DNA of 64,000 nt, taken from NCBI GenBank assembly GCA_050258455.1, contig JBLMYT010000012.1, positions 65,376 through 129,375 of the forward strand, in the 5' to 3' direction. Shown here one piece after another: positions 1 through 64,000 of the stretch. Under the pieces are notes generated by a model that worked only from the letters and a program-made list of their open reading frames with translations, did not search any database and had not been told where the DNA came from. Source of the stretch: Candidatus Omnitrophota bacterium (GTDB lineage: Bacteria; Acidobacteriota; Aminicenantia; UBA2199). The number at the start of each line of letters is the position of its first letter. Position 1 is the first letter of the stretch. Made by a program: the position numbers and the translations under genes.

Positions 1-328
1 GGTTTCCATGTACAATAAAATATACCTCCCTTATTTTGCGATGCGGCAAACCCTGATCCTGGATTGGATGCTGGGAAAAGGTTTTTCACTCGCCCGGATC
101 CGGTCCCGGATCGAGGACGAAATCGCCAAAGGGGTTCCGGTTTATCTGTTTTCCGATGCGCTGCCAGCCGGAGACGCGTTGAAGCACATGTTGAAAAACC
201 ACCGCATCGACGTTTCCGATTACTTTGAATTCATCAGACAATTAAATTTAAATGGACGGATACCATTACGCAACAATGACTACCTCCTTTTTCGAGAAAA
301 AGTAGGCAAAAAGCTTTTGGTAAAGTAG
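1..328 (+). CDS. hypothetical protein, probably the 3' part of a gene that begins upstream of the window
   Basis: The reading frame is open from base 2 to the stop at 326-328. No recognisable motifs. The ATG at position 8 could alternatively be a true start. Confidence 0.3.
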   Translation, partial: VSMYNKIYLPYFAMRQTLILDWMLGKGFSLARIRSRIEDEIAKGVPVYLFSDALPAGDALKHMLKNHRIDVSDYFEFIRQLNLNGRIPLRNNDYLLFREKVGKKLLVK

Positions 329-337
329 AGGCATGGA

Positions 338-1801
338 ATGAATGAATTATTAAACGACGTATTTGATCCCGAATCCTTTCGGAAAAATGGGCATCAACTG
401 GTAGACCTGTTAGCGGATTATCTGTTAAAGGCCCGAAATGGCGGGGATTTTCCGGTGTTGCCGTGGAAGGCGCCCGAGGAAATGGAAGCCAGATTGACAA
501 AGGATTTTCACGGTTCCGGTGCAGGCGATACCGAAGCCGCGTTTACGCGGTTTTGCAGCGAGGTGATTGAAAATTCGTTTCATTTCCATCATCCGGGAAA
601 CATGGGGCATCAGGTGGCGGTTCCGGCGCCCATGGCATCGCTGGTGGACTTCATGGGCAATGTGTTGAATAACAGCATGGCCATTTATGAAGTCGGACCG
701 TTTTCGTCGGTTGCCGAAAAAGTGGTGATGGACTGGTTGGGAGAGGTTTTGGGAATGGGGAAGAGGTCCGGGGGTGTGTTGACCTCCGGCGGTTCGATCG
801 GAAATTTGACGGCGCTTTTGGCTGCGCGCCAGAACAAAGCCGGCGACGACGTCTGGGAACAGGGCAACTGGGACCGTCCGCCCCTGGCGGTGATGGTTTC
901 GTCCGAATCGCATTACAGTGTTGCTCGGGCCGTCAAGATTATGGGATGGGGAGAAAAAGGGATCGTCAAGGTTCCCGTCAATGATCGTTCGCAAATCGAC
1001 CCCGATGCGCTTGAAGAAACGTATCGCCAGGCGATCAGGCAAGGCCGGCAGGTGATTGGCGTGGTGGCCAATGCGTGTTCGACTTCGACCGGGTCGTATG
1101 ATCCGCTGGATGCGATTGCCGATTTTTGTCGGGATAAAAATCTCTGGTTGCATGTGGATGGGGCGCATGGTGGCGGGGCGGTGTTAACGTCCAAGTACAA
1201 GCATTTGGTCAGAGGCATTGAAAAAGCCGATTCCGTTGTCGTCGATTTTCACAAGATGTTGTTGTGTCCGGCGTTAACCACTGCCGTGATCTTTAAAAAC
1301 GGGGACAATGCGTATGAAACCTTTTCCCAGAAGGCGTCCTACCTTTTGAGTGCGGATAAACGCGCCAGTGCCTTCGATATTGCCCAGCGGACCCTGGAGT
1401 GCACGAAAAAAATGATGGGGATTAAGGTGTATGCGTTATTAAAAATATATGGGGTTCGGTTATTTGAAGCGTATATCACCCGGGTGTATGACATGGCGGC
1501 AGAGTTTGCCGCGTTGATTCGGGATTCCGCTGATTTTGAATTGGCGTTGGAACCGACGTCCAATATTCTTTGTTTCCGGTATGTACCGGCATTCGTCCAA
1601 TCGGCGGATTTACGGGTGATCAACCAGTTGAATATCGATGTTCGGGAAAAGGTGAAAGAGGACGGGAATTTTTATATTGTTCGGACATTGGTTCATGATG
1701 CGGTTTATCTGCGATCGACCCTGATGAATCCGTTCACGTCTCGGGAAGACCTGGTCCGACTGCTTCAGCGGATTCGGGAGTTGGGGCCAGCAGGCCGGTG
1801 A
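338..1801 (+). CDS. pyridoxal-phosphate-dependent amino-acid decarboxylase (group II; Glu/DABA/aromatic-amino-acid decarboxylase family)
   Basis: 487 aa. Contains the motif SGGSIGNLTALLAAR and a PLP-lysine context VDFHKMLLCP. The overall length and motif order match group II decarboxylases. Confidence 0.85.
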   Translation: MNELLNDVFDPESFRKNGHQLVDLLADYLLKARNGGDFPVLPWKAPEEMEARLTKDFHGSGAGDTEAAFTRFCSEVIENSFHFHHPGNMGHQVAVPAPMASLVDFMGNVLNNSMAIYEVGPFSSVAEKVVMDWLGEVLGMGKRSGGVLTSGGSIGNLTALLAARQNKAGDDVWEQGNWDRPPLAVMVSSESHYSVARAVKIMGWGEKGIVKVPVNDRSQIDPDALEETYRQAIRQGRQVIGVVANACSTSTGSYDPLDAIADFCRDKNLWLHVDGAHGGGAVLTSKYKHLVRGIEKADSVVVDFHKMLLCPALTTAVIFKNGDNAYETFSQKASYLLSADKRASAFDIAQRTLECTKKMMGIKVYALLKIYGVRLFEAYITRVYDMAAEFAALIRDSADFELALEPTSNILCFRYVPAFVQSADLRVINQLNIDVREKVKEDGNFYIVRTLVHDAVYLRSTLMNPFTSREDLVRLLQRIRELGPAGR

Positions 1802-2084
1802 CTGGATCTTGAAAAAAAGAAAAGGGAATATTATAATACACCCATGAACGAAGACGCCGAGGGAGTGCTTCGCCATATGGTGAGAAACAATATTTTGTAT
1901 TTTGATCCTACCGAACTGGTCTATTACCCGCAGGGAATGAGTTACGTTTGGGGGATTAAGTCTTATTTTGAAAATGGCGATGCCGCCATTGAAACAAAAT
2001 AAGTTGCCGGTGGCCGGCAGCCGGTTAAGAAACTCAATCCTATCCTTTTCTTGTGTTGAAATCCAAAATTTGATAGAATGATAC

Positions 2085-4523
2085 ATGAAAAAACACATAC
2101 CTTTATTTATATTACTATTTATATTACCTGTCTTATTGGTTATCACCGTCTCTTATTTGAAAGATGCCCGTGGTCCTTACTGGCTCGGCACAAATTCGGA
2201 TCCCGATTATGTCTACCTTCTCAATTCATCCAATATGGCGGATTTAAAGAAGGTCGGCCATATCGACCACCCCGGAACCCCGGTTCAAATGCTGGGCGCC
2301 GGCGTTTTACGCGTCGTTCATCTGTTCAGCTCCACCAAAGATAATCTCCATACGGATGTCTTAAAACGCCCTGAATTCTATTTGAATGCCATTAACGGGG
2401 TGCTTCTGGCACTTAATTTTTTCATGATCCTGCTGCTTGGCATCGGTGTATACCGATTGACCGGAAGCCTGATCCAAAGTCTGCTGCTTCAATTCACCCC
2501 GTTTCTGATCGAATCGGCAGCGACCGGCTGCCTGACCAAGGTCAACCCGGAGCCGTTCCTGTTTTTGACGGGTCTCCTCCTGGTCTTCTTTCTGGTCAAA
2601 TGGACCCGTTCGGACCCGCACGCGTTCACGTTCAAGGAACCGATTCTCTGCGGCATGATCATGGGGCTCGGTATTGCAACCAAAATGACGTTCCTTCCCC
2701 TGGCTGTTATCCCGTTTGTTGTGTTTCCGAAGATAAAGGCAAAGGCCGTGTATTTCGGTTCCTCCATTCTGAGTTTCGTGATGTTTACTTTGCCCATCAT
2801 CAATATGTACCCTAAATTTTTCGACTGGATCATGCGGCTCATGACGCGCGAGGGTCGATACGGAACCGGGAAAGAACAATTCATCGACTGGGACGCCTGC
2901 TTCAAAAATACGCAGCAACTGCTGACCGAAAACCGGTTTTTTACGTTCGTTCTCGGGTTGTCGATTCTGGTTCTTCTTGCCGGAATCCTGGTTCCAGTGC
3001 TGCGAAAACGGTTCGCTTCCAGCCGTTATTTTAAACTCATCGGTGCCGTGATTCTCTCGGACCTCCTGGCGATGTTTATGATTTCCAAACATACGGGCCA
3101 ACACTATCTGCTGCCGGTTCTGTCGTTATCCTGCTTTTCCTTATACCTGATCCACGCCTATGTTCACGAGGCTCTGAACCACTTCAAGATCAAAACCAAA
3201 TACCTGACGATGGCTTCGATTCTGGTGATGGCAGGTCTGATCATCTGGCTAAACCCGTATCGCGAAATGAAACAAACGGCAGGTGCATGGAAAATTGTTC
3301 GAAATAAATCCATTGAAATCAATGATTTTGTTCAACAAAACTATCAGGATTACGCCAGGATTTATTATTACGGCAGTTCGTCACCGGCGTTTGCCTTAAA
3401 GTTCGGAAACGATTTATCCCTGAATTATCACCGGGATGTGCTTCAGCGGTTGTATCCCGACGTTTATTTTTATGATTTCATTCATAAAGAGTTTTACGGT
3501 TTCAATTACAATGAGACCAATCCGATTGCCAAACTCCAGTTAACCTACAGATCGAAGATCGTGTTTCAGGGACCGGAATGGCTGGAGATTCCGGGATTAA
3601 AATTAAAACCGGTTCGGGGCGGGAAGTTCATGGAGCGAATTTTGGTTCTGGATCAAAAGGAGTTCAAGGCGTTTAATCTGATTCAGGAGTGGGTGGTCCA
3701 GCACATTCCCAAAGGTCAAACGCTGGTGGTACCCAAAGAAGCGGCCATTTATATTACCTCCCTTCAAGCGGATTACAACATTGTGCTTTTGGATATCAAG
3801 CGTTTGCAGAAACCCGCGTTTTTAAACATGGGAGTATTTTTGGAGAATCCCTACTTTCTCGTTCCGTTCGTATCTTTTTATGGGAAGAGTACGCTTCCCC
3901 CTCTATTTGAGGAACGGTTAGACGCCATGCGGTATTTTATCGACAGAGAGGCCCTATTGCCCAATGACGAAAAGCCTCGATTTTTCATCGGGCGATTAAA
4001 GAAGAGTGCGTTTGATTTCTCTTCCCTGAAATACAAAGAGCTTGCCGTCTGGCAACCGCTCGAGAAAAATCCGGCCAATATTTCGCCTGCCATGGAATCG
4101 TTGGATATGAAAGGGCAGTTTGGGAGTGCCTATCAATCCGATGGGGCGCGGAATTGTTTTGCGGTGTGGAACACGGCGCCTTCAACGGATGTGGATCCCG
4201 CGTTTTGGCTTTTGGGTTACATGGCCAACAACAAAGGTCTGGCGATCGATCTCGCGCGCGTGGATCGGGTGTATTTCGTATCCAAGATCTATGTCTCGGA
4301 CAATATGATGAATAAAGAAAACCACATGTTTATCCAGGATTTTTGCAAGGATTGGGAACGGGAAAAAGTGTTTTTTCCTGCGCCGGGTTGGTATACGTAT
4401 TACATGTCGAAGAAAATTCGTCCCGGAAGCGCCAAGCTGCTTTTCGGATGGCGGTTTACGCCCCGGAAACTTCAGGACAAGCTGATGGTTAAAGACGTCA
4501 AGGCGTATATTCTTTTTAAATAA
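2085..4523 (+). CDS. large polytopic membrane protein, paralog A; putative GT-C-like glycosyltransferase (DUF2723/PMT/ArnT-like architecture)
   Basis: 812 aa. An N-terminal TM is followed by a loop with a DPDY acidic motif, then about 10 hydrophobic helices and a roughly 450-aa soluble C-terminal domain. It shares the N-terminal block ARGPYWLG.NSDP.YVYLLN...VGHIDHPGTPVQ and the C-terminal block YYY.GSSP..ALKFG.DLS with the next gene. Confidence 0.55.
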   Translation: MKKHIPLFILLFILPVLLVITVSYLKDARGPYWLGTNSDPDYVYLLNSSNMADLKKVGHIDHPGTPVQMLGAGVLRVVHLFSSTKDNLHTDVLKRPEFYLNAINGVLLALNFFMILLLGIGVYRLTGSLIQSLLLQFTPFLIESAATGCLTKVNPEPFLFLTGLLLVFFLVKWTRSDPHAFTFKEPILCGMIMGLGIATKMTFLPLAVIPFVVFPKIKAKAVYFGSSILSFVMFTLPIINMYPKFFDWIMRLMTREGRYGTGKEQFIDWDACFKNTQQLLTENRFFTFVLGLSILVLLAGILVPVLRKRFASSRYFKLIGAVILSDLLAMFMISKHTGQHYLLPVLSLSCFSLYLIHAYVHEALNHFKIKTKYLTMASILVMAGLIIWLNPYREMKQTAGAWKIVRNKSIEINDFVQQNYQDYARIYYYGSSSPAFALKFGNDLSLNYHRDVLQRLYPDVYFYDFIHKEFYGFNYNETNPIAKLQLTYRSKIVFQGPEWLEIPGLKLKPVRGGKFMERILVLDQKEFKAFNLIQEWVVQHIPKGQTLVVPKEAAIYITSLQADYNIVLLDIKRLQKPAFLNMGVFLENPYFLVPFVSFYGKSTLPPLFEERLDAMRYFIDREALLPNDEKPRFFIGRLKKSAFDFSSLKYKELAVWQPLEKNPANISPAMESLDMKGQFGSAYQSDGARNCFAVWNTAPSTDVDPAFWLLGYMANNKGLAIDLARVDRVYFVSKIYVSDNMMNKENHMFIQDFCKDWEREKVFFPAPGWYTYYMSKKIRPGSAKLLFGWRFTPRKLQDKLMVKDVKAYILFK

Positions 4524-4595
4524 ATTAAAATCAATTTAAATAAAACTTCGCGTTTAAATAACCGTCGCGTATTTACCAAAAATAAAAGTTTTTTG

Positions 4596-4617
4596 CTACT
4601 TTTTTTCAAAAAAGTAG
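4596..4617. repeat. A/T-only perfect hairpin, CTACTTTTTT-(TC)-AAAAAAGTAG
   Basis: A perfect 10-bp inverted repeat read directly from the sequence, lying between paralogs A and B. Confidence 0.5.
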
Positions 4618-4657
4618 AAGAAAAGAAAGAAAGAAAGAAAAAAAAAGAAAAGAAAAA
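4618..4657. repeat. homopurine (GAAA/GAAAA)n tract abutting the start codon of paralog B
   Basis: The sequence gaagaaaagaaagaaagaaagaaaaaaaaagaaaagaaaaa sits immediately 5' of the ATG at 4658. It is a candidate slipped-strand or regulatory tract. Confidence 0.6.
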
Positions 4658-6241
4658 ATGAAACGAAAGCATTATCCTTATTTGTTCATCTTTCCCTTGC
4701 TGATGGTATTCATTGCCATACCGATGAATCGTGCGCGGGGGCCGTATTGGTTGGGGAGTAATCTGGATCCCGAGTACGTGTATTTGCTGAATGCCGACAA
4801 TTTGGCCGGGTTGCGGGGCGTCGGGCACATCGATCATCCGGGAACGCCCGTGCAGGTCATGGGGGCGTTAACGATCCGAGCCCTTCATTGTTTCAGTCGC
4901 GGAACCGATGATGTTCACACGGACGTGGTGAAGCGGCCCGAATATTATTTAAATGCCATGAATACGATTTTGGTATCGCTCAATGTGATCATGCTTTCTA
5001 TTCTGGGAATTGTTTCCCTGATATTAACCGGGAGTTTGGGGGTCAGTCTTTGGCTTCAGGCGTCGATGTTTTTATCGATCGTGATTTTGCAATTCGGATT
5101 AACGCGGGTCACGCCCGAGCCGCTTCTTTTTTTGGCAAGTATGATGATGATCGGTGCTGTCTTATATGCGGTTTCCTGCCTGAAGCAGGAGAAACCAACC
5201 GGACGTCTTCTCGTTTTATTTGCCCTCATTACCGGATTCGGTATGGCGTGTAAAGTGACGTTTTTGCCGTTGATGGTGATTCCCCTGATCGTATTACCGG
5301 GTATTAAAAACAAAATTTCTTATTTGGCTGCGTCGACCGTGGGGTTTGTCGTTTTTACGCTTCCCATTATTCGAATGTACAATCGGTTTTTCGGGTGGAT
5401 CCATCAGTTGGTGACTCATTCGGGGCATTATGGGAATGGGCCTTCGGGGCTGATATCGACCGGCCGGTTGATGGAGAATTTGAAGAGCCTGATTCTTCAT
5501 CATGCATTCTTTTCCATTTCGTTATCGATCGGTTTTTTGGTCCTGGTTGCCGGGTTTGGGGTTCCCCGGTTTCGGAACTTACGAAAAGTACCGGAATCTA
5601 ACCTTTATTTTAAATTTCTGGTTGCGGTGGTGATGGCGCAAGTGATCGGTTTGTTGATAGTATCCAAGCACGCTTCGGATCATTATTTATTACCGGTGCT
5701 CAGTCTCTCCGGCCTGGCGTTATTTTTTGTTTATTCTTTTGTTTACTCTTTTGTTTACTCTTATCTAAAAAATTTGGGAATTTCTTTCCGTGTATTATCG
5801 TGGGTGATTTTAGCCGCGTTGGTGATCGGTATTAATCCCTGGAATCAGATTCAGTCCCGAATCGACGCGTTCACGCGTTTGAAAGAAACATCGTTGGCGA
5901 TTCACCAACACGCGGTGGAAACTTACAGAGACTTTGCCAGGGTTTATTATTATACGGGGTCTTCGCCGGAGTATGCGTTGAAATTCGGGGATGATCTGTC
6001 GCGAAGTTACCATTCGGAAGCCTTGAACCGGATCTACAAAGACGTTTATTTTTACGATATTTGGACGCAGCGATTGACGCGATTCGATTACAACCGGGTG
6101 GAATCGTTGGAACGGATGCGTTCAACGTATGGGGATAAGATTTTGTTTCAAGGAACACCGGGTTTGAAGATTCCCGGGTTGGAATTAAAAAAAATATTCG
6201 ATAATCAATCGAAAGAACGGATTTCAATCATTCACCCTTGA
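4658..6241 (+). CDS. polytopic membrane protein, paralog B of the upstream gene; putative GT-C-like glycosyltransferase
   Basis: 527 aa. Conserved blocks with paralog A are clear. It contains an in-frame triplicated 12-nt repeat encoding VYSFVYSFVYSY. The function is unverified. Confidence 0.55.
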   Translation: MKRKHYPYLFIFPLLMVFIAIPMNRARGPYWLGSNLDPEYVYLLNADNLAGLRGVGHIDHPGTPVQVMGALTIRALHCFSRGTDDVHTDVVKRPEYYLNAMNTILVSLNVIMLSILGIVSLILTGSLGVSLWLQASMFLSIVILQFGLTRVTPEPLLFLASMMMIGAVLYAVSCLKQEKPTGRLLVLFALITGFGMACKVTFLPLMVIPLIVLPGIKNKISYLAASTVGFVVFTLPIIRMYNRFFGWIHQLVTHSGHYGNGPSGLISTGRLMENLKSLILHHAFFSISLSIGFLVLVAGFGVPRFRNLRKVPESNLYFKFLVAVVMAQVIGLLIVSKHASDHYLLPVLSLSGLALFFVYSFVYSFVYSYLKNLGISFRVLSWVILAALVIGINPWNQIQSRIDAFTRLKETSLAIHQHAVETYRDFARVYYYTGSSPEYALKFGDDLSRSYHSEALNRIYKDVYFYDIWTQRLTRFDYNRVESLERMRSTYGDKILFQGTPGLKIPGLELKKIFDNQSKERISIIHP

Positions 6242-6280
6242 CCGGAAGATTTCAAACACTATTTATCCGAATAAAAAAAT

Positions 6281-7288
6281 ATGGTATCATTACCTCAAAT
6301 GGCAAGGATCGTAAAAATAGTTTTTTTCTTTATTTTTTTATTTACAGGGATATCCTGCCTTGTTCAGGGTGAAGCCAACCCATCCGATCCCGAAATCACA
6401 CCGTTAAAATACAATTATTATTACGTTTTCAAAGGGGATGCCAAAGGGACCATCCTGCTTATTTTTCATTATCGGGTTTATTACGAAGCGTCCGCGTCGA
6501 TTCAGCTCATTGCCGAAAGACAAAACGACAACACTTACCAATTTAATTACGATACGGCCAAAAATGCCTACGTGGCCCGTACGCTGGGATTCGGCGGACG
6601 CAGTATGTGTGTCATGAACGCAGATTACGATATCCATCACAACCTCACATTTGCCCGCGAAATTGAGAATTATTTAAAAACAATCCCCTATTACTCGAAA
6701 TACATCACCTCTTCCGGAATTTATCCTTATGAGATCACCACCAAAGATAAAACTGCCGTGACCTTTACCCGTGATCCCGGCGGCAAGACCCGAGACATCA
6801 TCTGCGATTTAAAACTGGTTCCAAAATTCAAGGACGACAAATTCGATACCTATTTTCATGTGGATAAAATCATGCAGGAAACCCTGAGGTGCTTCAACCA
6901 TTCGTTCCTGCCACCGGGAAAAGAACTTCAAGAGCTTCTCTCTTACCTCAATAAAGAATGGTGGAGCGCTCCGATCGATTTTTCTGCGATTATGAATGAA
7001 ATCTCTCGCCTCATTTCCACATTCACGGAAAAATACGTTCGCCTGCAACAGGAGTCACCCATCCGAATCAAATACCGAATCGCTTCCGCCGATAATGCCA
7101 TGATCCATGTCCTGGGTGAAACTTACCCGAATATCGGGATATGGCAGGATTGGAGAATAAAAAAAGTGGTCCGCAATATCAAGCTGAGACCCTCGGATTT
7201 CCTTCTTCTTGAGGATGAAGTGATCGCGGATATCAGAAATAAAAAAGGAAACGGCGGTTTCCTGCATGCATATTTGAAAAAGTTATAA
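6281..7288 (+). CDS. secreted hypothetical protein with an N-terminal signal peptide
   Basis: A hydrophobic N-terminus (IVKIVFFFIFLFTGISCLVQG) followed by a Tyr/Asn-rich soluble domain. No recognisable catalytic motifs. Confidence 0.5.
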   Translation: MVSLPQMARIVKIVFFFIFLFTGISCLVQGEANPSDPEITPLKYNYYYVFKGDAKGTILLIFHYRVYYEASASIQLIAERQNDNTYQFNYDTAKNAYVARTLGFGGRSMCVMNADYDIHHNLTFAREIENYLKTIPYYSKYITSSGIYPYEITTKDKTAVTFTRDPGGKTRDIICDLKLVPKFKDDKFDTYFHVDKIMQETLRCFNHSFLPPGKELQELLSYLNKEWWSAPIDFSAIMNEISRLISTFTEKYVRLQQESPIRIKYRIASADNAMIHVLGETYPNIGIWQDWRIKKVVRNIKLRPSDFLLLEDEVIADIRNKKGNGGFLHAYLKKL

Positions 7289-7386
7289 CCGTGTTGAGTG
7301 GATTCTCCGGCAATCGAATCCGGCCGAGCATGAGTCCTATTTTTTTAATATATTTACAAAAAAATATATACTAGCATTCGATATTA

Positions 7387-7395
7387 TGATATAAT
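7387..7395 (+). promoter_or_regulatory. extended -10 promoter element (TGaTATAAT) upstream of the radical SAM operon
   Basis: tTGATATAATt lies about 48 nt upstream of the ATG at 7443. A strong ribosome-binding site (AAAGGAGAAGG) precedes the start codon. Confidence 0.4.
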
Positions 7396-7442
7396 TAAAC
7401 GCGCTATACTTATCCGAACTAGATTCCGAAAGGAGAAGGATC

Positions 7443-8534
7443 ATGAACATCGGTCGACTTACATTTGTCGTCACGGATGATTGCAACTTCAGATGCCGTT
7501 ACTGCTCCCAGGAAAAAAACGGAACTCGCATCACCCATCCCATCATTCGAAATGCTCTGGAATTTTTTTCTCCCTTTTTTATGGAGGACCTTGTCATGAA
7601 CTTTTATGGTGGGGAGCCGCTCCTGGCGTACGATTATATCCGTTATGCCGTTGAAATGACCAGGGAACTGATCGGAAACCGGAACATTGAATGTACGTTT
7701 GGGATTTCGACCAACGGCAGCCTGCTGAACGATGACATCCTCGCGTTTTTTGACGAGCATCGATTTTCCGTCCTCTTGAGCTTCGATGGTCTGGCTCAAG
7801 ACCTGAACCGCCAACCGGGCAGCTTTGACCAAATGGTCAAGATCCTGAAGCGCATTCAGGATTTTCCGGGAATTTACCTCGAGACCAACAGTGTATTTAA
7901 TCCCCAATCGGTTTCCATGCTTAGCGAATCCATGCGTTTTATGGTGGAACAGGGAAGCACCGCGGCCATGGTGGATGTGTCTTCAATCGATCCCTGGTCT
8001 GCCTCCGAAATCGCGAGTTTTGAAGAGCAATTCGAGCAACTCCGCGAATATTTGGTTTCTTACTATAAAACGCATCGCGTCATACCGGTGAGCAATTTCC
8101 AGGAAAACAAACGCACCCGCCTGTTCGGGTGCGGCGCCGGGAGCGGCCGAATGGCCATTGCCCCGGATGGAAAGCTCTGGGGATGCCCTCTTTTTTACGA
8201 TTATTTCAAGGGCAAGGAAAATACCCCGGATTATCGGAAATATTTCTTTGGAGACTTGGACACATTTATCGCCCACCATGAAACCATTCATCCGAATATT
8301 TTACTCCATTACGAGGAACTGAACCAGGATTATTTCTGCACGGACCATGGCTATTGTTTCATGTGCGACGAACTGGAAGAATGTGCGACTTGCCCCATTT
8401 TCGCCGCTCAAGCCAGCTCCGAACTGGGAAAGATTCCTTCCCGCGTTTGCGAACTGACCAAAATCCGGAGACGGGTAATAAAAGAATTTTATCAAGATAT
8501 AGCGCCAATCAAATCCATTCCCATGGATAATTGA
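7443..8534 (+). CDS. radical SAM / SPASM-domain peptide-modifying enzyme (AnSME/PqqE/AlbA superfamily)
   Basis: A CNFRCRYC (CxxxCxxC) motif at residues 14-21 and the glycine-rich motif GGEPLL. The C-terminal SPASM cysteine cluster reads GCGAG...GCP ... CTDHGYCFMCDELEECATCP. A strong ribosome-binding site is present. Confidence 0.85.
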   Translation: MNIGRLTFVVTDDCNFRCRYCSQEKNGTRITHPIIRNALEFFSPFFMEDLVMNFYGGEPLLAYDYIRYAVEMTRELIGNRNIECTFGISTNGSLLNDDILAFFDEHRFSVLLSFDGLAQDLNRQPGSFDQMVKILKRIQDFPGIYLETNSVFNPQSVSMLSESMRFMVEQGSTAAMVDVSSIDPWSASEIASFEEQFEQLREYLVSYYKTHRVIPVSNFQENKRTRLFGCGAGSGRMAIAPDGKLWGCPLFYDYFKGKENTPDYRKYFFGDLDTFIAHHETIHPNILLHYEELNQDYFCTDHGYCFMCDELEECATCPIFAAQASSELGKIPSRVCELTKIRRRVIKEFYQDIAPIKSIPMDN

Positions 8535-8560
8535 TAAAATCAAAAAAATTTGGAGGAAAA

Positions 8561-9094
8561 ATGAAAACTTTACAACAATCGAGTTTTAACGAAGCCGTTG
8601 TCCACATTCAGGATTTTCTGGATGCCTTTCCCGAAAATGACTTGTCCGGTGAATTAATGGAAAAGAAAGCGAACGCCATGAAGGCCATGAAACACATTGA
8701 ACGCATCCTGGGCCGGTCCTTTGATCAATTTGTTCACCCGGATTTGCAAGATCCGACCAATGCGAGTGTTCCCACCAACGTCAAACCGCTGGACCGGGCC
8801 TCCGGGGAGTGCTGCAATCGGATCTATGGTTCCGGGGTTAATAGAAGTGTTTCCACCAGCAACGTCAAACCGCTGGACCGGGCTTCCGGTGAATGCTGCA
8901 ATCGGATCTATGGTTCCGGGGTTAATGGAAGTGTTTCCACCAGCAACGTCAAGCCGCTGGACCGGGCTTCCGGTGAATGCTGTGATCGGATCTATGGTTC
9001 CGGGGTTAATGGAAGTGTTTCCACCAGCAACGTCAAGCCGCTGGACCGGGCTTCCGGTGAATGCTGTGACCGGATCTATGGCTCCGGGGTATAA
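8561..9094 (+). CDS. candidate multi-core RiPP precursor peptide: a roughly 75-aa leader plus about 4 tandem 28-aa core repeats (NVKPLDRASGECC[N/D]RIYGSGVNGSVSTS)
   Basis: GGAGG lies 5 nt upstream of the ATG at 8561; the ORF-track start at 8531 is less likely. It starts 27 nt after the radical SAM stop on the same strand. It contains 84-nt near-identical tandem repeats, each with an invariant CC and YGSG. Confidence 0.6.
   Translation: MKTLQQSSFNEAVVHIQDFLDAFPENDLSGELMEKKANAMKAMKHIERILGRSFDQFVHPDLQDPTNASVPTNVKPLDRASGECCNRIYGSGVNRSVSTSNVKPLDRASGECCNRIYGSGVNGSVSTSNVKPLDRASGECCDRIYGSGVNGSVSTSNVKPLDRASGECCDRIYGSGV
8777..9094 (+). repeat. 84-nt tandem direct repeat, 3 full copies plus one truncated copy, inside the precursor ORF
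   Basis: Copies start at 8777, 8861, 8945 and 9029. Copies 2-4 differ by only 1-3 nt. Opposite-strand and alternate-frame ORFs across this region are repeat artefacts. Confidence 0.9.
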
Positions 9095-9130
9095 GGGCAT
9101 CGTTTATTCAAACCGTTTAATGAAAATGTA

Positions 9131-12100
9131 ATGAAATGTAAGTCTCCCAACCGTCGTCTGTTGTATGGGACGGCTCTTATTTTTTTCCTTGTCTGTAGCA
9201 CCACGGGTTTGTTGGGGTTAGCGCCATGGAAAGCCGTTTCCCAGTACTCCTTAACCTTATGGGGGAAGCGGGAAGGGCTTCCCCAACAAACGGTATATGG
9301 GATCGCCCAAACGCCCAACGGTTACCTGTGGATCGCCACCATGGAAGGCCTGGTCCGGTTCGATGGGATCCGGTTTGTGACTTACAACAAGGGCAATACC
9401 CGCGAATTGAAATCCAATATTATCCTTTCGCTATTTGTCGATCGAGCGGGAACGCTCTGGATCGGAACCGCTTCCGGCGGACTGACCGTTTATAAAAATG
9501 GAAAATTCACGAATTACTCCTCGAAGCGGTTCGATTTTTTAAATGAGATCAAAGCCATCAATGCCGATCGGCGCAACAACCTATGGTTGGGGACCTCCCG
9601 GGGGCTCGTGTGTTTGACGAACGGCACCTTTAAGTTATACACGGAAAAAAACGGTTTTCCGGTCAAACGGATTCGAGCCCTATACCAGGCCCGCAGTGGG
9701 GATCTGTGGGCCGCCACATCAGCGGGGATCATCCAAATCATCGCGCCCGGAAAGTTTTCATCGATTTCAGCCACCCCACCCATTCTCGACGCACCGGCCA
9801 TCACCTTATGCGAAAAAGCCGATGCAATCTGGATCGGTACCGAAGGCGGATTGCTCCGGATGGACCGGTCCAACAAACCTATCCTCTGGAATAATGAGGA
9901 TTTTCTGCGATATCCCATCACTGCCCTGCTATGCGACAGCGATAATAATTTATGGATTGGAACCGATGGCAAAGGGCTCATCCGAGAACGCAACCATCGG
10001 TTTGAAACCCTCCCCCTCGATCCGGGAGCAACGACTTATAACTATGTGTTCACGATCATGGAAGATCAAGAGAAAAGCCTCTGGCTGGGAACGCTGGATG
10101 GCGGCCTGTGCCAGCTTAAGGATACGAAGGTAACCACTTATACCAGCGGAGAAGGCCTGTTGAACGATAGCGTCAATTGCATTTACGAAGATAGCCAGGC
10201 CCGAATCTGGGTTGGAACCGGCCGGGGGATCGACTGTTTTAAGAATTCGCAATATGACCCTACATTTAAAGTGAAAGATGAGTTGATCAACCAGAAAGTT
10301 TACGGGATATGCGTGGATAAATCGGATAATATGTGGGTGGCTACTATATCCGGCCTCTTTTTCTCATCCCGTGAAAAAAATGTCATGTACCGGGCCTTAA
10401 ACGGTTTATCCTTCAAGTCATCGAATTGCGTGCTTCAGGCCAGCGACGGCACGCTCTGGGTCGGAACCAATTCGGGACTGGTTTACATGAATAAAGGGAA
10501 GGTCGGCCGGTTTACAAAGAAAGACGGACTGTTAAGTAACTATATTTTTCGCCTTCTTGAAGATAAAGAAAAGAGTTTATGGATATGTACCCACCACGGA
10601 TTAAATCGGATCAAAAACGGAAAGATCGCCACTTTTGCCTTTAATGAGGCCAACGATGCTTTGGCGACAGGGGGAATCGAAGACAGAGACGGTTCACTCT
10701 GGTTTGGGTCGTTGAATGGTCTTGTCCGGATAAAAAATGACCGCATGTATACCTTTACCACCGATCATGGGTTAATCGATAATTATGTCTATGGCGTGCT
10801 CGAGGATGATTTCGGGAAACTTTGGCTTTCCGGAAGAAATGGTATTTCGAGCGTTTCGAAGAAAGAACTAAACGAGATTTCTGAAAAGAAAAGAGAAAAG
10901 CTGGGTTCGGTGATGCTGTACAAGGAAGACGATGGTATGCGATCCCGGTGGTGCACGCCCGGTGGCGCCTGCAAGACCCGGGATGGGAAACTTTGGTTTG
11001 CCACCAGTATGGGCGCCGTGTTGATCGACCCCCACCGGATGACCGCCAACCGACCCCCGCCGCCGGTGATTATCGAAGAATTTTTGGTCGATGGCGAACC
11101 GATCGATACCTTTGGGAAACAACCCATTCAACTCCCATCCGGAAAAAAACGGTTTGAATTTTATTACACCTCCCCCAGCTTTGTCTCGCCCCAGAATCTG
11201 AGGTTTAAAGTCAAACTGGATGATTTCGATTCGGATTGGATCGAACGCAACCATGAACGCAGTTTTACCTATACGCAATTGACCCCGGGATATTATACCT
11301 TCAATGTCATGATCGCTTCGGAAGACCCGACGCAAGGCGTGACCAAAGCATCGATATCCTTCTATTTAAAGCCCTTTTTTTACCAGACCGTCTGGTTTTA
11401 TATCCTCATCAGCCTGACGGCATTATTTATCATTCTTTCCCTTCATCGCATCCGGATCCAACACCTCAAAACCAGTGAAAAAAAATTAACCAACCTGGTC
11501 CAATTGCGGACCCAGGAACTCAACCGCAAAACCCTGGAGCTGGAAGAGGCCAATACCGATCTTCAACAATCCGCCCGGATTATCGAAGCCAAAAATCGCA
11601 ATATTCTGTCCAGCTTTGCCTATGCCGGGCGTATCCAACATTCGGTTCTTCCCGGCGATGAACGCATCAAAATGATCATGGACGATTACTTTATCTTATT
11701 CAAACCCAAAGATATCGTGTCCGGGGATTTCTACTGGTTTCATCGCAGCGAAGATAAGTACTTCATGGCCGTGGTGGATTGCACGGGACACGGCGTGCCT
11801 GGCGCGATTTTATCCATTATCGGCAGCATGACCCTGAACGATATCATCGATTCACGAATTATTTCCGATCCCGCTCAATTTCTTTACCATATGCATAAGG
11901 GCGTTCAGAACGTGTTAAAACAGGAATACACCGAACACATCTCCAACGACGGGATGGAAGCCGGTATGTGCATGATTGATTTTAGTAAAAAATTGATCAT
12001 GTTTGCCGGTGCCCGACGCCCCCTTTATTATATTAAAGATTCCCAATTTTTTGAAATTAAAGGCGATCAAAAATCCATTGGCGGCCACCAGAAACGAAGC

Positions 12101-12382
12101 GAGACCGAACGCCGATTTACCAACCACACGATTCCATTTGATTCGGAGATCATTTTTTATATGGTGACCGATGGATTTGCCGATCAAAACAATGCCGAAA
12201 ATAAAAAATACGGCTCCCTTCGCCTGAAAGAGTTTCTTCAGAATCATGCCCATCTCGAGATGGCGCGCCAAAAAGAAGCCCTTATCGAGGAACTAACCCA
12301 ATATCAAGGCTCGGAAGAACAACGCGACGACATTACGGTTACCGGATTCAAACCGATCTATATTAACCTCAACAACTTTTAG
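9131..12382 (+). CDS. membrane sensor: periplasmic two-component-regulator beta-propeller repeats + Y_Y_Y domain + TM + coiled coil + PP2C/SpoIIE-type Ser/Thr phosphatase
   Basis: An N-terminal signal/TM is followed by more than 10 repeats of the LW(I/V)GT..GL type. The Y_Y_Y-like block reads FEFYYTSPSF...YTFNV. The TM helix is VWFYILISLTALFIILSL. The C-terminal SpoIIE motifs are SGDFYWF, VVDCTGHG and MVTDGFADQ. Confidence 0.8.
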   Translation: MKCKSPNRRLLYGTALIFFLVCSTTGLLGLAPWKAVSQYSLTLWGKREGLPQQTVYGIAQTPNGYLWIATMEGLVRFDGIRFVTYNKGNTRELKSNIILSLFVDRAGTLWIGTASGGLTVYKNGKFTNYSSKRFDFLNEIKAINADRRNNLWLGTSRGLVCLTNGTFKLYTEKNGFPVKRIRALYQARSGDLWAATSAGIIQIIAPGKFSSISATPPILDAPAITLCEKADAIWIGTEGGLLRMDRSNKPILWNNEDFLRYPITALLCDSDNNLWIGTDGKGLIRERNHRFETLPLDPGATTYNYVFTIMEDQEKSLWLGTLDGGLCQLKDTKVTTYTSGEGLLNDSVNCIYEDSQARIWVGTGRGIDCFKNSQYDPTFKVKDELINQKVYGICVDKSDNMWVATISGLFFSSREKNVMYRALNGLSFKSSNCVLQASDGTLWVGTNSGLVYMNKGKVGRFTKKDGLLSNYIFRLLEDKEKSLWICTHHGLNRIKNGKIATFAFNEANDALATGGIEDRDGSLWFGSLNGLVRIKNDRMYTFTTDHGLIDNYVYGVLEDDFGKLWLSGRNGISSVSKKELNEISEKKREKLGSVMLYKEDDGMRSRWCTPGGACKTRDGKLWFATSMGAVLIDPHRMTANRPPPPVIIEEFLVDGEPIDTFGKQPIQLPSGKKRFEFYYTSPSFVSPQNLRFKVKLDDFDSDWIERNHERSFTYTQLTPGYYTFNVMIASEDPTQGVTKASISFYLKPFFYQTVWFYILISLTALFIILSLHRIRIQHLKTSEKKLTNLVQLRTQELNRKTLELEEANTDLQQSARIIEAKNRNILSSFAYAGRIQHSVLPGDERIKMIMDDYFILFKPKDIVSGDFYWFHRSEDKYFMAVVDCTGHGVPGAILSIIGSMTLNDIIDSRIISDPAQFLYHMHKGVQNVLKQEYTEHISNDGMEAGMCMIDFSKKLIMFAGARRPLYYIKDSQFFEIKGDQKSIGGHQKRSETERRFTNHTIPFDSEIIFYMVTDGFADQNNAENKKYGSLRLKEFLQNHAHLEMARQKEALIEELTQYQGSEEQRDDITVTGFKPIYINLNNF

Positions 12383-12396
12383 CGTTTCATTCGGGC

Positions 12397-15111
12397 TCAC
12401 ACCTTGGGGCTCATCTTCTCGATGCGGCAGGCCGTTTGTTTATAACCGGGAATCCGGGAATAGGGATCGAGTCGGTCGTTGGTGAGACGATTCGCTGCGG
12501 CTTCGGGGAAATGAAAATTCATAAATAATTCGCCTTTGTGCACGTATCGATTCTTCCGAATCGCGACCGTCATCTCGCCCCGGCGCGACACCAATTTAAC
12601 GGCCTCTCCCTCTTCCACGTCGAATGCGGCTGCATCGACCGGATGGATGTCCAGTACCGGTTGGGGATCATAGGCGCTTAACGGTCCGGATTTGAGGGAC
12701 ATGGTCCCGGTCAGGTATTGGTACAGGGAACGCCCGGTATTCAGCATCAAGGGGAACGCTCCGTCGACGTCCTCGCGCAGTTGTTCATGACCGACGGGAA
12801 CCAGCTTGGCCAGACCAATGGGGAAATCGTCCCTGTACAGGAGGGGCGTCCCCGGGTGATCGCAGGCAGGGCATGGCCATTGAATCTCCTCGTGTTCGAG
12901 CCGTTGGTAATTCACACCGGCATAACTGGGCGTGAGTGAGGCAATTTCGTCCATGATTTCAGCCGTTGACTCATAGGTCATGGGATAACCGAGACGGGTG
13001 GAGATGGCGGCAATGTACCGCCAGTCTTCCAGGCATTGCCCGGGCGGGTCTACGGCTTTTCGGACCCGCAAAATTCGGCGATCGGAATTACACACGGTTC
13101 CGTCTTTTTCTGCAAAACAGGCGGCCGGTAGTACCACATGGGCCAGGGCAGCAGTTTCGGTTAAAAAGATATCCTGAACCACCAGAAACTCCAGTTTTTT
13201 CAACGCCGCTTCGGTGTGATTGAGATTGGGATCGCTGACCATCGGGTTTTCCCCCATGATATAAACCGCTTTAACGGCTCCTTCGGCAGCCGCATGCATC
13301 AGTTCAATGGCGCTGAGTCCCGGGTTGGGATCGAGCTGGTTGGGCGGTACCTTCCAGGCATCCGCGAATTTTTTGCGAATGGTGTCATGGGAAACCGACT
13401 GATAACCGGGATAAAAGTCGCACATCGCCCCCATATCCGATGCGCCCTGAACATTATTCTGCCCCCGGAGCGGATTGATTCCCGTACCGATGCGGCCGAA
13501 GTTTCCTGTAATGAGAGCCATATCGATCAGTGCCAGACAATTGCGGGTTCCGTGCGTGCTCTGACTCATTCCCATACCGGTGATCACCGAGGCCCGTTCC
13601 GCTTTGCCGTAGAGGTGCGCGGCAGCCACGAGATCCGCGGCCGGTATCCCTGAAATCGCCTCGACGCGTGCCGGCGAGTAAGCCCGGGTAACCTCCTTTA
13701 ACCGGTGGAAAGCAGCGGTGCCGCCCTGGATTCGGTTTTGGATAAACGCATGGTCAACCATTTTGTCTGCGATGAGCACATGGATGAGGCCGTTGATGAC
13801 GGCAATATCGGAGCCGGGCCGTTGTCGGAGCCAGAGGGCGGCATGTTTGACCAGGTCCGTGTACCGGGGATCGATCACAATGATTTTGGCGCCGTTTCTT
13901 GCGGCACGCTTGACGTACGTGGCAGTGACCGGATGCGTTTCAATCACATTGGACCCGATGGCCAGGATGCAATCCGCGACCTCGAATTCCGGCAGCGCGT
14001 TTCCGGCAGCCCCGGTTCCCAATGTTTGACGCATGGCCGTCACGGTAGACGCATGGCATAATCGCGCGCAGTGTTCGACATTATTGGTGCCGATAACCGC
14101 CCGAAAGAATTTCTGGAACAGATAATTTTCCTCATTGAGACATTTGGCCGATGAATACCCCGCCAACGCCCGGCTCCCGTAGGCGGATTTGATCCGCGCC
14201 AATTGCTCGGCGATCGTATCCAATGCCGCCTCGCGGGTGGTTTCGACCAATTGTCCATTCTTTCGAACCAGAGGCCGAGTCAACCGCTCCGGGCTGTGAA
14301 TGAACTCAAAACCGAAACGGCCCTTGACACACAAACGCCCCTGATTGGGCAGGGATTCGTTTCCGGTGATGCGAACAACCGTTTCATCCTGGACCCATAA
14401 ATCCATTTGGCAACCGACGCCACAATACGGGCAACTGGTTTTGACCTTGCGTTGAATCCGATCGATATCGACCGTCTCGGTCTGAGGCTTTTCGACAAGG
14501 GCGCCGGTCGGGCACAACTGGATGCATTCGCCGCACCCATCGCATTCGGACTCCCGCCAATGGTCGAACCCGGCAGAGATGTAAGACCGAATGCCCCGGG
14601 CCGAAAAAGAAAGGACATTTTTTTGCTGGATCTCGTCGCATGCCTTCACGCATCGGAAACATTTGATGCATTTGGTGCCATCGTAAGCCAGCACGGGTGA
14701 GGTCTCATCGATCGGGTAGGCGAGGGAACCCAGGAGCGACGGAAAGGTGCGTTTGCTTTTGTCCTCCAGGTGGTATCGCCGAATCAGTGTTTTGAATTCA
14801 TCCTCATAGCTGCCGTCGTCCGCCTCATTGTGCTCGGACAGGAGCAGATCCAGGACATTTCGGCGGAGGGATTCCAGCTCGGCGTCAAATGCCGTGACCA
14901 CCATTCCCGGTACGATCGATACGCCGCAAGCAGCCGGAAAACCGGGAACGCCGGCGATCTTGACCAGGCATAACCGACACGCACCGGTCGGGCTGATCCG
15001 GTGATGAAAACAAAGACCGGGAATATCGAACCCATTGTCCCGGGCCGTTCGGAGAAGATTGGCCCCCTCGGGCGCATAAACGGTTTTCCCATCGATGAGA
15101 AGAGAAACCAT
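12397..15111 (-). CDS. fdsA: NAD-dependent formate dehydrogenase alpha subunit (FdsA-type: 2Fe-2S + 4Fe-4S + Mo-bisPGD), cysteine variant
   Basis: It begins MVSLLIDGKTV, a NuoG-like 2Fe-2S N-terminus. The 4Fe-4S motifs are CIKCFRC and CDGCGEC. The molybdopterin domain carries ARLCHASTV, aligning with FdhF RVUHGPSV with Cys in place of Sec. The start was chosen at the internal ATG; the ORF-track start at 15378 looks over-extended. Confidence 0.8.
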   Translation of the reverse strand: MVSLLIDGKTVYAPEGANLLRTARDNGFDIPGLCFHHRISPTGACRLCLVKIAGVPGFPAACGVSIVPGMVVTAFDAELESLRRNVLDLLLSEHNEADDGSYEDEFKTLIRRYHLEDKSKRTFPSLLGSLAYPIDETSPVLAYDGTKCIKCFRCVKACDEIQQKNVLSFSARGIRSYISAGFDHWRESECDGCGECIQLCPTGALVEKPQTETVDIDRIQRKVKTSCPYCGVGCQMDLWVQDETVVRITGNESLPNQGRLCVKGRFGFEFIHSPERLTRPLVRKNGQLVETTREAALDTIAEQLARIKSAYGSRALAGYSSAKCLNEENYLFQKFFRAVIGTNNVEHCARLCHASTVTAMRQTLGTGAAGNALPEFEVADCILAIGSNVIETHPVTATYVKRAARNGAKIIVIDPRYTDLVKHAALWLRQRPGSDIAVINGLIHVLIADKMVDHAFIQNRIQGGTAAFHRLKEVTRAYSPARVEAISGIPAADLVAAAHLYGKAERASVITGMGMSQSTHGTRNCLALIDMALITGNFGRIGTGINPLRGQNNVQGASDMGAMCDFYPGYQSVSHDTIRKKFADAWKVPPNQLDPNPGLSAIELMHAAAEGAVKAVYIMGENPMVSDPNLNHTEAALKKLEFLVVQDIFLTETAALAHVVLPAACFAEKDGTVCNSDRRILRVRKAVDPPGQCLEDWRYIAAISTRLGYPMTYESTAEIMDEIASLTPSYAGVNYQRLEHEEIQWPCPACDHPGTPLLYRDDFPIGLAKLVPVGHEQLREDVDGAFPLMLNTGRSLYQYLTGTMSLKSGPLSAYDPQPVLDIHPVDAAAFDVEEGEAVKLVSRRGEMTVAIRKNRYVHKGELFMNFHFPEAAANRLTNDRLDPYSRIPGYKQTACRIEKMSPKV

Positions 15112-15170
15112 GGCCCGCGGCGCGCGCGCTCCCTGCCCATCCGGTGAATTTAAGCGATTGTACCTGATTT

Positions 15171-16469
15171 TCATTGGCTCTCTCCTTTTAGGGGGTGGAG
15201 TAATTCGGACTCGAAGTAACGGGCAGCCGTCCGAATGGGCAGGAGCGGGGATTGGCCCAACGGGCAGAGCGATGTTTGGGTCATGAGTTCCGCCAGATCG
15301 ATGATCGGTTCCAGGCGGGTGGGACCGGATCGGAGCCGTTCCAGCAACTGGATACACCCCACCCGGCAGGGCACGCATTTGCCGCAGGATTCGTGGGCAA
15401 AGAACCGGATGAGTTCTTGCAGGAAATCGCTCAGGGACCGGTCTTGGGCCAGAACGATGATGGCCCCGGAACCCAGGAGAAACCCGTTGGCGCTCAGGCT
15501 CTCGAAATCCATGGGGATGTCGATGGCGTCCGGCGGAATGAACGTGCCGGCTGCGCCGCCGACCAGGACGGTTTTCAGGGCTTTCCCATCCCGGATTCCC
15601 CCGGCCAGATCGAGTAACCGGTTCAAGGGAATACCCATTTCGGTTTCATAACATCCGGGTATTTGGACATCGCCGCAAATTGCGAATATTTTGGTGCCGG
15701 GGGATCGAGGCGTTCCCATGGCGCGGTACCATTCCGCGCCATTTCGGATGATTTCAGGGACATGAGCCAGCGTCTCCACGTTGTTGACCAGTGTCGGCGC
15801 ATTAAAGATGCCGCGTTGTGCCGGGTATGGCGGCTTGATGCGGGGATACGCCCGCTTGCCTTCGATGGATTCGATGAGGGCCGATTCCTCGCCCGCCAGA
15901 TACGAACCCCCTCCGATACGAATCCGGATATCCAGGGAGAACGGGGTACTCAGAATCTTTTTTCCGAGCAGTCCCCGGGCGCGGGCACTGGCCAGCGCGG
16001 CCCGGATGGCCCGAATGGATGCCCCATATTCCGCGCGAATGTAAATATACGCGGTTGAAGCGCCCAGGGCATAAGCGGCAATCATCATCCCCTCAAGAAC
16101 CGCATGCGGATCGCGTTCCATGATCTCCCGGTCTTTAAAGGTACCGGGTTCCCCTTCGTCGGCGTTGCAACACACGTATTTGGTTTGACCTTCAGCGGCC
16201 CGGGTGAATTGCCACTTTAAACCCGTTGGAAATCCGCCCCCCCCGCGGCCCCGCAGGCCCGACGCCATGATCTCCTCAATAACCGTTTCCGGCAGAACTT
16301 CCAGGGCTTTTTGGAACCCCTGGTATCCGCCGGCAGCAATATAATCGTCGATATCGAACGGATCGATTTGTCCCGCATGGCGTAAACCGATTCGTACTTC
16401 TTGGATTCTATCCGTTTTGTCGGTTTGGTTCATTTCGTTCATTTCGCTCATGATGCCCCTCCACCCCAT
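15171..16469 (-). CDS. fdsB: formate dehydrogenase beta subunit / NADH-binding flavoprotein (NuoF-like, FMN + 4Fe-4S)
   Basis: GGGGFPTGLKW (FMN/NADH site) and ESCGKCVPCRVG (4Fe-4S motif). Its position between the gamma-like and alpha genes fits an FdsGBA operon. Confidence 0.85.
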   Translation of the reverse strand: MGWRGIMSEMNEMNQTDKTDRIQEVRIGLRHAGQIDPFDIDDYIAAGGYQGFQKALEVLPETVIEEIMASGLRGRGGGGFPTGLKWQFTRAAEGQTKYVCCNADEGEPGTFKDREIMERDPHAVLEGMMIAAYALGASTAYIYIRAEYGASIRAIRAALASARARGLLGKKILSTPFSLDIRIRIGGGSYLAGEESALIESIEGKRAYPRIKPPYPAQRGIFNAPTLVNNVETLAHVPEIIRNGAEWYRAMGTPRSPGTKIFAICGDVQIPGCYETEMGIPLNRLLDLAGGIRDGKALKTVLVGGAAGTFIPPDAIDIPMDFESLSANGFLLGSGAIIVLAQDRSLSDFLQELIRFFAHESCGKCVPCRVGCIQLLERLRSGPTRLEPIIDLAELMTQTSLCPLGQSPLLPIRTAARYFESELLHPLKGESQ

Positions 16470-16920
16470 CGATCAGCGTCCGGAGTTTATCCTCCGTTAA
16501 ATTCCCATAAATGTCGTTGTCCAGCATTAGAACCGGGGCTCGGTCGCACTGACCCAGGCATTCGCACGGCTCCAGAGTGAAGCGCCCATCGGGAGTCGAT
16601 TCCCCTTCCCGAATTCCCAGGATTTGTTTTAAGATATCCATCATATCCACTCCCCCCATGAGTCGGCAAACCGGGGAGATGCACAGGCGGATCACATGAC
16701 GCCCTCTCGGTTTTAAGCTGAACATGGAATAATAGCTCACCACGCCATACACGGTGCTGCGCGTGGTGTTTAAATACCGGGCCACAGCATCGAGGGCTTC
16801 GCGTTTCAAATAGTTCTGCGGATGGTTGTTCTGAAGGTCGTGAAGAATCAGCAGCATGTTTTCGCTGACCGGTTCGTATTTTTTTAAAATGGATTCTGTC
16901 GAACGCATTTCCCCGCTCAT
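16408..16920 (-). CDS. fdsG: formate dehydrogenase gamma subunit / NuoE-like 2Fe-2S thioredoxin-fold protein
   Basis: The motifs CISPVCRL...CECLGQCDRAPV. The ATG at 16920 is preceded by GAGGAGG. The ORF-track start at 16935 appears to be a GTG. It overlaps fdsB by 62 nt. Confidence 0.8.
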   Translation of the reverse strand: MSGEMRSTESILKKYEPVSENMLLILHDLQNNHPQNYLKREALDAVARYLNTTRSTVYGVVSYYSMFSLKPRGRHVIRLCISPVCRLMGGVDMMDILKQILGIREGESTPDGRFTLEPCECLGQCDRAPVLMLDNDIYGNLTEDKLRTLIDGVEGHHERNERNEPNRQNG

Positions 16921-17004
16921 CGTTCCCCTCCTCACACAAGCACTCGCCCCTCTCTCACACTGACTGTATCAGATTCAAATCAAAAAAGCAATAATTTTTT
17001 TTGC

Positions 17005-17032
17005 TTGATATTCTAGGAATAAGCAGTATAAT
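17005..17032 (+). promoter_or_regulatory. sigma70-like promoter (TTGATA, 16-nt spacer, TATAAT) for the aminotransferase gene
   Basis: The motifs were read directly. It lies about 50 nt upstream of the ATG at 17084, with ribosome-binding site AGGAGG. The region is divergent from fdsG. Confidence 0.5.
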
Positions 17033-17083
17033 TAAAACCTTAATTATTACTTAATTATTATATGAAATAGGAGGTTATGGATC

Positions 17084-18394
17084 ATGATCGAATGGAATTC
17101 TCAGGCCGAAACTTTAAACCGAAAGATTGAAGCCGCAAGCCCGGTTGTTTTCGACTTATTGTCCAAACGGGGAAAAGCCATTTATTTTCCGAATGAGGGA
17201 ATATTGACACAGGGCCAACGGGCCAAAGACAAGGAAATTAACGCTACGATCGGTATCGCCTATGAAGACAACAAGGACCCGATGGTGTTACCCAGCGTTT
17301 CCTCCGGCCTCAAGATCCCCACAAAAGACGCGTTTCCTTATGCCCCCAGTCAGGGTCTCAAGTCGTTACGCGATAAATGGAAAGAGTTGATGCGGGAGAA
17401 AAACCCGTCGCTCGGCACCAAAGCCATCAGTACCCCGGTGGTAACCTGTGCCTTAACCCATGGGTTAAGCATGTTGGGGTATTTGTTTGTCGATGAAGGC
17501 GATGAATTGATTATCGCGGATTTGAACTGGGAAAACTACGATCTGGTATTTATCAATGCATACGGCGGCAAAATAAAGAATTTCAATTTCTTTAAAGACA
17601 ACAAATTCGATACCGAGGCCTTGCGTCGCGCCATCAACGAAGGCCCGGTCGGAAAAAAGATCGTCCTGCTCAATTTCCCCAACAATCCGTCGGGTTATAC
17701 GCCGACTCGGGAAGCCGGGGAACAGATTCTTGCCATTCTCACCCAAGCCGCCGAAGCCGGCAACCGGCTTGCCGTTATCCTGGACGATGCGTATTTCGGT
17801 TTGGCCTTCGAAGACGACATCATGAAAGAGTCGCTTTTTGCCCGACTGGCAGATATTCATCAAAACCTATTGGCCATGAAAGTCGATGGCATTACCAAGG
17901 AAGAATACGCCTGGGGGTTTCGAGTGGGATTTATTACCTATGGCATCAAGAACGGAACCGCGGAATTGTACGCGGCACTGGAAGAAAAAACAGCCGGAGC
18001 CGTGAGAGGCAATATTTCCAATGCCCCGCATCTCTCCCAATCGCTTTTCTTAAACGCGTTAAAATCGGAAAATTACCGGAAGGAAAAGGACCGGAACGCC
18101 GAAATGATTAAGGAGCGGTACCGAAACGTGCGGAAAATTCTGGATGCCCATCCCGAATACCGGGAATTTTTTCAGGAACTCCCATTTAATTCCGGATACT
18201 TTATGTGTGTGCAGTTGAAAAACGCAAAGGCCGAAAAGGTCTGGAATGTTTTACTGGAAAAATACAGCACGGGCGTGATTTATTACAGCGAGCAGAACCT
18301 CCTTCGGATCGCTTTTTCCTCCACACCCACGGCGCAATTGGAGAAATTGTTTAATAATATTTATGCGGCATGCAAAGACTGCGCCTCGATGTAA
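17084..18394 (+). CDS. pyridoxal-phosphate-dependent aminotransferase, class I/II fold
   Basis: 436 aa. Contains the NFPNNPSGY motif (N-P-x-N-P-T/S-G) and a lysine-containing KVDGIT segment. The substrate is not assignable from the sequence. Confidence 0.75.
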   Translation: MIEWNSQAETLNRKIEAASPVVFDLLSKRGKAIYFPNEGILTQGQRAKDKEINATIGIAYEDNKDPMVLPSVSSGLKIPTKDAFPYAPSQGLKSLRDKWKELMREKNPSLGTKAISTPVVTCALTHGLSMLGYLFVDEGDELIIADLNWENYDLVFINAYGGKIKNFNFFKDNKFDTEALRRAINEGPVGKKIVLLNFPNNPSGYTPTREAGEQILAILTQAAEAGNRLAVILDDAYFGLAFEDDIMKESLFARLADIHQNLLAMKVDGITKEEYAWGFRVGFITYGIKNGTAELYAALEEKTAGAVRGNISNAPHLSQSLFLNALKSENYRKEKDRNAEMIKERYRNVRKILDAHPEYREFFQELPFNSGYFMCVQLKNAKAEKVWNVLLEKYSTGVIYYSEQNLLRIAFSSTPTAQLEKLFNNIYAACKDCASM

Positions 18395-18456
18395 GGGGAA
18401 TGTCGCGTATTTTTTGTAAATTAAAAAGATTGAAAAAGATTGAAAAAAAATTGAAT

Positions 18457-18486
18457 CGTAGAGACGTTGCGCGCAACGTCTCTACG
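18457..18486. repeat. REP-like 30-bp perfect palindrome CGTAGAGACGTTGCGCGCAACGTCTCTACG (copy 1)
   Basis: A perfect inverted repeat with an A-rich 5' flank and T-rich 3' flank. Nearly identical copies occur at 47281 and 62303. It is preceded by a direct repeat, tgaaaaagat x2. Confidence 0.85.
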
Positions 18487-18595
18487 ATATAATTTTGAAT
18501 TCCTGAGCGTGTAGGAACCCGGGAACCGTGCTCGGCATACGCCTCAATCCGGTGCCTGTGTGGATCCAAATCCCGATTTAACCCGAATAGGGGGT

Positions 18596-18623
18596 TGACC
18601 AAAAATTTTAAACTGATAAAATA
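18596..18623 (+). promoter_or_regulatory. sigma70-like promoter (TTGACC, 16-nt spacer, TAAAAT) for rocD
   Basis: It lies inside the over-extended ORF-track start at 18595. This supports the ATG at 18673 as the true start. Confidence 0.4.
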
Positions 18624-18672
18624 TCTTATTAAAAGAATAAAGATAATTAAAACTTATCACATGAGGTGTTAT

Positions 18673-19884
18673 ATGACAACGAGCAATTATACGTCCCAAC
18701 AATTAATGGAAATGGAGCACACCTACGGCGCCCACAACTACCATCCCCTGGAAGTGGTGATTTCCAAAGCCGAAGGTATCTGGGTCGAAGATCCGGAAGG
18801 AAAACGCTATATCGATATGTTATCCGCTTATTCTGCGGTAAACCAGGGCCATCGCCATCCGGCAATCATCAAAGCCCTCAAAGACCAGGCCGACGTACTG
18901 ACGCTGACTTCCCGGGCGTTCTTCAACGATAAATGGCCTATTTTTGCCAAAAAGTTGGCCGAACTCACTGGCAAAGACATGGTTCTCCCCATGAACACCG
19001 GCGCCGAAGCCGTTGAAACCGCTATCAAAACCATGCGAAAATGGGGATACCGGGTGAAAGGCGTGGAAGCCAATAAAGCCGAAATCATTGTGTTCGAAGA
19101 AAATTTCCACGGCCGTACCACCACGATCATCTCCTTCTCGACCGACCCCGTTGCCCAGGAACACTATGGTCCCTTTACTCCGGGCTTTAAAGTCGTCCCT
19201 TACAATAACCTGGACGCCGTTCGCAACGCCATTACCCCCAATACCGTGGGTATCATGGTCGAACCCATCCAGGGCGAAGCCGGCGTGGTCGTTCCGAGTG
19301 ACGGCTTCCTCAAAGGGTTACGCGACATCGCCGACCAACACAAGGTGCTTCTGGCTCTCGACGAAGTCCAAACCGGGTTTTGCCGGACGGGTAAATTGTT
19401 TGCTTACATGCATGAAGGCATCCTGCCCGATATTCTGATCATGGGTAAAGCTCTGGGCGGCGGCGTGTTCCCGGTGAGCGCGATTGCGGCCGATAAGGAA
19501 ATCCTGGGCGTTTTCGAACCCGGTACCCATGGCTCCACCTTCGGTGGAAACCCGCTGGCCTGCGCGGTTGCCATGGCGTCGATCGATGTGTTACTCGATG
19601 AAAAATTAGCCGAACGATCCGAAGAGCTCGGAAACTATTTCATGGCGAGATTGAAAGATTTAAAATCGGATAAAATCGAACTGGTCCGCGGCAAAGGCCT
19701 CCTGATCGGTGTGGTCATTAAGAAATCCGCAGGAAAAGCCCGCACGTACACGACCCGCTTGAAAGAAATGGGCATCCTCTGCAAAGAAACCCATGACTGG
19801 ATCATCCGCTTTGCACCGCCGCTGGTGATTAGTAAAGAAGATATCGATTACGCCATGGAGCGCATTGCCCAGGTGCTGTCCTAA
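18673..19884 (+). CDS. rocD: ornithine aminotransferase (class III PLP aminotransferase)
   Basis: YGAHNYHPLEVVISKAEG is the hallmark OAT N-terminal block. A class III fold is seen throughout. Confidence 0.8.
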   Translation: MTTSNYTSQQLMEMEHTYGAHNYHPLEVVISKAEGIWVEDPEGKRYIDMLSAYSAVNQGHRHPAIIKALKDQADVLTLTSRAFFNDKWPIFAKKLAELTGKDMVLPMNTGAEAVETAIKTMRKWGYRVKGVEANKAEIIVFEENFHGRTTTIISFSTDPVAQEHYGPFTPGFKVVPYNNLDAVRNAITPNTVGIMVEPIQGEAGVVVPSDGFLKGLRDIADQHKVLLALDEVQTGFCRTGKLFAYMHEGILPDILIMGKALGGGVFPVSAIAADKEILGVFEPGTHGSTFGGNPLACAVAMASIDVLLDEKLAERSEELGNYFMARLKDLKSDKIELVRGKGLLIGVVIKKSAGKARTYTTRLKEMGILCKETHDWIIRFAPPLVISKEDIDYAMERIAQVLS

Positions 19885-19890
19885 CACGGA

Positions 19891-20895
19891 ATGATCGTTT
19901 TTCGGACAGATGCTTCCCAAAAAACCGGGTTCGGCCACTTAAACCGGAGCACGTACCTGGCGTCGCTGCTCAAGAGCAAAAGCGAGGTTCTGTTTTGCAT
20001 GAGCGACAGCGCCATGAAAGATAAAGCCGTTTCCCGGTTTTTGGGAGAAAAAAAATTTTCCCGCTGCTCCGTCAAAGATCTGGAGCAACCGAAAGGGCCG
20101 GAGTATCAAAGCGTGGTCTTTGATTTAAGGGAATTCTCCCCCGAAGACCTCCGGCTCCTTCACCTGGCCCAAAAAAACGGAAAAAAAACCGTCCAGATCA
20201 CAGATCTGGGGCTGAGTCAACAAGCCGTGGACGTTACGATCGATGGCTCCATCGTCAACCTCTTCCCCTACCGGGACGAGAAAAAAAACCATCTGCTCGC
20301 CGGGCCCGATTACACGATTCTCCATACCCGCTACCGTCATTTTCACGGGACCGTTCGGAAATACAGGCAACGGATCCGAAAGGTCTTCATCTGTTTTGGC
20401 GGCGGGGCCACGTACCGCGATTTGCGGGAAGCGATCGACCAGCTCACCCGCCACCACCTGGAGGTGAAGATTGCCCCCGGTTACTACTTAAAGAAGAACA
20501 GCCCCAAAACCCTGCGCCGCATTTACTCCGGTATTCGCTTTGTTGGGAATGTATCCAGTCTGGCCCGCGCCTTCTTTGAGGCGGATGTCGCCTTAATTAC
20601 GGCCGGTATTGCGGCGTATGAAGCGGCAGCAGTCGGAACCCCGGCTCTTTACTTCCATTACAACGAGGAACAAAAAGCCATTGCCCAGGCATTTGAAACG
20701 AAAGGAGCGGGTTTAGAAATCGCCAAAATTGCCGATCTAATACACGTCGACCTGGCTGAGAAAATGAACACACTGACATTTTCCAAACGGGTGGCAATGG
20801 GTAATTGTGGCAAAGAATGGGTAGACGCCCGGGGTGTTTACCGGATTATCGATTTTTTTCAACGGACCGGTATCATCGCGGGAATAACAGAATAA
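19891..20895 (+). CDS. PseG/SpsG-like UDP-sugar hydrolase (GT28-C-like; nonulosonic/pseudaminic-acid pathway family)
   Basis: The N-terminus MIVFRTDASQKTGFGHLNRSTYLA matches the PseG signature (RADAS..IG.GH..R). About 330 aa, as expected for the family. Confidence 0.6.
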   Translation: MIVFRTDASQKTGFGHLNRSTYLASLLKSKSEVLFCMSDSAMKDKAVSRFLGEKKFSRCSVKDLEQPKGPEYQSVVFDLREFSPEDLRLLHLAQKNGKKTVQITDLGLSQQAVDVTIDGSIVNLFPYRDEKKNHLLAGPDYTILHTRYRHFHGTVRKYRQRIRKVFICFGGGATYRDLREAIDQLTRHHLEVKIAPGYYLKKNSPKTLRRIYSGIRFVGNVSSLARAFFEADVALITAGIAAYEAAAVGTPALYFHYNEEQKAIAQAFETKGAGLEIAKIADLIHVDLAEKMNTLTFSKRVAMGNCGKEWVDARGVYRIIDFFQRTGIIAGITE

Positions 20896-20896
20896 C

Positions 20897-21931
20897 ATGG
20901 CCTTGGATAATATTAACGTTTTAATTACGGCAGCATCACGTCGGGTCGCGCTGGTCAGGAATTTCCGGAAGGCCTTGAACACGAACGGATTTTCCGGCAA
21001 CATCATCACGGTCGATTACGACATCAATTCCCCAGCCCTCTTTTTCGGCCACAAGCACTACAAGGTTCCCCTGGTCAGCGATCCGAAATATCCGGAAACC
21101 ATCGGTCACATCGCCAGGAAAGAAAAAATCAAACTTATCATCCCAACCATCGATCAGGAACTCATGCTCTGGGCAAACCATAAACAGGAATTCAAGGAAA
21201 AAGGGGTGCATGTATCGATTTCACCGCCTGCCTCGGTCCGGATGTGCAACGACAAATGGCAAACGTACCAGTTCTTCCTGCAAAACGGCATCCCGTTTCC
21301 GGAAACCTACCTCCCGGAAATGCTGAAATACCGCATGACCTTTCCTCTGTTTATCAAACCCCGAATGGGACGGGGCAGCGTCCAGGCGTACGTGGTTCGC
21401 AATAAACGCGAACTGGATTTTTTTGTGGATTATGTCCATGACCCGGTGATCCAGGATTATTTGAATGGAAAGGAATTTACCGTGGATGCTTTTTTTTCGA
21501 CCGATGGGGAATTGATCAGTTACGTTCCTCGATACCGGATGGTGATCCGCTCCGGTGTGTCCGACCGGGGCCGAACGTTTAAGAATGCGGCGCTGGCCGA
21601 ATGGGTGAAGCGCATCGGTCAGAAAATGCGGCTCGAAGGCGCCGTCAATATTCAGGGGAAAATCTTTAAACGCAAAGTCACGTTTTTTGAAATCAACCCG
21701 CGGTTTTCCGGCGGGATCCAATTGTCCACGGCTGCGGGCCCCAATTTTGCCGAGCTCCTCATTCGCGAATACTGCGGCGAGACATTGGAACCGCAATTGG
21801 GCGATTACACGGATCATTTGATGATGACCAGCTATGAAGATAGTCTGTTTCTGGATTCCCGGCGAAATGTGTCGTTCTTTTATTCCAGTCCCAATGACAT
21901 TTTACCGATGAAAAACAAAACGAAGTTATAA
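20897..21931 (+). CDS. ATP-grasp domain ligase
   Basis: About 344 aa with ATP-grasp-like blocks (FIKP..G.GS.G, and E.N.RFSGG near the C-terminus). It is translationally coupled to the PseG-like gene. Confidence 0.55.
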   Translation: MALDNINVLITAASRRVALVRNFRKALNTNGFSGNIITVDYDINSPALFFGHKHYKVPLVSDPKYPETIGHIARKEKIKLIIPTIDQELMLWANHKQEFKEKGVHVSISPPASVRMCNDKWQTYQFFLQNGIPFPETYLPEMLKYRMTFPLFIKPRMGRGSVQAYVVRNKRELDFFVDYVHDPVIQDYLNGKEFTVDAFFSTDGELISYVPRYRMVIRSGVSDRGRTFKNAALAEWVKRIGQKMRLEGAVNIQGKIFKRKVTFFEINPRFSGGIQLSTAAGPNFAELLIREYCGETLEPQLGDYTDHLMMTSYEDSLFLDSRRNVSFFYSSPNDILPMKNKTKL

Positions 21932-21960
21932 ACGTTTATAAACGGTATAGGAAATAACGG

Positions 21961-22548
21961 ATGAACATGAAGCGAAGAATCGTTCTGTTGATAGTCACGG
22001 TTTGGTTCCTGACGGGGTGCGCATCGGTTCCCCTGTTGCATCGCGATACGTCCCGAGATATCGATATCAAGAAGTTATCCCGCATGCTCAACGATACCCT
22101 GGAAAAACCGTCGCTCAAGAACCAGGAAATCGGGTTATTGACTTTTGTCAATTTGAATCATCTGGATCAGGCCGAGAAATTGGGGCGATTGCTCCAGCAG
22201 CGGTTGTCGCATGCCCTGTTCGGATGGGGGTTTCGGATCGTGGAGATCCGGATGGGAGAAAAGATTTACTTTGATCCCAAAGCCGGTGAGATGAACCTTA
22301 CCCGTTTAAAAGAACACTTAAAGGATAAAGACGAATTTAAAGAGATTAAATGCCTGATTATCGGCACGTATATCGACGCCGGCGATTACGTGTATGTGGA
22401 TTCCAAACTGGTGGAATTGGAAAATAGTCTGGTTCGTGCCAGCGGAGAGATTAAAATCAAGAAAGGAAAATATTTGGATCAACTCCTCGATGGCGGAGAG
22501 GGAAGCGCCGAGGTGTATGAACGCTTCCCGGATAAAAAAGAAAAGTAA
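21961..22548 (+). CDS. lipoprotein, hypothetical
   Basis: A signal peptide with lipobox LTGC (MNMKRRIVLLIVTVWFLTGCAS). Confidence 0.5.
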   Translation: MNMKRRIVLLIVTVWFLTGCASVPLLHRDTSRDIDIKKLSRMLNDTLEKPSLKNQEIGLLTFVNLNHLDQAEKLGRLLQQRLSHALFGWGFRIVEIRMGEKIYFDPKAGEMNLTRLKEHLKDKDEFKEIKCLIIGTYIDAGDYVYVDSKLVELENSLVRASGEIKIKKGKYLDQLLDGGEGSAEVYERFPDKKEK

Positions 22549-22572
22549 GCGCCGAGGATTCGGATATTCGGA

Positions 22573-23793
22573 TCAAATCGTATGGAGTAAGTGCCCCATC
22601 TTCTCTTTCTTGGTCTTCATGTAGTCGATGCATTCCTTGGTGTATTCGACTTCCATGGGCACCCGCTCCACAATCTCCATGCCGTAGCCCGACAGGGCAA
22701 TGAACTTGGCGGGATTGTTCGTGAGCAAGCGGAGTTTTTTCAACCCCAGGGTTCTCAAGATCTGGGCACCGATCCCGTAATCGCGGTGATCCTCTTTAAA
22801 TCCCAGCTTCAAATTGGCTTCGACCGTATCGAATCCCTGTTCCTGCAAGCGATACGCTTTAATTTTATTGATTAAACCGATTCCCCTGCCTTCCTGATTC
22901 AACAGATAAAGGATGACGCCCCGTTTCTCTTCGGCGATCATCTGCATGGCGATCCGCAGTTGACCGCCGCAATCGCATTTCAAGGACCCCAGGGTATCGC
23001 CCGTCAAACATTGCGAATGAACCCGGACCAATACCGGTTCGTCCGTGGTCACGGTTCCATAGACCAGGGCAATATGGGTTTCTTTGTTGATATGATCCAC
23101 GTAAGCTTTGATGATAAACTGCCCGTACGCCGTGGGGAGCGTGGCCTCGGCTTCCAATTCGACCAGGATGTCTTGCTGGATGCGGTACTTGATGATTTCC
23201 TCGATCGTAATAATGGGTATCCCGAAGCGTTCATAAAATTTTTCAAGATCATTCATTCGGGCCATGGTTCCGTCATCGTTCATGATTTCGCAGATCACGC
23301 CCGAAGGGGCCAGACCGGCCATTCGGGACAGGTCGAGGGAGGCTTCGGTTTGTCCGGTTCGAACCAGAACGCCGCCGTTTTTGGCCCTCAACGGAAAGAT
23401 ATGGCCCGGACGACTCAAATCGCTCGGCTTGGACTCCGGATCGATCAAGCATTTCACGGTTACCGCCCGATCAAACGCCGATATGCCGGTCGTGGTTCCC
23501 TTGGAGGCATCCACTGAAACCGTAAACGGGGTTTCAAAATGGGAGGTATTGGTATGGACCATCAACGGAAGCCCCAATTCTTCGCTGCGCTGTTCCGTTA
23601 ACGACACACAGATCAACCCCCGCCCGTACGTGGCCATGAAGTTAATGGCTTCGGGAGTCACTTTCTCGGATGCGATCATCAAATCGCCTTCGTTTTCCCG
23701 GTCTTCATCATCGACAATGATAATCATCTTCCCCTGTCGGAGCAGCTCCAATGCTTCGGGGACGTTTATTAAATGTTTTGGTTTATCTTCCAT
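22573..23793 (-). CDS. ribBA: bifunctional 3,4-dihydroxy-2-butanone-4-phosphate synthase / GTP cyclohydrolase II
   Basis: [13 protein letters not shown] is the RibB signature. VHSQCLTGD...CDCGGQL is the RibA zinc-site motif. Confidence 0.9.
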
Positions 23794-23851
23794 GTTATGT
23801 ATCCTGGTTCGATTGTTTCACGAATGTTTCACTAAATTTTTATATTGTTGG

Positions 23852-24460
23852 CTACCGCATCGATTTTAAACCTACGGCGGTCATCCCTAAATTATACAGG
23901 TATTTACCGATTAAATCAAGTTCAAGATTGACCCTTTCCCCGATTTTCAGGTACTGCAAGTTGGTCCCGGCCAGTGTATGCGGGATGATCTCGACCGAAA
24001 AGAACGAGTCTCGAACGTCGGAAAGCGTTAAACTGACCCCATTGAGGGTGACCGATCCTTTGTGAATCAGGAATTTTCGCCATTCCCGGTCTGTGTAGGT
24101 GAAGGAAAACGTCGCGCTTTCCGGGTGTTTGGCAATCGATTTGACCCGTACGGTTCCGTCCAGGTGACCGCTGACCAGATGCCCGCCGAGAAAATCGGCT
24201 AACGTGAGCGGAAGCTCGATGTTGACGAGCGCGCCGCGGCTGAGGTCGGCAAAATTCGAAAGTTTTAAGGTTTCCTTGCTGATATGGAATTGGTAACGGG
24301 TATCCTCAATCGCGGTGACGGTTAAGCAGGCCCCATTAACGGCGATCGAATCGCCGATTTTAACACGGTCCAAATGACCCAGATCCAGGGTGAGGGCGAT
24401 GAGGTGTTTCATCTCAAGGCCCACCCATTTCCCCATTTTTAATACGATTCCGGTAAACAT
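23852..24460 (-). CDS. ribE: riboflavin synthase alpha chain
   Basis: It begins MFTGIV and shows two internally repeated lumazine-binding halves. About 200 aa. Confidence 0.85.
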   Translation of the reverse strand: MFTGIVLKMGKWVGLEMKHLIALTLDLGHLDRVKIGDSIAVNGACLTVTAIEDTRYQFHISKETLKLSNFADLSRGALVNIELPLTLADFLGGHLVSGHLDGTVRVKSIAKHPESATFSFTYTDREWRKFLIHKGSVTLNGVSLTLSDVRDSFFSVEIIPHTLAGTNLQYLKIGERVNLELDLIGKYLYNLGMTAVGLKSMR

Positions 24461-24518
24461 ACGGATTTTTTCCTTTATTTTTTTCCTTTAATTATGTGAA
24501 CGGATTGAATTTGTGCTG

Positions 24519-25607
24519 TCATTGTTTTTGTCGATACGCGCGGAGAATATATCCGCTTTCCAAAGCGGTAATCTCGCGGCCGGCGAGGGAAACGGGATTG
24601 GACACCGGTACGCCCGAGGCCAGGAGTTCCACCGACGCTTTCCCGCCGATGAGCGTATCGGCGGTAAAGAGGAGGACTTCATCGTACAGCCCTGACTTCA
24701 GGAACGAATCGATCACTCTTCCACCCCCTTCCACGAGAACCGACGCAATCCCCAGGCGGTGGAGTTGCTCCAAAACCTCGACGAGGTTGAGTTCGCCCGG
24801 ATTGGAACCGGGAGAAACAAAAAAGTGGTGGTTGGCGTTGGCGTTAGGCGTTTGATGGCTGGTTTGCGACGAAGAAAAAATCACCAGGGGGAACGCCTCC
24901 CGATTCTTAAAGATATTCCAATTGCCGGTCAGGGCATTCTCGGCATCCAGAACTACCCGCATCAACGTTTTATTGCCCCAGGCTGGTTCTCTCAGGGTCA
25001 GGTGAGGGTTATCGTCCAACACTGTGTTTCTCCCCACGAGGATGGCGGAAAATTCGCCCCGGACACTGTGACTGATTTGACGGAGCCATTCATCCGTGAT
25101 CCATTTGGAATGTCGATCCTTGTCCGTGAGTTTTCCATCCGTGGATACGCCGCCGTGAATGGTCACATAGGGCAGATTGGATGTAATGTATTTGAAATAA
25201 TGGCGGTTGATGGTTAACGCCATATCGCGGAGTAAGCCCACCTCCACCTGCACCCCGTGGGACTTGAGATGGGCGATTCCCTTGCCGTTGACCAGGGGAT
25301 TGGGGTCCTGAACGGCGACGACCACGCGGCGTACTTTTTTTTGAGTCAGTAAATCGCAGCATGGCGGGGTTTTGCCGTAATGGGCACAGGGTTCGAGGGT
25401 CACGTAGAGCGTGGTATCGGTTTCGCTCACCGGTCGAAGTGCGGCTTGTTCCGCATGGGCGGTGCCGTAACGGGCATGGTAGCCGGTGGCAAGGAGGCGG
25501 TTATCTTTAACCAGAACAGCTCCCACCAACGGGTTGGGTTCGGTAAAACCGACTCCTTTTTTACTGAGCTGAAAGGCCAGCTTCATGTACTTGATATCGT
25601 CCATCAT
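24519..25607 (-). CDS. ribD: bifunctional diaminohydroxyphosphoribosylaminopyrimidine deaminase / 5-amino-6-(5-phosphoribosylamino)uracil reductase
   Basis: HAEQAAL...TLEPCAHYGKTPPC is the CDA zinc motif. The C-terminal reductase domain is present. Confidence 0.9.
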   Translation of the reverse strand: MMDDIKYMKLAFQLSKKGVGFTEPNPLVGAVLVKDNRLLATGYHARYGTAHAEQAALRPVSETDTTLYVTLEPCAHYGKTPPCCDLLTQKKVRRVVVAVQDPNPLVNGKGIAHLKSHGVQVEVGLLRDMALTINRHYFKYITSNLPYVTIHGGVSTDGKLTDKDRHSKWITDEWLRQISHSVRGEFSAILVGRNTVLDDNPHLTLREPAWGNKTLMRVVLDAENALTGNWNIFKNREAFPLVIFSSSQTSHQTPNANANHHFFVSPGSNPGELNLVEVLEQLHRLGIASVLVEGGGRVIDSFLKSGLYDEVLLFTADTLIGGKASVELLASGVPVSNPVSLAGREITALESGYILRAYRQKQ

Positions 25608-25680
25608 TTACATCATTTATATGCCTGTTTTTATTATAGCATATCGTATCGCTTGATGGTAATTTTTTAATCGCTTAATG

Positions 25681-26565
25681 TTAATCACTCAATAAGGAAT
25701 CGATGAATTCATCGATGGAGAAGGGTTCGATATCTTTTTCGGTTTCACCGGTACCGATGAATTTCACCGGAATATGCATTTCATTGACGATATTGAGGAC
25801 CGTCCCGCCCTTGGCGCTGCCGTCGAGTTTGGAAAGGACCATGCCGGTAATCCCGCTAAAGGTTTTGAATCGCCGAGCCTGGTCGAGCGTATTTTGCCCC
25901 ATCGTGGCATCGACCACGAGCAGAGTATCCGAGGGACCGTCGGGCTGGAATTTTGTGACGATCTTATTCAGCTTTTCCAGTTCCTTCATGAGGTTATCGC
26001 GGGTTTGCACTCTTCCGGCCGTATCGATGACCAACACCTCATAGTCTTTGGAAAAGAAGGAACTGAGGCTGTTATAAATCACCGAGCCCGGATCTGCGCC
26101 TCTTTCTGCGCCAATGACCGGAATATCGAGGCGTTCCCCCCAGAGCGAAAGCTGAGAACTCCCGGCGGCCCGGAATGTATCCGCGGCCGACATCAGGGTT
26201 TTCTTGCCCCGGGATTGATAATAGTAACCCAGTTTCGCTGCCGTGGTGGTTTTTCCGCTGCCGTTGATTCCCACCAGCATGATGATCGTCTTGGCATCCG
26301 AGCGTGGGGGTTCCGGTTTGGTCACACCCAGCATAATGGCTTTGATTTCTTCTCGAAGCACATGAAAAAAATCTTCTTTTTCGAAGGTCAGCTTACTGTT
26401 TTTTCTCACATTGGCGAGAATTTTTTCGACCAATTCCATTGATATATCAGAAAGGATGAGTTGCTCTTCCAATTCGTCGAAGATTTCGTCTTTGCTTTTT
26501 TTAGAACCCAGAATGAGGCTCAGCTTTTTTTTCAATGATGTTTTAAACAGATTTGATAATTTCAT
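25681..26565 (-). CDS. ftsY: signal recognition particle receptor FtsY
   Basis: The SRP GTPase motifs GINGSGKTTT, DTFRAAG and DTAGR, plus the LSKLDGSAKGG motif. Confidence 0.85.
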   Translation of the reverse strand: MKLSNLFKTSLKKKLSLILGSKKSKDEIFDELEEQLILSDISMELVEKILANVRKNSKLTFEKEDFFHVLREEIKAIMLGVTKPEPPRSDAKTIIMLVGINGSGKTTTAAKLGYYYQSRGKKTLMSAADTFRAAGSSQLSLWGERLDIPVIGAERGADPGSVIYNSLSSFFSKDYEVLVIDTAGRVQTRDNLMKELEKLNKIVTKFQPDGPSDTLLVVDATMGQNTLDQARRFKTFSGITGMVLSKLDGSAKGGTVLNIVNEMHIPVKFIGTGETEKDIEPFSIDEFIDSLLSD

Positions 26566-26696
26566 GTTGTATTATAACTCTTTAACCTTTGGTTTTCAAC
26601 TTTGCGGTTGCCTTTGAGGTCCGGGAATCCTGTCGCGAAAGAGCCTCGCACGGGTGAGGTCCCCGGACCTCCGAAAGCGTTTTTTTTAATTCAAAA

Positions 26697-27686
26697 TCAA
26701 TTATTGTTTCCGATCGGGTCGATATACACGGTGGAGCAGGAACTATTGTAGTTATCTGCGTTTTTAAACAAATCGCCCAGAGCGGTATCGAGGTTGATGG
26801 TGCCCTTGAGGTTCATGTCGATTTCCGTGACCCAGTTTTGACCATTTTTCGTGGTGGAACTGATCTTTATTTTCAAACTGGTCCCGGTCCCGAACGCTTC
26901 ATCGAATTTATTTTGAATATCCTGGCAGGAAACCGTCTTGCCGATGTTGTCCTTAAAAAACTGTTGGACCGCCGAATTGTTCAGTTGGGCAAGTAAATTC
27001 ATGGCTTCGGTGAAATACGTATCTGCGGGTTCGCCGTAACACACCCCGTGTTTATACCATTCGTGATTTTGCAAGCAGGAGAGAACGCCGGGCATGACAA
27101 TGGTGAGCGCATTGAGCGTATCGGTGCTCAAATTGGGGATCTGAGGCATTTGGCACCAGGCGCCGTTGTTATCCAGTTGCTGGATATTGGAACTGACGCC
27201 GCAATAACAATTGCTTCGGGGTTGGGGCCAGAGACCGTGAAGGGTAAAATGGGTGGCTTGAAACGCGTTGGGGTCTTCGTTTTGGCATTCGGTCTTATCG
27301 GAGTGGAATTCGCAAAACGCCGGCTGCCAGCTCACGGCAAACACATATTCCGGTGCGTCGCCCGGATCGACCGGCTTTTTGGAGGAATTCCCCGAACCGT
27401 TGGTATCCAGATTCCCGCAGGTGACCGCTACCCAGCGTTCGGCAGGATTGGCGCCCTGAACTCGGATCTGGTAGTAGGTCGGATTGGTTTTATTGGCACC
27501 GATGACATCATAAACCGTACCTTTGGTCAGCATGATGTTTCCGGGGTTGGATCCGGTTTTAATGGAACTCAGCGCCGGACACGTATCGTTGGCGGTAAAG
27601 TGCCCGCTCATTTTGATGGATGCCGCACCGGTTACAGGTAAAAACACACAAATTAGCGTGATAATTAAGATTCGTTTAAAAAGCAT
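26697..27686 (-). CDS. secreted RNase T2 family ribonuclease with an N-terminal extension
   Basis: A signal peptide. CAS I motif FTLHGLWPQ and CAS II motif HEWYKHGVC are present, plus multiple Cys. Confidence 0.7.
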   Translation of the reverse strand: MLFKRILIITLICVFLPVTGAASIKMSGHFTANDTCPALSSIKTGSNPGNIMLTKGTVYDVIGANKTNPTYYQIRVQGANPAERWVAVTCGNLDTNGSGNSSKKPVDPGDAPEYVFAVSWQPAFCEFHSDKTECQNEDPNAFQATHFTLHGLWPQPRSNCYCGVSSNIQQLDNNGAWCQMPQIPNLSTDTLNALTIVMPGVLSCLQNHEWYKHGVCYGEPADTYFTEAMNLLAQLNNSAVQQFFKDNIGKTVSCQDIQNKFDEAFGTGTSLKIKISSTTKNGQNWVTEIDMNLKGTINLDTALGDLFKNADNYNSSCSTVYIDPIGNNN

Positions 27687-27805
27687 TCGTTGCTCCTTTT
27701 ATTTTTTATCTAAATATTTTAAGTTCAGATATGAAAATTTTGGTCAATATTGTTGAAAGGTTTAAAAGAACGAAAGATTGGTTATATCAAGCGGGACAAA
27801 AAATG

Positions 27806-30800
27806 TCAAGGTTTTTGGTTTCCGGTTTTTTCTTTGAAGGCGAATCTATTTTCAGCCTTTTGATTGGGAGTGTCAAAAAAGGTAAGCCTCCATAAATAAT
27901 AAATGGGAGGATAAACGAGTAACTCCATGAGGAAGGAGGTGAATAAGCCGCCGACCATGGGCGCTGCGACTCGCTTCATCACATCCGCCCCTGTGCCCAT
28001 ACTCCACATGATGGGCATCAGACCCAGAGCTGCGGCACAGACGGTCATCATTTTCGGTCGGATGCGTTTGACCGCACCATGAACCACGGCATCCTGCAGC
28101 TCCTCTTTGGTGTTTAACCGGTTTCGGCGTTTCGCGTCTTCGTACGAGAGCTCGAGAAAAAGGAGCATAAATACCCCGGTTTCCGCATCCAACCCCATAA
28201 GCGCAATCATCCCGACCCACGCGGCAATGGAAATATTATAATTGAGAATAAACATCAACCATACCGCACCCACCACCGAAAACGGAACGGCAAGCATGAC
28301 GACAAACGATTTAAACGCCGAACGCGTGTTCATGTAGAGCAAAAGAAAAATCAATATTACGGTGATGGGAATGACCAGCTTTAACCGTTCTTTGACCCGC
28401 TGCATGTTTTCATATTGCCCGCTCCAGATCAACGAATACCCGGTCGGCAGTTTGACATGGTCCTGAATGACCTTCCGCGCGTCGGTCACATACGATCCCA
28501 CATCCCGGTCCGCCACATCCACAAACACATAACCGGCCAGCATGCCGTTTTCATCCCGGATCATGGACGGTCCGCTTGAGATCGAAATGTCTGCAATTTC
28601 GGACATCCGGACCTGTGCCCCCGTCATGGTGGGAACCAATACCTGCTCCAATTCATCGATGGTCTCCCGGAACGCCCGCGCATACCGCACGTTCACGGAA
28701 TACCGTTCCCGACCTTCCACGGTGGTGGTTACGGTTTCCCCGCCAATGGCCGCCATGATCGTCATCTGGACATCATCGACCGTTAACCCGTAACGCGCGA
28801 GATCTTCCCGCCGCGGCGTGAAGTCGATAAAAAAACCTCCGGCTGCACGCTCGGCAAACACACTCCGGGTACCCGGAACGTCCTTTAATGCCTTTTCCAT
28901 GGCTTCACCCAACCGCTGAATTTCATTGAGATCACTCCCCAGGATTTTGATACCCACGGGCGTGCGCACCCCGGTGGTCAACATATCGATTCGGGCTTTA
29001 ATGGGCATTGTCCAGGCATTGGTGTTACCGGGAATTTGAAGCGCCCGGTTCATCTCATTGATCAATTCTTCCCAGGATATTCGGTCCGGCCACACCGGAC
29101 GGAGGATGGCTTTTAAAATTCCCGGCGCCCATGACGAATACCAGCGCTCCTGATGCCGCCATTGCGACTGCGGTTTCAGGATGATCGTGGTTTCCATCAT
29201 GGAAAACGGCGCAGGGTCGGTCGAGGTATCGGCCCGCCCGGCTTTACCGAATACGCTCACGACTTCCGGAAACGACTTGAGCACCCGGTCTTCGAGCTCC
29301 ATCAATCGCTGCGCTTCGGTAACGGAAATACCGGGCAACGTGGTCGGCATATACAGGATGGTTCCTTCATTCAATGGCGGCATGAACTCCCGGCCCAGAT
29401 GAAAATAAACCGGAAGGGAAACCGCAACCAGCAGCACAGCCATTAAAATGACTTTCCATGGGTGACGCAATACAAACCGACAGGGGCCTTCATACAGGCG
29501 AAACAAGACCCGACTCACCGGATGCGTGTCTTCTTTGTAATACCTTCCGACCAACACCGTATTGGTGAGTTTGGCCAGCCACCGGGGACGAAAACCGAAC
29601 GGGTCCATCCGGGTAAAGGACATGCGCACGGCCGGATCCAGGGTCACGGCCAACAAGGCGGCCATGGCAATGGTTAATGTTTTGGTATAAGCCAGCGGTT
29701 TGAATAACCGGCCTTCCTGATCGACCAGGGTAAAGACCGGGAGAAACGAAACGGCAATCACCAGGAGGGAAAAAAAGACCGAGGGACCGACTTCCATCAG
29801 CGCTTCCAGTCGAATCGCATGAAAATCGCCTTTTCGTCCTCCTTCTTCCCAGAGTTCGAGTTTTTTATACGCGTTTTCCACTTCCACGATTGCCCCGTCT
29901 ACCAGTACACCGATGGAGATGGCAATACCGGCCAGACTCATGATATTGGAGGAAATACGCGCAGCAAACATGGGAATGAATGCCAGCAACACTGAAATGG
30001 GAATGGTCAGAATGGGCACTAACGCCGAGGGGATATGCCAGAGGAAAAAAAGGATCACCAGGCTCACGATGATCATTTCCAGAAGCAGTTCTTCTTTTAA
30101 ATTATCGATGGACCGATCGATCAGTTCCGAGCGGTCGTACGTGGTCACGACCTCAACGCCTTCGGGAAGAGACGATTTTAAGCTCTCCAATTTCTCCTTG
30201 ACGCGCGCGATGACCGTGTGGGCATTTTCGCCCTGGCGCATGATCACGATTCCGCCGACCGTATCGCCCTGCCCGTCGAGATCGGCAATTCCCCGCCGGA
30301 TCTGCGGTCCGATGGTCACCGACGCCACATCGCGCAGCAGAACCGGTGTGCCGTTCATGTCGCTTCGAATCACGATTTTTTCAAGATCCGATGTACTTTT
30401 AATATACCCCCGTGCCCGGACCATGTATTCGCGGCCGGTCCACTCGATCAACCGCCCGCCCACTTCATTGTTGTTTTTCCGAATCGCTTCCACGATGGCG
30501 GTTATGGGAATCCGATACCCTTGAAGCCGATTGGGATCGATGATCACCTGGTATTGTTTCTGAAAACCGCCAATTCCTGCTATTTCCGCCACACCCGGGA
30601 CACTCTGCAACGCATATCGGAGGTACCAATCCTGATAAGACCGAATTTCAGCCAGGTTATGCTTGCCGCTGCGGTCGACCAGAGCATATTGATATACCCA
30701 TCCCACACCCGTGGCATCCGGACCGAGTTGGGTTCGAGCGCCTTCGGGTAACGTCCCCTGAATCTTTGCCAGATACTCCAGAACCCGACTCCGTGCCCAG

Positions 30801-31108
30801 TAAATATCGGTGCCATCCTGAAAAATGACATACACGTACGAAAACCCAAAATCGGAAAACCCACGAATGGCTTTGACCCGTGGCGCACCCAGTAATGAGG
30901 TAATGATCGGATACGTGACCTGGTCTTCCATAATGTCCGGGGAACGGTCCCATTGGGTGTAGATGATTACCTGCGTGTCCGACAGGTCGGGGATCGCGTC
31001 CAGCGGGATGTGGTGCAACACATATACGGCATAAATGACGATGCCGATTGTCATGAAGATGACGAGTAACCGGTTATGAGCGGAAAACTCAATGATGCGT
31101 TTAATCAT
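27806..31108 (-). CDS. cusA: heavy-metal efflux RND permease (CusA/CzcA, HME family)
   Basis: 1100 aa. The N-terminus is typical of CusA. About 12 TM helices and two large periplasmic loops. Confidence 0.9.
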   Translation of the reverse strand: MIKRIIEFSAHNRLLVIFMTIGIVIYAVYVLHHIPLDAIPDLSDTQVIIYTQWDRSPDIMEDQVTYPIITSLLGAPRVKAIRGFSDFGFSYVYVIFQDGTDIYWARSRVLEYLAKIQGTLPEGARTQLGPDATGVGWVYQYALVDRSGKHNLAEIRSYQDWYLRYALQSVPGVAEIAGIGGFQKQYQVIIDPNRLQGYRIPITAIVEAIRKNNNEVGGRLIEWTGREYMVRARGYIKSTSDLEKIVIRSDMNGTPVLLRDVASVTIGPQIRRGIADLDGQGDTVGGIVIMRQGENAHTVIARVKEKLESLKSSLPEGVEVVTTYDRSELIDRSIDNLKEELLLEMIIVSLVILFFLWHIPSALVPILTIPISVLLAFIPMFAARISSNIMSLAGIAISIGVLVDGAIVEVENAYKKLELWEEGGRKGDFHAIRLEALMEVGPSVFFSLLVIAVSFLPVFTLVDQEGRLFKPLAYTKTLTIAMAALLAVTLDPAVRMSFTRMDPFGFRPRWLAKLTNTVLVGRYYKEDTHPVSRVLFRLYEGPCRFVLRHPWKVILMAVLLVAVSLPVYFHLGREFMPPLNEGTILYMPTTLPGISVTEAQRLMELEDRVLKSFPEVVSVFGKAGRADTSTDPAPFSMMETTIILKPQSQWRHQERWYSSWAPGILKAILRPVWPDRISWEELINEMNRALQIPGNTNAWTMPIKARIDMLTTGVRTPVGIKILGSDLNEIQRLGEAMEKALKDVPGTRSVFAERAAGGFFIDFTPRREDLARYGLTVDDVQMTIMAAIGGETVTTTVEGRERYSVNVRYARAFRETIDELEQVLVPTMTGAQVRMSEIADISISSGPSMIRDENGMLAGYVFVDVADRDVGSYVTDARKVIQDHVKLPTGYSLIWSGQYENMQRVKERLKLVIPITVILIFLLLYMNTRSAFKSFVVMLAVPFSVVGAVWLMFILNYNISIAAWVGMIALMGLDAETGVFMLLFLELSYEDAKRRNRLNTKEELQDAVVHGAVKRIRPKMMTVCAAALGLMPIMWSMGTGADVMKRVAAPMVGGLFTSFLMELLVYPPIYYLWRLTFFDTPNQKAENRFAFKEKTGNQKP

Positions 31109-31131
31109 TTTTATTCAAGTTATCTCATGTC

Positions 31132-32616
31132 TCAATGCTGGTGTGCAGCGGCTTGAAGGGCAGCATTCAGGGAAGACTCGGAGTCGATGAGAAAGTTGGC
31201 GGACGTCACGACTTGATCGCCCTGGTCCAAACCCGAAACCAATTCGAACAGGTCATTGCTGCGGGTTCCGATTTTAACTTCGATCGGAACCAACTCGCCG
31301 TCTTTGCCCAGAGCAAAGGCGTAGTCCTGCTGACCGCTGCGCATGACCGCGGAAGCGGGAATGGTCAATTGTTCGCCCAGATCGACATTCAGTGTGGCAT
31401 CGGCGTACATTCCCGGTTTAAGGTTTAATTTCTTATTGGCGATATCGATGCGGGCCTGAACGGTTCGGGTTGTGGGATTGAGGGACGGATCGAGGAACGC
31501 GATTTTTCCCGGATACCGTTCACCCGGCTGGTTGGGAATGGTGATTGCCATTGCCATTCCCACTTTCACATCAGGCATATCGGATTCATAGATATCCGCG
31601 ACTCCCCACACATGCGACAAGTCGGTAATCAGCATCAGCGATTCGCCGGCCATGATTTTCTGACCGGGTAAAACGGTTTTTTCGCTGACAAAACCCGAAG
31701 CCGGCGAGAACAGGGTGACTGCTCGTTGAACCTGGCCGGTCGTCTCGATTTGTGCGATTTGGCGATCGGTAATATCCCAGAACTTCAACCGTTGCCGGGC
31801 GGCATTGAGGACCTGTTGGGCCTGCTGAGACAGCGACCGATCGGTGTTTGGGGTGAATTCGCGGGCCATGGTGACAGCCGTGAGTAGTTCCTGTTGGGCT
31901 TCCACCAGTTCAGGACTATAAATCGACAACAGCGGTGTGTTTTTTTTTACCTGTTGACCCGTGACATTCACATAGAGTTTTTCGACCCAGCCATCGATGC
32001 GGGACGAGACGCGGTATTGGCGGGTTTCATCCGCGACAATCCGGGCGGATGTGCGAATATCTTTGAAAAGGTGCCTCCTGTCTACTGTCCCATAGGTAAG
32101 TCCCAGACGTTGAGCTTCGGCCGGAGGAACCGTCACCGTTGCCAGGCCTTGAACACCGGGTTGCGGACCGCTTTGTTGCTTTTTTTTATCCTGTTTCTCC
32201 TGAGGTTTCGGCGATTCTTTCATGGGCACCAGCGTCATGCCGCATATGGGACAATTCCCCGGCTTATCCGATATGTAAGTCGGGTGCATGGGGCATTGAT
32301 AACGCTGGACACGCAGCACCGGTTCTTTGTGCTCATGCGTTGCAGGAGCCTGCGAAGAACCCGAAGGACTCGATTGATGTTTATCGCCACGACAGGCGGC
32401 AAAGGAAAGAGAGATAATGACAGGGATAATGATGAAATAAATAAAAATTTTTGGAGGTGTCGGAACCTTTTTATAAAAAGGTTCTGACCCGCCGGAGGCT
32501 GGCTCGTTACTATATTGTTTTTTATCCGTTGTTTTCATTGTTTTCATGGTTTTTACTCCTTTGGGGAAAGCAGCGGAACCGTGGTTAGGGATTCGATGGT
32601 AGCCAGTGCTTTCCAC
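31132..32616 (-). CDS. cusB: RND efflux periplasmic adaptor (CusB-like membrane fusion protein) with an N-terminal Cys-rich heavy-metal-binding domain
   Basis: CPMHPTYISDKPGNCPICGMTL (a YHS/zinc-ribbon-like metal-binding domain) followed by MFP beta-barrel/lipoyl motifs. Confidence 0.8.
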   Translation of the reverse strand: MESTGYHRIPNHGSAAFPKGVKTMKTMKTTDKKQYSNEPASGGSEPFYKKVPTPPKIFIYFIIIPVIISLSFAACRGDKHQSSPSGSSQAPATHEHKEPVLRVQRYQCPMHPTYISDKPGNCPICGMTLVPMKESPKPQEKQDKKKQQSGPQPGVQGLATVTVPPAEAQRLGLTYGTVDRRHLFKDIRTSARIVADETRQYRVSSRIDGWVEKLYVNVTGQQVKKNTPLLSIYSPELVEAQQELLTAVTMAREFTPNTDRSLSQQAQQVLNAARQRLKFWDITDRQIAQIETTGQVQRAVTLFSPASGFVSEKTVLPGQKIMAGESLMLITDLSHVWGVADIYESDMPDVKVGMAMAITIPNQPGERYPGKIAFLDPSLNPTTRTVQARIDIANKKLNLKPGMYADATLNVDLGEQLTIPASAVMRSGQQDYAFALGKDGELVPIEVKIGTRSNDLFELVSGLDQGDQVVTSANFLIDSESSLNAALQAAAHQH

Positions 32617-33824
32617 AGTTCGGTTAATTCGCGGAAGTAGGCTCGTTCCGCGGAGAATTGCGTTGAAATGTCGTTGATCAGCGACATAAAATCCGCTTTG
32701 TTGGTCGGATAAGCCGCAAAGGAAGATTCGGTACTCAGTCGGGCTTGCGGGAGGATTCGGGTTTTGTATAATCGGATCATATTTTCGGCGGTTTTGGCTT
32801 TCAGAAAATGATCGTTGAGTGCCATGAGCATCTCGTTTTGCATGGAGCGAGTCTCCCAGGCGGCGCTTGTGGCAGCAGCCTGCGCTTCCAGGAGGCGTTG
32901 GGTTTGTCTTCGTCCCGCGTAGAGGGGGATTTGGGCGCCCAGCATCAGTTCAACCATCCCGGTCATTTTTCCCTTGTATTCGTATCCGGCCCTTACATTG
33001 ATATCGGGAATCAATTCTTTGCGCGAATAACGGACCATCAGAGATTGTTCGTCTTCCATGGCCTGGGCTTCTTTAATTCGCGGTGATTGTCGGCGCAAAT
33101 CCCCTTCCAGTTGTTCCAATGAAACCGGTATGGTTTCTATTTCGAGGCTTTCGGGTTTTCCCAGAGGGCGGTCTGTCGGAAAATCTCGCAGCAGGTTGAG
33201 GGTTTTTTCTTTCATTTTAATCATTTCGCGCATGGGAATGATCATTTCGTCCATGCGTGAGATTTCCGATTGGGCTTTGAAAATATCATTCTGCGTGCCG
33301 CTGCCCACGGTGTAGCGCGTCTCGGTAATGGACAGGGTTTTTTGCATCAGGTTTTTTTGTTTTTCCAGTGTTTCGATGGATTGATATACGTAGAATAAAT
33401 CCGCATAAGTCGTTTTAATGTCTCGGATGATATCCCGTTTGGCGGCTTCGAGCGCTTGAAGCCGGCCTTCATAGGCTTTTTGGGCCATTTCGCCGGACAG
33501 TTTCAGCTTGCCGAACAGGGGAAACAGTTGCGAGAAGGAAAAAGCAATGCCGCTATTGGGATCTTTTCCAATCATCCAGCGATTCAGCCCCATGTTTTGG
33601 ATTCCGAGTTCGATCATGGGATCAGGGAGGGTGTGGGCGGGTTTGATGCGATGGGAATAGGCCAGAGATTCGTGTTCGGCAGTTTTGATTTTTGGGTTTC
33701 TCGATACCGCTTCGTTGATGAGGGTTGAAAGTTTTAATGGCTGGTCTTCGGCGTTGAGAAAAAAGAGGGAAAGATAGATCAAATGAATTAACCAAAAGAT
33801 CCCTAACCTTTTCATGCTCTTCAC
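32553..33824 (-). CDS. cusC: TolC-family outer-membrane efflux protein (CusC-like)
   Basis: A signal peptide and two OEP repeats with coiled-coil heptads. It overlaps cusB by 64 nt, which is typical operon packing. Confidence 0.75.
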   Translation of the reverse strand: MKSMKRLGIFWLIHLIYLSLFFLNAEDQPLKLSTLINEAVSRNPKIKTAEHESLAYSHRIKPAHTLPDPMIELGIQNMGLNRWMIGKDPNSGIAFSFSQLFPLFGKLKLSGEMAQKAYEGRLQALEAAKRDIIRDIKTTYADLFYVYQSIETLEKQKNLMQKTLSITETRYTVGSGTQNDIFKAQSEISRMDEMIIPMREMIKMKEKTLNLLRDFPTDRPLGKPESLEIETIPVSLEQLEGDLRRQSPRIKEAQAMEDEQSLMVRYSRKELIPDINVRAGYEYKGKMTGMVELMLGAQIPLYAGRRQTQRLLEAQAAATSAAWETRSMQNEMLMALNDHFLKAKTAENMIRLYKTRILPQARLSTESSFAAYPTNKADFMSLINDISTQFSAERAYFRELTELWKALATIESLTTVPLLSPKE

Positions 33825-34013
33825 CTTAAATTTGATGAAGATATTATATCATCATTCAATCAAAGAAGAAATAAATAAAAGAGACTCCTTATACTTCCCC
33901 CGGTGAGAGCGTATCATAATTTGTGTAAATGTTTATGGTTGCGTCTGGGTTTGTAGCGACGACGCGTGCTACGTCTCTTCTTTTATTTAAATATTTCGGA
34001 TGAGGGTCCGGTT

Positions 34014-35524
34014 TTAATCCAAACGGTAGTTGGGCGATTCCTCGGTGATGATCACATCATGAACATGACTTTCTTTGAGCGATGCCGGCGTGATCCGCAC
34101 AAACCGGGCCTTCTTCCTTAATTCATCGATCGTTCCGCATCCGGTTAATCCCATCCCGGCCCGAACGCCGCCAATCAACAGCGGAACCAGACTCATGACG
34201 CTTCCGCGATACGGAACGCGCCCTTCAATGCCTTCGGGTACGAGCTTGGCTTCGGAATGTTCATCTTCCTGAAAATAGCGGTCCTTGCTTCCGGCTTTCA
34301 TGGCGCCAATCGAACCCATGCCGCGGTACTTCTTGTACGACCGCCCCTGATAAATGATCATCTCGCCGGGACTTTCATCGGTTCCGGCAAGAAGCGATCC
34401 CAACATGACCGAATTGGCACCCGCGGCCAGCGCTTTGGTAATATCACCGGAAAACTTGATGCCGCCGTCGGCAATCACGGGAATTTTTCCATTCACGGCT
34501 TTGGCCACATCCATAATGGCGGAAATCTGAGGCATTCCCGCTCCGGTCACCACTCGCGTGGTACAAATCGAACCGGGACCGATACCGACTTTCACGGCAT
34601 CCACCCCCAATTCCATCAATTCCAACGCCGCACGACCGGTGGCAATGTTTCCGGCCACCAACTGGATCTCCGGATACGCGTTGCGCACGGCTTTGACCGT
34701 ATCCATGACTTTTCGGGAATGCCCGTGCGAGGTGTCGACGATAATGACATCGACCTTGACGTCTGCCAATGCCGCCACCCGGTCCAGGGTATCGGGCGCT
34801 GTACCGACCGCCGCACCGACCAACAACCGGCCCATGTTATCCTTGGCCGCATTGGGATACTTTTCGGATTTTAAGATATCTTTTAAGGTGATCAATCCCT
34901 TTAAGGTATTCCCATCATCCACCACCGGCAGTTTTTCGATTTTATTGACATGGAGCAACCGGCGCGCTTCATCCATATCGATGTTCTCTTTGACGGTGAT
35001 CAGATGCTTGGAGGTCATATAATCCTTGATCTCCCGGTCCCCATCGGTCGTAAACCGAATGTCTCGGTTGGTTAAGATCCCGACCAATTTTCCTTGATCA
35101 TCGATGATGGGTAAACCGGAAATGCCTTTTTCCTTGACCAACTGCAAGGCTTCGTATATTTTATTTTCGGGCTTCAATGTGATGGGATTGGAAATCATCC
35201 CGGATTCGTAACGCTTGACCTTTAAGACTTCCTGCGCCTGGTCCCGAATGCTTAAGTTCTTATGAATAATGGCAATGCCTCCGAGCTGAGCCATGGAGAT
35301 TCCCATTTCGCCTTCGGAAACCGTATCCATGGCCGCAGAGGCCAGGGGAATCCGTAACCGGAGTCCGCGCGTAAACCAGGTAGACGTGTCCACCTGATTG
35401 GGTAAGACTTCGGAATACGCCGGAGTCAACAACACATCATCAAAGGTTAAGCCTATATTCTCTATAAATTTGTCTTTCATATCCATCGGTATGGTTTCTG
35501 AATCCATGTGTCTCACCTGTTTTT

Positions 35525-35528
<4 letters not shown>
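34014..35528 (-). CDS. guaB: inosine-5'-monophosphate dehydrogenase
   Basis: GLTFDDVLL is followed by a CBS pair and the catalytic loop [11 protein letters not shown]. The true start is probably an internal ATG (MKDKF/MDMKDKF) rather than the ORF-track start. Confidence 0.9.
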
Positions 35529-38113
<2,585 letters not shown>

Positions 38114-38265
38114 ACCTATATTATATCAAAATCTAACGTAATGGCAATAATGGTTGACCGGCATTTTGAAGTTTTGCCCCCACATTTTTTTTCAGGATGT
38201 TTCAAAATATGGGGGCAATACCATCATCTATTTATCATTTATCTATCATTCAGGTGAACAATCGC

Positions 38266-39690
38266 TTAATACCGGTAATGGTCGGGTTTATACGGACCAT
38301 CCACACATACGCCGATATAATCGGCCTGTTCCTTACTCAGGGTCGTTAACCGCGCGTTCAAGCGTCCCAGATGGAGACGGGCGACTTCTTCGTCCAACTT
38401 CTTGGATAGCGTGTACACCTTTTTCTCGAAGGTGTTTTGGGCCAGCTCGATTTGCGCCAGACACTGGTTGGTAAAACTGGCACTCATGACAAAACTGGGA
38501 TGCCCCATGGCACAGCCCAGGTTGACCAGACGTCCTTCGGCCAGCACGATAATGGACCGGCCGGATTCCAGCGTCCATTTATCGACCTGCGGTTTGATGG
38601 TTTCCTTTTTGCATTTCGGATTCGTTTCCAGGTAGTTCATGTCGATTTCACTATCAAAATGTCCGATGTTGCAAACAATAGCACCGTCTTTCATCTGTTC
38701 CATGTGTTGACCGTTAATGACATGGTAATTGCCGGTAGCCGTGACAAAGATATCGCCTTCGGAGACGATATCGTCCATGGCGACCACTTCGTAACCTTCC
38801 ATGGCGGCCTGAAGGGCACAGATGGGATCGATCTCGGTCACATACACGCGGGTTCCGGATCCTTTGAGCGATTGCACGCTTCCCTTTCCCACATCGCCGT
38901 AACCGCAGATGACGACTTTTTTACCGGCGAGCATGATATCGGTGGCCCGACGAATCCCGTCGACCAGGGATTCCCGGCAGCCGTAAAGGTTATCGAACTT
39001 GGATTTGGTGACCGAATCATTGACATTGATCGCGGGAAAGAGCAGTTTCTCTTCTTTGGCCAATTGATACAGCCGATGCACACCCGTGGTGGTTTCTTCG
39101 GAAACCCCCCGCACTCGGGAAGCAACCCGGGTCCAGAACTTCGGATCGTTGGCATAACTGACCTTTAACCGGTCGATCAGGATCTGGAACTCGTGAACCG
39201 GGTAATGTTTCTCCAATAACGACGGATCGTTTTCAACCAGTACACCCTGATGAATATACAGCGTGGCGTCGCCGCCGTCATCCACGATCAGATCGGGTCC
39301 CGACCCATCGGGCCAGATCAGCGCCTGTTCCAAACACCACCAATACTCTTCGAGCGATTCGCCTTTCCAGGCAAAAACAGCGGCCGAACCGTTTTGGGCA
39401 ATGGCGGCTGCCGCATGATCCTGCGTGGAAAAAATATTACACGACGACCACCGCACATCGGCCCCCAGGATGGCCAGGGTTTCAATCAACATGGCGGTTT
39501 GAATCGTCATGTGCAAACTACCGGTGACGCGCAGTCCGTTTAAGGGTTTTTGCGGACCGTATTTTTCTCGAACGGCCATTAAACCGGGCATTTCGTTTTC
39601 AGCCAGGACCATTTCCTTCAACCCCCATTCGGCCAATGAGATATCGCTAACCTTATACTTCAAAGATAAATCAAGTTCCAACGGTTTCAT
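38266..39690 (-). CDS. ahcY: adenosylhomocysteinase (S-adenosyl-L-homocysteine hydrolase)
   Basis: 474 aa. The NAD-binding motif GYGDVGKG is present and similarity across the full length is clear. Confidence 0.95.
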
Positions 39691-39758
39691 CTGTTACTCC
39701 TCTTTTATGTTTAATATTGATATTAATTAATTTGTTAATCCGGTACACCGGGCAGCGT

Positions 39759-40715
39759 TCAGGGTTTGACGGCCCGGACCATAAAACCTTTTAATTCTTT
39801 CTTTAAGTTAAAATAATCGAAACGATCGATTTTAAAACCGGCTGCGGCTAAATACTTGCGGATATCCGCCTCCGAAAACCCGAGCCATCGATCCCCGAAA
39901 CGCTTTCGCATGTTCTCCTGGTCGTGCGATCCGAGGTCCATGAGGATGAATACCCCATGGGATTTGATTGCCCGATAGGCTTCTTTGATGGCTTTTAACG
40001 GCTCGGCGATATGGTGCAGGACCATGTTGATCACTGCGGCATCGGCTTCGCCTTCCCGGAGCGGGAGGTGTTCCAATTCTCCGATCCGTAAATCCACCTC
40101 CAGGGTTTTGGGTTCCACGGTCAACCGTTTACGGGCGGTTTCCAGCATTTTCGAGGATTTTTCCACCCCAATGAGCGAGTGGGCGCTCGGTTTCAGGAAC
40201 TCCAGCAGGTCGCCGGTTCCGCATCCCAGGTCGGCAATCACGTCGCACGGGGGAATGGCATCGAGAATCATCTCGTTTAACGGGGCATCCCCCAGAATTT
40301 CGTGTTTTAGTTTTTCCCAATTTTCGGCGATCGAATCGAAAAAAAGCGTGGATTCGATTTCCCGCTCTTGCAACATATGCTGAGCCCGGGAGAGGTCCGT
40401 TCGAAAAATCGGTTCCTTATCGAAGAGGTATTTGATCGATTGAATAAACGTCAAACCGTCGCCTTCGACGGTTGCGGAATACAGCGTCCAGAGTCCGTCC
40501 CGGCGAAAGGTGAGCAATTGGTTATCGGTCAGTATTTTCAAGTGACGCGAGATCCGCGATTGTCCCATATCCATGATCGCTACGATTTCATTGACGTTCA
40601 GTTCGTAATGGAGAAAGAGGTGAAGCAAACGGAGGCGGGTTTCATCGGATAACGCTTTGAAAGCCGAAACGATTTTCATGCATATGACTATATCAAGATA
40701 TCTTGATATAGTCAA
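39759..40715 (-). CDS. ArsR/SmtB-family HTH regulator fused to a class I SAM-dependent methyltransferase
   Basis: The N-terminal block LSDETRLRLLHLF...ISRHLKIL is an ArsR HTH. The C-terminal DLGCGTGDL is SAM-binding motif I. Confidence 0.8.
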   Translation of the reverse strand: MTISRYLDIVICMKIVSAFKALSDETRLRLLHLFLHYELNVNEIVAIMDMGQSRISRHLKILTDNQLLTFRRDGLWTLYSATVEGDGLTFIQSIKYLFDKEPIFRTDLSRAQHMLQEREIESTLFFDSIAENWEKLKHEILGDAPLNEMILDAIPPCDVIADLGCGTGDLLEFLKPSAHSLIGVEKSSKMLETARKRLTVEPKTLEVDLRIGELEHLPLREGEADAAVINMVLHHIAEPLKAIKEAYRAIKSHGVFILMDLGSHDQENMRKRFGDRWLGFSEADIRKYLAAAGFKIDRFDYFNLKKELKGFMVRAVKP

Positions 40716-40799
40716 GGGGAAAGGTGAAATTTTTTTTTACCTGGGGTTTACCGATAAAAGTACCTTGTCACCTGCGGTGATTTTTAGTATAATGAACGC

Positions 40800-41225
40800 A
40801 TGAGTACAAATAATATAGGAATAAATGAGAACATGAATGTGGAAATGAATCCGAATTCCAGCGTTAAGGCGATCGGCATGTTTTTGCTGGGTTGGTTGGT
40901 TCCGGGAATGGGACATATGGCTCAGCGGAAATATTTCAAGGGAATCGTTTTCTTTACCGGGGTCTTGTTGTTGCTGATTTGTGGGGTGATCATGGAGGGG
41001 AAATTTTACGATACCCGTCAACTGCACCCGCTGATGATCCTGGGATTTCTTGGGGATTTGGGAAACGGTTTATTCTTTTTTGCCATTAAATGGCTGGGTT
41101 TTGGAAAAGGAAATATCGAAGCCCTGACGTACCATTATGGGACGACCTATATGGTCAGCGCCGGGCTTCTCAATTACCTGGCGGCCTTAAACGCCGCCGA
41201 TGTGGCCATGGGAAGGCGAAAATGA
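40800..41225 (+). CDS. small integral membrane protein, hypothetical
   Basis: Three predicted TM helices. The start is uncertain because there are several in-frame ATGs. Confidence 0.4.
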   Translation: MSTNNIGINENMNVEMNPNSSVKAIGMFLLGWLVPGMGHMAQRKYFKGIVFFTGVLLLLICGVIMEGKFYDTRQLHPLMILGFLGDLGNGLFFFAIKWLGFGKGNIEALTYHYGTTYMVSAGLLNYLAALNAADVAMGRRK

Positions 41226-41395
41226 TCTTTAAGAGTCACTTTATTTCAATGTTTATTTTTTCCGTCATCGTATCTACGATGTTGGCATTCATTAAATATG
41301 ACGAAAAAAAAGATATCTTTAAATATGGGTTGAAGTTATTGATATATATGGTTGGCGGCGTCATTGTGGTCAGTTGGATCATGTATTTCTTTTAA
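41222..41395 (+). CDS. small membrane protein, hypothetical (57 aa), translationally coupled (ATGA overlap) to the upstream gene
   Basis: The ATG at 41222 is preceded by GGAAGG. It has two hydrophobic helices. The ORF-track start at 41090 overlaps the previous gene out of frame. Confidence 0.35.
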   Translation: MIFKSHFISMFIFSVIVSTMLAFIKYDEKKDIFKYGLKLLIYMVGGVIVVSWIMYFF

Positions 41396-41443
41396 TCTCT
41401 CTTTTTTAATCTCTTTTAATCCGTTGGCGCTGCCGCGGGGGGT

Positions 41444-42025
41444 TTAGAAGGAAATTCCGATACCGCCCTGGTAAGTAAAACCGCCCAGATTGACATCGCT
41501 TTTCGACTTAAGCATGACATCTTTGGCTTTCAGGTCGATAAACACCGGTTTCATGATATAAATCCGAAGACCGCCTTCAAAAAAGAAACCGGTTTGTTTT
41601 TCATCCACGGTACCGATGGCGCTTTCTTCCTTGATCATGTAGTAACCGGCGCCGCCACCCAGGTAAGGCAGGATCACAAACTTGCAGCTTTTGGTAACGG
41701 GTAACAGCAGTCGCAGGCCGACTTCGGCCGGAAGGATTTTCAGGGTCGTGGTGTCGTGGGTGTAGGTGGTTTGTCCGTCGACTTTCAGGTAATCCGTGTG
41801 GACGAAGGCTTCAAAGATATTGGATAATCGGAAACCCAGATCCGCGTTATAGGTCGTCGGGGAATCCCCGTAAACGTCTTTGTAAAGCGACGAAGAAAAG
41901 TTGCGGATACCGGCGCCCACGCTTAAAGAAATTTTGGAAACACAGTTTCGGGATTGCGCGTTCAGAGATGGAGAAACGCCGAGTATAAAGGTAACCAGGA
42001 TCGCTAAAATCAAAAATTTTTTCAT
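41444..42025 (-). CDS. outer-membrane beta-barrel protein (OmpW/OmpA-like small porin family)
   Basis: An internal ATG with an AGGAGG ribosome-binding site gives a signal peptide MKKFLILAILVTFILGVSPSLNAQS. Alternating amphipathic beta-strands and a C-terminal ...GIGISF aromatic terminus. Confidence 0.55.
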   Translation of the reverse strand: MKKFLILAILVTFILGVSPSLNAQSRNCVSKISLSVGAGIRNFSSSLYKDVYGDSPTTYNADLGFRLSNIFEAFVHTDYLKVDGQTTYTHDTTTLKILPAEVGLRLLLPVTKSCKFVILPYLGGGAGYYMIKEESAIGTVDEKQTGFFFEGGLRIYIMKPVFIDLKAKDVMLKSKSDVNLGGFTYQGGIGISF

Positions 42026-42123
42026 AATTCCTCCTAATCGTGTATATGTGAACTTTTGCGAAGTGAATGCAAAAGAGATTATATCATAACCGGGAAAGAT
42101 GATCAAAATTTTAAAATACGGCC

Positions 42124-43707
42124 TTACAAAATCCCAACCGGAATCACGGTGACCAGGATTCCGGATTGATCGATTTTTTGTTCGAGCGGTTTGGCTTCGT
42201 CTTCGCTTAATTCCACAAATACCAGGTAGGTAATCTCCGTCAGTCCCAATTGTCGGCCGTAAGAGGCCGCCTGTTCGATCCCTTTTTCAAACGTATAGAT
42301 ATCCCGAAAGCTTTTTAATTCCAGGGCGTGGATTTTTCCGCGGTATTTGAGAATCAGATCGATCTTGCCGTTTCCCGTTGGAAACTGCGGGATCACTTCA
42401 ATACCCCTGGGTTTGAGTAAATCGTAGAGGTAGCGGTAGATATTAAAATGATAAATGGCCTCATAGATTCTCAAATCGGTTTTACGCCGTGGGGCGTTTT
42501 CAAAGAAATCTTTCCGGTTTTTCTTGACATATTCTCGGTAGCGTTGAATGATGCCGGGCACATAAAGGGTGTCGTCGGTGATGGCGTCTTTCATCGCATC
42601 CAGGGGATGGATCAACTGGCCCAGTTTTCCGAATAGTTGTCTGGCAAAATAATTGAATATTCGTTTTTGAACAAACGGGCTGGAAAATTTTACATAATAG
42701 TCGTTAAGGCCGACCTTTTCCTCGGTGATCACACCATTCATATATAAATAATTGATGTTGGGGTCGTCAAAATTGAATTCGACTTTTCCTCCGGTTTCAA
42801 AGAGTCCGATAACGGTTTGGTCATAGGGCGGCTGACTCACCTTGCTGATCAGGTTTAAGATGTTGTTATTGGGGAGGAGATGGAGGGCTGCCCCATAGGC
42901 TTCTTTAAAATGGGTCATATCAATGGGTTTGGTTTTATCCGGGTTGTAGGTTTCGGTCAACAGCTCCCCGAACCACCCGGTGAGACCGGGTTGACCGCGA
43001 ACTTCGTCGTAGAGCTCGCGAATAACGGCTTCTTCGACCGGTTGCCCGCTTTCCCGTTCATACCATTTAAGCATACCGTGAACCTCATCATTGGTTAGAT
43101 TGGGAATATGGAGACTACGCTGCACATTAAACGGGGAACCCTTCTGATTTTCGATGCCCAGCACGCTTCGCACCCCGATTAAGGCGACACCGTGAAGCAG
43201 GTAGGTTTTGTGTTCGGTGGGTTTATCCCACTCATTCATCCGCTTAATATAAATATCCCGAAACGCACTCACGACCGTGTTAATTCCTTCTTCGATCAGG
43301 GAATCGAATTCGTCCAGGATGAGAATAAGCGGTTTTTTCAAGGCGTCCTTTTTAAAAATGTCCTGGAATTTCTTTTGGGAATTAACGCCTTTAAACGTTT
43401 TTCCCAACCCTTCCCCGATATATTCGGCAATGTTTTCAATGACATCACCGGCGGTCTTCTGATCTTTGAGAGATTCCATACTGATGCTGATCGTATCGAA
43501 TCGCTCGTCTCCGCGCAGGCGAAAAAGTACTTCTCGCATCAACCAGGTTTTGCCGGTTTGGCGGGAAGCCCAGACGGTAAAGTAGTGACCGCCTTTGGAG
43601 GGATTTTCGCCGACCAATTGGGTGCACGCTTGTTCGATCAACGCCTTTCTCGGCGCAAAAAAATGCAGGTCCGGATCTAACGGCCCGTAAGAACTAAAGC
43701 GTCTCAT
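42124..43707 (-). CDS. AAA-ATPase-like protein with a C-terminal PD-(D/E)XK nuclease-like domain (AAA-ATPase_like + PDDEXK_9 architecture)
   Basis: Walker A SRQTGKTW and Walker B ILILDEFD. The C-terminal D...ELK...K block fits the restriction-endonuclease fold. Confidence 0.6.
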   Translation of the reverse strand: MRRFSSYGPLDPDLHFFAPRKALIEQACTQLVGENPSKGGHYFTVWASRQTGKTWLMREVLFRLRGDERFDTISISMESLKDQKTAGDVIENIAEYIGEGLGKTFKGVNSQKKFQDIFKKDALKKPLILILDEFDSLIEEGINTVVSAFRDIYIKRMNEWDKPTEHKTYLLHGVALIGVRSVLGIENQKGSPFNVQRSLHIPNLTNDEVHGMLKWYERESGQPVEEAVIRELYDEVRGQPGLTGWFGELLTETYNPDKTKPIDMTHFKEAYGAALHLLPNNNILNLISKVSQPPYDQTVIGLFETGGKVEFNFDDPNINYLYMNGVITEEKVGLNDYYVKFSSPFVQKRIFNYFARQLFGKLGQLIHPLDAMKDAITDDTLYVPGIIQRYREYVKKNRKDFFENAPRRKTDLRIYEAIYHFNIYRYLYDLLKPRGIEVIPQFPTGNGKIDLILKYRGKIHALELKSFRDIYTFEKGIEQAASYGRQLGLTEITYLVFVELSEDEAKPLEQKIDQSGILVTVIPVGIL

Positions 43708-43781
43708 TTTACTCCTTTGCTGTACCCGACAATATCATTAAATATCATTCTATCATAGGCATAAAGAGAAAGCAATTTGTT

Positions 43782-44651
43782 TTATTCTTTAAACCATGCT
43801 TCGGCAAATGCGCGGTTATTGGCGGTTTCCACTTTATCCTGGATGGATTTATCCAGTAACCAGAGAAAGTTGAAACAGGTCCGGTTTTCAATTTCCCGGA
43901 TGGTGGTCAAGTGGTCCAAAACTTTCTCTTCTTTTTTAGTCGCCTGATCGAAAATAAAGGCCACGGCGTCGAAATTGGCATCGATTTTATAACTTCGAGG
44001 AACAATAATGATCTTCCAGTAGCCGCTGGGCACCTTGTGGGTGACTTTGGCATTGGGCAGGCCGGGCATTTCCCGCTCATACAAGGGGCCGGTCATCGCA
44101 TAAACCGTTTTATTGGTTTTGACGATATTGCGTTCCATGTTTTCCAATTGCACCCAGGGCCCTTCGTTCAAATCGGCTTTCTGGGGTGTAATATTACTGT
44201 AGTAATTGGATTGATACCAATACATGGAACCCCGAAAAGACGCCAATGGGGCCTGGTGGCCGCGCTCGTACTGCAAGGTTTTGAACGCATCCTTGTACGC
44301 ATCGTTGGGTTCGGCTTCAAGGGTTTGAGTTTTGGTTAACCACGGGTCGGTTCGCCACATACGGGTTTGATCGTTTTCGCCCATTACATCGGTAATGGTT
44401 GAGCGGTAAGCCACCCAATCGGCAAAGCGCGTGATATTGTTGTTGCTTAACGCATAAATATCCCGGATAATCAATTCGTTGTCTTTGGGTGCGCCCAGCG
44501 GGTACCCATAAAAGAAATGTTTGCAATAAATGGTCATGGGTTTTTCCGATTGACCAAAAACAATTGAATCAGTTGAAACAGTTGAAACAGTTATAACACT
44601 TATCAGGATGCATAAAGTGATTATCCATAATTTTCGGTAATTTGGGTTCAT
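43782..44651 (-). CDS. secreted DNA/RNA non-specific endonuclease (NucA/Serratia nuclease family)
   Basis: A signal peptide. The catalytic YERGHQAP motif (DRGH-type) is present. A 9-nt tandem repeat (encoding VSTVST) lies in the region after the signal peptide. Confidence 0.75.
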   Translation of the reverse strand: MNPNYRKLWIITLCILISVITVSTVSTDSIVFGQSEKPMTIYCKHFFYGYPLGAPKDNELIIRDIYALSNNNITRFADWVAYRSTITDVMGENDQTRMWRTDPWLTKTQTLEAEPNDAYKDAFKTLQYERGHQAPLASFRGSMYWYQSNYYSNITPQKADLNEGPWVQLENMERNIVKTNKTVYAMTGPLYEREMPGLPNAKVTHKVPSGYWKIIIVPRSYKIDANFDAVAFIFDQATKKEEKVLDHLTTIREIENRTCFNFLWLLDKSIQDKVETANNRAFAEAWFKE

Positions 44652-44696
44652 TTTTCCTCCAAGACTTAACGTAGAATGGTTTCTCTAATGTATTTT

Positions 44697-46310
44697 CTAA
44701 AGATGGGGTAAGAATCGGCGTTGAATTTTTTTGAATAATTTTTTAAGAATATCGGATTCGTCTCCTCCCATGAGCAATAAGGAGAGAAAAACCAAAACGA
44801 CATACACGGTGCCGCTGGCACCGATTTGCAGGAGTGCCCCGATCCGTCGATCCGGGTTAAAGTGAATGATCCCCGGATATTCGAAAACCAGGACTGCCGC
44901 AATGACGCTGAAACAAACCGCGACGAACGATTTGAAGGCAGTGATATAAAGGGGAGAGAGATTTAACTCTTCTTTTTTTCCATACTTATGGACGTAATCC
45001 CAAAGAATAACCAGAAAGATGAGCCAGAAACTGGTGAGCGAAGCGGCAGCGATTCCCGGTCCTTTCCAGAGGTCGCAGAATTTATAATAAATGTAGGCCG
45101 AAAAAACGGTGCAGATGGAGGATACGACCATGGGGCGCAGGGTATTGTGTCTCGAATAATAGCCGTTCATGAGAATTTGGAGTGCGGCAAACGGCGGAAC
45201 GGCAAAGATGATATAGCGAAGGAGCATGGCCGTGTAATGGTTTTTTTCAAGCGTGAATGCACCGCCGAAATAGATCAGGGTAATGAGGGGTTGGGCGACC
45301 AGGAAGATGCCGCCGGCCAGAACAATGGAAAGAAAAACCACGCCGCGCATGGTCTGGCTCAATACCGAGGAAAACTCTTGGATGTTTTCGCTCTTCCACA
45401 ATTGGGAGAGGTACGTGAGGGAGACCTGACCGGCCGCCTGGCCGATCAGGGCAATGGGAAGGAGCATAATGGTCCGGCTGAAATTGAGGCAGGAGATCGT
45501 GCCTTCGGCGATTCCTTGTTTGGCGCCAAAGTAGCGGATAAAGTGCTGGTCGACAGTCAGGAGGGAGACGCCGATCATTAGCGGCAGGGTCAATTTGATG
45601 TATTCTTTGAATTCGGGTGATTTGAAATTAAAGGACAATTGGTAGCGGATGGTTTTCCCGGCCATGAGGTAGCAGATGAAAAATGGGCCGAAAAAAGCGC
45701 CGATAAGCACACCGATGCTCAGGCCTTCGATCCCGATGACGCTCCCGAGGCCCAGGCCGCCCAGAATGATGCCGAGGTTATAGATATTGGGGCCCCAGAT
45801 ATTACCTCGGAAATCCTGGCGGGCGCGAAGCGTGGCGTTGATCATGCCGCCGACCATGAAAAAGATTTGGGCGGGTAAAACGATTCGGGTCAATTGAACC
45901 AGTTGACCAAATTGAACGGGATTTTTGGCAAACTTTGGAAAAATCACCGCCGAGAGCCAGGGGGTCAGGACGATTCCCACGATGGTGAGAAAAAGAATCA
46001 CCAGGGTCATGGGTGTAAAAATAGCAGTAAAGATTTCCTGGCCCTTGTTATCGATTTGGGGCGGGTCGGTTTCCGTGACATGCTTGGCGAGCATGGGAAT
46101 CAGGATGATGCTGAACGCGCCGCCGGCCAGCATGTAGCTTAATGCGTCGGGGATAAAGAAAGAGGCGATATAGATATCGGTCAAGCCGCCGGCACCGAAT
46201 TTTCGGGCGATGATAATATCGCGGATTAAGCCGAGAAACCGGCTGATAAAGTAAGCGACCGCAATCAGGCCTGAACCCACAGCAATTTGTTTTATTTTAC
46301 CGGACATCAT
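44697..46310 (-). CDS. murJ: lipid II flippase MurJ/MviN
   Basis: 537 aa, 14 TM helices. The N-terminal block FISRFLGLIRD..IA..FGAG is typical of MurJ. Confidence 0.9.
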   Translation of the reverse strand: MMSGKIKQIAVGSGLIAVAYFISRFLGLIRDIIIARKFGAGGLTDIYIASFFIPDALSYMLAGGAFSIILIPMLAKHVTETDPPQIDNKGQEIFTAIFTPMTLVILFLTIVGIVLTPWLSAVIFPKFAKNPVQFGQLVQLTRIVLPAQIFFMVGGMINATLRARQDFRGNIWGPNIYNLGIILGGLGLGSVIGIEGLSIGVLIGAFFGPFFICYLMAGKTIRYQLSFNFKSPEFKEYIKLTLPLMIGVSLLTVDQHFIRYFGAKQGIAEGTISCLNFSRTIMLLPIALIGQAAGQVSLTYLSQLWKSENIQEFSSVLSQTMRGVVFLSIVLAGGIFLVAQPLITLIYFGGAFTLEKNHYTAMLLRYIIFAVPPFAALQILMNGYYSRHNTLRPMVVSSICTVFSAYIYYKFCDLWKGPGIAAASLTSFWLIFLVILWDYVHKYGKKEELNLSPLYITAFKSFVAVCFSVIAAVLVFEYPGIIHFNPDRRIGALLQIGASGTVYVVLVFLSLLLMGGDESDILKKLFKKIQRRFLPHL

Positions 46311-46495
46311 TTCCTTTTGTACGTTATATTATATTCGTTATATTATATTCATTATACTTATATTTCGTTATCCGTTGTTTACTCTGCTTGGGGAAGAGTG
46401 ATTTATTATCGGGAATTCGAATGCGTTTTGATGATTCCCATATGATAATCTTATCATGGTTCGCGAAGGAAATCAATAATGCCCCCGATGTGTGC

Positions 46496-46524
46496 TTGAC
46501 AGGAAGCCGTTTAAATGCTAATAT
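46496..46524 (+). promoter_or_regulatory. canonical sigma70 promoter (TTGACA, 17-nt spacer, TAATAT)
   Basis: Consensus -35 and -10 elements read directly. It lies about 90 nt upstream of the + strand gene at 46615. Confidence 0.55.
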
Positions 46525-46614
46525 CGAATATTGAGATACAATCAATTATCCCACAAATGATTTTTCTATATTGATCATTAATAAATATTATAACTATTAT
46601 AACGAGGTAGCGAA

Positions 46615-47268
46615 ATGAAGAAGAATGAGCGAGAACATTTAAAAGTCGATCCGTTTAAACAGTTTATTGAAAAGACACTCCATTTGATGCGAACCTATTT
46701 ACGGCAGATCGAAATTGTTGCCGTCTGTGTTGTCGGAATTATCGTGATTGTTGCCGGTGTGAAACTTTACCAATACTATTCCGCCAAATCGGAAAATGCG
46801 CTCTACAGCAAAGTGATTCAAATCAAAGCGGATGAAAACCTGACCGTTGACCAGAAAATCGAGAAACTGAGTAAATTGGATACCAAAGGCGGCATCTGTT
46901 CTTCCGTTAAATTATTCCTTGCGTCCTTGTATTTCGAAAAAGGCGACCTCAACAAAGCCCGGGAAGCCCTGGACAAATATTCCTCTTCCGATATCAAAGT
47001 CCTGGACGATCAAAAGAAACTTCTGGAAGCCGATATCCTGAACGCGTCCAATAAACCCAAAGAAGCCCTCGACATTCTGGATAAACTGATGGCTGACCCC
47101 AAATCATCGGTTGCCAAAGATTTTATCCTCATCAAGATGGCCGGAATCCAGATCAAGACCGGACAAAAGGATACAGCAAAGGCCAACCTCACGAAGATTA
47201 CCGAAAATAATTCCCCATCTCCCTATGTTTCGCAGGCCAAGGATTTACTCGACCAAATAAACGATTAA
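46615..47268 (+). CDS. membrane-anchored TPR-like protein (YfgM-like), hypothetical
   Basis: A single N-terminal TM helix and an alpha-helical TPR-like C-terminal domain. Confidence 0.5.
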   Translation: MKKNEREHLKVDPFKQFIEKTLHLMRTYLRQIEIVAVCVVGIIVIVAGVKLYQYYSAKSENALYSKVIQIKADENLTVDQKIEKLSKLDTKGGICSSVKLFLASLYFEKGDLNKAREALDKYSSSDIKVLDDQKKLLEADILNASNKPKEALDILDKLMADPKSSVAKDFILIKMAGIQIKTGQKDTAKANLTKITENNSPSPYVSQAKDLLDQIND

Positions 47269-47280
47269 TTGCTTTATATC

Positions 47281-47310
47281 GTAGAGACGTTGCACGCAAC
47301 GTCTCTACGA
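47281..47310. repeat. REP-like 30-bp palindrome, copy 2 (CGTAGAGACGTTGCACGCAACGTCTCTACG)
   Basis: One central mismatch relative to copy 1. It sits between convergent genes, the TPR gene and purM. Confidence 0.85.
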
Positions 47311-47350
47311 CACACATAATCCCACACCTAAACCAAACCCTTACTCTTGT

Positions 47351-48370
47351 TTACTTAATAATAACTCGGCCTTCTTCTTTCTTCGGTATCACCTGCCCGA
47401 TTAAATAATAGGCTTCATTCATTGCTTTTAGATGGTCCTCGACCTTCGACAGATGGTTTCGATCGATGATCAACACCATTCCGATTCCCATATTAAACAC
47501 GCGGTACCGCTCCTCCATGCTGACATTACCTTTTTCACACAGATAGTCAAAAATCGGCGGAATGGGCCAGACCTTTTCCACCCGGATCGATACGTGATCC
47601 GGTAAAACCCGGGGGATATTATCCAGAAATCCCCCGCCGGTAATATGCGCCATCCCCTTGATTAACTGATCCTTCGCCAATGCCATGACCGGTTTTAAAT
47701 AAGACCGGTGAACGGCAAGCAGTTCGTCACCGATGGAATTGGAGAATCCCTCAAGCGTATCATTCACCGATAAATGCAATTGATCGAAGAGGATGTAGCG
47801 CGCCAGGGAGTAGCCGTTGGTATGGAGTCCGGTGGATGGTAATCCGATGACCAGGTCTCCGGCTTCGATATTTTTTCCGTCAATGATCTCGTCATGGTCG
47901 ATGATTCCCACGATAAAACCCGCCACATCGTATTCGCGATCCTGATAAAAGCCGGGCATTTCAGCCGTCTCACCGCCCAACAACACAAATTCGTTTTCCA
48001 GACATCCTTCCAGGATTCCGGAGACAATCGACGAAATGGCAGTGGGTTCGACTTTTCCCGACGCAATATAATCCAGAAAAAACAGCGGCTTGGCACCATA
48101 CACCAGAATATCGTTCACACAGTGATTGACCAGGTCCTTCCCGACGGTGTCATGTTTATCCATCATGAACGCGACTTTTAATTTCGTGCCCACGCCGTCG
48201 GCGGAAGAAACCAGCACCGGTTGCTTCATATTCTCTTTCAACGGAAAGAAACCGCTAAACTTACCGATTTCTTTTACACCCATTTTTTTTACCATTTGTT
48301 TAATCATTGAAACGGCTTGATTTCCCTTATCGATATTCACGCCGGCTTTCGAATAAATGCTTTCAGACAT
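47351..48370 (-). CDS. purM: phosphoribosylformylglycinamidine cyclo-ligase (AIR synthase)
   Basis: The N-terminus SESIYSKAGVNIDKGNQAV and the PurM fold. Start chosen at MSESIY. Confidence 0.9.
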   Translation of the reverse strand: MSESIYSKAGVNIDKGNQAVSMIKQMVKKMGVKEIGKFSGFFPLKENMKQPVLVSSADGVGTKLKVAFMMDKHDTVGKDLVNHCVNDILVYGAKPLFFLDYIASGKVEPTAISSIVSGILEGCLENEFVLLGGETAEMPGFYQDREYDVAGFIVGIIDHDEIIDGKNIEAGDLVIGLPSTGLHTNGYSLARYILFDQLHLSVNDTLEGFSNSIGDELLAVHRSYLKPVMALAKDQLIKGMAHITGGGFLDNIPRVLPDHVSIRVEKVWPIPPIFDYLCEKGNVSMEERYRVFNMGIGMVLIIDRNHLSKVEDHLKAMNEAYYLIGQVIPKKEEGRVIIK

Positions 48371-48419
48371 TCCGGGTTTCCTCCTCATTGATTTCCATTC
48401 ATCTCATCGGATGCATTCG

Positions 48420-48947
48420 TTATTTTATTTTCTCCACAGGAATACTAATTTCGGTTCTCAGGTTTTCGGGTTTCACCTGCTGAGGGTTATCCAGGTACTT
48501 TTCCTGAATCGGTCCGACCATTTTGTAATTGTTTTTATTGATATAGTCATTCATTTTCGCATACGCTACGGAGGACTTTTCATAAGGCCCAACATACATC
48601 ATGGATACGACGGTTGGATACTTCCAATCGATCTTTTTCAGCGGGGCTTTCACCGCCGCATCATGGGGCACAATGAATCCAATGGCCCATTTCAAATCTT
48701 CCGGTTTGGTGTTCATGGGCGAATTATAATAAATCCCAACCATTGGCCCGGCAGGTGTCAGGCCTTGCCTGAAAAATTCGCCTATAAACGCACCGATGTT
48801 TTTCTCCATATCGGTATAAGGTCCCGTGAACTCCTGAACCGCGCATGTGTACGATTGACCTTCCTTAATCGTGACCGGGGCCTCTTGAGCCAGCATCATG
48901 ATTCCCATCCCCATCAAAAGGAAAATTAAAAACAACTGCTTTTTCAT
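48420..48947 (-). CDS. GyrI-like small-molecule-binding domain protein with an N-terminal signal peptide
   Basis: The signal peptide MKKQLFLIFLLMGMGIMMLAQ, with GPY and GPMVGIYY blocks typical of the GyrI-like/AraC effector-binding fold. Confidence 0.45.
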   Translation of the reverse strand: MKKQLFLIFLLMGMGIMMLAQEAPVTIKEGQSYTCAVQEFTGPYTDMEKNIGAFIGEFFRQGLTPAGPMVGIYYNSPMNTKPEDLKWAIGFIVPHDAAVKAPLKKIDWKYPTVVSMMYVGPYEKSSVAYAKMNDYINKNNYKMVGPIQEKYLDNPQQVKPENLRTEISIPVEKIK

Positions 48948-49234
48948 TGCAAAACCCTCCAAATTCGAATTGAATTCATGAACTATTTTACACCATTCTC
49001 TTTAAAAAAGGAATAGAGGGGATCGTTTGGGAAAAATTTCTCCGTTCCTTTTGCCGTTATTTAGCGACTTAGAAACCTGGCGCGCGACGTCTCCCGTCTC
49101 ATTTCGCACAAAATAATTAGTCAATGAGTAATAAAATAATCGTTGCACGCCAGTTTCCCCTGATGAAAATAATCCTTGACAAAATTGAAATAAAAACTTA
49201 TGATTGTATCTGTAATATAGGTACAGATAAAAAT

Positions 49235-50467
49235 ATGCTTAACGAGAGAAAAGAATCCAGACCGGGTGAAGTTGGCCTCTTTATTGCGCGTCAACCGATC
49301 TTTGACCGCAAGAACGATGTCTTTGCCTACGAACTGCTGTACCGATCCAACATGGAAAACCGGGCATCGATCGGGGATGAAGAATACGCAACCATCAAAG
49401 TGATCTCCAATAGTTTGATGATCGGTCTGCAAAAACTCACCGAAGGCAAACGGGCCTTTATCAATTTCAATCATAAATTATTGATCGGAAACGTCCCCTT
49501 ACTCTACAGCAACCAAATGCTGGGCGTTGAAATCATCGAAACCGTATCGCCCGAAGACTACATCCTTAAAGCCTGCAGCCGAATAAAAAATTTAGGCTAC
49601 CCGATCATCCTGGATAACTTTGTTTTAAAAGAGTCAACCGCCCCCTTTCTCGAATTTGCCGACATTATCAAAATCAATTTTCAAACCACACCGCGCAAGG
49701 ACCGCCTGTCGATTTTACAAATGGCTAACAATTCGATTAAATTTCTGGCATCCAAAGTCGAAACCAAAGACGAATTCGATGAAGCGTTTCACCTGGGTTA
49801 CTCCTACTTTCAGGGATTTTATTTTCAGAAACCGACTCTGATTCAATTTTCGGAAATGCCCGGTTATAAACTCAATTACCTGTCGATACTCCGAATGATC
49901 TTTAACCCGGAATCTCAAATCAGCGAAATCGAAGAAACCATCAAACGCGATGTGTCTCTGACCTATAAGTTATTGCGGTTTATCAACTCCGCCGCCCATG
50001 GGTTCAAGGTCGAGATTCGCTCGATCAGCCACGCCCTGCTGCTCCTGGGAAAACGCGAACTGAAACGCTGGTTAACCCTGATCGTGATGAGCAGCCTCGC
50101 CAAAGATAAACCGTCCGAATTAATGAAAATGGCGGTTATTCGCGCGCGATTCTGCGAACTCATTGCCCAGGAGTATAACCTGGCGTATTCGCCCGAAGAT
50201 TTATTCCTGATCGGTATGTTTTCCATGTCCGAAGCTTTTTTGGATCGCCCCCTCCATCACATATTGGACGAACTCCCCCTCGAACGCCATATCAAATCGG
50301 TCCTCCTCAACGAAGACGGCCAGGCCGGCGATGCCCTGCAATTCGTCAAAGCGTTTGAGAAAGCCGATTGGGAAGCCACTTCCCGGTATGTGAAGAAAAT
50401 GGAAATGAACGAGGAAAAATTGGCGCTCCTGTACCTGGATGCCGTCGAATGGGCGAAGTTTCTTTGA
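49235..50467 (+). CDS. EAL + HDOD domain signal-transduction protein (COG3434/YuxH-like), with a partly degenerate EAL active site
   Basis: ARQPIFDRKNDVFAYELLYR marks the EAL start. DDFGTG is replaced by LDNFVLK. The HDOD block reads LLRFINSAAHG...ISHALLLLG. Confidence 0.7.
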   Translation: MLNERKESRPGEVGLFIARQPIFDRKNDVFAYELLYRSNMENRASIGDEEYATIKVISNSLMIGLQKLTEGKRAFINFNHKLLIGNVPLLYSNQMLGVEIIETVSPEDYILKACSRIKNLGYPIILDNFVLKESTAPFLEFADIIKINFQTTPRKDRLSILQMANNSIKFLASKVETKDEFDEAFHLGYSYFQGFYFQKPTLIQFSEMPGYKLNYLSILRMIFNPESQISEIEETIKRDVSLTYKLLRFINSAAHGFKVEIRSISHALLLLGKRELKRWLTLIVMSSLAKDKPSELMKMAVIRARFCELIAQEYNLAYSPEDLFLIGMFSMSEAFLDRPLHHILDELPLERHIKSVLLNEDGQAGDALQFVKAFEKADWEATSRYVKKMEMNEEKLALLYLDAVEWAKFL

Positions 50468-50557
50468 CGTGTCTTTAATGCTTCCCGATTGAAGCGATAT
50501 TGCGGTTGCGTTTCCGCATCCATTGAGGTAATCCGAAAAATGTGGTAAAATTATTGC

Positions 50558-52729
50558 ATGTTCACACACACATACCAAAAGAAATCGAATCGCGTACCGT
50601 TTCTGTTAACCGCTTTACTGGGTCTTGCGCTTCCGGCTCTGGGCTACGTGGGACCGGGCGCAGGCTTTGCCTTTGCCGGATCGTTTTTCTTCATTTTTGC
50701 TGCATTTTTTCTGGCTATCTTTAACTTTCTGACCTTTCCCGTCCGCGCCCTGATTAAGTTTTTAAAACGCCTCAAAACTTTAAAAAATGCCAAATACAAA
50801 CGGGTGATTATCATTGGCTTCGATGGCATGGACTACCGCCTGCTCTCCCGCTTCATGAAAGAAGGAAAAAAATTTCCCCACTTCCAAAAACTGGCAGACC
50901 AAGGCACCTTTGCTCCGCTCTGGAGCACCGAACCCCCGATCTCACCCGTCGCATGGTCCACCTTTTCCACGGGCGTCAACCCGGGCAAACACAATATCTT
51001 CGATTTCTTAACCACGGACCGCAACACCTACATGCCGAAAATGGCCGGTTCGGATATCCTTCCCCCCAAACGGAACATGAAACTGGGAAAATACGAGTTT
51101 CCGATTTCCAAACCCAAGATCGAATTGAAACGAAAGAGTCAGAGCTTCTGGAAAATCGCTTCCGAAAAAGGCATCTTTACGAGTGTCCTGCGCGTGCCGT
51201 TCACGTTTCCGCCGGAAAAATTTCCCGGTCTCATGGTCGCAGGATTGGGAACCCCCGATCTTCGCGGCACGCAAGGAACCTTTAGTTTTTTTTCCGATCA
51301 ATCCCCCGATTCCTCCAACGCCAACGGCGACCATTACGATATCTCCGAAGGGGTATTCGGAAAACTCGAAAAAGCGGCATCGCCGGCCCCGTCTTCCGCT
51401 GAATATACGGTATACAAAGGCAAAATAAAAGGCCCCACGCATCCGTTTATTAAAAACGGCCCCCAACTGGAAACCCCATTCACCCTAACCGTGACTCCCG
51501 ACGCTCAAGCCGCCACCGTCAAGGTGGGGAAAGAATCGGTAAAACTGGAAAAAGGGAAACTCTCCGGCTGGATGAGGCTGGAGTTTAAAGCCGGAATCGT
51601 CAAGATTCCCGGGATCGCGCAATGGGTGCTGGAAAGCGCGGAACCGAATCGTCCCATCCGCCTGTACCTGTCGCCGATTCATATCGACCCGGAAAAACCC
51701 TCGATGCCGATTTCCCACCCGCGAATCTTCTCGGTCTATCTTTCCAAATTGCTCGGTCCCTATGCAACCCTGGGAATGGCCGAAGATACCTGGGCCGTGA
51801 GCGAACGGGTGCTTTCCGAAGACGCTTTCATCGAGCAAGTCTATACCTACCACCACGAACGGGAAAAGGCGTTTTTCGATACCTTCAAAAAATATAAAAA
51901 CGGCCTGATCGTTCAGGTGTTCGAAGCCACGGACCGAATCCAACACATGTTCTGGCGCTACTTTCCGGATTCGGGCTCCCGCTCGGATAAACCGTCCCGG
52001 GAACCGCAGGTCAAGGAGGCCATCCTCCACTGCTACCAGGCCATGGACCGCTTCCTGGAAAAGTTATTTAAAGTCATGAAAAAAGACGATCTGTTGATGA
52101 TTGTGTCCGACCACGGATTCAATGCGTTTAACCGGGGCTTTCACCTCAATTCCTGGCTCCACCGGGAAGGGTACCTGGTCCTCAACGAAGGAAAAACCGC
52201 CAGCGGCAAATGGTACGCGGATGTGGACTGGTCCAAATCGCGCGCCTACGGGCAGGGGTTAAACGGGATTTTCTTAAACCTGAAAGGTCGGGAAAAATTC
52301 GGGATCGTGGAACCGGGTCCGGAGGAACACGCCCTCAAAGACGAAATCAAGCGAAAGTGTGCGGAAGTCAAAGATAGTGAAACGGGGCGAAACCCCATTC
52401 AAGCCGCATTCAAGCGCGAAGAGATCTACCGCGGTCCCTACACGGTGAATGCGCCGGATATTGTCGTCGGCTACAACGTGGGATACCGCGTCTCCTGGGA
52501 GTCGGCCGTCAATTATGTGAACCCGACGGATGCCCCCTTATGCTCCGACAATACCCGGATGTGGAGCGGCGACCATGCGTTTACGCGTGCCGCGGTTCCC
52601 GGTATCTTCTTTTCCAATAAGAAGATCAACCAAACGGATCCGACGCTCGCGGATATCTCTCCGACCGTACTGTCCGCCCTGGGCATCAAGCCCCCGGCAT
52701 TTATCGACGGCCGGGATCTGGGAATTTGA
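50558..52729 (+). CDS. membrane-anchored alkaline-phosphatase-superfamily enzyme (type I phosphodiesterase/nucleotide pyrophosphatase family)
   Basis: N-terminal TM helices are followed by VIIIGFDGMDY...STEPPISPVAWSTFSTG, the metal-binding core of the NPP/AlkP family. Confidence 0.7.
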   Translation: MFTHTYQKKSNRVPFLLTALLGLALPALGYVGPGAGFAFAGSFFFIFAAFFLAIFNFLTFPVRALIKFLKRLKTLKNAKYKRVIIIGFDGMDYRLLSRFMKEGKKFPHFQKLADQGTFAPLWSTEPPISPVAWSTFSTGVNPGKHNIFDFLTTDRNTYMPKMAGSDILPPKRNMKLGKYEFPISKPKIELKRKSQSFWKIASEKGIFTSVLRVPFTFPPEKFPGLMVAGLGTPDLRGTQGTFSFFSDQSPDSSNANGDHYDISEGVFGKLEKAASPAPSSAEYTVYKGKIKGPTHPFIKNGPQLETPFTLTVTPDAQAATVKVGKESVKLEKGKLSGWMRLEFKAGIVKIPGIAQWVLESAEPNRPIRLYLSPIHIDPEKPSMPISHPRIFSVYLSKLLGPYATLGMAEDTWAVSERVLSEDAFIEQVYTYHHEREKAFFDTFKKYKNGLIVQVFEATDRIQHMFWRYFPDSGSRSDKPSREPQVKEAILHCYQAMDRFLEKLFKVMKKDDLLMIVSDHGFNAFNRGFHLNSWLHREGYLVLNEGKTASGKWYADVDWSKSRAYGQGLNGIFLNLKGREKFGIVEPGPEEHALKDEIKRKCAEVKDSETGRNPIQAAFKREEIYRGPYTVNAPDIVVGYNVGYRVSWESAVNYVNPTDAPLCSDNTRMWSGDHAFTRAAVPGIFFSNKKINQTDPTLADISPTVLSALGIKPPAFIDGRDLGI

Positions 52730-52796
52730 AAAAACGAATGTTGATCATTAATCAATATCACTTAAATATGAAACCATCAATGAAAAGGAGAAACAT

Positions 52797-52985
52797 ATGG
52801 CTACAAAAGTGAAACTCAGCAAGGAAGCCGCCGAAAAGGCAGATCATATTATTGCATACCACGGGTATTCCTCCCTGGACGAAATGGTTGAAAACCTGAT
52901 CGGAAACGAATACGACCGGATCAAAACCGGCGGCAACAAAGACGAACAGGCCGAAGCCCTCAGCGGCCTGGGTTATATTTCCTGA
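52797..52985 (+). CDS. small hypothetical protein (62 aa)
   Basis: A good ribosome-binding site (AAAGGAGAAAC). No known motifs. Confidence 0.35.
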   Translation: MATKVKLSKEAAEKADHIIAYHGYSSLDEMVENLIGNEYDRIKTGGNKDEQAEALSGLGYIS

Positions 52986-53005
52986 TCCGCGCTTCCGAAA
53001 CCACC

Positions 53006-53827
53006 ATGATTCACGCAGTCAATGTCGCGGTCACCCGGGCGTTCGATTTCCTTCTGGTTCCGTTTCAATTCATCGATCCGCGCTGGGGGTTATTCGCGTT
53101 AAGCGTCTTGATGGCGTTTATCGTTTTATATATATATAAATGGGTATCGGCGCCCCATCTGATCAAACGGACCAAAGACCGGATCAAAGCCAATATCCTG
53201 GCCATTCGGTTATACAAAGATTTGTGGAAGGTCATCCTGTTGTCGTTTGTTAAGAGCTTGTATTACACCTTGAAGTATTTTGGATTGAATTTTGGCCCGG
53301 TTCTGATCCTCCTGCCCCTGCTCTTTCCCCTGTTTGTCCAGATGGATATCCGCTACGGTATGAAACCGTATCGCATTGGCGATGAAATCGTGGTCAAAGC
53401 CACTTTCGCCAACGGCGGCATCGAAGGCAAAGAAATCCGGCTGTTGAGCGATGATCATTTTAAACCGCTGATGAATCCCGTATTCATCAAACCGCTGAAT
53501 GAAGTGAACTGGAAATTGGAAGCCCGGAAAAATGGGGTCACGCAGGTACGGATCCAGGTTCAGGATAAAGTCTATGAAAAGAATCTGGTGATCGGAAACG
53601 TCCCCGGTGCCGTCTCGAATCGGAAAATGAGGGAATCCCGCTGGGCGCATTTCCTCTATCCCGCCGAGCCCTTGCTCCCGGACCGGGGCGATGTGGAAAG
53701 CATCTCGGTCCATTATCCGGAAAACGACCTGAGGGTCGGCATTCCCATGCACTGGCTGGTATTCAACCTGATCGTTGTGTTTGGCGTGGTTTTGGCCTTT
53801 AAAAACAAGTTTGGAATCGAATTTTAA
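53006..53827 (+). CDS. integral membrane protein, hypothetical
   Basis: Several TM helices, plus a soluble domain toward the C-terminus. Confidence 0.45.
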   Translation: MIHAVNVAVTRAFDFLLVPFQFIDPRWGLFALSVLMAFIVLYIYKWVSAPHLIKRTKDRIKANILAIRLYKDLWKVILLSFVKSLYYTLKYFGLNFGPVLILLPLLFPLFVQMDIRYGMKPYRIGDEIVVKATFANGGIEGKEIRLLSDDHFKPLMNPVFIKPLNEVNWKLEARKNGVTQVRIQVQDKVYEKNLVIGNVPGAVSNRKMRESRWAHFLYPAEPLLPDRGDVESISVHYPENDLRVGIPMHWLVFNLIVVFGVVLAFKNKFGIEF

Positions 53828-53839
53828 CGATTTTAACGG

Positions 53840-54301
53840 ATGAAACTCGTACTGATCTGTGTGGGGGAATTGAAATTCAAGGGGCTGGTCGAGCTGGAAC
53901 GCCAATACATTGACAAAATCAATTTCTTTACCGGTTTTGAGGTTCGGGGAATCCGGGACATCAAATCCGACGACGATGCCATGAAGAAGAAGAAAGAGGG
54001 GCTGGCCATACTGGAGTTGCTGGACAAACGGGATTTTGTCATTGCCCTGGATCAATACGGGAAAAAAATGGACTCTCTGGCCTTTGCCTCTTTTTTGGAA
54101 GACAAGATGATGCATCATCCTCACCGCCTCGTGTTTCTGATCGGCGGCCATGCCGGTTTATCGGAGCTTCTCAATGACCGGATTCAGGTCAAACTATCGT
54201 TTTCCGATTTGACGTTTGGGCACGACATCTTCCGGTTGCTCTTTCTCGAACAAGTGTACCGTGCCTTTACCATCATCAAAAAAATAAAATACCACCGGTA
54301 A
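53840..54301 (+). CDS. rlmH: 23S rRNA (pseudouridine1915-N3)-methyltransferase RlmH (SPOUT family)
   Basis: FLIGGHAGLSE and SFSDLTFGHDIFRLLFLEQVYRAF match RlmH C-terminal motifs. Confidence 0.85.
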   Translation: MKLVLICVGELKFKGLVELERQYIDKINFFTGFEVRGIRDIKSDDDAMKKKKEGLAILELLDKRDFVIALDQYGKKMDSLAFASFLEDKMMHHPHRLVFLIGGHAGLSELLNDRIQVKLSFSDLTFGHDIFRLLFLEQVYRAFTIIKKIKYHR

Positions 54302-54385
54302 ATAAAAATTACGATAATTCTTTCATAATTTGAAATCTTCGTCGATTTATGGTAAATTATAGGGGAGTATTGTATTGCAGGAGGC

Positions 54386-54595
54386 ATGATGCAACAGGAT
54401 CCGGAAATTTCAAATTTAAGCAAGGTATGTGAGATTCTCAAACCATTAAATAAAGCGCAGATTTACCGTATAATTCAATGGATTGAAGACCGTTACGAAA
54501 TCAACGATAACCCGCCCGAACCCGAACCCGCGATTGAGCAATCTACAGACGAAGGCACCGAAGCCGACGAAAGTAACGAAATCGAAAATAAATAA
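54386..54595 (+). CDS. small acidic hypothetical protein (69 aa)
   Basis: An AGGAGG ribosome-binding site and an acidic C-terminal tail. Confidence 0.35.
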   Translation: MMQQDPEISNLSKVCEILKPLNKAQIYRIIQWIEDRYEINDNPPEPEPAIEQSTDEGTEADESNEIENK

Positions 54596-54720
54596 AATAT
54601 AAAAAGACGGAAAGAGATTCAATGGTTAAATCGATGAATTGAGCCTTGAGATGGTTTAAAATTCTCTCAAGCCCGCAGGGATTCTTGATTTTTACTCCAA
54701 AATATTATATTGTTAATAGG

Positions 54721-55272
54721 ATGAAGAAATGGGTAAATATTCCGAATACGTTGAGCACGATGCGTATCATGACAATTCCTGTCATTATGTATCTGATTTT
54801 CCATACGACCCCCCAGACGTTCCCTATTCTGATTACGGTTTACTTTTTCTCGATATGCCTGGATTTTTTTGACGGCTTCCTGGCCCGAAAATTATCCCAG
54901 GAAACCGAATTGGGAAAAATCCTCGACCCCATCGCCGATAAATTGATGGTATTCGCGCTTGTCTTTTCCTTGATCGTGAAAGCGGATTTCCCCTTGTGGT
55001 TAGGAATCGTCATTGTGGCCAGGGATATCCTGATCCTCATTGCCGGTGCCGTGATTTTCAAGGGAAAGCACACCATTCTCTCCTCGATCCTGGTGGGAAA
55101 GATTACCTTCGGTTTGCTCAGCGCGCTCCTGCTCATCTACATTCTCGACCTATCGGTCAGCATTGACCTTGAAGTCTTAAAAAATTTCTTTGTCCCCTTG
55201 TGTACCTGTTTCATTGCCTGGTCTTTCCTCGAGTACTATAAAATATATATAAGGAAAAAACATGAATACTAA
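54721..55272 (+). CDS. CDP-alcohol phosphatidyltransferase family protein
   Basis: The signature DFFDGFLAR...G...DPIADK (D-G-x2-A-R...G-x3-D-x3-D). An internal ATG start was chosen over the ORF-track start. Confidence 0.7.
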   Translation: MKKWVNIPNTLSTMRIMTIPVIMYLIFHTTPQTFPILITVYFFSICLDFFDGFLARKLSQETELGKILDPIADKLMVFALVFSLIVKADFPLWLGIVIVARDILILIAGAVIFKGKHTILSSILVGKITFGLLSALLLIYILDLSVSIDLEVLKNFFVPLCTCFIAWSFLEYYKIYIRKKHEY

Positions 55273-55633
55273 CGTCAAGCCTATTCTCGTCGTCGATGAC
55301 GATCCGGAAATTCGTGAATTGTTAACCGTTTTTTTGGAAGAGAAGGGTTTTAACGTAACAACCGCCCCCGATGGCCTTCAGGTCATGGATCGTATCCACC
55401 ACGACATGCCGAGTATTGTGATCATGGACCTGGTGTTGCCGGGAAAACCCGGTATTCCCCTGGTCCGATCGATTAAAGCGACGTATGCGATTCCTCTCAT
55501 TATCATATCCGGAATATACAAACGGGAAGAAATCGTCGATCTGATCGAAGAATGCAAGGTCGAAGGATTCCTCGACAAACCCATTGATCTTCATCGTCTG
55601 ATGGATATTGTGAATTCAATTATTAATGCATGA
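55262..55633 (+). CDS. single-domain response regulator (CheY-like receiver)
   Basis: ILVVDDDPEIREL plus an acidic pocket, with the conserved aspartate in the IMDLVLPG context. Confidence 0.8.
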   Translation: MNTNVKPILVVDDDPEIRELLTVFLEEKGFNVTTAPDGLQVMDRIHHDMPSIVIMDLVLPGKPGIPLVRSIKATYAIPLIIISGIYKREEIVDLIEECKVEGFLDKPIDLHRLMDIVNSIINA

Positions 55634-56567
55634 TACGTTTAACTCTTTTAGTTTCTTTTTAAAAAAAAAATTTAACAATCAGAAGGTTCGTAAAATCCCC
55701 ATTAATGCCGGGTTCCCTTGCCCCAACAAGAACGGCAAAATTTCGGACAAAGGCTGTATCTTTTGCGATACGTACGGCTCGGGTCCGATTCCCTATTTTC
55801 ATTTGCCCATTTCCGAACAAATCAAGAGTTTTATCGGGGACCACACCGAATTCAAATACATTGCCTACTTCCAGGCGCATACCAACACGGCAGCCCCGGT
55901 CGAGATCCTGCGAAAAACCTATGACATCATCTTTGATTTCGATGAAATCGTCGGACTCTCGATCGGTACCCGGCCGGATTGTATCGCCGAGGACGTGTAC
56001 CCGCTACTGGAAGAATTGAATCAAAAGACATACCTGACCGTGGAACTGGGGCTTCAATCCATTCATCCCCAAAGTCTGCAATTTCTCGATCGCAACCATA
56101 CGTACGCACAGTTTCTGGAGACCTTTGAGAAGCTCAACCGTCGGGGGATCGATGTGGTGGTTCATTTGATCGTGGGCATCCCGGGTGAAACCCCCGACCA
56201 CATGATGGAAACCATTGGCGAGATGAACCGGATCCAACCGGCCGGGATCAAGTTTCATCTCATGCATGTGTTAAAGAACACGCGATTATTCGATCTCTAT
56301 GAAGCGAACGCGTTCCGGCTCCTGGAGCGGGAGGAATACATGGAACTGGTCATTCGCTTTTTGGAACACCTGGCGCCTTCGATTGTGGTCCATCGGGTCA
56401 CGGGCGAGCGCGACCGGCTCATTTTCCATGCTCCGGCCTGGTCCCAGGAGCGGCACAAGGTCATCCAGACGATCCGCGCCCGAATGACGAAACGGGGCAC
56501 GTTTCAGGGCTGCTGTTTTCAACCGCGTGAAGAAACGCCTCGAGAATCAGGATCCGAATTAAAATGA
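55626..56567 (+). CDS. radical SAM protein, TIGR01212 (YhcC) family
   Basis: The N-terminal FPCPNKNGKISDKGCIFCD Cys cluster is typical of TIGR01212. It has a TIM-barrel-like rSAM core. Confidence 0.75.
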   Translation: MHDTFNSFSFFLKKKFNNQKVRKIPINAGFPCPNKNGKISDKGCIFCDTYGSGPIPYFHLPISEQIKSFIGDHTEFKYIAYFQAHTNTAAPVEILRKTYDIIFDFDEIVGLSIGTRPDCIAEDVYPLLEELNQKTYLTVELGLQSIHPQSLQFLDRNHTYAQFLETFEKLNRRGIDVVVHLIVGIPGETPDHMMETIGEMNRIQPAGIKFHLMHVLKNTRLFDLYEANAFRLLEREEYMELVIRFLEHLAPSIVVHRVTGERDRLIFHAPAWSQERHKVIQTIRARMTKRGTFQGCCFQPREETPRESGSELK

Positions 56568-56608
56568 ATCTTATGATGTGTTTTATGATATATATGATAT
56601 AATGGCGC

Positions 56609-57322
56609 ATGGAGGTTTTTTTCAACATGGAACACGACACGAATCAGGATAACAGTCATCAGGTCAAACCCTTAAAAATACAGAACGGTATATTTGTTGC
56701 GGGTCATCCTCGGAGCGGCACCTCGCTGGTCTGTAAGCTGCTGGAAACGGCCGGGGTTCATTTCCCTTCGGATCTGGCCGCCGATCAATATAACGCGGAC
56801 GGCTATTTTGAACTTTCTTCGGCAAAGGAACTGGAAAAGAAATTAATCGACGAAGCCATGACCCCTTCCAATATCATCGAACTCAACGCCATCATCCGTA
56901 TCTTAAATGAAGGCAATGGACTCACCGGTTTAAAAATTGTCCATATTCCCGCCTTGTTCTTCTACAAGCACCTGTGCAAAAATATGCGCGTGGTCTTTGT
57001 GTACCGGAACCCGTCGGATGTGTATTCGAGCATGCTGCGGCGCGGGATCTCCAGTTTCAAGCTCGATTGGTTTCGCAACAACAATGCCATTATCTCCGGT
57101 TTTGAAAATATCCCCAAAAGTATCATCATCAGTTATGAGTTTCTCATCAACGGCAAGGGCGAAACCATCAAAAAAGCGTTTAAAAAGCTGGGCTTTAATG
57201 TCAATCCGGAAGCCATTAAGGAAGATTCCCGTACTCAGGAAAACAGCGGCGTTGTCCTGACCCAAGACGAGAAACGGTTGTACGATTACTTAAAAAAATT
57301 GGAAAAAAAGAGTTGGAAATAA
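56609..57322 (+). CDS. sulfotransferase-family protein
   Basis: GHPRSGTSL is a P-loop-like 5'-PSB motif. The size and layout fit a cytosolic sulfotransferase fold. Confidence 0.55.
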   Translation: MEVFFNMEHDTNQDNSHQVKPLKIQNGIFVAGHPRSGTSLVCKLLETAGVHFPSDLAADQYNADGYFELSSAKELEKKLIDEAMTPSNIIELNAIIRILNEGNGLTGLKIVHIPALFFYKHLCKNMRVVFVYRNPSDVYSSMLRRGISSFKLDWFRNNNAIISGFENIPKSIIISYEFLINGKGETIKKAFKKLGFNVNPEAIKEDSRTQENSGVVLTQDEKRLYDYLKKLEKKSWK

Positions 57323-57417
57323 ACGGAAGTGTCTAATAAGTTGGTTTGAGTGGTTTGAGATGGAAGAACCGGTAGAGAGCCAGGGTTTCAACTCTCTACC
57401 GGTACCGAATCGGTGAA

Positions 57418-59277
57418 TTACTTCTTGGCGGCTTTTTTGGCAGCCGGGGCTTTTTTATCCGCCGGTGCTTTCCCCGCTTTGTCGGCGGCGGCTTTCTTGG
57501 CCGCTTTTTTTGCTTCTTCGTCGACGATGTATTTTTCTAACTTTTTAAGATCCGCGTCCAGGGTAAATACCGGCAAAATATCGGTTGGAACCTCGGTGAC
57601 CTGGTTGAGGACGAACTGGGCTTCCATCGGGATGTTTTTATATTTATCGAGCAGTTGTTTTGCCCGAGCATAATCGCCGGCGGATTCGATTTCCAGCAGT
57701 TCCGTTGCCAGTTGTTTCACGGCATTGACGATATTTTTGGGATCGATTTGGAATTGACCCGTGGTCTTATCACAGATAATCCCCTTTTTTTCCATGAGGT
57801 AATTCAATTGAAGGGCACACCCGATGCCATGGGCTTCGTTGGCCCCAAACCGCATGACTCGGAAGAGTCCGCCCAGGTAACTGGGGTAAAGTTCTTTGTC
57901 GATATTTCGGGCAAAGATTCCCTTTTTGGCCAGATACAGGCAGTTCCAGAGCCCGAGGATATCGGCTTTGGCCTCTTCGATCGCGGAATTGAGTTCCTTG
58001 AGTTCTTTGGCGACCGTGGTGGGTTTGCCGTCTTTGACGATGTTGCCGGGGCCCAGACCATGGGACACCTCGTGCATCAGCAAAAAGCTGAAATACCCGC
58101 CAAAGGAGACATTGGCGTAATCCTTTTTGGTGAGCGCTTTGGAGGCGATGGGCAAGAGGCTTTTCCGGAACTTGGCTTCCGAGACGTTTTTAAGCATAAT
58201 CTTTTTCGAGCCTTTGAGTTCTCGGACCCGTTCATCGTTGGGAAGATTAAAGGCCGACGTCTGAACGCTGCATTTGGCTTCGCCGCCGGTGTACAGCTCA
58301 TCGACGACCAGGATGGGAGAACTCTTGCCGTGCTTAAACTCTTTCTTGTATTTATCGGCAACGGGTAAGTTCTTTTCCATATCGTCGAGGGCTTTGGCGA
58401 CCTTTTCCATTTTTTTGCTTTCCTCCGGATCCACGACACTGACAAAGGATTCAAAGGCGGCTTTGTAGTTAAACAAACCATCCTCATAAACCTCGTACGG
58501 ACCGATGACCACTTCGATTTTATGATCATTGAGGTCCATCCAATCGATATCGCTTTGGAAATAATCGTTGCTGAGGAACGCGTCGGCCCGGGAGCGAAGG
58601 TATTTCTTGAGGGACGGGTTGGGAACGGCTTTGGCGGCGTCCCGAAGGTATTGGGCGGCTTTTTCCAGATCTTTTTTATAGTATTCGGAATAAGGAACCG
58701 CCGTCAATTTTCCATCCTTTCGGACAATCACCGTATAAGGCGAGGTGAAATTCTTCTCGTCTCCCGGATTGGCTTTGATATGGGATTCGAATTCTTCCTT
58801 GGTGATGTCTTCGGGGTAGTAGTTGGCGCCCGGGAGTTTCTTTTCATTCAGGTTGATAAACGGTTTATCGTTTTCCAACCGGTCGAACGGTCCGAAATTC
58901 AGGTTGAAATAATTCATCAACGGCTTGATTTTCGGATTTTGACGGTACATTTCCTTGATGGCTTGTTTGATTTCGACGTTTTTACTGTAGACTTGTTTTA
59001 AAAATATGCTATCCATGGCCCGCGACGCGCGCACGAGCAGGGTCAGGGTTTTGATTTCGTTGTTGCTGTATTTGGATGGGTCGTAAGACACTTCGATGGG
59101 AATCATCTTTTTGGCTCGTGCCACCAGCACATTCAAATCCTCGTGGTCTTTGACCACTTCGGTCGGCGCAAGATGGGCGGTGGGTTTATCGGTTTGGTTC
59201 ATGGATTTCTCCTTTTTTCCGCAGCCGAAGGCCAGGAAAATGATCACCAGCGCCAGAGCGATGTATTTATATTTCAT
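57418..59277 (-). CDS. lipoprotein zinc metallopeptidase, DPP III (M49)-like, with a Lys/Ala-rich C-terminal tail
   Basis: Lipobox LAFGC. HEVSHG (HExxH) is followed by EEAKAD, which resembles the M49 EECRAE second motif. The C-terminus ends KKAAKKAAADKAGKAPADKKAPAAKKAAKK. Confidence 0.5.
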   Translation of the reverse strand: MKYKYIALALVIIFLAFGCGKKEKSMNQTDKPTAHLAPTEVVKDHEDLNVLVARAKKMIPIEVSYDPSKYSNNEIKTLTLLVRASRAMDSIFLKQVYSKNVEIKQAIKEMYRQNPKIKPLMNYFNLNFGPFDRLENDKPFINLNEKKLPGANYYPEDITKEEFESHIKANPGDEKNFTSPYTVIVRKDGKLTAVPYSEYYKKDLEKAAQYLRDAAKAVPNPSLKKYLRSRADAFLSNDYFQSDIDWMDLNDHKIEVVIGPYEVYEDGLFNYKAAFESFVSVVDPEESKKMEKVAKALDDMEKNLPVADKYKKEFKHGKSSPILVVDELYTGGEAKCSVQTSAFNLPNDERVRELKGSKKIMLKNVSEAKFRKSLLPIASKALTKKDYANVSFGGYFSFLLMHEVSHGLGPGNIVKDGKPTTVAKELKELNSAIEEAKADILGLWNCLYLAKKGIFARNIDKELYPSYLGGLFRVMRFGANEAHGIGCALQLNYLMEKKGIICDKTTGQFQIDPKNIVNAVKQLATELLEIESAGDYARAKQLLDKYKNIPMEAQFVLNQVTEVPTDILPVFTLDADLKKLEKYIVDEEAKKAAKKAAADKAGKAPADKKAPAAKKAAKK

Positions 59278-59315
59278 TTACTCCTCCGTTGAATCAACTT
59301 GAATAAAAGGCAAAA

Positions 59316-60104
59316 TTATTTTCTGGGTTTCGGAGGGGCCGCTTGTTGAGTCGCGGGCTGGGAGGCAGTGGGTTCGGGGGGTTCGATGCTGAGCAGTTGA
59401 ACTTCGAAGATTAAGACGGCATTGGGTCCGATTACAGCGCCGGCGCCCATTTCTTTATAAGCCAGATCGGAGGGGATAAAGAATTTATACCGGGATCCCA
59501 CCTTCATCAACTGAAGACCTTCGCTCCATCCGGGAATGACCTTGGATAATTCGAAGATGGCGGGTTGGCCGCGTTTGTAAGAACTGTCGAATTCGGAGCC
59601 ATCCAGGAGCGTGCCTTTGTAGTGCACTTTGACCCTGTCGGTTAATTTGGGCATTTCGCCCTTTCCTTCTTCCATCACGATATATTGAAGACCGCTCGGC
59701 GTGACTTTCACTCCGGGTTTTTTGGCGTTTTCTTTAAGAAACGACTGGCCTTCGGCTTTATTTTTTTCTCCCTGAACTTTTCGTTTGGCTTCGAATTTCT
59801 GTGTTAATTTTTGCGAAAATGCCCGAAGAATGATGTCTCGGTCTTGCGCCACGATTTGTTGTTTGTTATTGACAGCGGCATCTCTGATGCCCTGGTAGAA
59901 GGTATCCATATCCAATTCATCGGCAATTTCTTTAATTCGGGTACCGAGATCATAACCTACCGCGTAACTCACTTTTTGGCGTTCGACTTTAAGGTCCACT
60001 ACTTTTTCGGGTCTGACTTCGGATTTCGAACAATTGACACTGATAATCAATAACGCGATCATTAAAACGAACATAAATTTTTTCATTATCCTATACTCCT
60101 TCAA
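59316..60104 (-). CDS. FKBP-type peptidyl-prolyl cis-trans isomerase (FkpA-like, periplasmic)
   Basis: A signal peptide and a C-terminal FKBP domain: VHYKGTLLDGSEFDSS...GWSEGL...LIFEVQLL. Confidence 0.85.
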   Translation of the reverse strand: MKEYRIMKKFMFVLMIALLIISVNCSKSEVRPEKVVDLKVERQKVSYAVGYDLGTRIKEIADELDMDTFYQGIRDAAVNNKQQIVAQDRDIILRAFSQKLTQKFEAKRKVQGEKNKAEGQSFLKENAKKPGVKVTPSGLQYIVMEEGKGEMPKLTDRVKVHYKGTLLDGSEFDSSYKRGQPAIFELSKVIPGWSEGLQLMKVGSRYKFFIPSDLAYKEMGAGAVIGPNAVLIFEVQLLSIEPPEPTASQPATQQAAPPKPRK

Positions 60105-60190
60105 AAGGTTTTATTTGTACTTCGAGATTTCAATAGTATCAGAAATTACGGCAAAAAACAAGAGACGGGTATCGCGGAATTAAGGATTCA

Positions 60191-61072
60191 TCAGACGTCG
60201 GTCTCTTGTCTCAGAACGTAAAGATTTTGGGGGTAAGAAAATTGCTGAATTAAGGCATCGGGTATGCGGAACGTATGGGGATTGCGTTCCACCCAGATGA
60301 CCAGGCCATGGGGATCGGTGAGGTTCAGGACCGGAATGTCCGTGGGGCTGTCGCCGCCGCCGATAACCGGCGGGGTATGACCCACCGCTCTGCGGTAAGC
60401 GTCGACTTTACCCGTTCCGACCGTTACGGGGCCGACCAGGGTATCGGTCAATACCTCGCCATGAACGGGATGGTGAAAAACCGCGGGCTGCATGGCCAGG
60501 ACATGCGATCCCGGAATGCCGAAGCATTCTTCGGCCACCACTTGCACCGAATACCGGTTGGTCGCCGATATAATAAACACTCGGTAATGGGTTTGCCGGA
60601 GGTAAAAGACCAGGGCTTGCATGGCCGGATTGGGAACGGGTACGGGGATTTCCTCGCCTTCGGCTTCGAGAAAACCGGCAGTGGAGCGGAGCGCGTTACG
60701 AGTGGCGTCAATGATCGTGGTAGCGGGGATACCGGCCATGGCTGTCGTCATAAGCGGGTAGGCCACTTCTTTTCCTTCGCGTTCCAATATTTCTTTAAAG
60801 CCTTCCCAGGTTAACGCCATTTTTTGATGATCGACGGTGAGGGGTGCCCGACGTTCGCGTTCATCGATTTTCAACTGCGTAAACAAGGCATCTCCGATGT
60901 CTCCGATCAACAGTGTATTATCCAAATCAAAGACCGCGATTTTTTCGTCAAACGCGTATTCTCCTCGATCGAAGCGGGATTCGATGTATTGGAGGCGTTC
61001 CCCGATTCCCCGGGGAATCCGTGCCATTAACGCGACTGGGTTCATCGATTCAATCTGTTCCTTTCGTTTCAT
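60191..61072 (-). CDS. HAD-superfamily hydrolase
   Basis: VFDLDNTL is motif I (DxDxT). Downstream Ser/Thr and Asp motifs are consistent with the HAD fold. Confidence 0.55.
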   Translation of the reverse strand: MKRKEQIESMNPVALMARIPRGIGERLQYIESRFDRGEYAFDEKIAVFDLDNTLLIGDIGDALFTQLKIDERERRAPLTVDHQKMALTWEGFKEILEREGKEVAYPLMTTAMAGIPATTIIDATRNALRSTAGFLEAEGEEIPVPVPNPAMQALVFYLRQTHYRVFIISATNRYSVQVVAEECFGIPGSHVLAMQPAVFHHPVHGEVLTDTLVGPVTVGTGKVDAYRRAVGHTPPVIGGGDSPTDIPVLNLTDPHGLVIWVERNPHTFRIPDALIQQFSYPQNLYVLRQETDV

Positions 61073-61209
61073 TCCGTTTCCGTTTTATTTTTATTTTTCG
61101 TGGGCATTATAGTATAAAACGCAGAGTAAAACAAGAGTTTCAGGCGCTTGACTTCTCTCTCAAAACAACTTAAAATAAAACCTCATTTCGAAATTAAAGA
61201 CATATTAAT

Positions 61210-61737
61210 ATGGAGGAAAAAGAAATGAAACACCTTTTAAGAGTTTTATCAATCGTTGTTTTCATCGGATTTGTATTTGGCGTTTTTCTGGGACTTCAAG
61301 CCGAAGAAAAAGCCCTGACCTGCAGCAAAGAAGCCAAGAAAGATCAATGCAAGGCCACCTGTTCGGCCAGTTGCAAAGAAGTCTGCTGCCCGATTTGCAA
61401 AACCAAAGTCGATAAAGAGAAATCCGAATTCCGGACCGAATACAAGGATGGCGTTTATTATTTCTGCTCTGAAAAATGCAAAGCCGAATTTGATGCCAAC
61501 CCGACGAAATATGAGCAGGGTTGTCACTATAAATACGTTTACGTTTGTATGACCGATAAGGAAAAATACGCTCAGCCCGGGAAATGCCCGAAGTGCGGAA
61601 CGGAATTACGAAAGACCGAAGCCAAAGTATGCACCTGCGTCGAAATGGCCAAAGGCGGTTGCCAGGCTGCAGCCCCCTGCAAGTCCGAAGCTCCGAAAGG
61701 CGAATGCAAACACGCCACCGAAACTCAGACCAAGTAA
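61210..61737 (+). CDS. secreted Cys-rich metal-binding protein containing a YHS domain
   Basis: A signal peptide. DGVYYFCSEKCKAEFDANPTKY is a YHS/TRASH-like motif, with repeated CxxC pairs. Confidence 0.55.
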   Translation: MEEKEMKHLLRVLSIVVFIGFVFGVFLGLQAEEKALTCSKEAKKDQCKATCSASCKEVCCPICKTKVDKEKSEFRTEYKDGVYYFCSEKCKAEFDANPTKYEQGCHYKYVYVCMTDKEKYAQPGKCPKCGTELRKTEAKVCTCVEMAKGGCQAAAPCKSEAPKGECKHATETQTK

Positions 61738-61775
61738 CAATCGTTTAATTAATTTTAGATAAAAAAATTAAAAAA

Positions 61776-61806
61776 GCCCGGAATGTTTCATTCCGGGCTT
61801 TTTTAT
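61776..61806 (+). terminator. rho-independent terminator (GCCCGGAATG-ttt-CATTCCGGGC followed by TTTTTTATT); A-tract on the 5' side, so possibly bidirectional
   Basis: A perfect 10-bp GC-rich stem followed by a T-run, 38 nt downstream of the stop at 61737. Confidence 0.8.
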
Positions 61807-61816
61807 TATAGATTGA

Positions 61817-62277
61817 GTGCTCCCTTGGACTTGTTTGACCCGCTCTTCCAAACGTTCGGCTCCTTTGACTGAAAGTAAGTCTCCTTGTGGCAAACGTAAG
61901 TCTCTTTTGACTGAAAGTAAGTGTCCTTTGACTAAAAGATAGTCTCTTTGTTGCAAAAGTAAGTCTCCTTTGACTAAAAGTTAGTCTCTTTGTTACAAAA
62001 GTAAGTCTCCTTTGACTAAAAGTTGGTCTCCTTGTTGCAAAAGTTTGTCTATTTTGACTAAAGTTGGTCCTCCTTGTGCGCGAAGTTTGGCTCCTTCCGC
62101 GTCAAGATCGTCTCCTTGTGCGCGGAGTTTGGCTCCTTCCGCGTCAAGATCGTCTCCTTGTGCGCGGAGTTTGGCTCTTTCCGCGTCAGGTTTCGCTCCG
62201 TATGCCCAAAGATCGTCTCCTTGCGCTCAACGTTCGGCTCCTTCCGACCGAAGTTCGCCTCCTTTAAAAACGCATAG
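61817..62277. repeat. array of about 22 degenerate 21-bp direct repeats (consensus about GTCTCCTTTGACTAAAAGTAA, A/B alternation giving a 42-bp higher-order unit)
   Basis: Units were read directly. The AT-rich variants are in the first half and GC-rich variants (GTCTCCTTGTGCGCGGAGTTTG/GCTCCTTCCGCGTCAAGATC, repeated exactly twice) in the second half. There are no unique spacers. Confidence 0.85.
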
Positions 62278-62349
62278 GGAGTGTCAGGAATTTTGTGTAG
62301 ATCGTACAGACGTAGCGCGCTACGTCTCTACAATATCCCTGACACTCTC
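62277..62349. repeat. composite hairpin: outer 12-bp inverted repeat (GGGAGTGTCAGG / CCTGACACTCTC) enclosing REP-like palindrome copy 3 (CGTACAGACGTAGCGCGCTACGTCTCTACA, 62303-62332)
   Basis: Read directly. The core is related to copies at 18457 and 47281, with 2-3 substitutions. Confidence 0.7.
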
Positions 62350-62861
62350 TTTTTTACCGTGATGCGACTCAATCGGTTATTCGAAACCGAAAACTCGATC
62401 GTTCGTCCCATCGAATCCGTTTCTTCGGGAACCGCCCCATGAAGACCGTGTTCGGAAATGATTCCGATTCGATCATACCGGAGGTCGACGAGAAAGTCGG
62501 TTGAAAATGGAAGGGATGCCGATAATCATTTATAGGAGAATAGGCATTCTCCTATTTTCAATTGAATGGGTTTTAATCGTACCATAGTGGAATGTAAAGG
62601 CGAGAGGAGCCAGGCCGAAATGCCTGGCTCCATTTCATTATTAATCTCCCGGTGAGCGGACGCTCACCATGCAATAATCATCCACTTATTCTTCTTTTAG
62701 CCTTATTTTATTTAGCGTTCGGTTTCCGTCAAATCGTCTTCATCGATTCGAATGTACGCCTCAGAAAACAGTGTGCAAAATCTATCCGCGCTGATTTCTC
62801 CTTTCAAGAACGCTTCCAGTGGTTCATATAATTGTTCTTCTTCTCTCATTCTCTACTTTCC

Positions 62862-63125
62862 TTAAAATATTTCATTTGGGGGCCTTGGAAAATTAGAAGT
62901 AATCTGAAAATGGTCAATATAATATTTATTGCCTTTTTTAATTATGTAAATCTCAATCCAACCCAATCTTCTTCCATTCTCAATTGTGGACAAACAAATT
63001 CCGAAGAAGCCTTCTACTTTTCTTAATTCCCTTTCACCTTCATAAACTGAGAGAATCTCATCGATAAAATAAGGGCGCGTTTGGAGTTGAGGGTCATACA
63101 TTTTCATAAATTTTAAGGCTCGCAT
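62862..63125 (-). CDS. hypothetical protein (87 aa) in the AT-rich region
   Basis: An ORF only, in a low-GC context. Confidence 0.3.
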   Translation of the reverse strand: MRALKFMKMYDPQLQTRPYFIDEILSVYEGERELRKVEGFFGICLSTIENGRRLGWIEIYIIKKGNKYYIDHFQITSNFPRPPNEIF

Positions 63126-63187
63126 TTTGTAGTTCTGATCAAGAAAATAATTGTTGAGCTCATTGATGTCTTTATTTCTGAAATCTC

Positions 63188-63397
63188 TTAAAAATTGTTT
63201 ACAAAACTCAATTCTTCTTTATGGGATAGATGAGTAACCATTATCAAAATATCTCTTCTGTAAATAAAAAGAAGAAACCCGACCAGTAGCAATAATAGCA
63301 TCGTATAACCGGTTATTCTCAGAACTTTTTTAAATGCTTCCATGCTCTTCAGCCGCAACCCCTTACCTGGGATTCGATGCCCCTTCAGGTCACTCAT
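63188..63397 (-). CDS. hypothetical small membrane protein
   Basis: One strong TM helix (MLLLLLVGFLLFIY). The start is uncertain. Confidence 0.25.
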   Translation of the reverse strand: MSDLKGHRIPGKGLRLKSMEAFKKVLRITGYTMLLLLLVGFLLFIYRRDILIMVTHLSHKEELSFVNNF

Positions 63398-63405
63398 TTA
63401 CAAAT

Positions 63406-63798
63406 TCAGCGAAAAGATGATAAGGGAACTATATTATATGAAAAATACAATTCTTGTGCTTTTTCCGTCTCCTTAGTAAACACGAAATATCTTATATTAA
63501 AATCTGCAACTTTTTGTATGACAATCCTAGCGTCATCAATATAGGATATGGGAACCTCGTCTTGAGAAATAATATAAATAGTAGAATCCTCTCCTTTCGA
63601 ATCAAGTAATTCACCGATATAGTCAAGCAATTTTCCACTCGATATTATTTTGGATTCGACTCTATAATTGATTTTCCCATTTTTCTTTTCTATCCAGAGA
63701 TAAATGTTCTGGGACGGTTTTGCCGTTATCGAATACACCATTAACCCAAGTAAAACAATCAAACTTAAAACCATTATTTTTATGTTTATACGTTTCAT
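63406..63798 (-). CDS. hypothetical membrane-anchored protein (131 aa from ATG MKRINIK)
   Basis: The ATG at 63798 is preceded by AGGAG. The ORF-track start at 63858 is a GTG that overlaps the upstream stop. N-terminal TM helix IKIMVLSLIVLLGLMVYSI. Confidence 0.35.
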   Translation of the reverse strand: MKRINIKIMVLSLIVLLGLMVYSITAKPSQNIYLWIEKKNGKINYRVESKIISSGKLLDYIGELLDSKGEDSTIYIISQDEVPISYIDDARIVIQKVADFNIRYFVFTKETEKAQELYFSYNIVPLSSFR

Positions 63799-63802
63799 TT
63801 TA

Positions 63803-64000
63803 TTAATCTCCTGTATACCTTCTATATACTGATTTTTTTTCAAATTCAAATTCACCACGTACCGTGCTTACTTTATATCTATGAGCGCTGATACTTGATA
63901 ATTCTCCCTTTTTATTGATTATCATAAAACCACAATGCCCCGATCTATCGGTTTGAGGAGTTGCTGCCACATCTCCGGGTAGCAGTTTTTCTCCTTTTTT
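63803..64000 (-). CDS. C-terminal fragment of a protein ending in an NlpC/P60-like (papain-fold) domain; the gene continues beyond the window
   Basis: The frame is open from the window edge to the stop at 63803-63805. The sequence LLPGDVAAT...SGHCGFMIINKKGELSSISAH resembles the NlpC/P60 C-terminal His/His region. Confidence 0.3.
   Translation of the reverse strand, partial: KKGEKLLPGDVAATPQTDRSGHCGFMIINKKGELSSISAHRYKVSTVRGEFEFEKKSVYRRYTGD

Follow-up and report, generated by a model that had tools for sequence, protein, structure and literature searches.

In the 64,000-nt stretch of Candidatus Omnitrophota DNA analysed here (the window), a radical SAM (rSAM)/SPASM enzyme, a repetitive Cys-containing peptide and a membrane sensor phosphatase are encoded one after the other on the forward strand. 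Judged from sequence and predicted fold, the 363-aa enzyme is a RiPP maturase without an N-terminal recognition element (RRE), with the 177-aa peptide as its candidate substrate, an assignment that is well supported. The three genes probably form a single module of the kind explained below. An earlier note on this DNA had proposed the enzyme and the peptide as a pair; the sensor gene, absent from that note, is the third component of the cassette. The system is no singleton but belongs, as an outlier, to a large family that is uncharacterised.

The Radical SAM/SPASM Enzyme

The enzyme gene (7443-8534, + strand, stop codon at 8532-8534) was assessed by its ORF, HMM matches, alignment and AF2 fold. 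It is preceded by an AT-rich intergenic region (7289-7442, +), which contains the ribosome-binding site AGGAG (7431-7435) and a putative promoter, TTAATA-16-TATACT (7345-7372), a consensus match only. The rSAM motif CNFRCRYC lies at residues 14-21 (C14-x3-C18-x2-C21). At 50.6 bits, the match to the Pfam model Radical_SAM (PF04055) exceeds the cut-off of 29.5 and places the enzyme in the superfamily. Since the motif begins already at residue 14, there is no space for an N-terminal RRE, in line with the layout described in the note.

A 7-Cys SPASM motif follows at residues 230-336 (C230, C248, C305, C308, C314, C317 and C336). Its spacing, C-x12-G-x4-C ... C-x2-C-x5-C-x2-C ... C, agrees with the reference motif for two auxiliary clusters (C-x9-15-G-x4-C ... 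C-x2-C-x5-C-x3-C ... C), except that the last spacing is x2 rather than x3. All seven Cys are invariant in the 26 aligned homologues, as are a GGEP motif and further residues, and the window enzyme keeps every residue that is invariant in this alignment. The Pfam SPASM HMM gave no match to the enzyme at E<=0.01. The AF2 model (pLDDT 89.8) superposes on the SPASM enzymes CteB (TM 0.76) and anSME (TM 0.68-0.70). The CxxxCxxC motif and the full SPASM cluster claimed previously are thus both present.

Below the superfamily level, the enzyme falls under the cut-off of every curated family in NCBIfam and Pfam, the rSAM-SPASM subfamilies included. The best NCBIfam matches are all maturases of Cys peptides: PapB at 125 bits, CcpM at 89 (far under its cut-off), a CXXX-repeat maturase at 80 and the SCIFF maturase at 77.5. 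The PapB model (NF047865; E=4e-36) aligns from position 3 to 279 with enzyme residues 4-272, but its cut-off is 340, and the enzyme is not a member; the repeated Cys-X3-Asp/Glu of PapB substrates is also absent from the window precursor, whose units read CC(N/D)RIYG. The cut-off of the SCIFF model (TIGR03974) is 425, no N-terminal RRE is present and the precursor is unrelated. The two CXXX-repeat models score 79.9 bits over the full length (TIGR04115, cut-off 350) and 54.5 bits (TIGR04119, cut-off 150), and the QhpD HMM 61 bits. The AnSME model (TIGR03942; cut-off 349) reaches 49.6 bits and covers only residues 11-173, the N-terminal rSAM half. The neighbouring gene encodes a leader-core peptide whose core lacks C/S-x-P/A-x-R, and it does not qualify as a sulfatase-type substrate. 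Firm clustering with the anaerobic sulfatase maturases, which the earlier note regarded as fatal to its proposal, was therefore not observed, and by its sequence the enzyme is not an AnSME.

The Precursor Peptide

The precursor gene (8561-9094, +; 177 aa) is identical to protein P0121 of the NCBI record, locus tag ACM3SY_01120. Its ATG at 8561 stands 26 nt past the enzyme stop codon, not 27 as first counted, and the reported GGAGG ribosome-binding site of its own is found 4 nt before it (8552-8556, +). The product consists of a leader of ~72 aa (residues 1-72; ~75 had been estimated) and four core units in tandem, with starts at 8777, 8861, 8945 and 9029 (8777-9091, +), located by TRF and by their motif. 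A segment of the leader, EAVVHIQDFLDAFPENDLSGELMEKKANAMKAMKHIERILGR (aa 11-52; 8591-8716, +), is matched by the family leader HMM with 18.2 bits. Each 28-aa unit reads NVKPLDRASGECC(N/D)RIYGSGV, followed by a spacer N(R/G)SVSTS; the final unit is cut after GSGV, 8 residues past its second Cys, and the ORF ends exactly there. TRF describes the repeat, as expected from the claim of about four 28-aa units, with a period of 84, 3.8 copies, 95% matches and a score of 547. As this is a MAG assembly, the copy number is uncertain. The change from N to D is the only substitution inside the core, and in units 1 and 2 the Cys is not followed by an Asp/Glu at any fixed distance.

A tandem repeat of 84 nt opens other long frames as well (8654-9100 on the - strand and 8697-9131 on the + strand), and the small ORF could in principle be such a chance frame, an assembly artefact or a peptide that is not the substrate. 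Database searches would fit this reading: in a word-indexed search of 5.8 billion proteins the precursor matched only itself, and phmmer, run exhaustively against 1.84 billion representatives, returned no true homologue. The phmmer matches were large repeat proteins without Cys, among them P0122 with its LEAASGELSDRIMDVSG repeats, and were rejected as driven by the repeat. NCBIfam and Pfam gave nothing meaningful for the window precursor and seven precursors of the family; a Galaxin_repeat match was weak (19.7 bits, cut-off 28) and was also rejected. However, the differences between copies comprise 8 synonymous and 3 non-synonymous changes (one of them the terminal stop) in the frame of the ORF, against 0 synonymous and 9 non-synonymous in each of the two other frames. 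This 8:3 variation indicates selection in the precursor reading frame. The GGAGG site lies at the proper place, and the leader, which is outside the repeat, is recognised by a leader-only HMM built solely from family ORFs of other genomes: among the 823 six-frame ORFs of the window, this ORF was the sole match (E=6.9e-5, the next at E=1.6). The core motif DRASG-x-x-C and the gene order are moreover common to two related loci, L163 and L166. A spurious or irrelevant ORF is hence largely refuted and hardly credible.

An Uncharacterised Family of Enzyme-Peptide Pairs

The enzyme family comprises at least 808 homologues (E<=1e-10), mostly of Aminicenantes/Acidobacteriota and almost entirely from uncultured phyla of sediment and groundwater. 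The window enzyme is 31-48% identical to its members and belongs to it. A small adjacent ORF on the same strand, whose product combines a helical leader with a C-terminal core that contains Cys, is found at 38 of 46 family loci, a count that, like that of the sensors below, overstates independence because many of the loci are phylogenetically related; at the other 8, a recognisable precursor was not found. By the leader HMM these leaders are homologous to that of the window, whose precursor shows the same two-helix leader. The loss of the small ORF next to homologues, which according to the note would speak against a RiPP system, is therefore not seen; the adjacent leader-core ORFs and the unique HMM match of the window leader support the RiPP reading. 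Precursors with several cores recur, with six in L005, four in L022 and two each in L004, L010, L163 and L166. In most relatives the precursor gene comes before that of the enzyme; in the window it comes after.

In a neighbor-joining tree, the window enzyme is sister to P0004, P0007 and P0013 in 17 of 25 bootstraps. DNA was read for two members of this clade, P0004 (L163) and P0013 (L166), and both have the gene order of the window: rSAM enzyme, precursor, Reg_prop-SpoIIE sensor. Their cores (SPDRASGAGC, APDRASGAGC, SPDRASGDAC and APDRASGTGC) share with the window the motif P-x-DRASG-x-x-C. A profile built from the two precursors matched just those two sequences.

The Cys pair highlighted earlier is not conserved as such: only one Cys per core is, and Cys is the sole invariant residue over 44 family cores. 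Because PDRASG-x-x-C of the sister clade aligns with the second Cys of the window pair, this second Cys is the conserved one. The common context in the family is a single Cys per core in a sequence like G-x-G-C-x-G-x-[RK]-P, ending 7-10 residues after the Cys. The tail peaks sharply at 7 residues, with 10 of the 44 cores ending at +7 and Asp at +7 in 5. The window core lacks the common C-x-G-x-[RK]-P, and no Pro/Gly follows its Cys.

The Adjacent Sensor

The third gene (9131-12382, +) starts 36 nt past the precursor stop and encodes a membrane sensor phosphatase of 1083 aa, with NCBIfam/Pfam domains Reg_prop, Y_Y_Y and SpoIIE. A signal or transmembrane segment (aa 10-31) precedes extracytoplasmic Reg_prop beta-propellers and Y_Y_Y, and a second transmembrane segment (aa 750-776) leads to a cytoplasmic, SiaA-like SpoIIE/PP2C domain. 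Full-length orthologues with 45-46% identity adjoin the cassette in L162, L163 and L166. Sensor and enzyme diverge in step, both being 45-46% identical between the window and its relatives. An adjacent membrane sensor is present at 30 of 42 scanned family loci, in addition to the window and four looked-up contigs. Across the family loci the extracytoplasmic module is constant, with changing output domains: Reg_prop/Y_Y_Y occurs with SpoIIE, HisKA-HATPase-REC or AraC, FlgO-like/TPR modules with a Ser/Thr kinase or HTH. The sensor may also do no more than control the operon, or it may answer to another stimulus.

Clustering of the neighbours of the family loci yielded no conserved protease, exporter/transporter or immunity gene, and no protease or exporter was found by ORFs, NCBIfam and Pfam between 2085 and 15378 of the window. 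A LIM/DA1-like peptidase is cassette-adjacent in L163 and L166 only and absent from the window. An upstream 335-aa lipoprotein-like gene and two paralogous membrane-protein genes have no homologues in any family locus and were set aside. The only nearby candidate for a terminator between precursor and sensor (9153-9174) falls within the sensor ORF and does not exceed the expectation from shuffled sequence. Rfam gave no matches over the whole window.

Predicted Chemistry and Known Systems

The enzyme itself probably recognises the two-helix leader, and each of the four cores would be modified at the conserved second Cys of the CC pair. A 5'-dA radical may abstract a hydrogen, after which the Cys sulfur, perhaps held on an auxiliary cluster, would attack; each core would thereby gain a single intramolecular thioether ring, of ranthipeptide or sactipeptide type. 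By analogy with characterised enzymes, Cys thioether macrocycles are somewhat the better bet for this chemistry. A thioether is favoured since Cys is the only invariant residue of the cores and the closest matches are Cys-peptide maturases. The acceptor may be the Asn/Asp right after the CC pair, at its beta-carbon next to the carbonyl, or the Asp of the invariant DRASG, 7 residues upstream. The end of the ORF right after GSGV suggests that GSGV is also the end of each released core, with N(G/R)SVSTS as a spacer.

CteB, the SCIFF maturase, forms a Cys thioether, and its substrate Cys occupies the open site of auxiliary cluster I. The structure of this thermocellin thioether synthase (PDB 5WGG/5WHY) is the closest solved one, both by sequence profile (110.6 bits) and by fold (E=7e-19), and the 7-Cys SPASM of the window enzyme is like that of CteB. 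CteB, however, carries an N-terminal RRE of ~95 residues, so that the alignment begins only at its residue 98, and the SCIFF precursor, with six Cys in 45 residues, is unrelated to that of the window, as the note had supposed. NxxcB, an RRE-bearing enzyme under the control of streptococcal quorum sensing, links Cys to an upstream Asn by a beta-thioether, and QhpD forms Cys-Asp/Glu thioethers. Although the window enzyme belongs to neither family, they are precedents for Asn/Asp beta-carbons as acceptors and for an acceptor N-terminal to the Cys, which bears on CC(N/D) and on DRASG-x-x-C. PapB, the enzyme of freyrasin (PapA) and the best curated HMM match, is likewise without an N-terminal domain, as its model starts with the rSAM motif, and acts on precursors with several repeated Cys motifs, as in the window. 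It differs in that its C-X3-D motifs are absent here, the leader is unrelated, the hosts belong to other phyla and the window has an adjacent sensor. With n=0-6, PapB joins Cys either to the C-terminal residue or to the carbon beside the carboxylate of Asp/Glu, and tolerates Cys-X0-6-Asp/Glu as well as C-terminal acceptors (PMC9413430, PMC12373016). The peak of the family tails at +7, on Asp or the C-terminus, fits this range. That the enzyme scores far under the cut-offs of PapB, SCIFF and CcpM counts against the proposal, as do the missing C-x-G-x-[RK]-P of the window core and the lack of a regularly spaced Asp/Glu in units 1 and 2.

The same pair could instead be linked by a C-C or C-O bond between side chains, for example as an Arg-Tyr link or a cyclophane on R-I-Y, with the Cys as bystanders, cluster ligands or disulfide partners. 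R-I-Y-G is present in the window core, aromatic residues stand at +4 in some family cores (CEGAWP, CAGGWP, CGVQYP), and among the fold neighbours are SuiB, which makes C-C cross-links, and ChlB, which is without an RRE. The latter has a similar length (about 375 aa) and fold (TM about 0.72), and from the PDB titles it was solved with the leader of its precursor ChlA (9GM3/9GMC), a precedent for a short rSAM/SPASM enzyme that binds a RiPP leader; its sequence similarity to the window enzyme is low, 52 bits over the N-terminal half only, and a literature search on ChlB turned up no more than a brief mention. A cross-link of this kind is improbable, as the sister-clade cores have no Tyr/Arg after the Cys (CSAE, CGSE, CVNG), Cys alone is invariant and the top sequence matches form thioethers. 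Even less probable is an oxidation as in AnSME, by which the core Cys would become formylglycine or another oxidised Cys in an aldehyde-bearing RiPP. The sulfatase motif is C/S-x-P/A-x-R, and AnSME has an eighth conserved SPASM Cys. The structures of anSME (PDB 4K36-4K39) share with the window enzyme a similar size, the absence of an RRE and the SPASM fold. The Cys that anSME modifies lies in a short motif, and many family cores resemble this motif, either as C-x-[PA]-x-R or as C-x-[GA]-x-[RK] (CPGARP, CPGSRP, CEGGKP, CPAGRI). Its substrate is nevertheless a sulfatase, unlike the dedicated small leader-core peptide found here; CCNRI of the window and GCSAE of the sister clade do not fit C-x-[PAG]-x-R, in keeping with the note's remark that the core is unlike the sulfatase motif. 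The low and partial AnSME HMM score stands against much stronger matches to PapB and CteB, and the eighth Cys is absent from the family. Seven rather than eight conserved SPASM Cys, as in CteB, counts for the thioether.

A Possible Signalling Role

In the proposed module, the mature peptide would be exported and serve as ligand or auto-inducer of the Reg_prop/Y_Y_Y sensor, whose cytoplasmic PP2C would then switch a downstream phospho-relay. Export is an assumption, given that no conserved exporter or protease lies near the cassette. That the matured peptide is the exported ligand of this co-inherited sensor, acting on a phospho-relay through PP2C, is a tentative suggestion, rather short of an even chance. 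It is likewise possible, though doubtful, that the peptide is an antimicrobial or another effector and no signal, in which case the sensor would regulate the operon, sense something else or give the producer a response. Characterised rSAM thioether RiPPs are mostly described as antimicrobials or are of unknown function, and flanking regulators are common at biosynthetic clusters. On the other hand, the ectodomain is constant over five output domains in three architectures, which suggests a coupling of the sensor domain itself to the peptide, and the family loci lack conserved immunity, exporter or protease genes. The lantibiotic nisin is sensed by NisK, so that the roles of signal and antimicrobial are compatible.

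Significance

Peptides modified by rSAM/SPASM enzymes are a well-known kind of natural product, but this family itself is uncatalogued. No curated Pfam/NCBIfam model covers its enzyme or precursors at cut-off, and searches of the literature on rSAM RiPPs of Aminicenantes/Acidobacteria and on RiPP-linked sensors or quorum sensing turned up no description of it. As its enzyme is without an RRE, the family is outside the RRE-anchored rSAM census (PMC10288494). Its members are candidate peptide cyclases, compact and leader-dependent, whose natural substrates carry several cores, and they may help to make thioether macrocycles, for which PapB is already used.

The host phyla are uncultured and poorly known, in their chemistry as in their cell-cell communication. 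The repeated association of a minimal RiPP cassette of two genes with membrane sensors whose outputs are interchangeable offers a concrete hypothesis of peptide signalling in them. In its widest and more speculative form, which is rather unlikely, the family would be a widespread, undescribed class of peptide signalling in uncultured Gram-negative phyla (Aminicenantes, Acidobacteriota, Omnitrophota), with the cyclised peptide as ligand of a co-evolving receptor. The receptor would keep its ectodomain while the outputs vary between PP2C, histidine kinase, AraC, Ser/Thr kinase and HTH. If this is true, tandem cores would raise the dose of the signal or its diversity, through the N and D variants.

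The Enzyme

The enzyme gene (7443-8534, + strand) encodes a protein of 363 aa; AT-rich intergenic DNA and an AGGAG site precede it. Its radical-SAM (rSAM) motif, CNFRCRYC, already begins at residue 14; hence, there is no N-terminal recognition element (RRE); the earlier note had seen no obvious one. Pfam detects Radical_SAM (50.6 bits) and also Fer4_12. Seven further cysteines (230, 248, 305, 308, 314, 317 and 336) form a SPASM-type pattern, and an alignment of the enzyme with 25 homologues shows no change in any of them. The best structural superposition of the AlphaFold2 model (mean pLDDT 89.8) is with the thioether synthase CteB (TM 0.76), ahead of ChlB (about 0.72), AnSME (0.68-0.70), TigE and SuiB.

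The enzyme stays under the cut-off of every NCBIfam model among its best matches: the PapB ranthipeptide maturase (125 bits; cut-off 340), CcpM (89; 500), nif11-type (84.5; 519), CXXX-repeat (79.9; 350), SCIFF (77.5; 425) and AnSME (49.6; 349). In a profile search of the PDB sequences, CteB came out on top with 110.6 bits, against about 50 for AnSME. Neither search groups the enzyme firmly with the AnSMEs, the placement that the earlier note had set against its own RiPP reading. PapB/freyrasin and CteB/SCIFF are the functionally closest systems, but by their membership tests the module falls outside both, and likewise outside the AnSME and CXXX-repeat families.

The Precursor

The precursor gene (ATG at 8561, end at 9094, + strand; 177 aa) has a GGAGG site before its ATG and lies 26 nt after the enzyme stop. 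A leader of 72 residues is followed by 28-aa units, NVKPLDRASGECC(N/D)RIYGSGVN(R/G)SVSTS, starting at 8777, 8861, 8945 and 9029 (+ strand); the last unit stops after GSGV. The rSAM/SPASM gene and adjacent repeat ORF of the earlier note are thus confirmed, from the rSAM motif and the seven SPASM cysteines to the GGAGG site and the 28-aa units, with a gap of 26 nt in place of the 27 nt given there. Substitutions between the copies are 8 synonymous vs. 3 non-synonymous in the precursor frame and 0 vs. 9 in each of the two other frames, which indicates that the precursor frame is under coding selection. The overlapping ORFs in the other frames are by-products of the tandem repeat.

A leader-only HMM, built from 23 family small ORFs with the window left out, matched exactly one of all 823 six-frame ORFs of the window (8531/8561-9091, E = 6.9e-5), over the residues EAVVHIQDFLDAF...KKANAMKAMKHIERILGR; the runner-up had an E-value of 1.6. 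This unique match and the small ORFs kept beside homologous rSAM genes argue that the pairing of enzyme and precursor is real.

The second leader helix closes with a conserved hydrophobic-x-Gly(-Gly) element (L004 3636-3887, L162 3667-3867, window 8561-8776), for example …LQRVIAGG, …LQKIAAGD, …DLIHG and, in the window, …IERILGR. It resembles double-glycine leader cleavage sites; no C39-peptidase exporter gene is nearby.

The Family and the Sister Clade of the Window Enzyme

Besides the window's own protein, annotated there under a Candidatus Omnitrophota MAG, at least 808 homologues of the enzyme were found in the protein database (E<=1e-10), the nearest just 46% identical; those with a source name are mostly Aminicenantes/Acidobacteriota MAGs. 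The comparison covered 46 loci (L numbers): 42 family loci taken from genomes and metagenomes, and four contigs of the closest homologues. A small ORF of 59-164 aa, with a helical leader and a Cys-containing C-terminal core, is the direct same-strand neighbour of the enzyme gene in 38 of the 46; many of the loci are related to one another. This conservation, which the earlier note had made a test of its RiPP system, supports that reading, as does the unique leader match, with the corrections given here. The precursor is upstream as a rule; L081, L163 and L166 are the only loci with it downstream, and L014 and L083 have one on either side. Repeats also occur elsewhere: six GCEGGKPVIK units in L005, four RGCGEGSPIKGEG units in L022 and two units each in L004, L010, L163 and L166.

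An upstream leader-like ORF of L083 (8-268, …PAPSGEGRGMAKRIKG) has no Cys at all, besides the downstream Cys-containing precursor, and may be a decayed or regulatory paralogue. In L004, an extra precursor copy (2766-2969) lies before a truncated, degenerate copy of the rSAM N-terminus (3078-3362, 94 aa, FWGEEPLL for FYGGEPLL), which points to a tandem duplication of the cassette with decay of one copy.

When the 120 listed family enzymes are placed in a neighbour-joining tree, that of the window comes out as sister to P0004/P0007/P0013 (17 of 25 bootstraps). The DNA of this clade was read for P0004 (L163) and P0013 (L166), where the genes follow one another exactly as in the window: rSAM, small ORF, Reg_prop/Y_Y_Y/SpoIIE protein. 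Both small ORFs contain two cores, MSTLTDAKLRKYVELLFSETDGEGGSPDRASGAGCSAEE...APDRASGAGCSAE in one precursor and MSTLTDANRRKFEELLFSPAEGGGSPDRASGDACGSEGG...APDRASGTGCVNG in the other. P-x-DRASG-x-x-C is common to these cores and to KPLDRASGECC of the window, so that the second Cys of the CC pair is the conserved, presumably reactive one. The doublet itself, taken as a hallmark in the earlier note, is peculiar to the window. Neither the window peptide nor a profile of the L163 and L166 precursors retrieved anything further in sequence searches; this precursor sub-type is rare.

A gene for a LIM plus DA1-like zinc-metallopeptidase (360 aa, HELLH motif) lies close upstream of the rSAM gene in divergent orientation, directly next to it in L166 (2871-3953, - strand) and one small gene away in L163 (2305-3387, - strand). 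The copies are 87% identical, are found solely in these two loci and are absent from the window; the protein is a candidate leader peptidase. L166 also carries a second, unrelated radical-SAM gene (883-2148, - strand) with its own Cys/Gly-rich small ORF (2275-2529, - strand, …GHCKDSGCSGPGTVGHCGSGCSIGGSCVGGCGPGF…), about 1.5 kb from the DRASG cassette, placing two RiPP-like cassettes side by side.

The family precursors match no curated model of NCBIfam or, for some, of Pfam, and a full-text literature search found no description of the enzyme/precursor family. Being RRE-less, a window-type enzyme would be missed by the large RRE-anchored rSAM census (PMC10288494). We classify the module as an rSAM/SPASM RiPP system, probably of the thioether kind. 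Its enzyme family and its precursor family are new, and the way in which it is repeatedly coupled to membrane sensors is unusual. The window is an outlier in its own family: it has four tandem 28-aa cores, the CC doublet, and a precursor gene downstream of the enzyme.

Core Features and Likely Chemistry

Cys is the sole invariant residue across 44 family cores. Relative to it, positions -3, -1, +2 and +3 are enriched in Gly, +4 in Arg/Lys and +5 in Pro. The tails that follow the last Cys have lengths with a sharp lower mode at 7, and ten cores end exactly at +7. Asp occupies +7 in five cores (L002, L004a, both L004b cores and L090, which ends on this Asp). Of the four cores of the DRASG clade, three have Glu at +3, and one has its C-terminal Gly there. 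These counts take in related loci and are no more than suggestive. PapB joins the Cys sulfur to the carbon beside an Asp/Glu carboxylate (Cys-Xn-Asp/Glu, n = 0-6), and it accepts C-terminal residues as partners too (PMC9413430, PMC12373016). This thioether former is the best HMM match of the window enzyme, and CteB, its best structural match, likewise makes a Cys thioether. The conserved SPASM cysteines of the family number seven, not eight, in agreement with CteB, in which a substrate Cys completes auxiliary cluster I. These matches, the seven cysteines and the core-tail pattern favor, by a modest measure, one thioether ring per core.

Inside the core, the units of the window differ only by N to D, right after CC. 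This residue would be an attractive thioether acceptor, since in Asn and Asp alike the beta-carbon is flanked by a carbonyl; for Asn, NxxcB offers a precedent. Alternatively, the acceptor could be the invariant DRASG Asp, seven residues upstream. The precursor ends precisely at GSGV, eight residues past the second Cys and within the usual family range of 7-10, which suggests GSGV as the natural end of each released core and N(G/R)SVSTS as a spacer.

A [KR]-P-[IL]-(A)-D-R-(A)-[ST]-like element recurs in the Reg_prop-associated cores (L002, L004, L090, L162, L163, L166; window 8777-9091). In the window (KPLDRAS) and in L163/L166 (PDRAS) it precedes the Cys; in L004 (RPIADRS), and in part in L002 and L090 (PRID), it follows. 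The element may serve as a receptor epitope or in recognition, or the likeness may be a coincidence.

Neighbours, Sensor and Possible Biological Role

Two membrane proteins, multi-pass and paralogous, are encoded in tandem shortly upstream of the cassette (2085-4523 and 4658-6241; 812 and 527 aa). They are 43% identical over about 528 aa, with no Pfam/NCBIfam match at E<=0.01 and no homologue in any family locus. The rSAM gene is directly preceded by the gene of a 335-aa protein whose N-terminus is lipoprotein-like (6281-7288, …FTGISCLVQG). This protein matches no family and has no homologue in the 166 fetched loci, and its place is not kept in other loci. On the other side, a molybdopterin-oxidoreductase-like ORF of 993 aa (12397-15378, - strand; 2Fe-2S/4Fe-4S and MopB-type features by eye) converges on the end of the sensor gene (9131-12382, + strand) with a 14-nt gap and delimits the module on its 3' side.

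Clustering took in every neighbouring protein of 130 aa or more from 43 sources, including the window. Only two clusters occur in more than two loci, the rSAM enzyme and large signalling proteins, the latter in 31 of the 43 sources, window counted; no conserved exporter or leader protease emerged from this clustering of family loci. The signalling proteins have three architectures. Type 1 combines Reg_prop beta-propellers and Y_Y_Y with a SpoIIE/PP2C output (window, L014, L162, L163, L166), a HisKA-HATPase-REC output (L004) or an AraC HTH output (L002), and is also found in L083, L089, L093 and L097. Type 2 (zinc-ribbon, Ser/Thr kinase, FlgO-like, TPR; about 1030 aa) is convergent and immediately downstream in 15 loci; the P0002 contigs L164/L165 have a convergent gene placed alike, with TPR matches recorded for L165. 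Type 3 (N-terminal HTH, FlgO-like, TPR; about 603 aa) lies upstream on the same strand in eight loci. Sensor type and leader/core type go together across the loci.

The hydrophobic segments of the window sensor (aa 10-31 and 750-776) predict that the propellers and Y_Y_Y are outside the cell and PP2C inside. Along its whole length, the sensor shares 45-46% identity with those of L162, L163 and L166, a divergence equal to that of the enzyme, which argues that the module is inherited as a unit. As it is the only Reg_prop gene within the 64-kb window, its adjacency to the cassette is unlikely to be due to chance. The sensor might equally just regulate the operon. The ectodomain is kept while the output domain changes, making a link between peptide and ectodomain the simplest functional one. 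NisK senses nisin; by analogy, the mature peptide may be sensed by the sensor ectodomain, a role that we propose tentatively and at clearly less than even chances.

Follow-up and report, generated by a model that had tools for sequence, protein, structure and literature searches.

When a peptide gene and a receptor gene lie side by side in a bacterial genome, is the peptide what the receptor senses? This question is raised by three adjacent genes on the + strand at 7443-12382 of the 64-kb stretch of DNA analysed here (the window), which encode a radical SAM (rSAM)/SPASM maturase, a peptide precursor and a transmembrane sensor. An earlier note on this DNA had described these genes as a possible peptide-sensing circuit, and its coordinates and gene content were confirmed on re-examination (Table 1). 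Most likely, the module both produces a modified peptide and detects it extracellularly; signalling of this kind is rare among bacteria with two membranes.

Table 1. Features of the peptide-receptor locus, in window coordinates
Feature	Position	Strand	Description
Promoter-like site TTAATA-16-TATACT	7345..7372	+	AT-rich gap upstream of rSAM gene; consensus scan, 9/12 matches
Radical SAM/SPASM peptide maturase	7443..8534	+	363 aa; RBS AAGGAG; no N-terminal RRE extension
Precursor	8561-9094	+	177 aa; four 28-aa core repeats; ATG start preceded by GGAGG
Precursor leader	8561..8770	+	~66-70 aa; predicted helical
Tandem core-peptide repeats, four	8772..9090	+	84-nt period; each with GECC[N/D]RIYGSGV
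Precursor-sensor spacer	9095..9130	+	36 nt; no terminator, promoter-like site or Shine-Dalgarno
Transmembrane receptor	9131..12382	+	1083 aa; signal/TM1, double beta-propeller and Y_Y_Y, TM2, coiled coil, PP2C
Periplasmic sensor domain	9233..11380	+	Reg_prop repeats, then Y_Y_Y at nt 11180-11362
Second transmembrane helix	11387..11443	+	residues 753-771; hydropathy scan
PP2C (SpoIIE-family) phosphatase domain, SiaA-like	11750..12340	+	catalytic motifs intact; Pfam SpoIIE residues 874-1070

The three genes have operon-like spacing, with gaps of 26 nt between rSAM and precursor and 36 nt between precursor and sensor. The second gap had been put at 37 nt; the close spacing stands, but the spacer is one nucleotide shorter, because the precursor's stop codon finishes at 9094 and the sensor's ATG begins at 9131. 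The figure of 37 results when one counts from the final base of the stop to the initial base of the start. The earlier note had also seen no terminator here, and a consensus scan of 9000-9131 found neither a terminator-like nor a promoter-like site. The closest hairpin of terminator type (9153-9174) is weak and lies within the sensor ORF, and sites of this kind are as frequent in the region as chance predicts (8 found versus 8.9 expected). Folding of 9050-9200 gives z = 0.34, and thus no unusual structure. The spacer also holds a mini-ORF, ATG AAA ATG TAA (9120-9131), with a stop codon that overlaps the ATG of the sensor. The promoter-like site upstream of the rSAM gene is the only one found on the + strand between 6870 and 10754; it is a candidate operon promoter by consensus match only, without evidence of function. 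That the three genes share one transcript is inferred from their spacing alone.

The first gene encodes a Radical_SAM domain (50.6 bits) with a CX3CX2C motif (C14/C18/C21) and a SPASM tail with seven invariant cysteines (C230, C248, C305, C308, C314, C317 and C336). Its best curated (NCBIfam) model is PapB, at 125 bits against a cut-off of 340, and its best solved structure is CteB (5wgg, E 5e-16). In the longer SPASM-maturase models, the first ~80-100 positions correspond to an N-terminal extension that this enzyme lacks. The precursor, for which NCBI holds an identical 177-aa product, carries an 84-nt repeat of 3.8 copies with 95% matches and no indels, which encodes ..NVKPLDRASGECC[N/D]RIYGSGVNGSVSTS. 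Related precursors have one invariant cysteine, 6-15 residues from the core end. In translation, serine and threonine are abundant in the precursor cores. No signal peptide was found in the precursor leader; several leaders end, as read by eye, in double-glycine-like motifs (..LQKITAG|, ..QLFGG|).

The third gene encodes the receptor, which matches Reg_prop (189 bits), Y_Y_Y (41 bits, residues 684-744) and SpoIIE/PP2C (66 bits, residues 874-1070). A hydropathy scan reveals hydrophobic segments at residues 10-28 and 753-771, and therefore residues ~30-750 are placed in the periplasm and the PP2C domain in the cytoplasm. The periplasmic part matches the structures of Bacteroides HTCS periplasmic domains 4a2l (E 1e-56), 3v9f and 3va6. 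The phosphatase part aligns with the SiaA-PP2C structure 6k4e at 34% identity over 267 residues (E 1e-48), and both contain the motifs GDFY, VVDCxGHGVPGA, TDGFxDQ and QRDDIT. The NCBIfam SiaA model scores 227 bits, against an equivalog cut-off of 700, over model positions 367-656 of 658, which is its C-terminal part only.

SiaA, SiaB and SiaC form an experimentally shown partner switch controlling SiaD (PMC7647112, PMC8457831). In two related loci, L166 and L168, genes for SiaD (GGDEF), a SiaB-family kinase (180 bits versus a cut-off of 85) and SiaC (PF09345) divergently adjoin the rSAM gene. The output of the module there is therefore a partner switch that drives c-di-GMP synthesis. The earlier note had guessed at partner switching through STAS and anti-sigma factors; the partner switch was borne out by the SiaA-like phosphatase and these two loci, with partners of SiaB/SiaC/SiaD type instead. 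No SiaB/C/D, STAS or GGDEF genes were found in the 64-kb window.

Homology between loci extends to all three parts of the module. A precursor HMM built from 22 precursors of related loci, with the window left out, gave the window ORF as its only significant match among 1179 six-frame segments (E 3e-6; next 0.73), aligning to residues 1-53 of the precursor. In NJ trees on automatic alignments, the sensor falls in one sharply bounded clade of periplasmic Reg_prop/Y_Y_Y domains, with bootstrap support of 197/200 (89 sequences) and 100/100 (214 sequences). Outside this clade fall 77 metagenome relatives, as well as three further Reg_prop sensors encoded on the same contigs. The sensor-linked rSAM enzymes also form one clade, with a bootstrap of only 79/200, and the group L002/L003b/L005/L007/L009 is found in both trees.

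The earlier note had proposed that synteny be sought in relatives, and that its idea would fail if most sensors stood without the rSAM gene. Within the clade, a homologous rSAM gene adjoins the sensor in 13 of the 15 loci examined, and in a 14th (L170) the sensor is immediately preceded by two homologous precursor genes, without an rSAM; the last, L171, has neither. Among 80 out-of-clade metagenome relatives (30-39% identity), no locus had an rSAM near the sensor or a match to the precursor HMM (Fisher p = 3e-14 for rSAM linkage). The idea thus survives for the clade, and would fail only if relatives were defined this loosely. The link between rSAM, precursor and sensor is not due to chance.

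Close rSAM homologues (37-46% identity) adjoin Reg_prop/Y_Y_Y sensors in the independent loci L001/2, L003 (twice), L004, L005, L007, L009 and L019. Conversely, the nearest relatives of the sensor come with the rSAM and a precursor. Gene order is as in the window (rSAM, precursor, sensor-PP2C) in L166, L168, L172 and L173, and is precursor, rSAM, HTCS in L174; across the clade the precursor may precede or follow the rSAM, and in L019 the sensor lies upstream. The cytoplasmic output is either PP2C or an AraC-type hybrid two-component module (HisKA-HATPase-REC-AraC). Despite this shuffling and swapping, precursor, rSAM and periplasmic domain remain together, as one would expect were the ligand-making genes and the input domain the fixed elements of the module. 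In a sister rSAM subfamily (~17 loci), the peptide genes are paired with membrane Ser/Thr kinases carrying a periplasmic TPR domain of ~650 aa, again a large periplasmic input domain. Neither the curated models nor the literature searched held a description of the rSAM-precursor-receptor module, which is conserved and apparently undescribed.

We give roughly an even chance to the proposal that the peptide is the ligand of the co-encoded receptor, such that the cassette makes both a peptide signal and its receptor. The rSAM/SPASM enzyme would recognise the helical leader of the 177-aa precursor and, by radical chemistry, form a cross-link at the cysteine(s) in all four tandem cores. By analogy with PapB and CteB the link is probably a thioether, a chemistry that is inferred. 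The cores would then be released and exported by functions encoded elsewhere; both steps are inferred. In the periplasm, the peptide would bind the double beta-propeller/Y_Y_Y domain, and occupancy would be relayed across the membrane to the SiaA-type PP2C phosphatase. The phosphatase may dephosphorylate a SiaC-type partner-switch protein, whose free form would activate a diguanylate cyclase; these partners, like the binding itself, are inferred for this organism. Through this chain, c-di-GMP and aggregation or biofilm behaviour would be tied to peptide density. Sister loci instead join this periplasmic domain to the AraC-type hybrid output.

Several points count against the peptide as ligand. 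Adjacency cannot separate an input from a regulated output. To our knowledge, the known ligands of solved Reg_prop/Y_Y_Y domains are all glycans and none is a peptide; in addition, the window lacks Sia partners, L171 is bare and support for the rSAM clade is weak. How the peptide would reach the periplasm is unexplained, because the leader has no signal peptide and no exporter or leader protease lies nearby. The earlier note had remarked on this last absence, which holds across the 64-kb window and, as a rule, in the related loci.

In the main rival reading, the receptor responds to an unrelated cue from outside the cytoplasm, be it a glycan (as for Bacteroides HTCS) or nutrient status, and governs peptide production or use, the RiPP being a regulated output such as an antimicrobial, a cofactor-like molecule or another effector. 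This is possible, if on the unlikely side. Bacteroides HTCS adjoin the loci they regulate, and the computed fold match is to their periplasmic domains. In the AraC-HTCS variants (L003, L009, L174) the output is DNA-binding and could switch on the adjoining precursor and rSAM genes, L001, L009 and L174 have another conserved type of AraC-HTCS 5' of the precursor, and such sensing requires no exporter. However, the PP2C variants have no DNA-binding output, those of L166 and L168 pair with c-di-GMP synthesis and not with RiPP-gene transcription, and the sensor would have to regulate genes that precede its own in what appears to be a single operon. Moreover, a RiPP as output predicts a constant output domain and variable sensors, the opposite of what is seen. 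It is improbable that the mature peptide targets the cell envelope, with the receptor registering the ensuing stress or giving the producer self-protection signalling, as in lantibiotic LanRK and Bce-type systems. The earlier note had raised envelope stress, RiPP clusters often contain damage-sensing or immunity-controlling regulators, and the linkage data are compatible with it; but in the related loci examined the module has no immunity transporter or lipoprotein as a conserved neighbour, a clade-specific 750-aa ligand-binding domain exceeds the needs of generic stress sensing, and four copies of a short core suit a signal more than a toxin.

The missing exporter, protease and signal peptide would be accounted for if the peptide stayed in the cytoplasm and modulated the phosphatase, kinase or HTCS moiety, or were itself a phospho-substrate, both for the PP2C and for the Hanks kinases that sister loci encode. 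The Ser/Thr-rich cores and the pairing of the module with a Ser/Thr phosphatase or kinase would fit, but it is the periplasmic domain that tracks the module while the cytoplasmic part is swapped for unrelated HTCS modules, and the double-glycine-like leader ends are typical of exported peptides; we consider this alternative improbable. Finally, nearly all relatives are Aminicenantes-type MAGs, one phylum-level group, which leaves room for inherited synteny to explain some of the linkage. That it explains all of the linkage, with no functional connection, is already disfavoured and very improbable: the linkage survives 35-46% protein identity, rearranged gene orders and output swaps, spans Omnitrophota and Aminicenantes labels and is absent outside the clade (13/15 versus 0/80), where other Reg_prop sensors from the same contigs also fall.

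The components of the module resemble several known systems. Like the ranthipeptide maturases PapB, whose chemistry is a thioether cross-link (PMC9413430), and CteB, the enzyme combines a CX3CX2C radical SAM core with a seven-cysteine SPASM domain and adjoins a precursor with a conserved cysteine in short cores, which are repeated as in PapA. Unlike them, it scores far under the PapB cut-off, most cores of its family lack the CX3D motif, CteB residues 1-99 (with the RRE) are unmatched, and its partner is a membrane receptor not seen in PapB or SCIFF loci. The receptor has the Reg_prop beta-propellers and Y_Y_Y domain between two TM segments of Bacteroides HTCS sensors such as BT4663, and in-clade relatives bear the full HTCS output. 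In contrast to these, PP2C replaces the kinase, receiver and AraC domains, a RiPP cassette takes the place of a polysaccharide utilisation locus, and the putative ligand is a peptide instead of a glycan.

The phosphatase is homologous to that of Pseudomonas aeruginosa SiaABCD, with metal-binding motifs in common, and the other Sia components adjoin the module in L166 and L168. However, SiaA combines two TM segments with a HAMP domain and lacks a large periplasmic propeller, and the cues reported for SiaABCD in P. aeruginosa are surfactant stress and carbon availability (PMC7647112), whereas a peptide is the proposed input here. The window protein also falls far under the SiaA equivalog cut-off.

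In the modified-peptide pheromone systems agr AIP/AgrC and ComX/ComP and in nisin/NisK autoinduction, a precursor, a modifying enzyme and a membrane receptor are encoded together, and the window cassette follows the same logic. Those systems belong to monoderm Firmicutes and either contain or depend on known exporters and proteases, whereas this cassette comes from a diderm and none was found in its 64-kb window. Their receptors are histidine kinases with small extracellular loops, while here an rSAM enzyme is combined with a receptor that has a 750-aa periplasmic propeller domain and an output by Ser/Thr dephosphorylation.

The radical SAM (rSAM)/SPASM maturase, precursor and membrane sensor genes of the window share one strand, separated by only 26 and 36 nt, and together they were rated as a co-encoded modified-peptide and receptor signalling cassette, in a combination not found in the open-access papers searched. 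The gene arrangement and terminator-free precursor-sensor junction described in the earlier note are borne out by the coordinates, a consensus scan and RNA folding. In the 36-nt spacer (9095-9130), the consensus scan found no terminator-like or promoter-like site, and the sole promoter-like site on the + strand close to the operon is at 7345-7372, 5′ of the rSAM gene. The closest terminator-like hairpin (9153-9174) was rejected as an attenuator because it is weak, lies within the sensor ORF and belongs to a class of matches found at the chance rate in the region (8 found, 8.9 expected), and because folding of the RNA from 9050 to 9200 shows nothing unusual (z = 0.34). Judged from sequence, cotranscription of precursor and sensor is plausible but undemonstrated.

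Coordinates of the module, its neighbours and the corresponding features in related loci (L numbers, from other genomes)
Feature	Position or locus	Strand	Remarks
Two paralogous membrane proteins, 812 and 527 aa, 9-10 TM helices	2085-4523, 4658-6241	+	just 5′ of module
Signal-peptide (secreted) protein, 335 aa	6281-7288	+	
rSAM/SPASM enzyme, 363 aa	7443-8534	+	Radical_SAM, SPASM cysteines
Precursor, 177 aa	8561-9094	+	leader and repeat cores
Membrane sensor, 1083 aa	9131-12382	+	Reg_prop, Y_Y_Y, SpoIIE/PP2C
NAD-linked formate dehydrogenase-type set	12397-16935	-	alpha gene (FdhA) 12397-15378
Cus-like RND efflux operon	27806-33824	-	
EAL-HDOD protein	49124-50467	+	
Stand-alone receiver domain protein and second radical SAM protein	55262-56567	+	Radical_SAM and Radical_SAM_C in the latter
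Multi-core precursor	L010 214-708		six copies of GCEGGKPVIKGTKEDATY
Multi-core precursor	L028 3422-3685		four copies of GCGEGSPIKGEGMA
Multi-core precursor	L009 5888-6151		two copies of EPGCLGRPIADR
HlyD-type adaptor and 852-aa protein	L006 4365-8141		directly 3′ of rSAM, replacing receptor
Second AraC-type HTCS	L001 466-4617, L009 580-4785, L174 121-4287		5′ of precursor-rSAM-sensor module
rSAM, 68-84-aa precursor, sensor-PP2C	L166, L168, L172, L173		order as in window
Precursor, rSAM, HTCS	L174		
Two precursor genes directly 5′ of sensor	L170		no rSAM within 6 kb
Sensor alone	L171		

Shine-Dalgarno sequences precede the rSAM gene (AAGGAG) and the precursor gene (GGAGG), while the sensor gene is without one. 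A three-codon mini-ORF, ATG AAA ATG TAA, lies within 9120-9133, and its stop overlaps the sensor start (TAATG). These two features could mean that receptor translation is low or coupled, or else reflect chance. At the other end of the module, 14 nt separate the sensor stop (12382) from that of the convergent formate dehydrogenase alpha gene, and neither gene has a terminator-like site. GC content reveals no GC island at the module.

The window rSAM fulfils the criteria for a radical SAM/SPASM RiPP maturase, namely the cluster motif, the SPASM cysteines and a precursor alongside. Its CX3CX2C motif (C14-X3-C18-X2-C21) is invariant across 31 family members, as are all seven C-terminal cysteines (C230-X12-G-X4-C248, C305-X2-C308-X5-C314-X2-C317 and C336; alignment A1), and the match to Pfam Radical_SAM reaches 50.6 bits (cut-off 29.5). 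The canonical SPASM spacing is CX2CX5CX3C, from which the CX2CX5CX2C of the window enzyme differs by one residue. The top curated match is the PapB ranthipeptide maturase (NF047865), at 125 bits against an equivalog cut-off of 340, and the rSAMs of relatives score 118-146 bits with this model; PapB is thus the nearest curated model, yet the window enzyme falls outside its membership. The Radical_SAM match aside, rSAMs of the family fall under the cut-off of every NCBIfam and Pfam model. The top match among solved structures is the thioether maturase CteB. Enzymes of the PapB family form a thioether from Cys to a non-alpha carbon of Asp or Glu in CX3D-type motifs. The window cores read E-C-C-[N/D], and most cores of the family lack an acidic partner; the chemistry is not established. 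The closest rSAM homologues are ~46% identical, among more than 1000 matches that are chiefly from Aminicenantes.

The precursor starts at the ATG that follows GGAGG, and NCBI annotation gives the same 177-aa product. It consists of a ~70-aa leader and 3.8 copies of an 84-nt repeat (95% identical), which contain four cores of the form ..NVKPLDRASGECC[N/D]RIYGSGV.... The precursors have no counterpart among Pfam or NCBIfam models. An exact-sequence look-up of the window precursor matched no contig, and a homology search of a 5.8-billion-protein set with it returned only itself. Its core sequence is therefore a singleton, and homology can be demonstrated solely via an HMM trained on 22 precursors of related loci, with the window left out. 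Among 1179 six-frame segments, the window precursor is the sole significant match to this HMM (E 3e-6, next 0.73), and the alignment covers leader residues 1-53. The family leader has two helices (..N[VI]xKC[FIL]xLL[RK][ED][FY]..., ..ALxQLxxI..) and in many cases AG or GG at its end. The short core after it carries a single invariant Cys (C-x-x-x-P-[RK], PRI), which is conserved in the cores of 22 relatives. Since multi-core precursors recur in L010, L028 and L009, the four-repeat precursor of the window is no oddity.

The third gene encodes a receptor that fulfils the criteria for a periplasmic sensor of the hybrid two-component system (HTCS) type, with Reg_prop and Y_Y_Y flanked by TM segments. 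Reg_prop scores 189 bits (Pfam cut-off 20.4) and Y_Y_Y, at residues 684-744, scores 41.2 bits (cut-off 26.6), while the HTCS periplasmic structure 4a2l matches with E 1e-56. From the hydrophobic helices at residues 10-28 and 753-771, the propeller and Y_Y_Y are placed in the periplasm and the phosphatase in the cytoplasm. In place of the HisKA-HATPase-receiver-AraC module of an HTCS, which sensors of the same periplasmic clade do carry in L003, L009, L171 and L174, the window sensor has SpoIIE/PP2C (residues 874-1070). This domain aligns end to end with the SiaA-PP2C crystal structure of Pseudomonas aeruginosa, 6k4e (E 1e-48, 34% identity over 267 aa), and shares with its metal site the motifs GDFY, VVDCxGHG, TDGF and RDDIT. 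SiaA as a whole comprises two TM segments, HAMP and PP2C, whereas the N-terminal part of the window sensor is propeller and Y_Y_Y rather than HAMP; the NCBIfam SiaA model NF038263 aligns only over positions 367-656 of 658, at 227 bits against an equivalog cut-off of 700. Under their defining criteria, the window module qualifies neither as a PapB or SiaA equivalog nor as an HTCS.

The earlier note regarded the PP2C output as typical of partner switching, a view supported by the SiaA-like domain and by two related loci. A divergent operon abuts the rSAM gene in L166 and L168, with genes for a SiaB-family kinase (180 bits, cut-off 85), SiaC (PF09345) and a GGDEF protein. In P. aeruginosa, phosphorylation of SiaC at T68 is set by SiaA and SiaB, and SiaC activates the diguanylate cyclase SiaD (PMC7647112, PMC8457831). 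By analogy with this SiaABCD scheme and from the adjoining operon, the PP2C output in L166 and L168 would be a partner switch feeding c-di-GMP synthesis. In the 64-kb window, tblastn with SiaB, SiaC and SiaD of L166 gave no match, and no SiaB/C/D, STAS, RsbW-like or GGDEF gene was found among the scanned ORFs. Pfam scans covered 48 of 53 greedily selected ORFs of at least 70 aa, leaving out five small ones (73-108 aa). Since no partners were found in the window, those of its PP2C are inferred to be encoded elsewhere. The EAL-HDOD protein is the only c-di-GMP-related gene of the window.

Linkage of the three genes was followed in both directions. In the forward direction, with contexts obtained by look-up and by scanning species-representative genomes, the family rSAM nearly always has two neighbours, a small ORF and a large signalling protein that spans the membrane. 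In L001/2, L003 (twice), L004, L005, L007, L009 and L019 the large neighbour is a Reg_prop/Y_Y_Y sensor, with 35-42% identity to the periplasmic part of the window sensor and either PP2C or HisKA-HATPase-REC-AraC (HTCS) output. At ~17 other loci it is a convergent ~1030-aa protein with a zinc ribbon, a Hanks Ser/Thr kinase, a single TM helix and a ~650-aa periplasmic TPR region, and this tail-to-tail pairing, often with overlapping ends, occurs in L008, L010, L011, L013-L018, L021-L023, L025 and L034. These kinase/TPR proteins, paired with a sister rSAM subfamily, give the RiPP family another type of receptor. In a neighbour-joining (NJ) tree, the sensor-linked rSAMs group into a single clade within the kinase-linked rSAMs, with a bootstrap of only 79/200, and a group of L002, L003b, L005, L007 and L009 recurs in the rSAM and sensor trees.

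In the reverse direction, searching metagenomes with the periplasmic domain yielded 80 loci (30-39% identity), none of which (0/80) has a family rSAM or a match to the precursor HMM, so the broad sensor family usually stands alone. The rSAM-linked sensors, including that of the window, form a single clade (bootstrap 197/200; NJ, 89 sequences), which becomes a 54-member clade (100/100; NJ) when the top 119 database matches are added. This clade contains essentially only proteins with PP2C output (~1085 aa) or AraC-HTCS output (~1340 aa); an Omnitrophota-labelled member, P0137, has a GGDEF output. Outside it are HisKA_3, GGDEF, PAS-kinase and kinase-fused relatives, together with three further Reg_prop sensors from the module-bearing contigs themselves. 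rSAM linkage amounts to 13/15 within the clade versus 0/80 outside it (p = 3e-14; p = 4e-11 once near-duplicates are merged and loci with less than 1.5 kb of upstream flank dropped). The synteny that the earlier note proposed to check is thus largely retained in the clade of the window sensor and absent from the 80 loci outside it.

What stays constant in the module is the precursor, the rSAM and the periplasmic domain, while gene order and cytoplasmic output vary. This pattern is what one would expect if genes for making a ligand move together with an input domain, and it is the main reason for preferring that the modified peptide is the ligand of the receptor over the alternative that the sensor responds to another cue and regulates the peptide. 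Belief and doubt are about equally weighted for the peptide as ligand, and binding, activation and a density-dependent response are all inferred. The alternative is considered less likely. That adjacency does not reveal the direction of the relationship is a weak point of the peptide-ligand reading. That reading is further weakened because all ligands known to us for the Reg_prop/Y_Y_Y fold are glycans. It also rests on NJ trees and on examples mostly from one group of MAGs. The second AraC-type HTCS gives a hint of versions in which "production" and "reception" each have a sensor of their own. Those of L001, L009 and L174 are 48-54% identical among themselves overall; those of L001 and L009 fall outside the clade, and their periplasmic parts are only ~20-25% identical to the in-clade window and L002 sensors. 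Where other loci have this second HTCS, L170 has a 712-aa cytoplasmic REC-HK-REC-AraC protein.

Another weak point of the peptide-ligand reading is the lack of a linked exporter, a leader protease and a signal peptide. The earlier note had remarked on their absence from the cluster; Pfam scans found no dedicated exporter, PCAT and ABC types included, and no leader protease among the scanned ORFs of the window, and none is conserved in related loci. The HlyD-type adaptor of L006 is the only candidate linked exporter among the family loci. The 812-, 527- and 335-aa ORFs upstream of the module were rejected as its exporter or processing genes, as none of them matches a Pfam or NCBIfam model or has a homologue at a related locus. 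Judged by eye, the 812- and 527-aa proteins have a topology like that of GT-C/ArnT-type glycosyltransferases.

The formate dehydrogenase-type set comprises FdhA, a NuoF-like subunit and a NuoE-like thioredoxin-type ferredoxin. FdhA has a NuoG-like 2Fe-2S/4Fe-4S N-terminus and scores 775 bits to TIGR01591; its listed ORF shares ~200 nt with that of NuoF, so that the true FdhA start is probably further downstream. The RND operon encodes an AcrB-family pump, an outer-membrane factor and an HlyD-type adaptor with a heavy-metal-binding domain; it was assigned to metal efflux and has no link to the peptide genes. The stand-alone receiver protein lies directly 5′ of the second radical SAM protein.

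Peptide cell-cell signalling is well documented in Firmicutes and rarely in double-membrane bacteria, and we know of no signalling chemistry from the uncultured phyla in question. It is proposed only tentatively, with doubt the stronger, that the module represents an undescribed, widespread class of diderm peptide pheromones (Aminicenantes, Omnitrophota), in which an rSAM-cross-linked peptide would be the cognate ligand of an HTCS-type beta-propeller/Y_Y_Y sensor that acts through a SiaABCD-type switch and c-di-GMP or through AraC-type transcription, with a sister branch acting via Hanks kinases with periplasmic TPR. If true, this would provide the first non-glycan ligand for the periplasmic fold. 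To our knowledge, thousands of Reg_prop/Y_Y_Y sensors have no known ligand; if the peptide is the ligand, these sensors gain their first peptide ligand, a SiaA-type phosphatase gains a defined input, and a new rSAM RiPP family is tied to c-di-GMP and to how cells aggregate. Should the receptor regulate the peptide instead, RiPP genome mining would still gain a new regulatory pairing that is compact and conserved, with receptor adjacency as a marker of this RiPP family. With just three genes, the cassette lends itself directly to heterologous expression and binding assays despite the lack of cultured hosts.

None of the curated models queried covers the combination, and searches of open-access papers (rSAM/Aminicenantes/RiPP, Y_Y_Y/radical SAM) found nothing relevant. 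Compared with autoinducing-peptide cassettes, the module does not meet the criterion of a dedicated exporter or leader protease. Its parts resemble PapB and CteB, Bacteroides HTCS sensors and SiaA, and its logic resembles that of the agr, ComX (com) and nisin-like autoinduction cassettes, in that precursor, modifying enzyme and membrane receptor are co-encoded; in the module, the linkage of the three is conserved.
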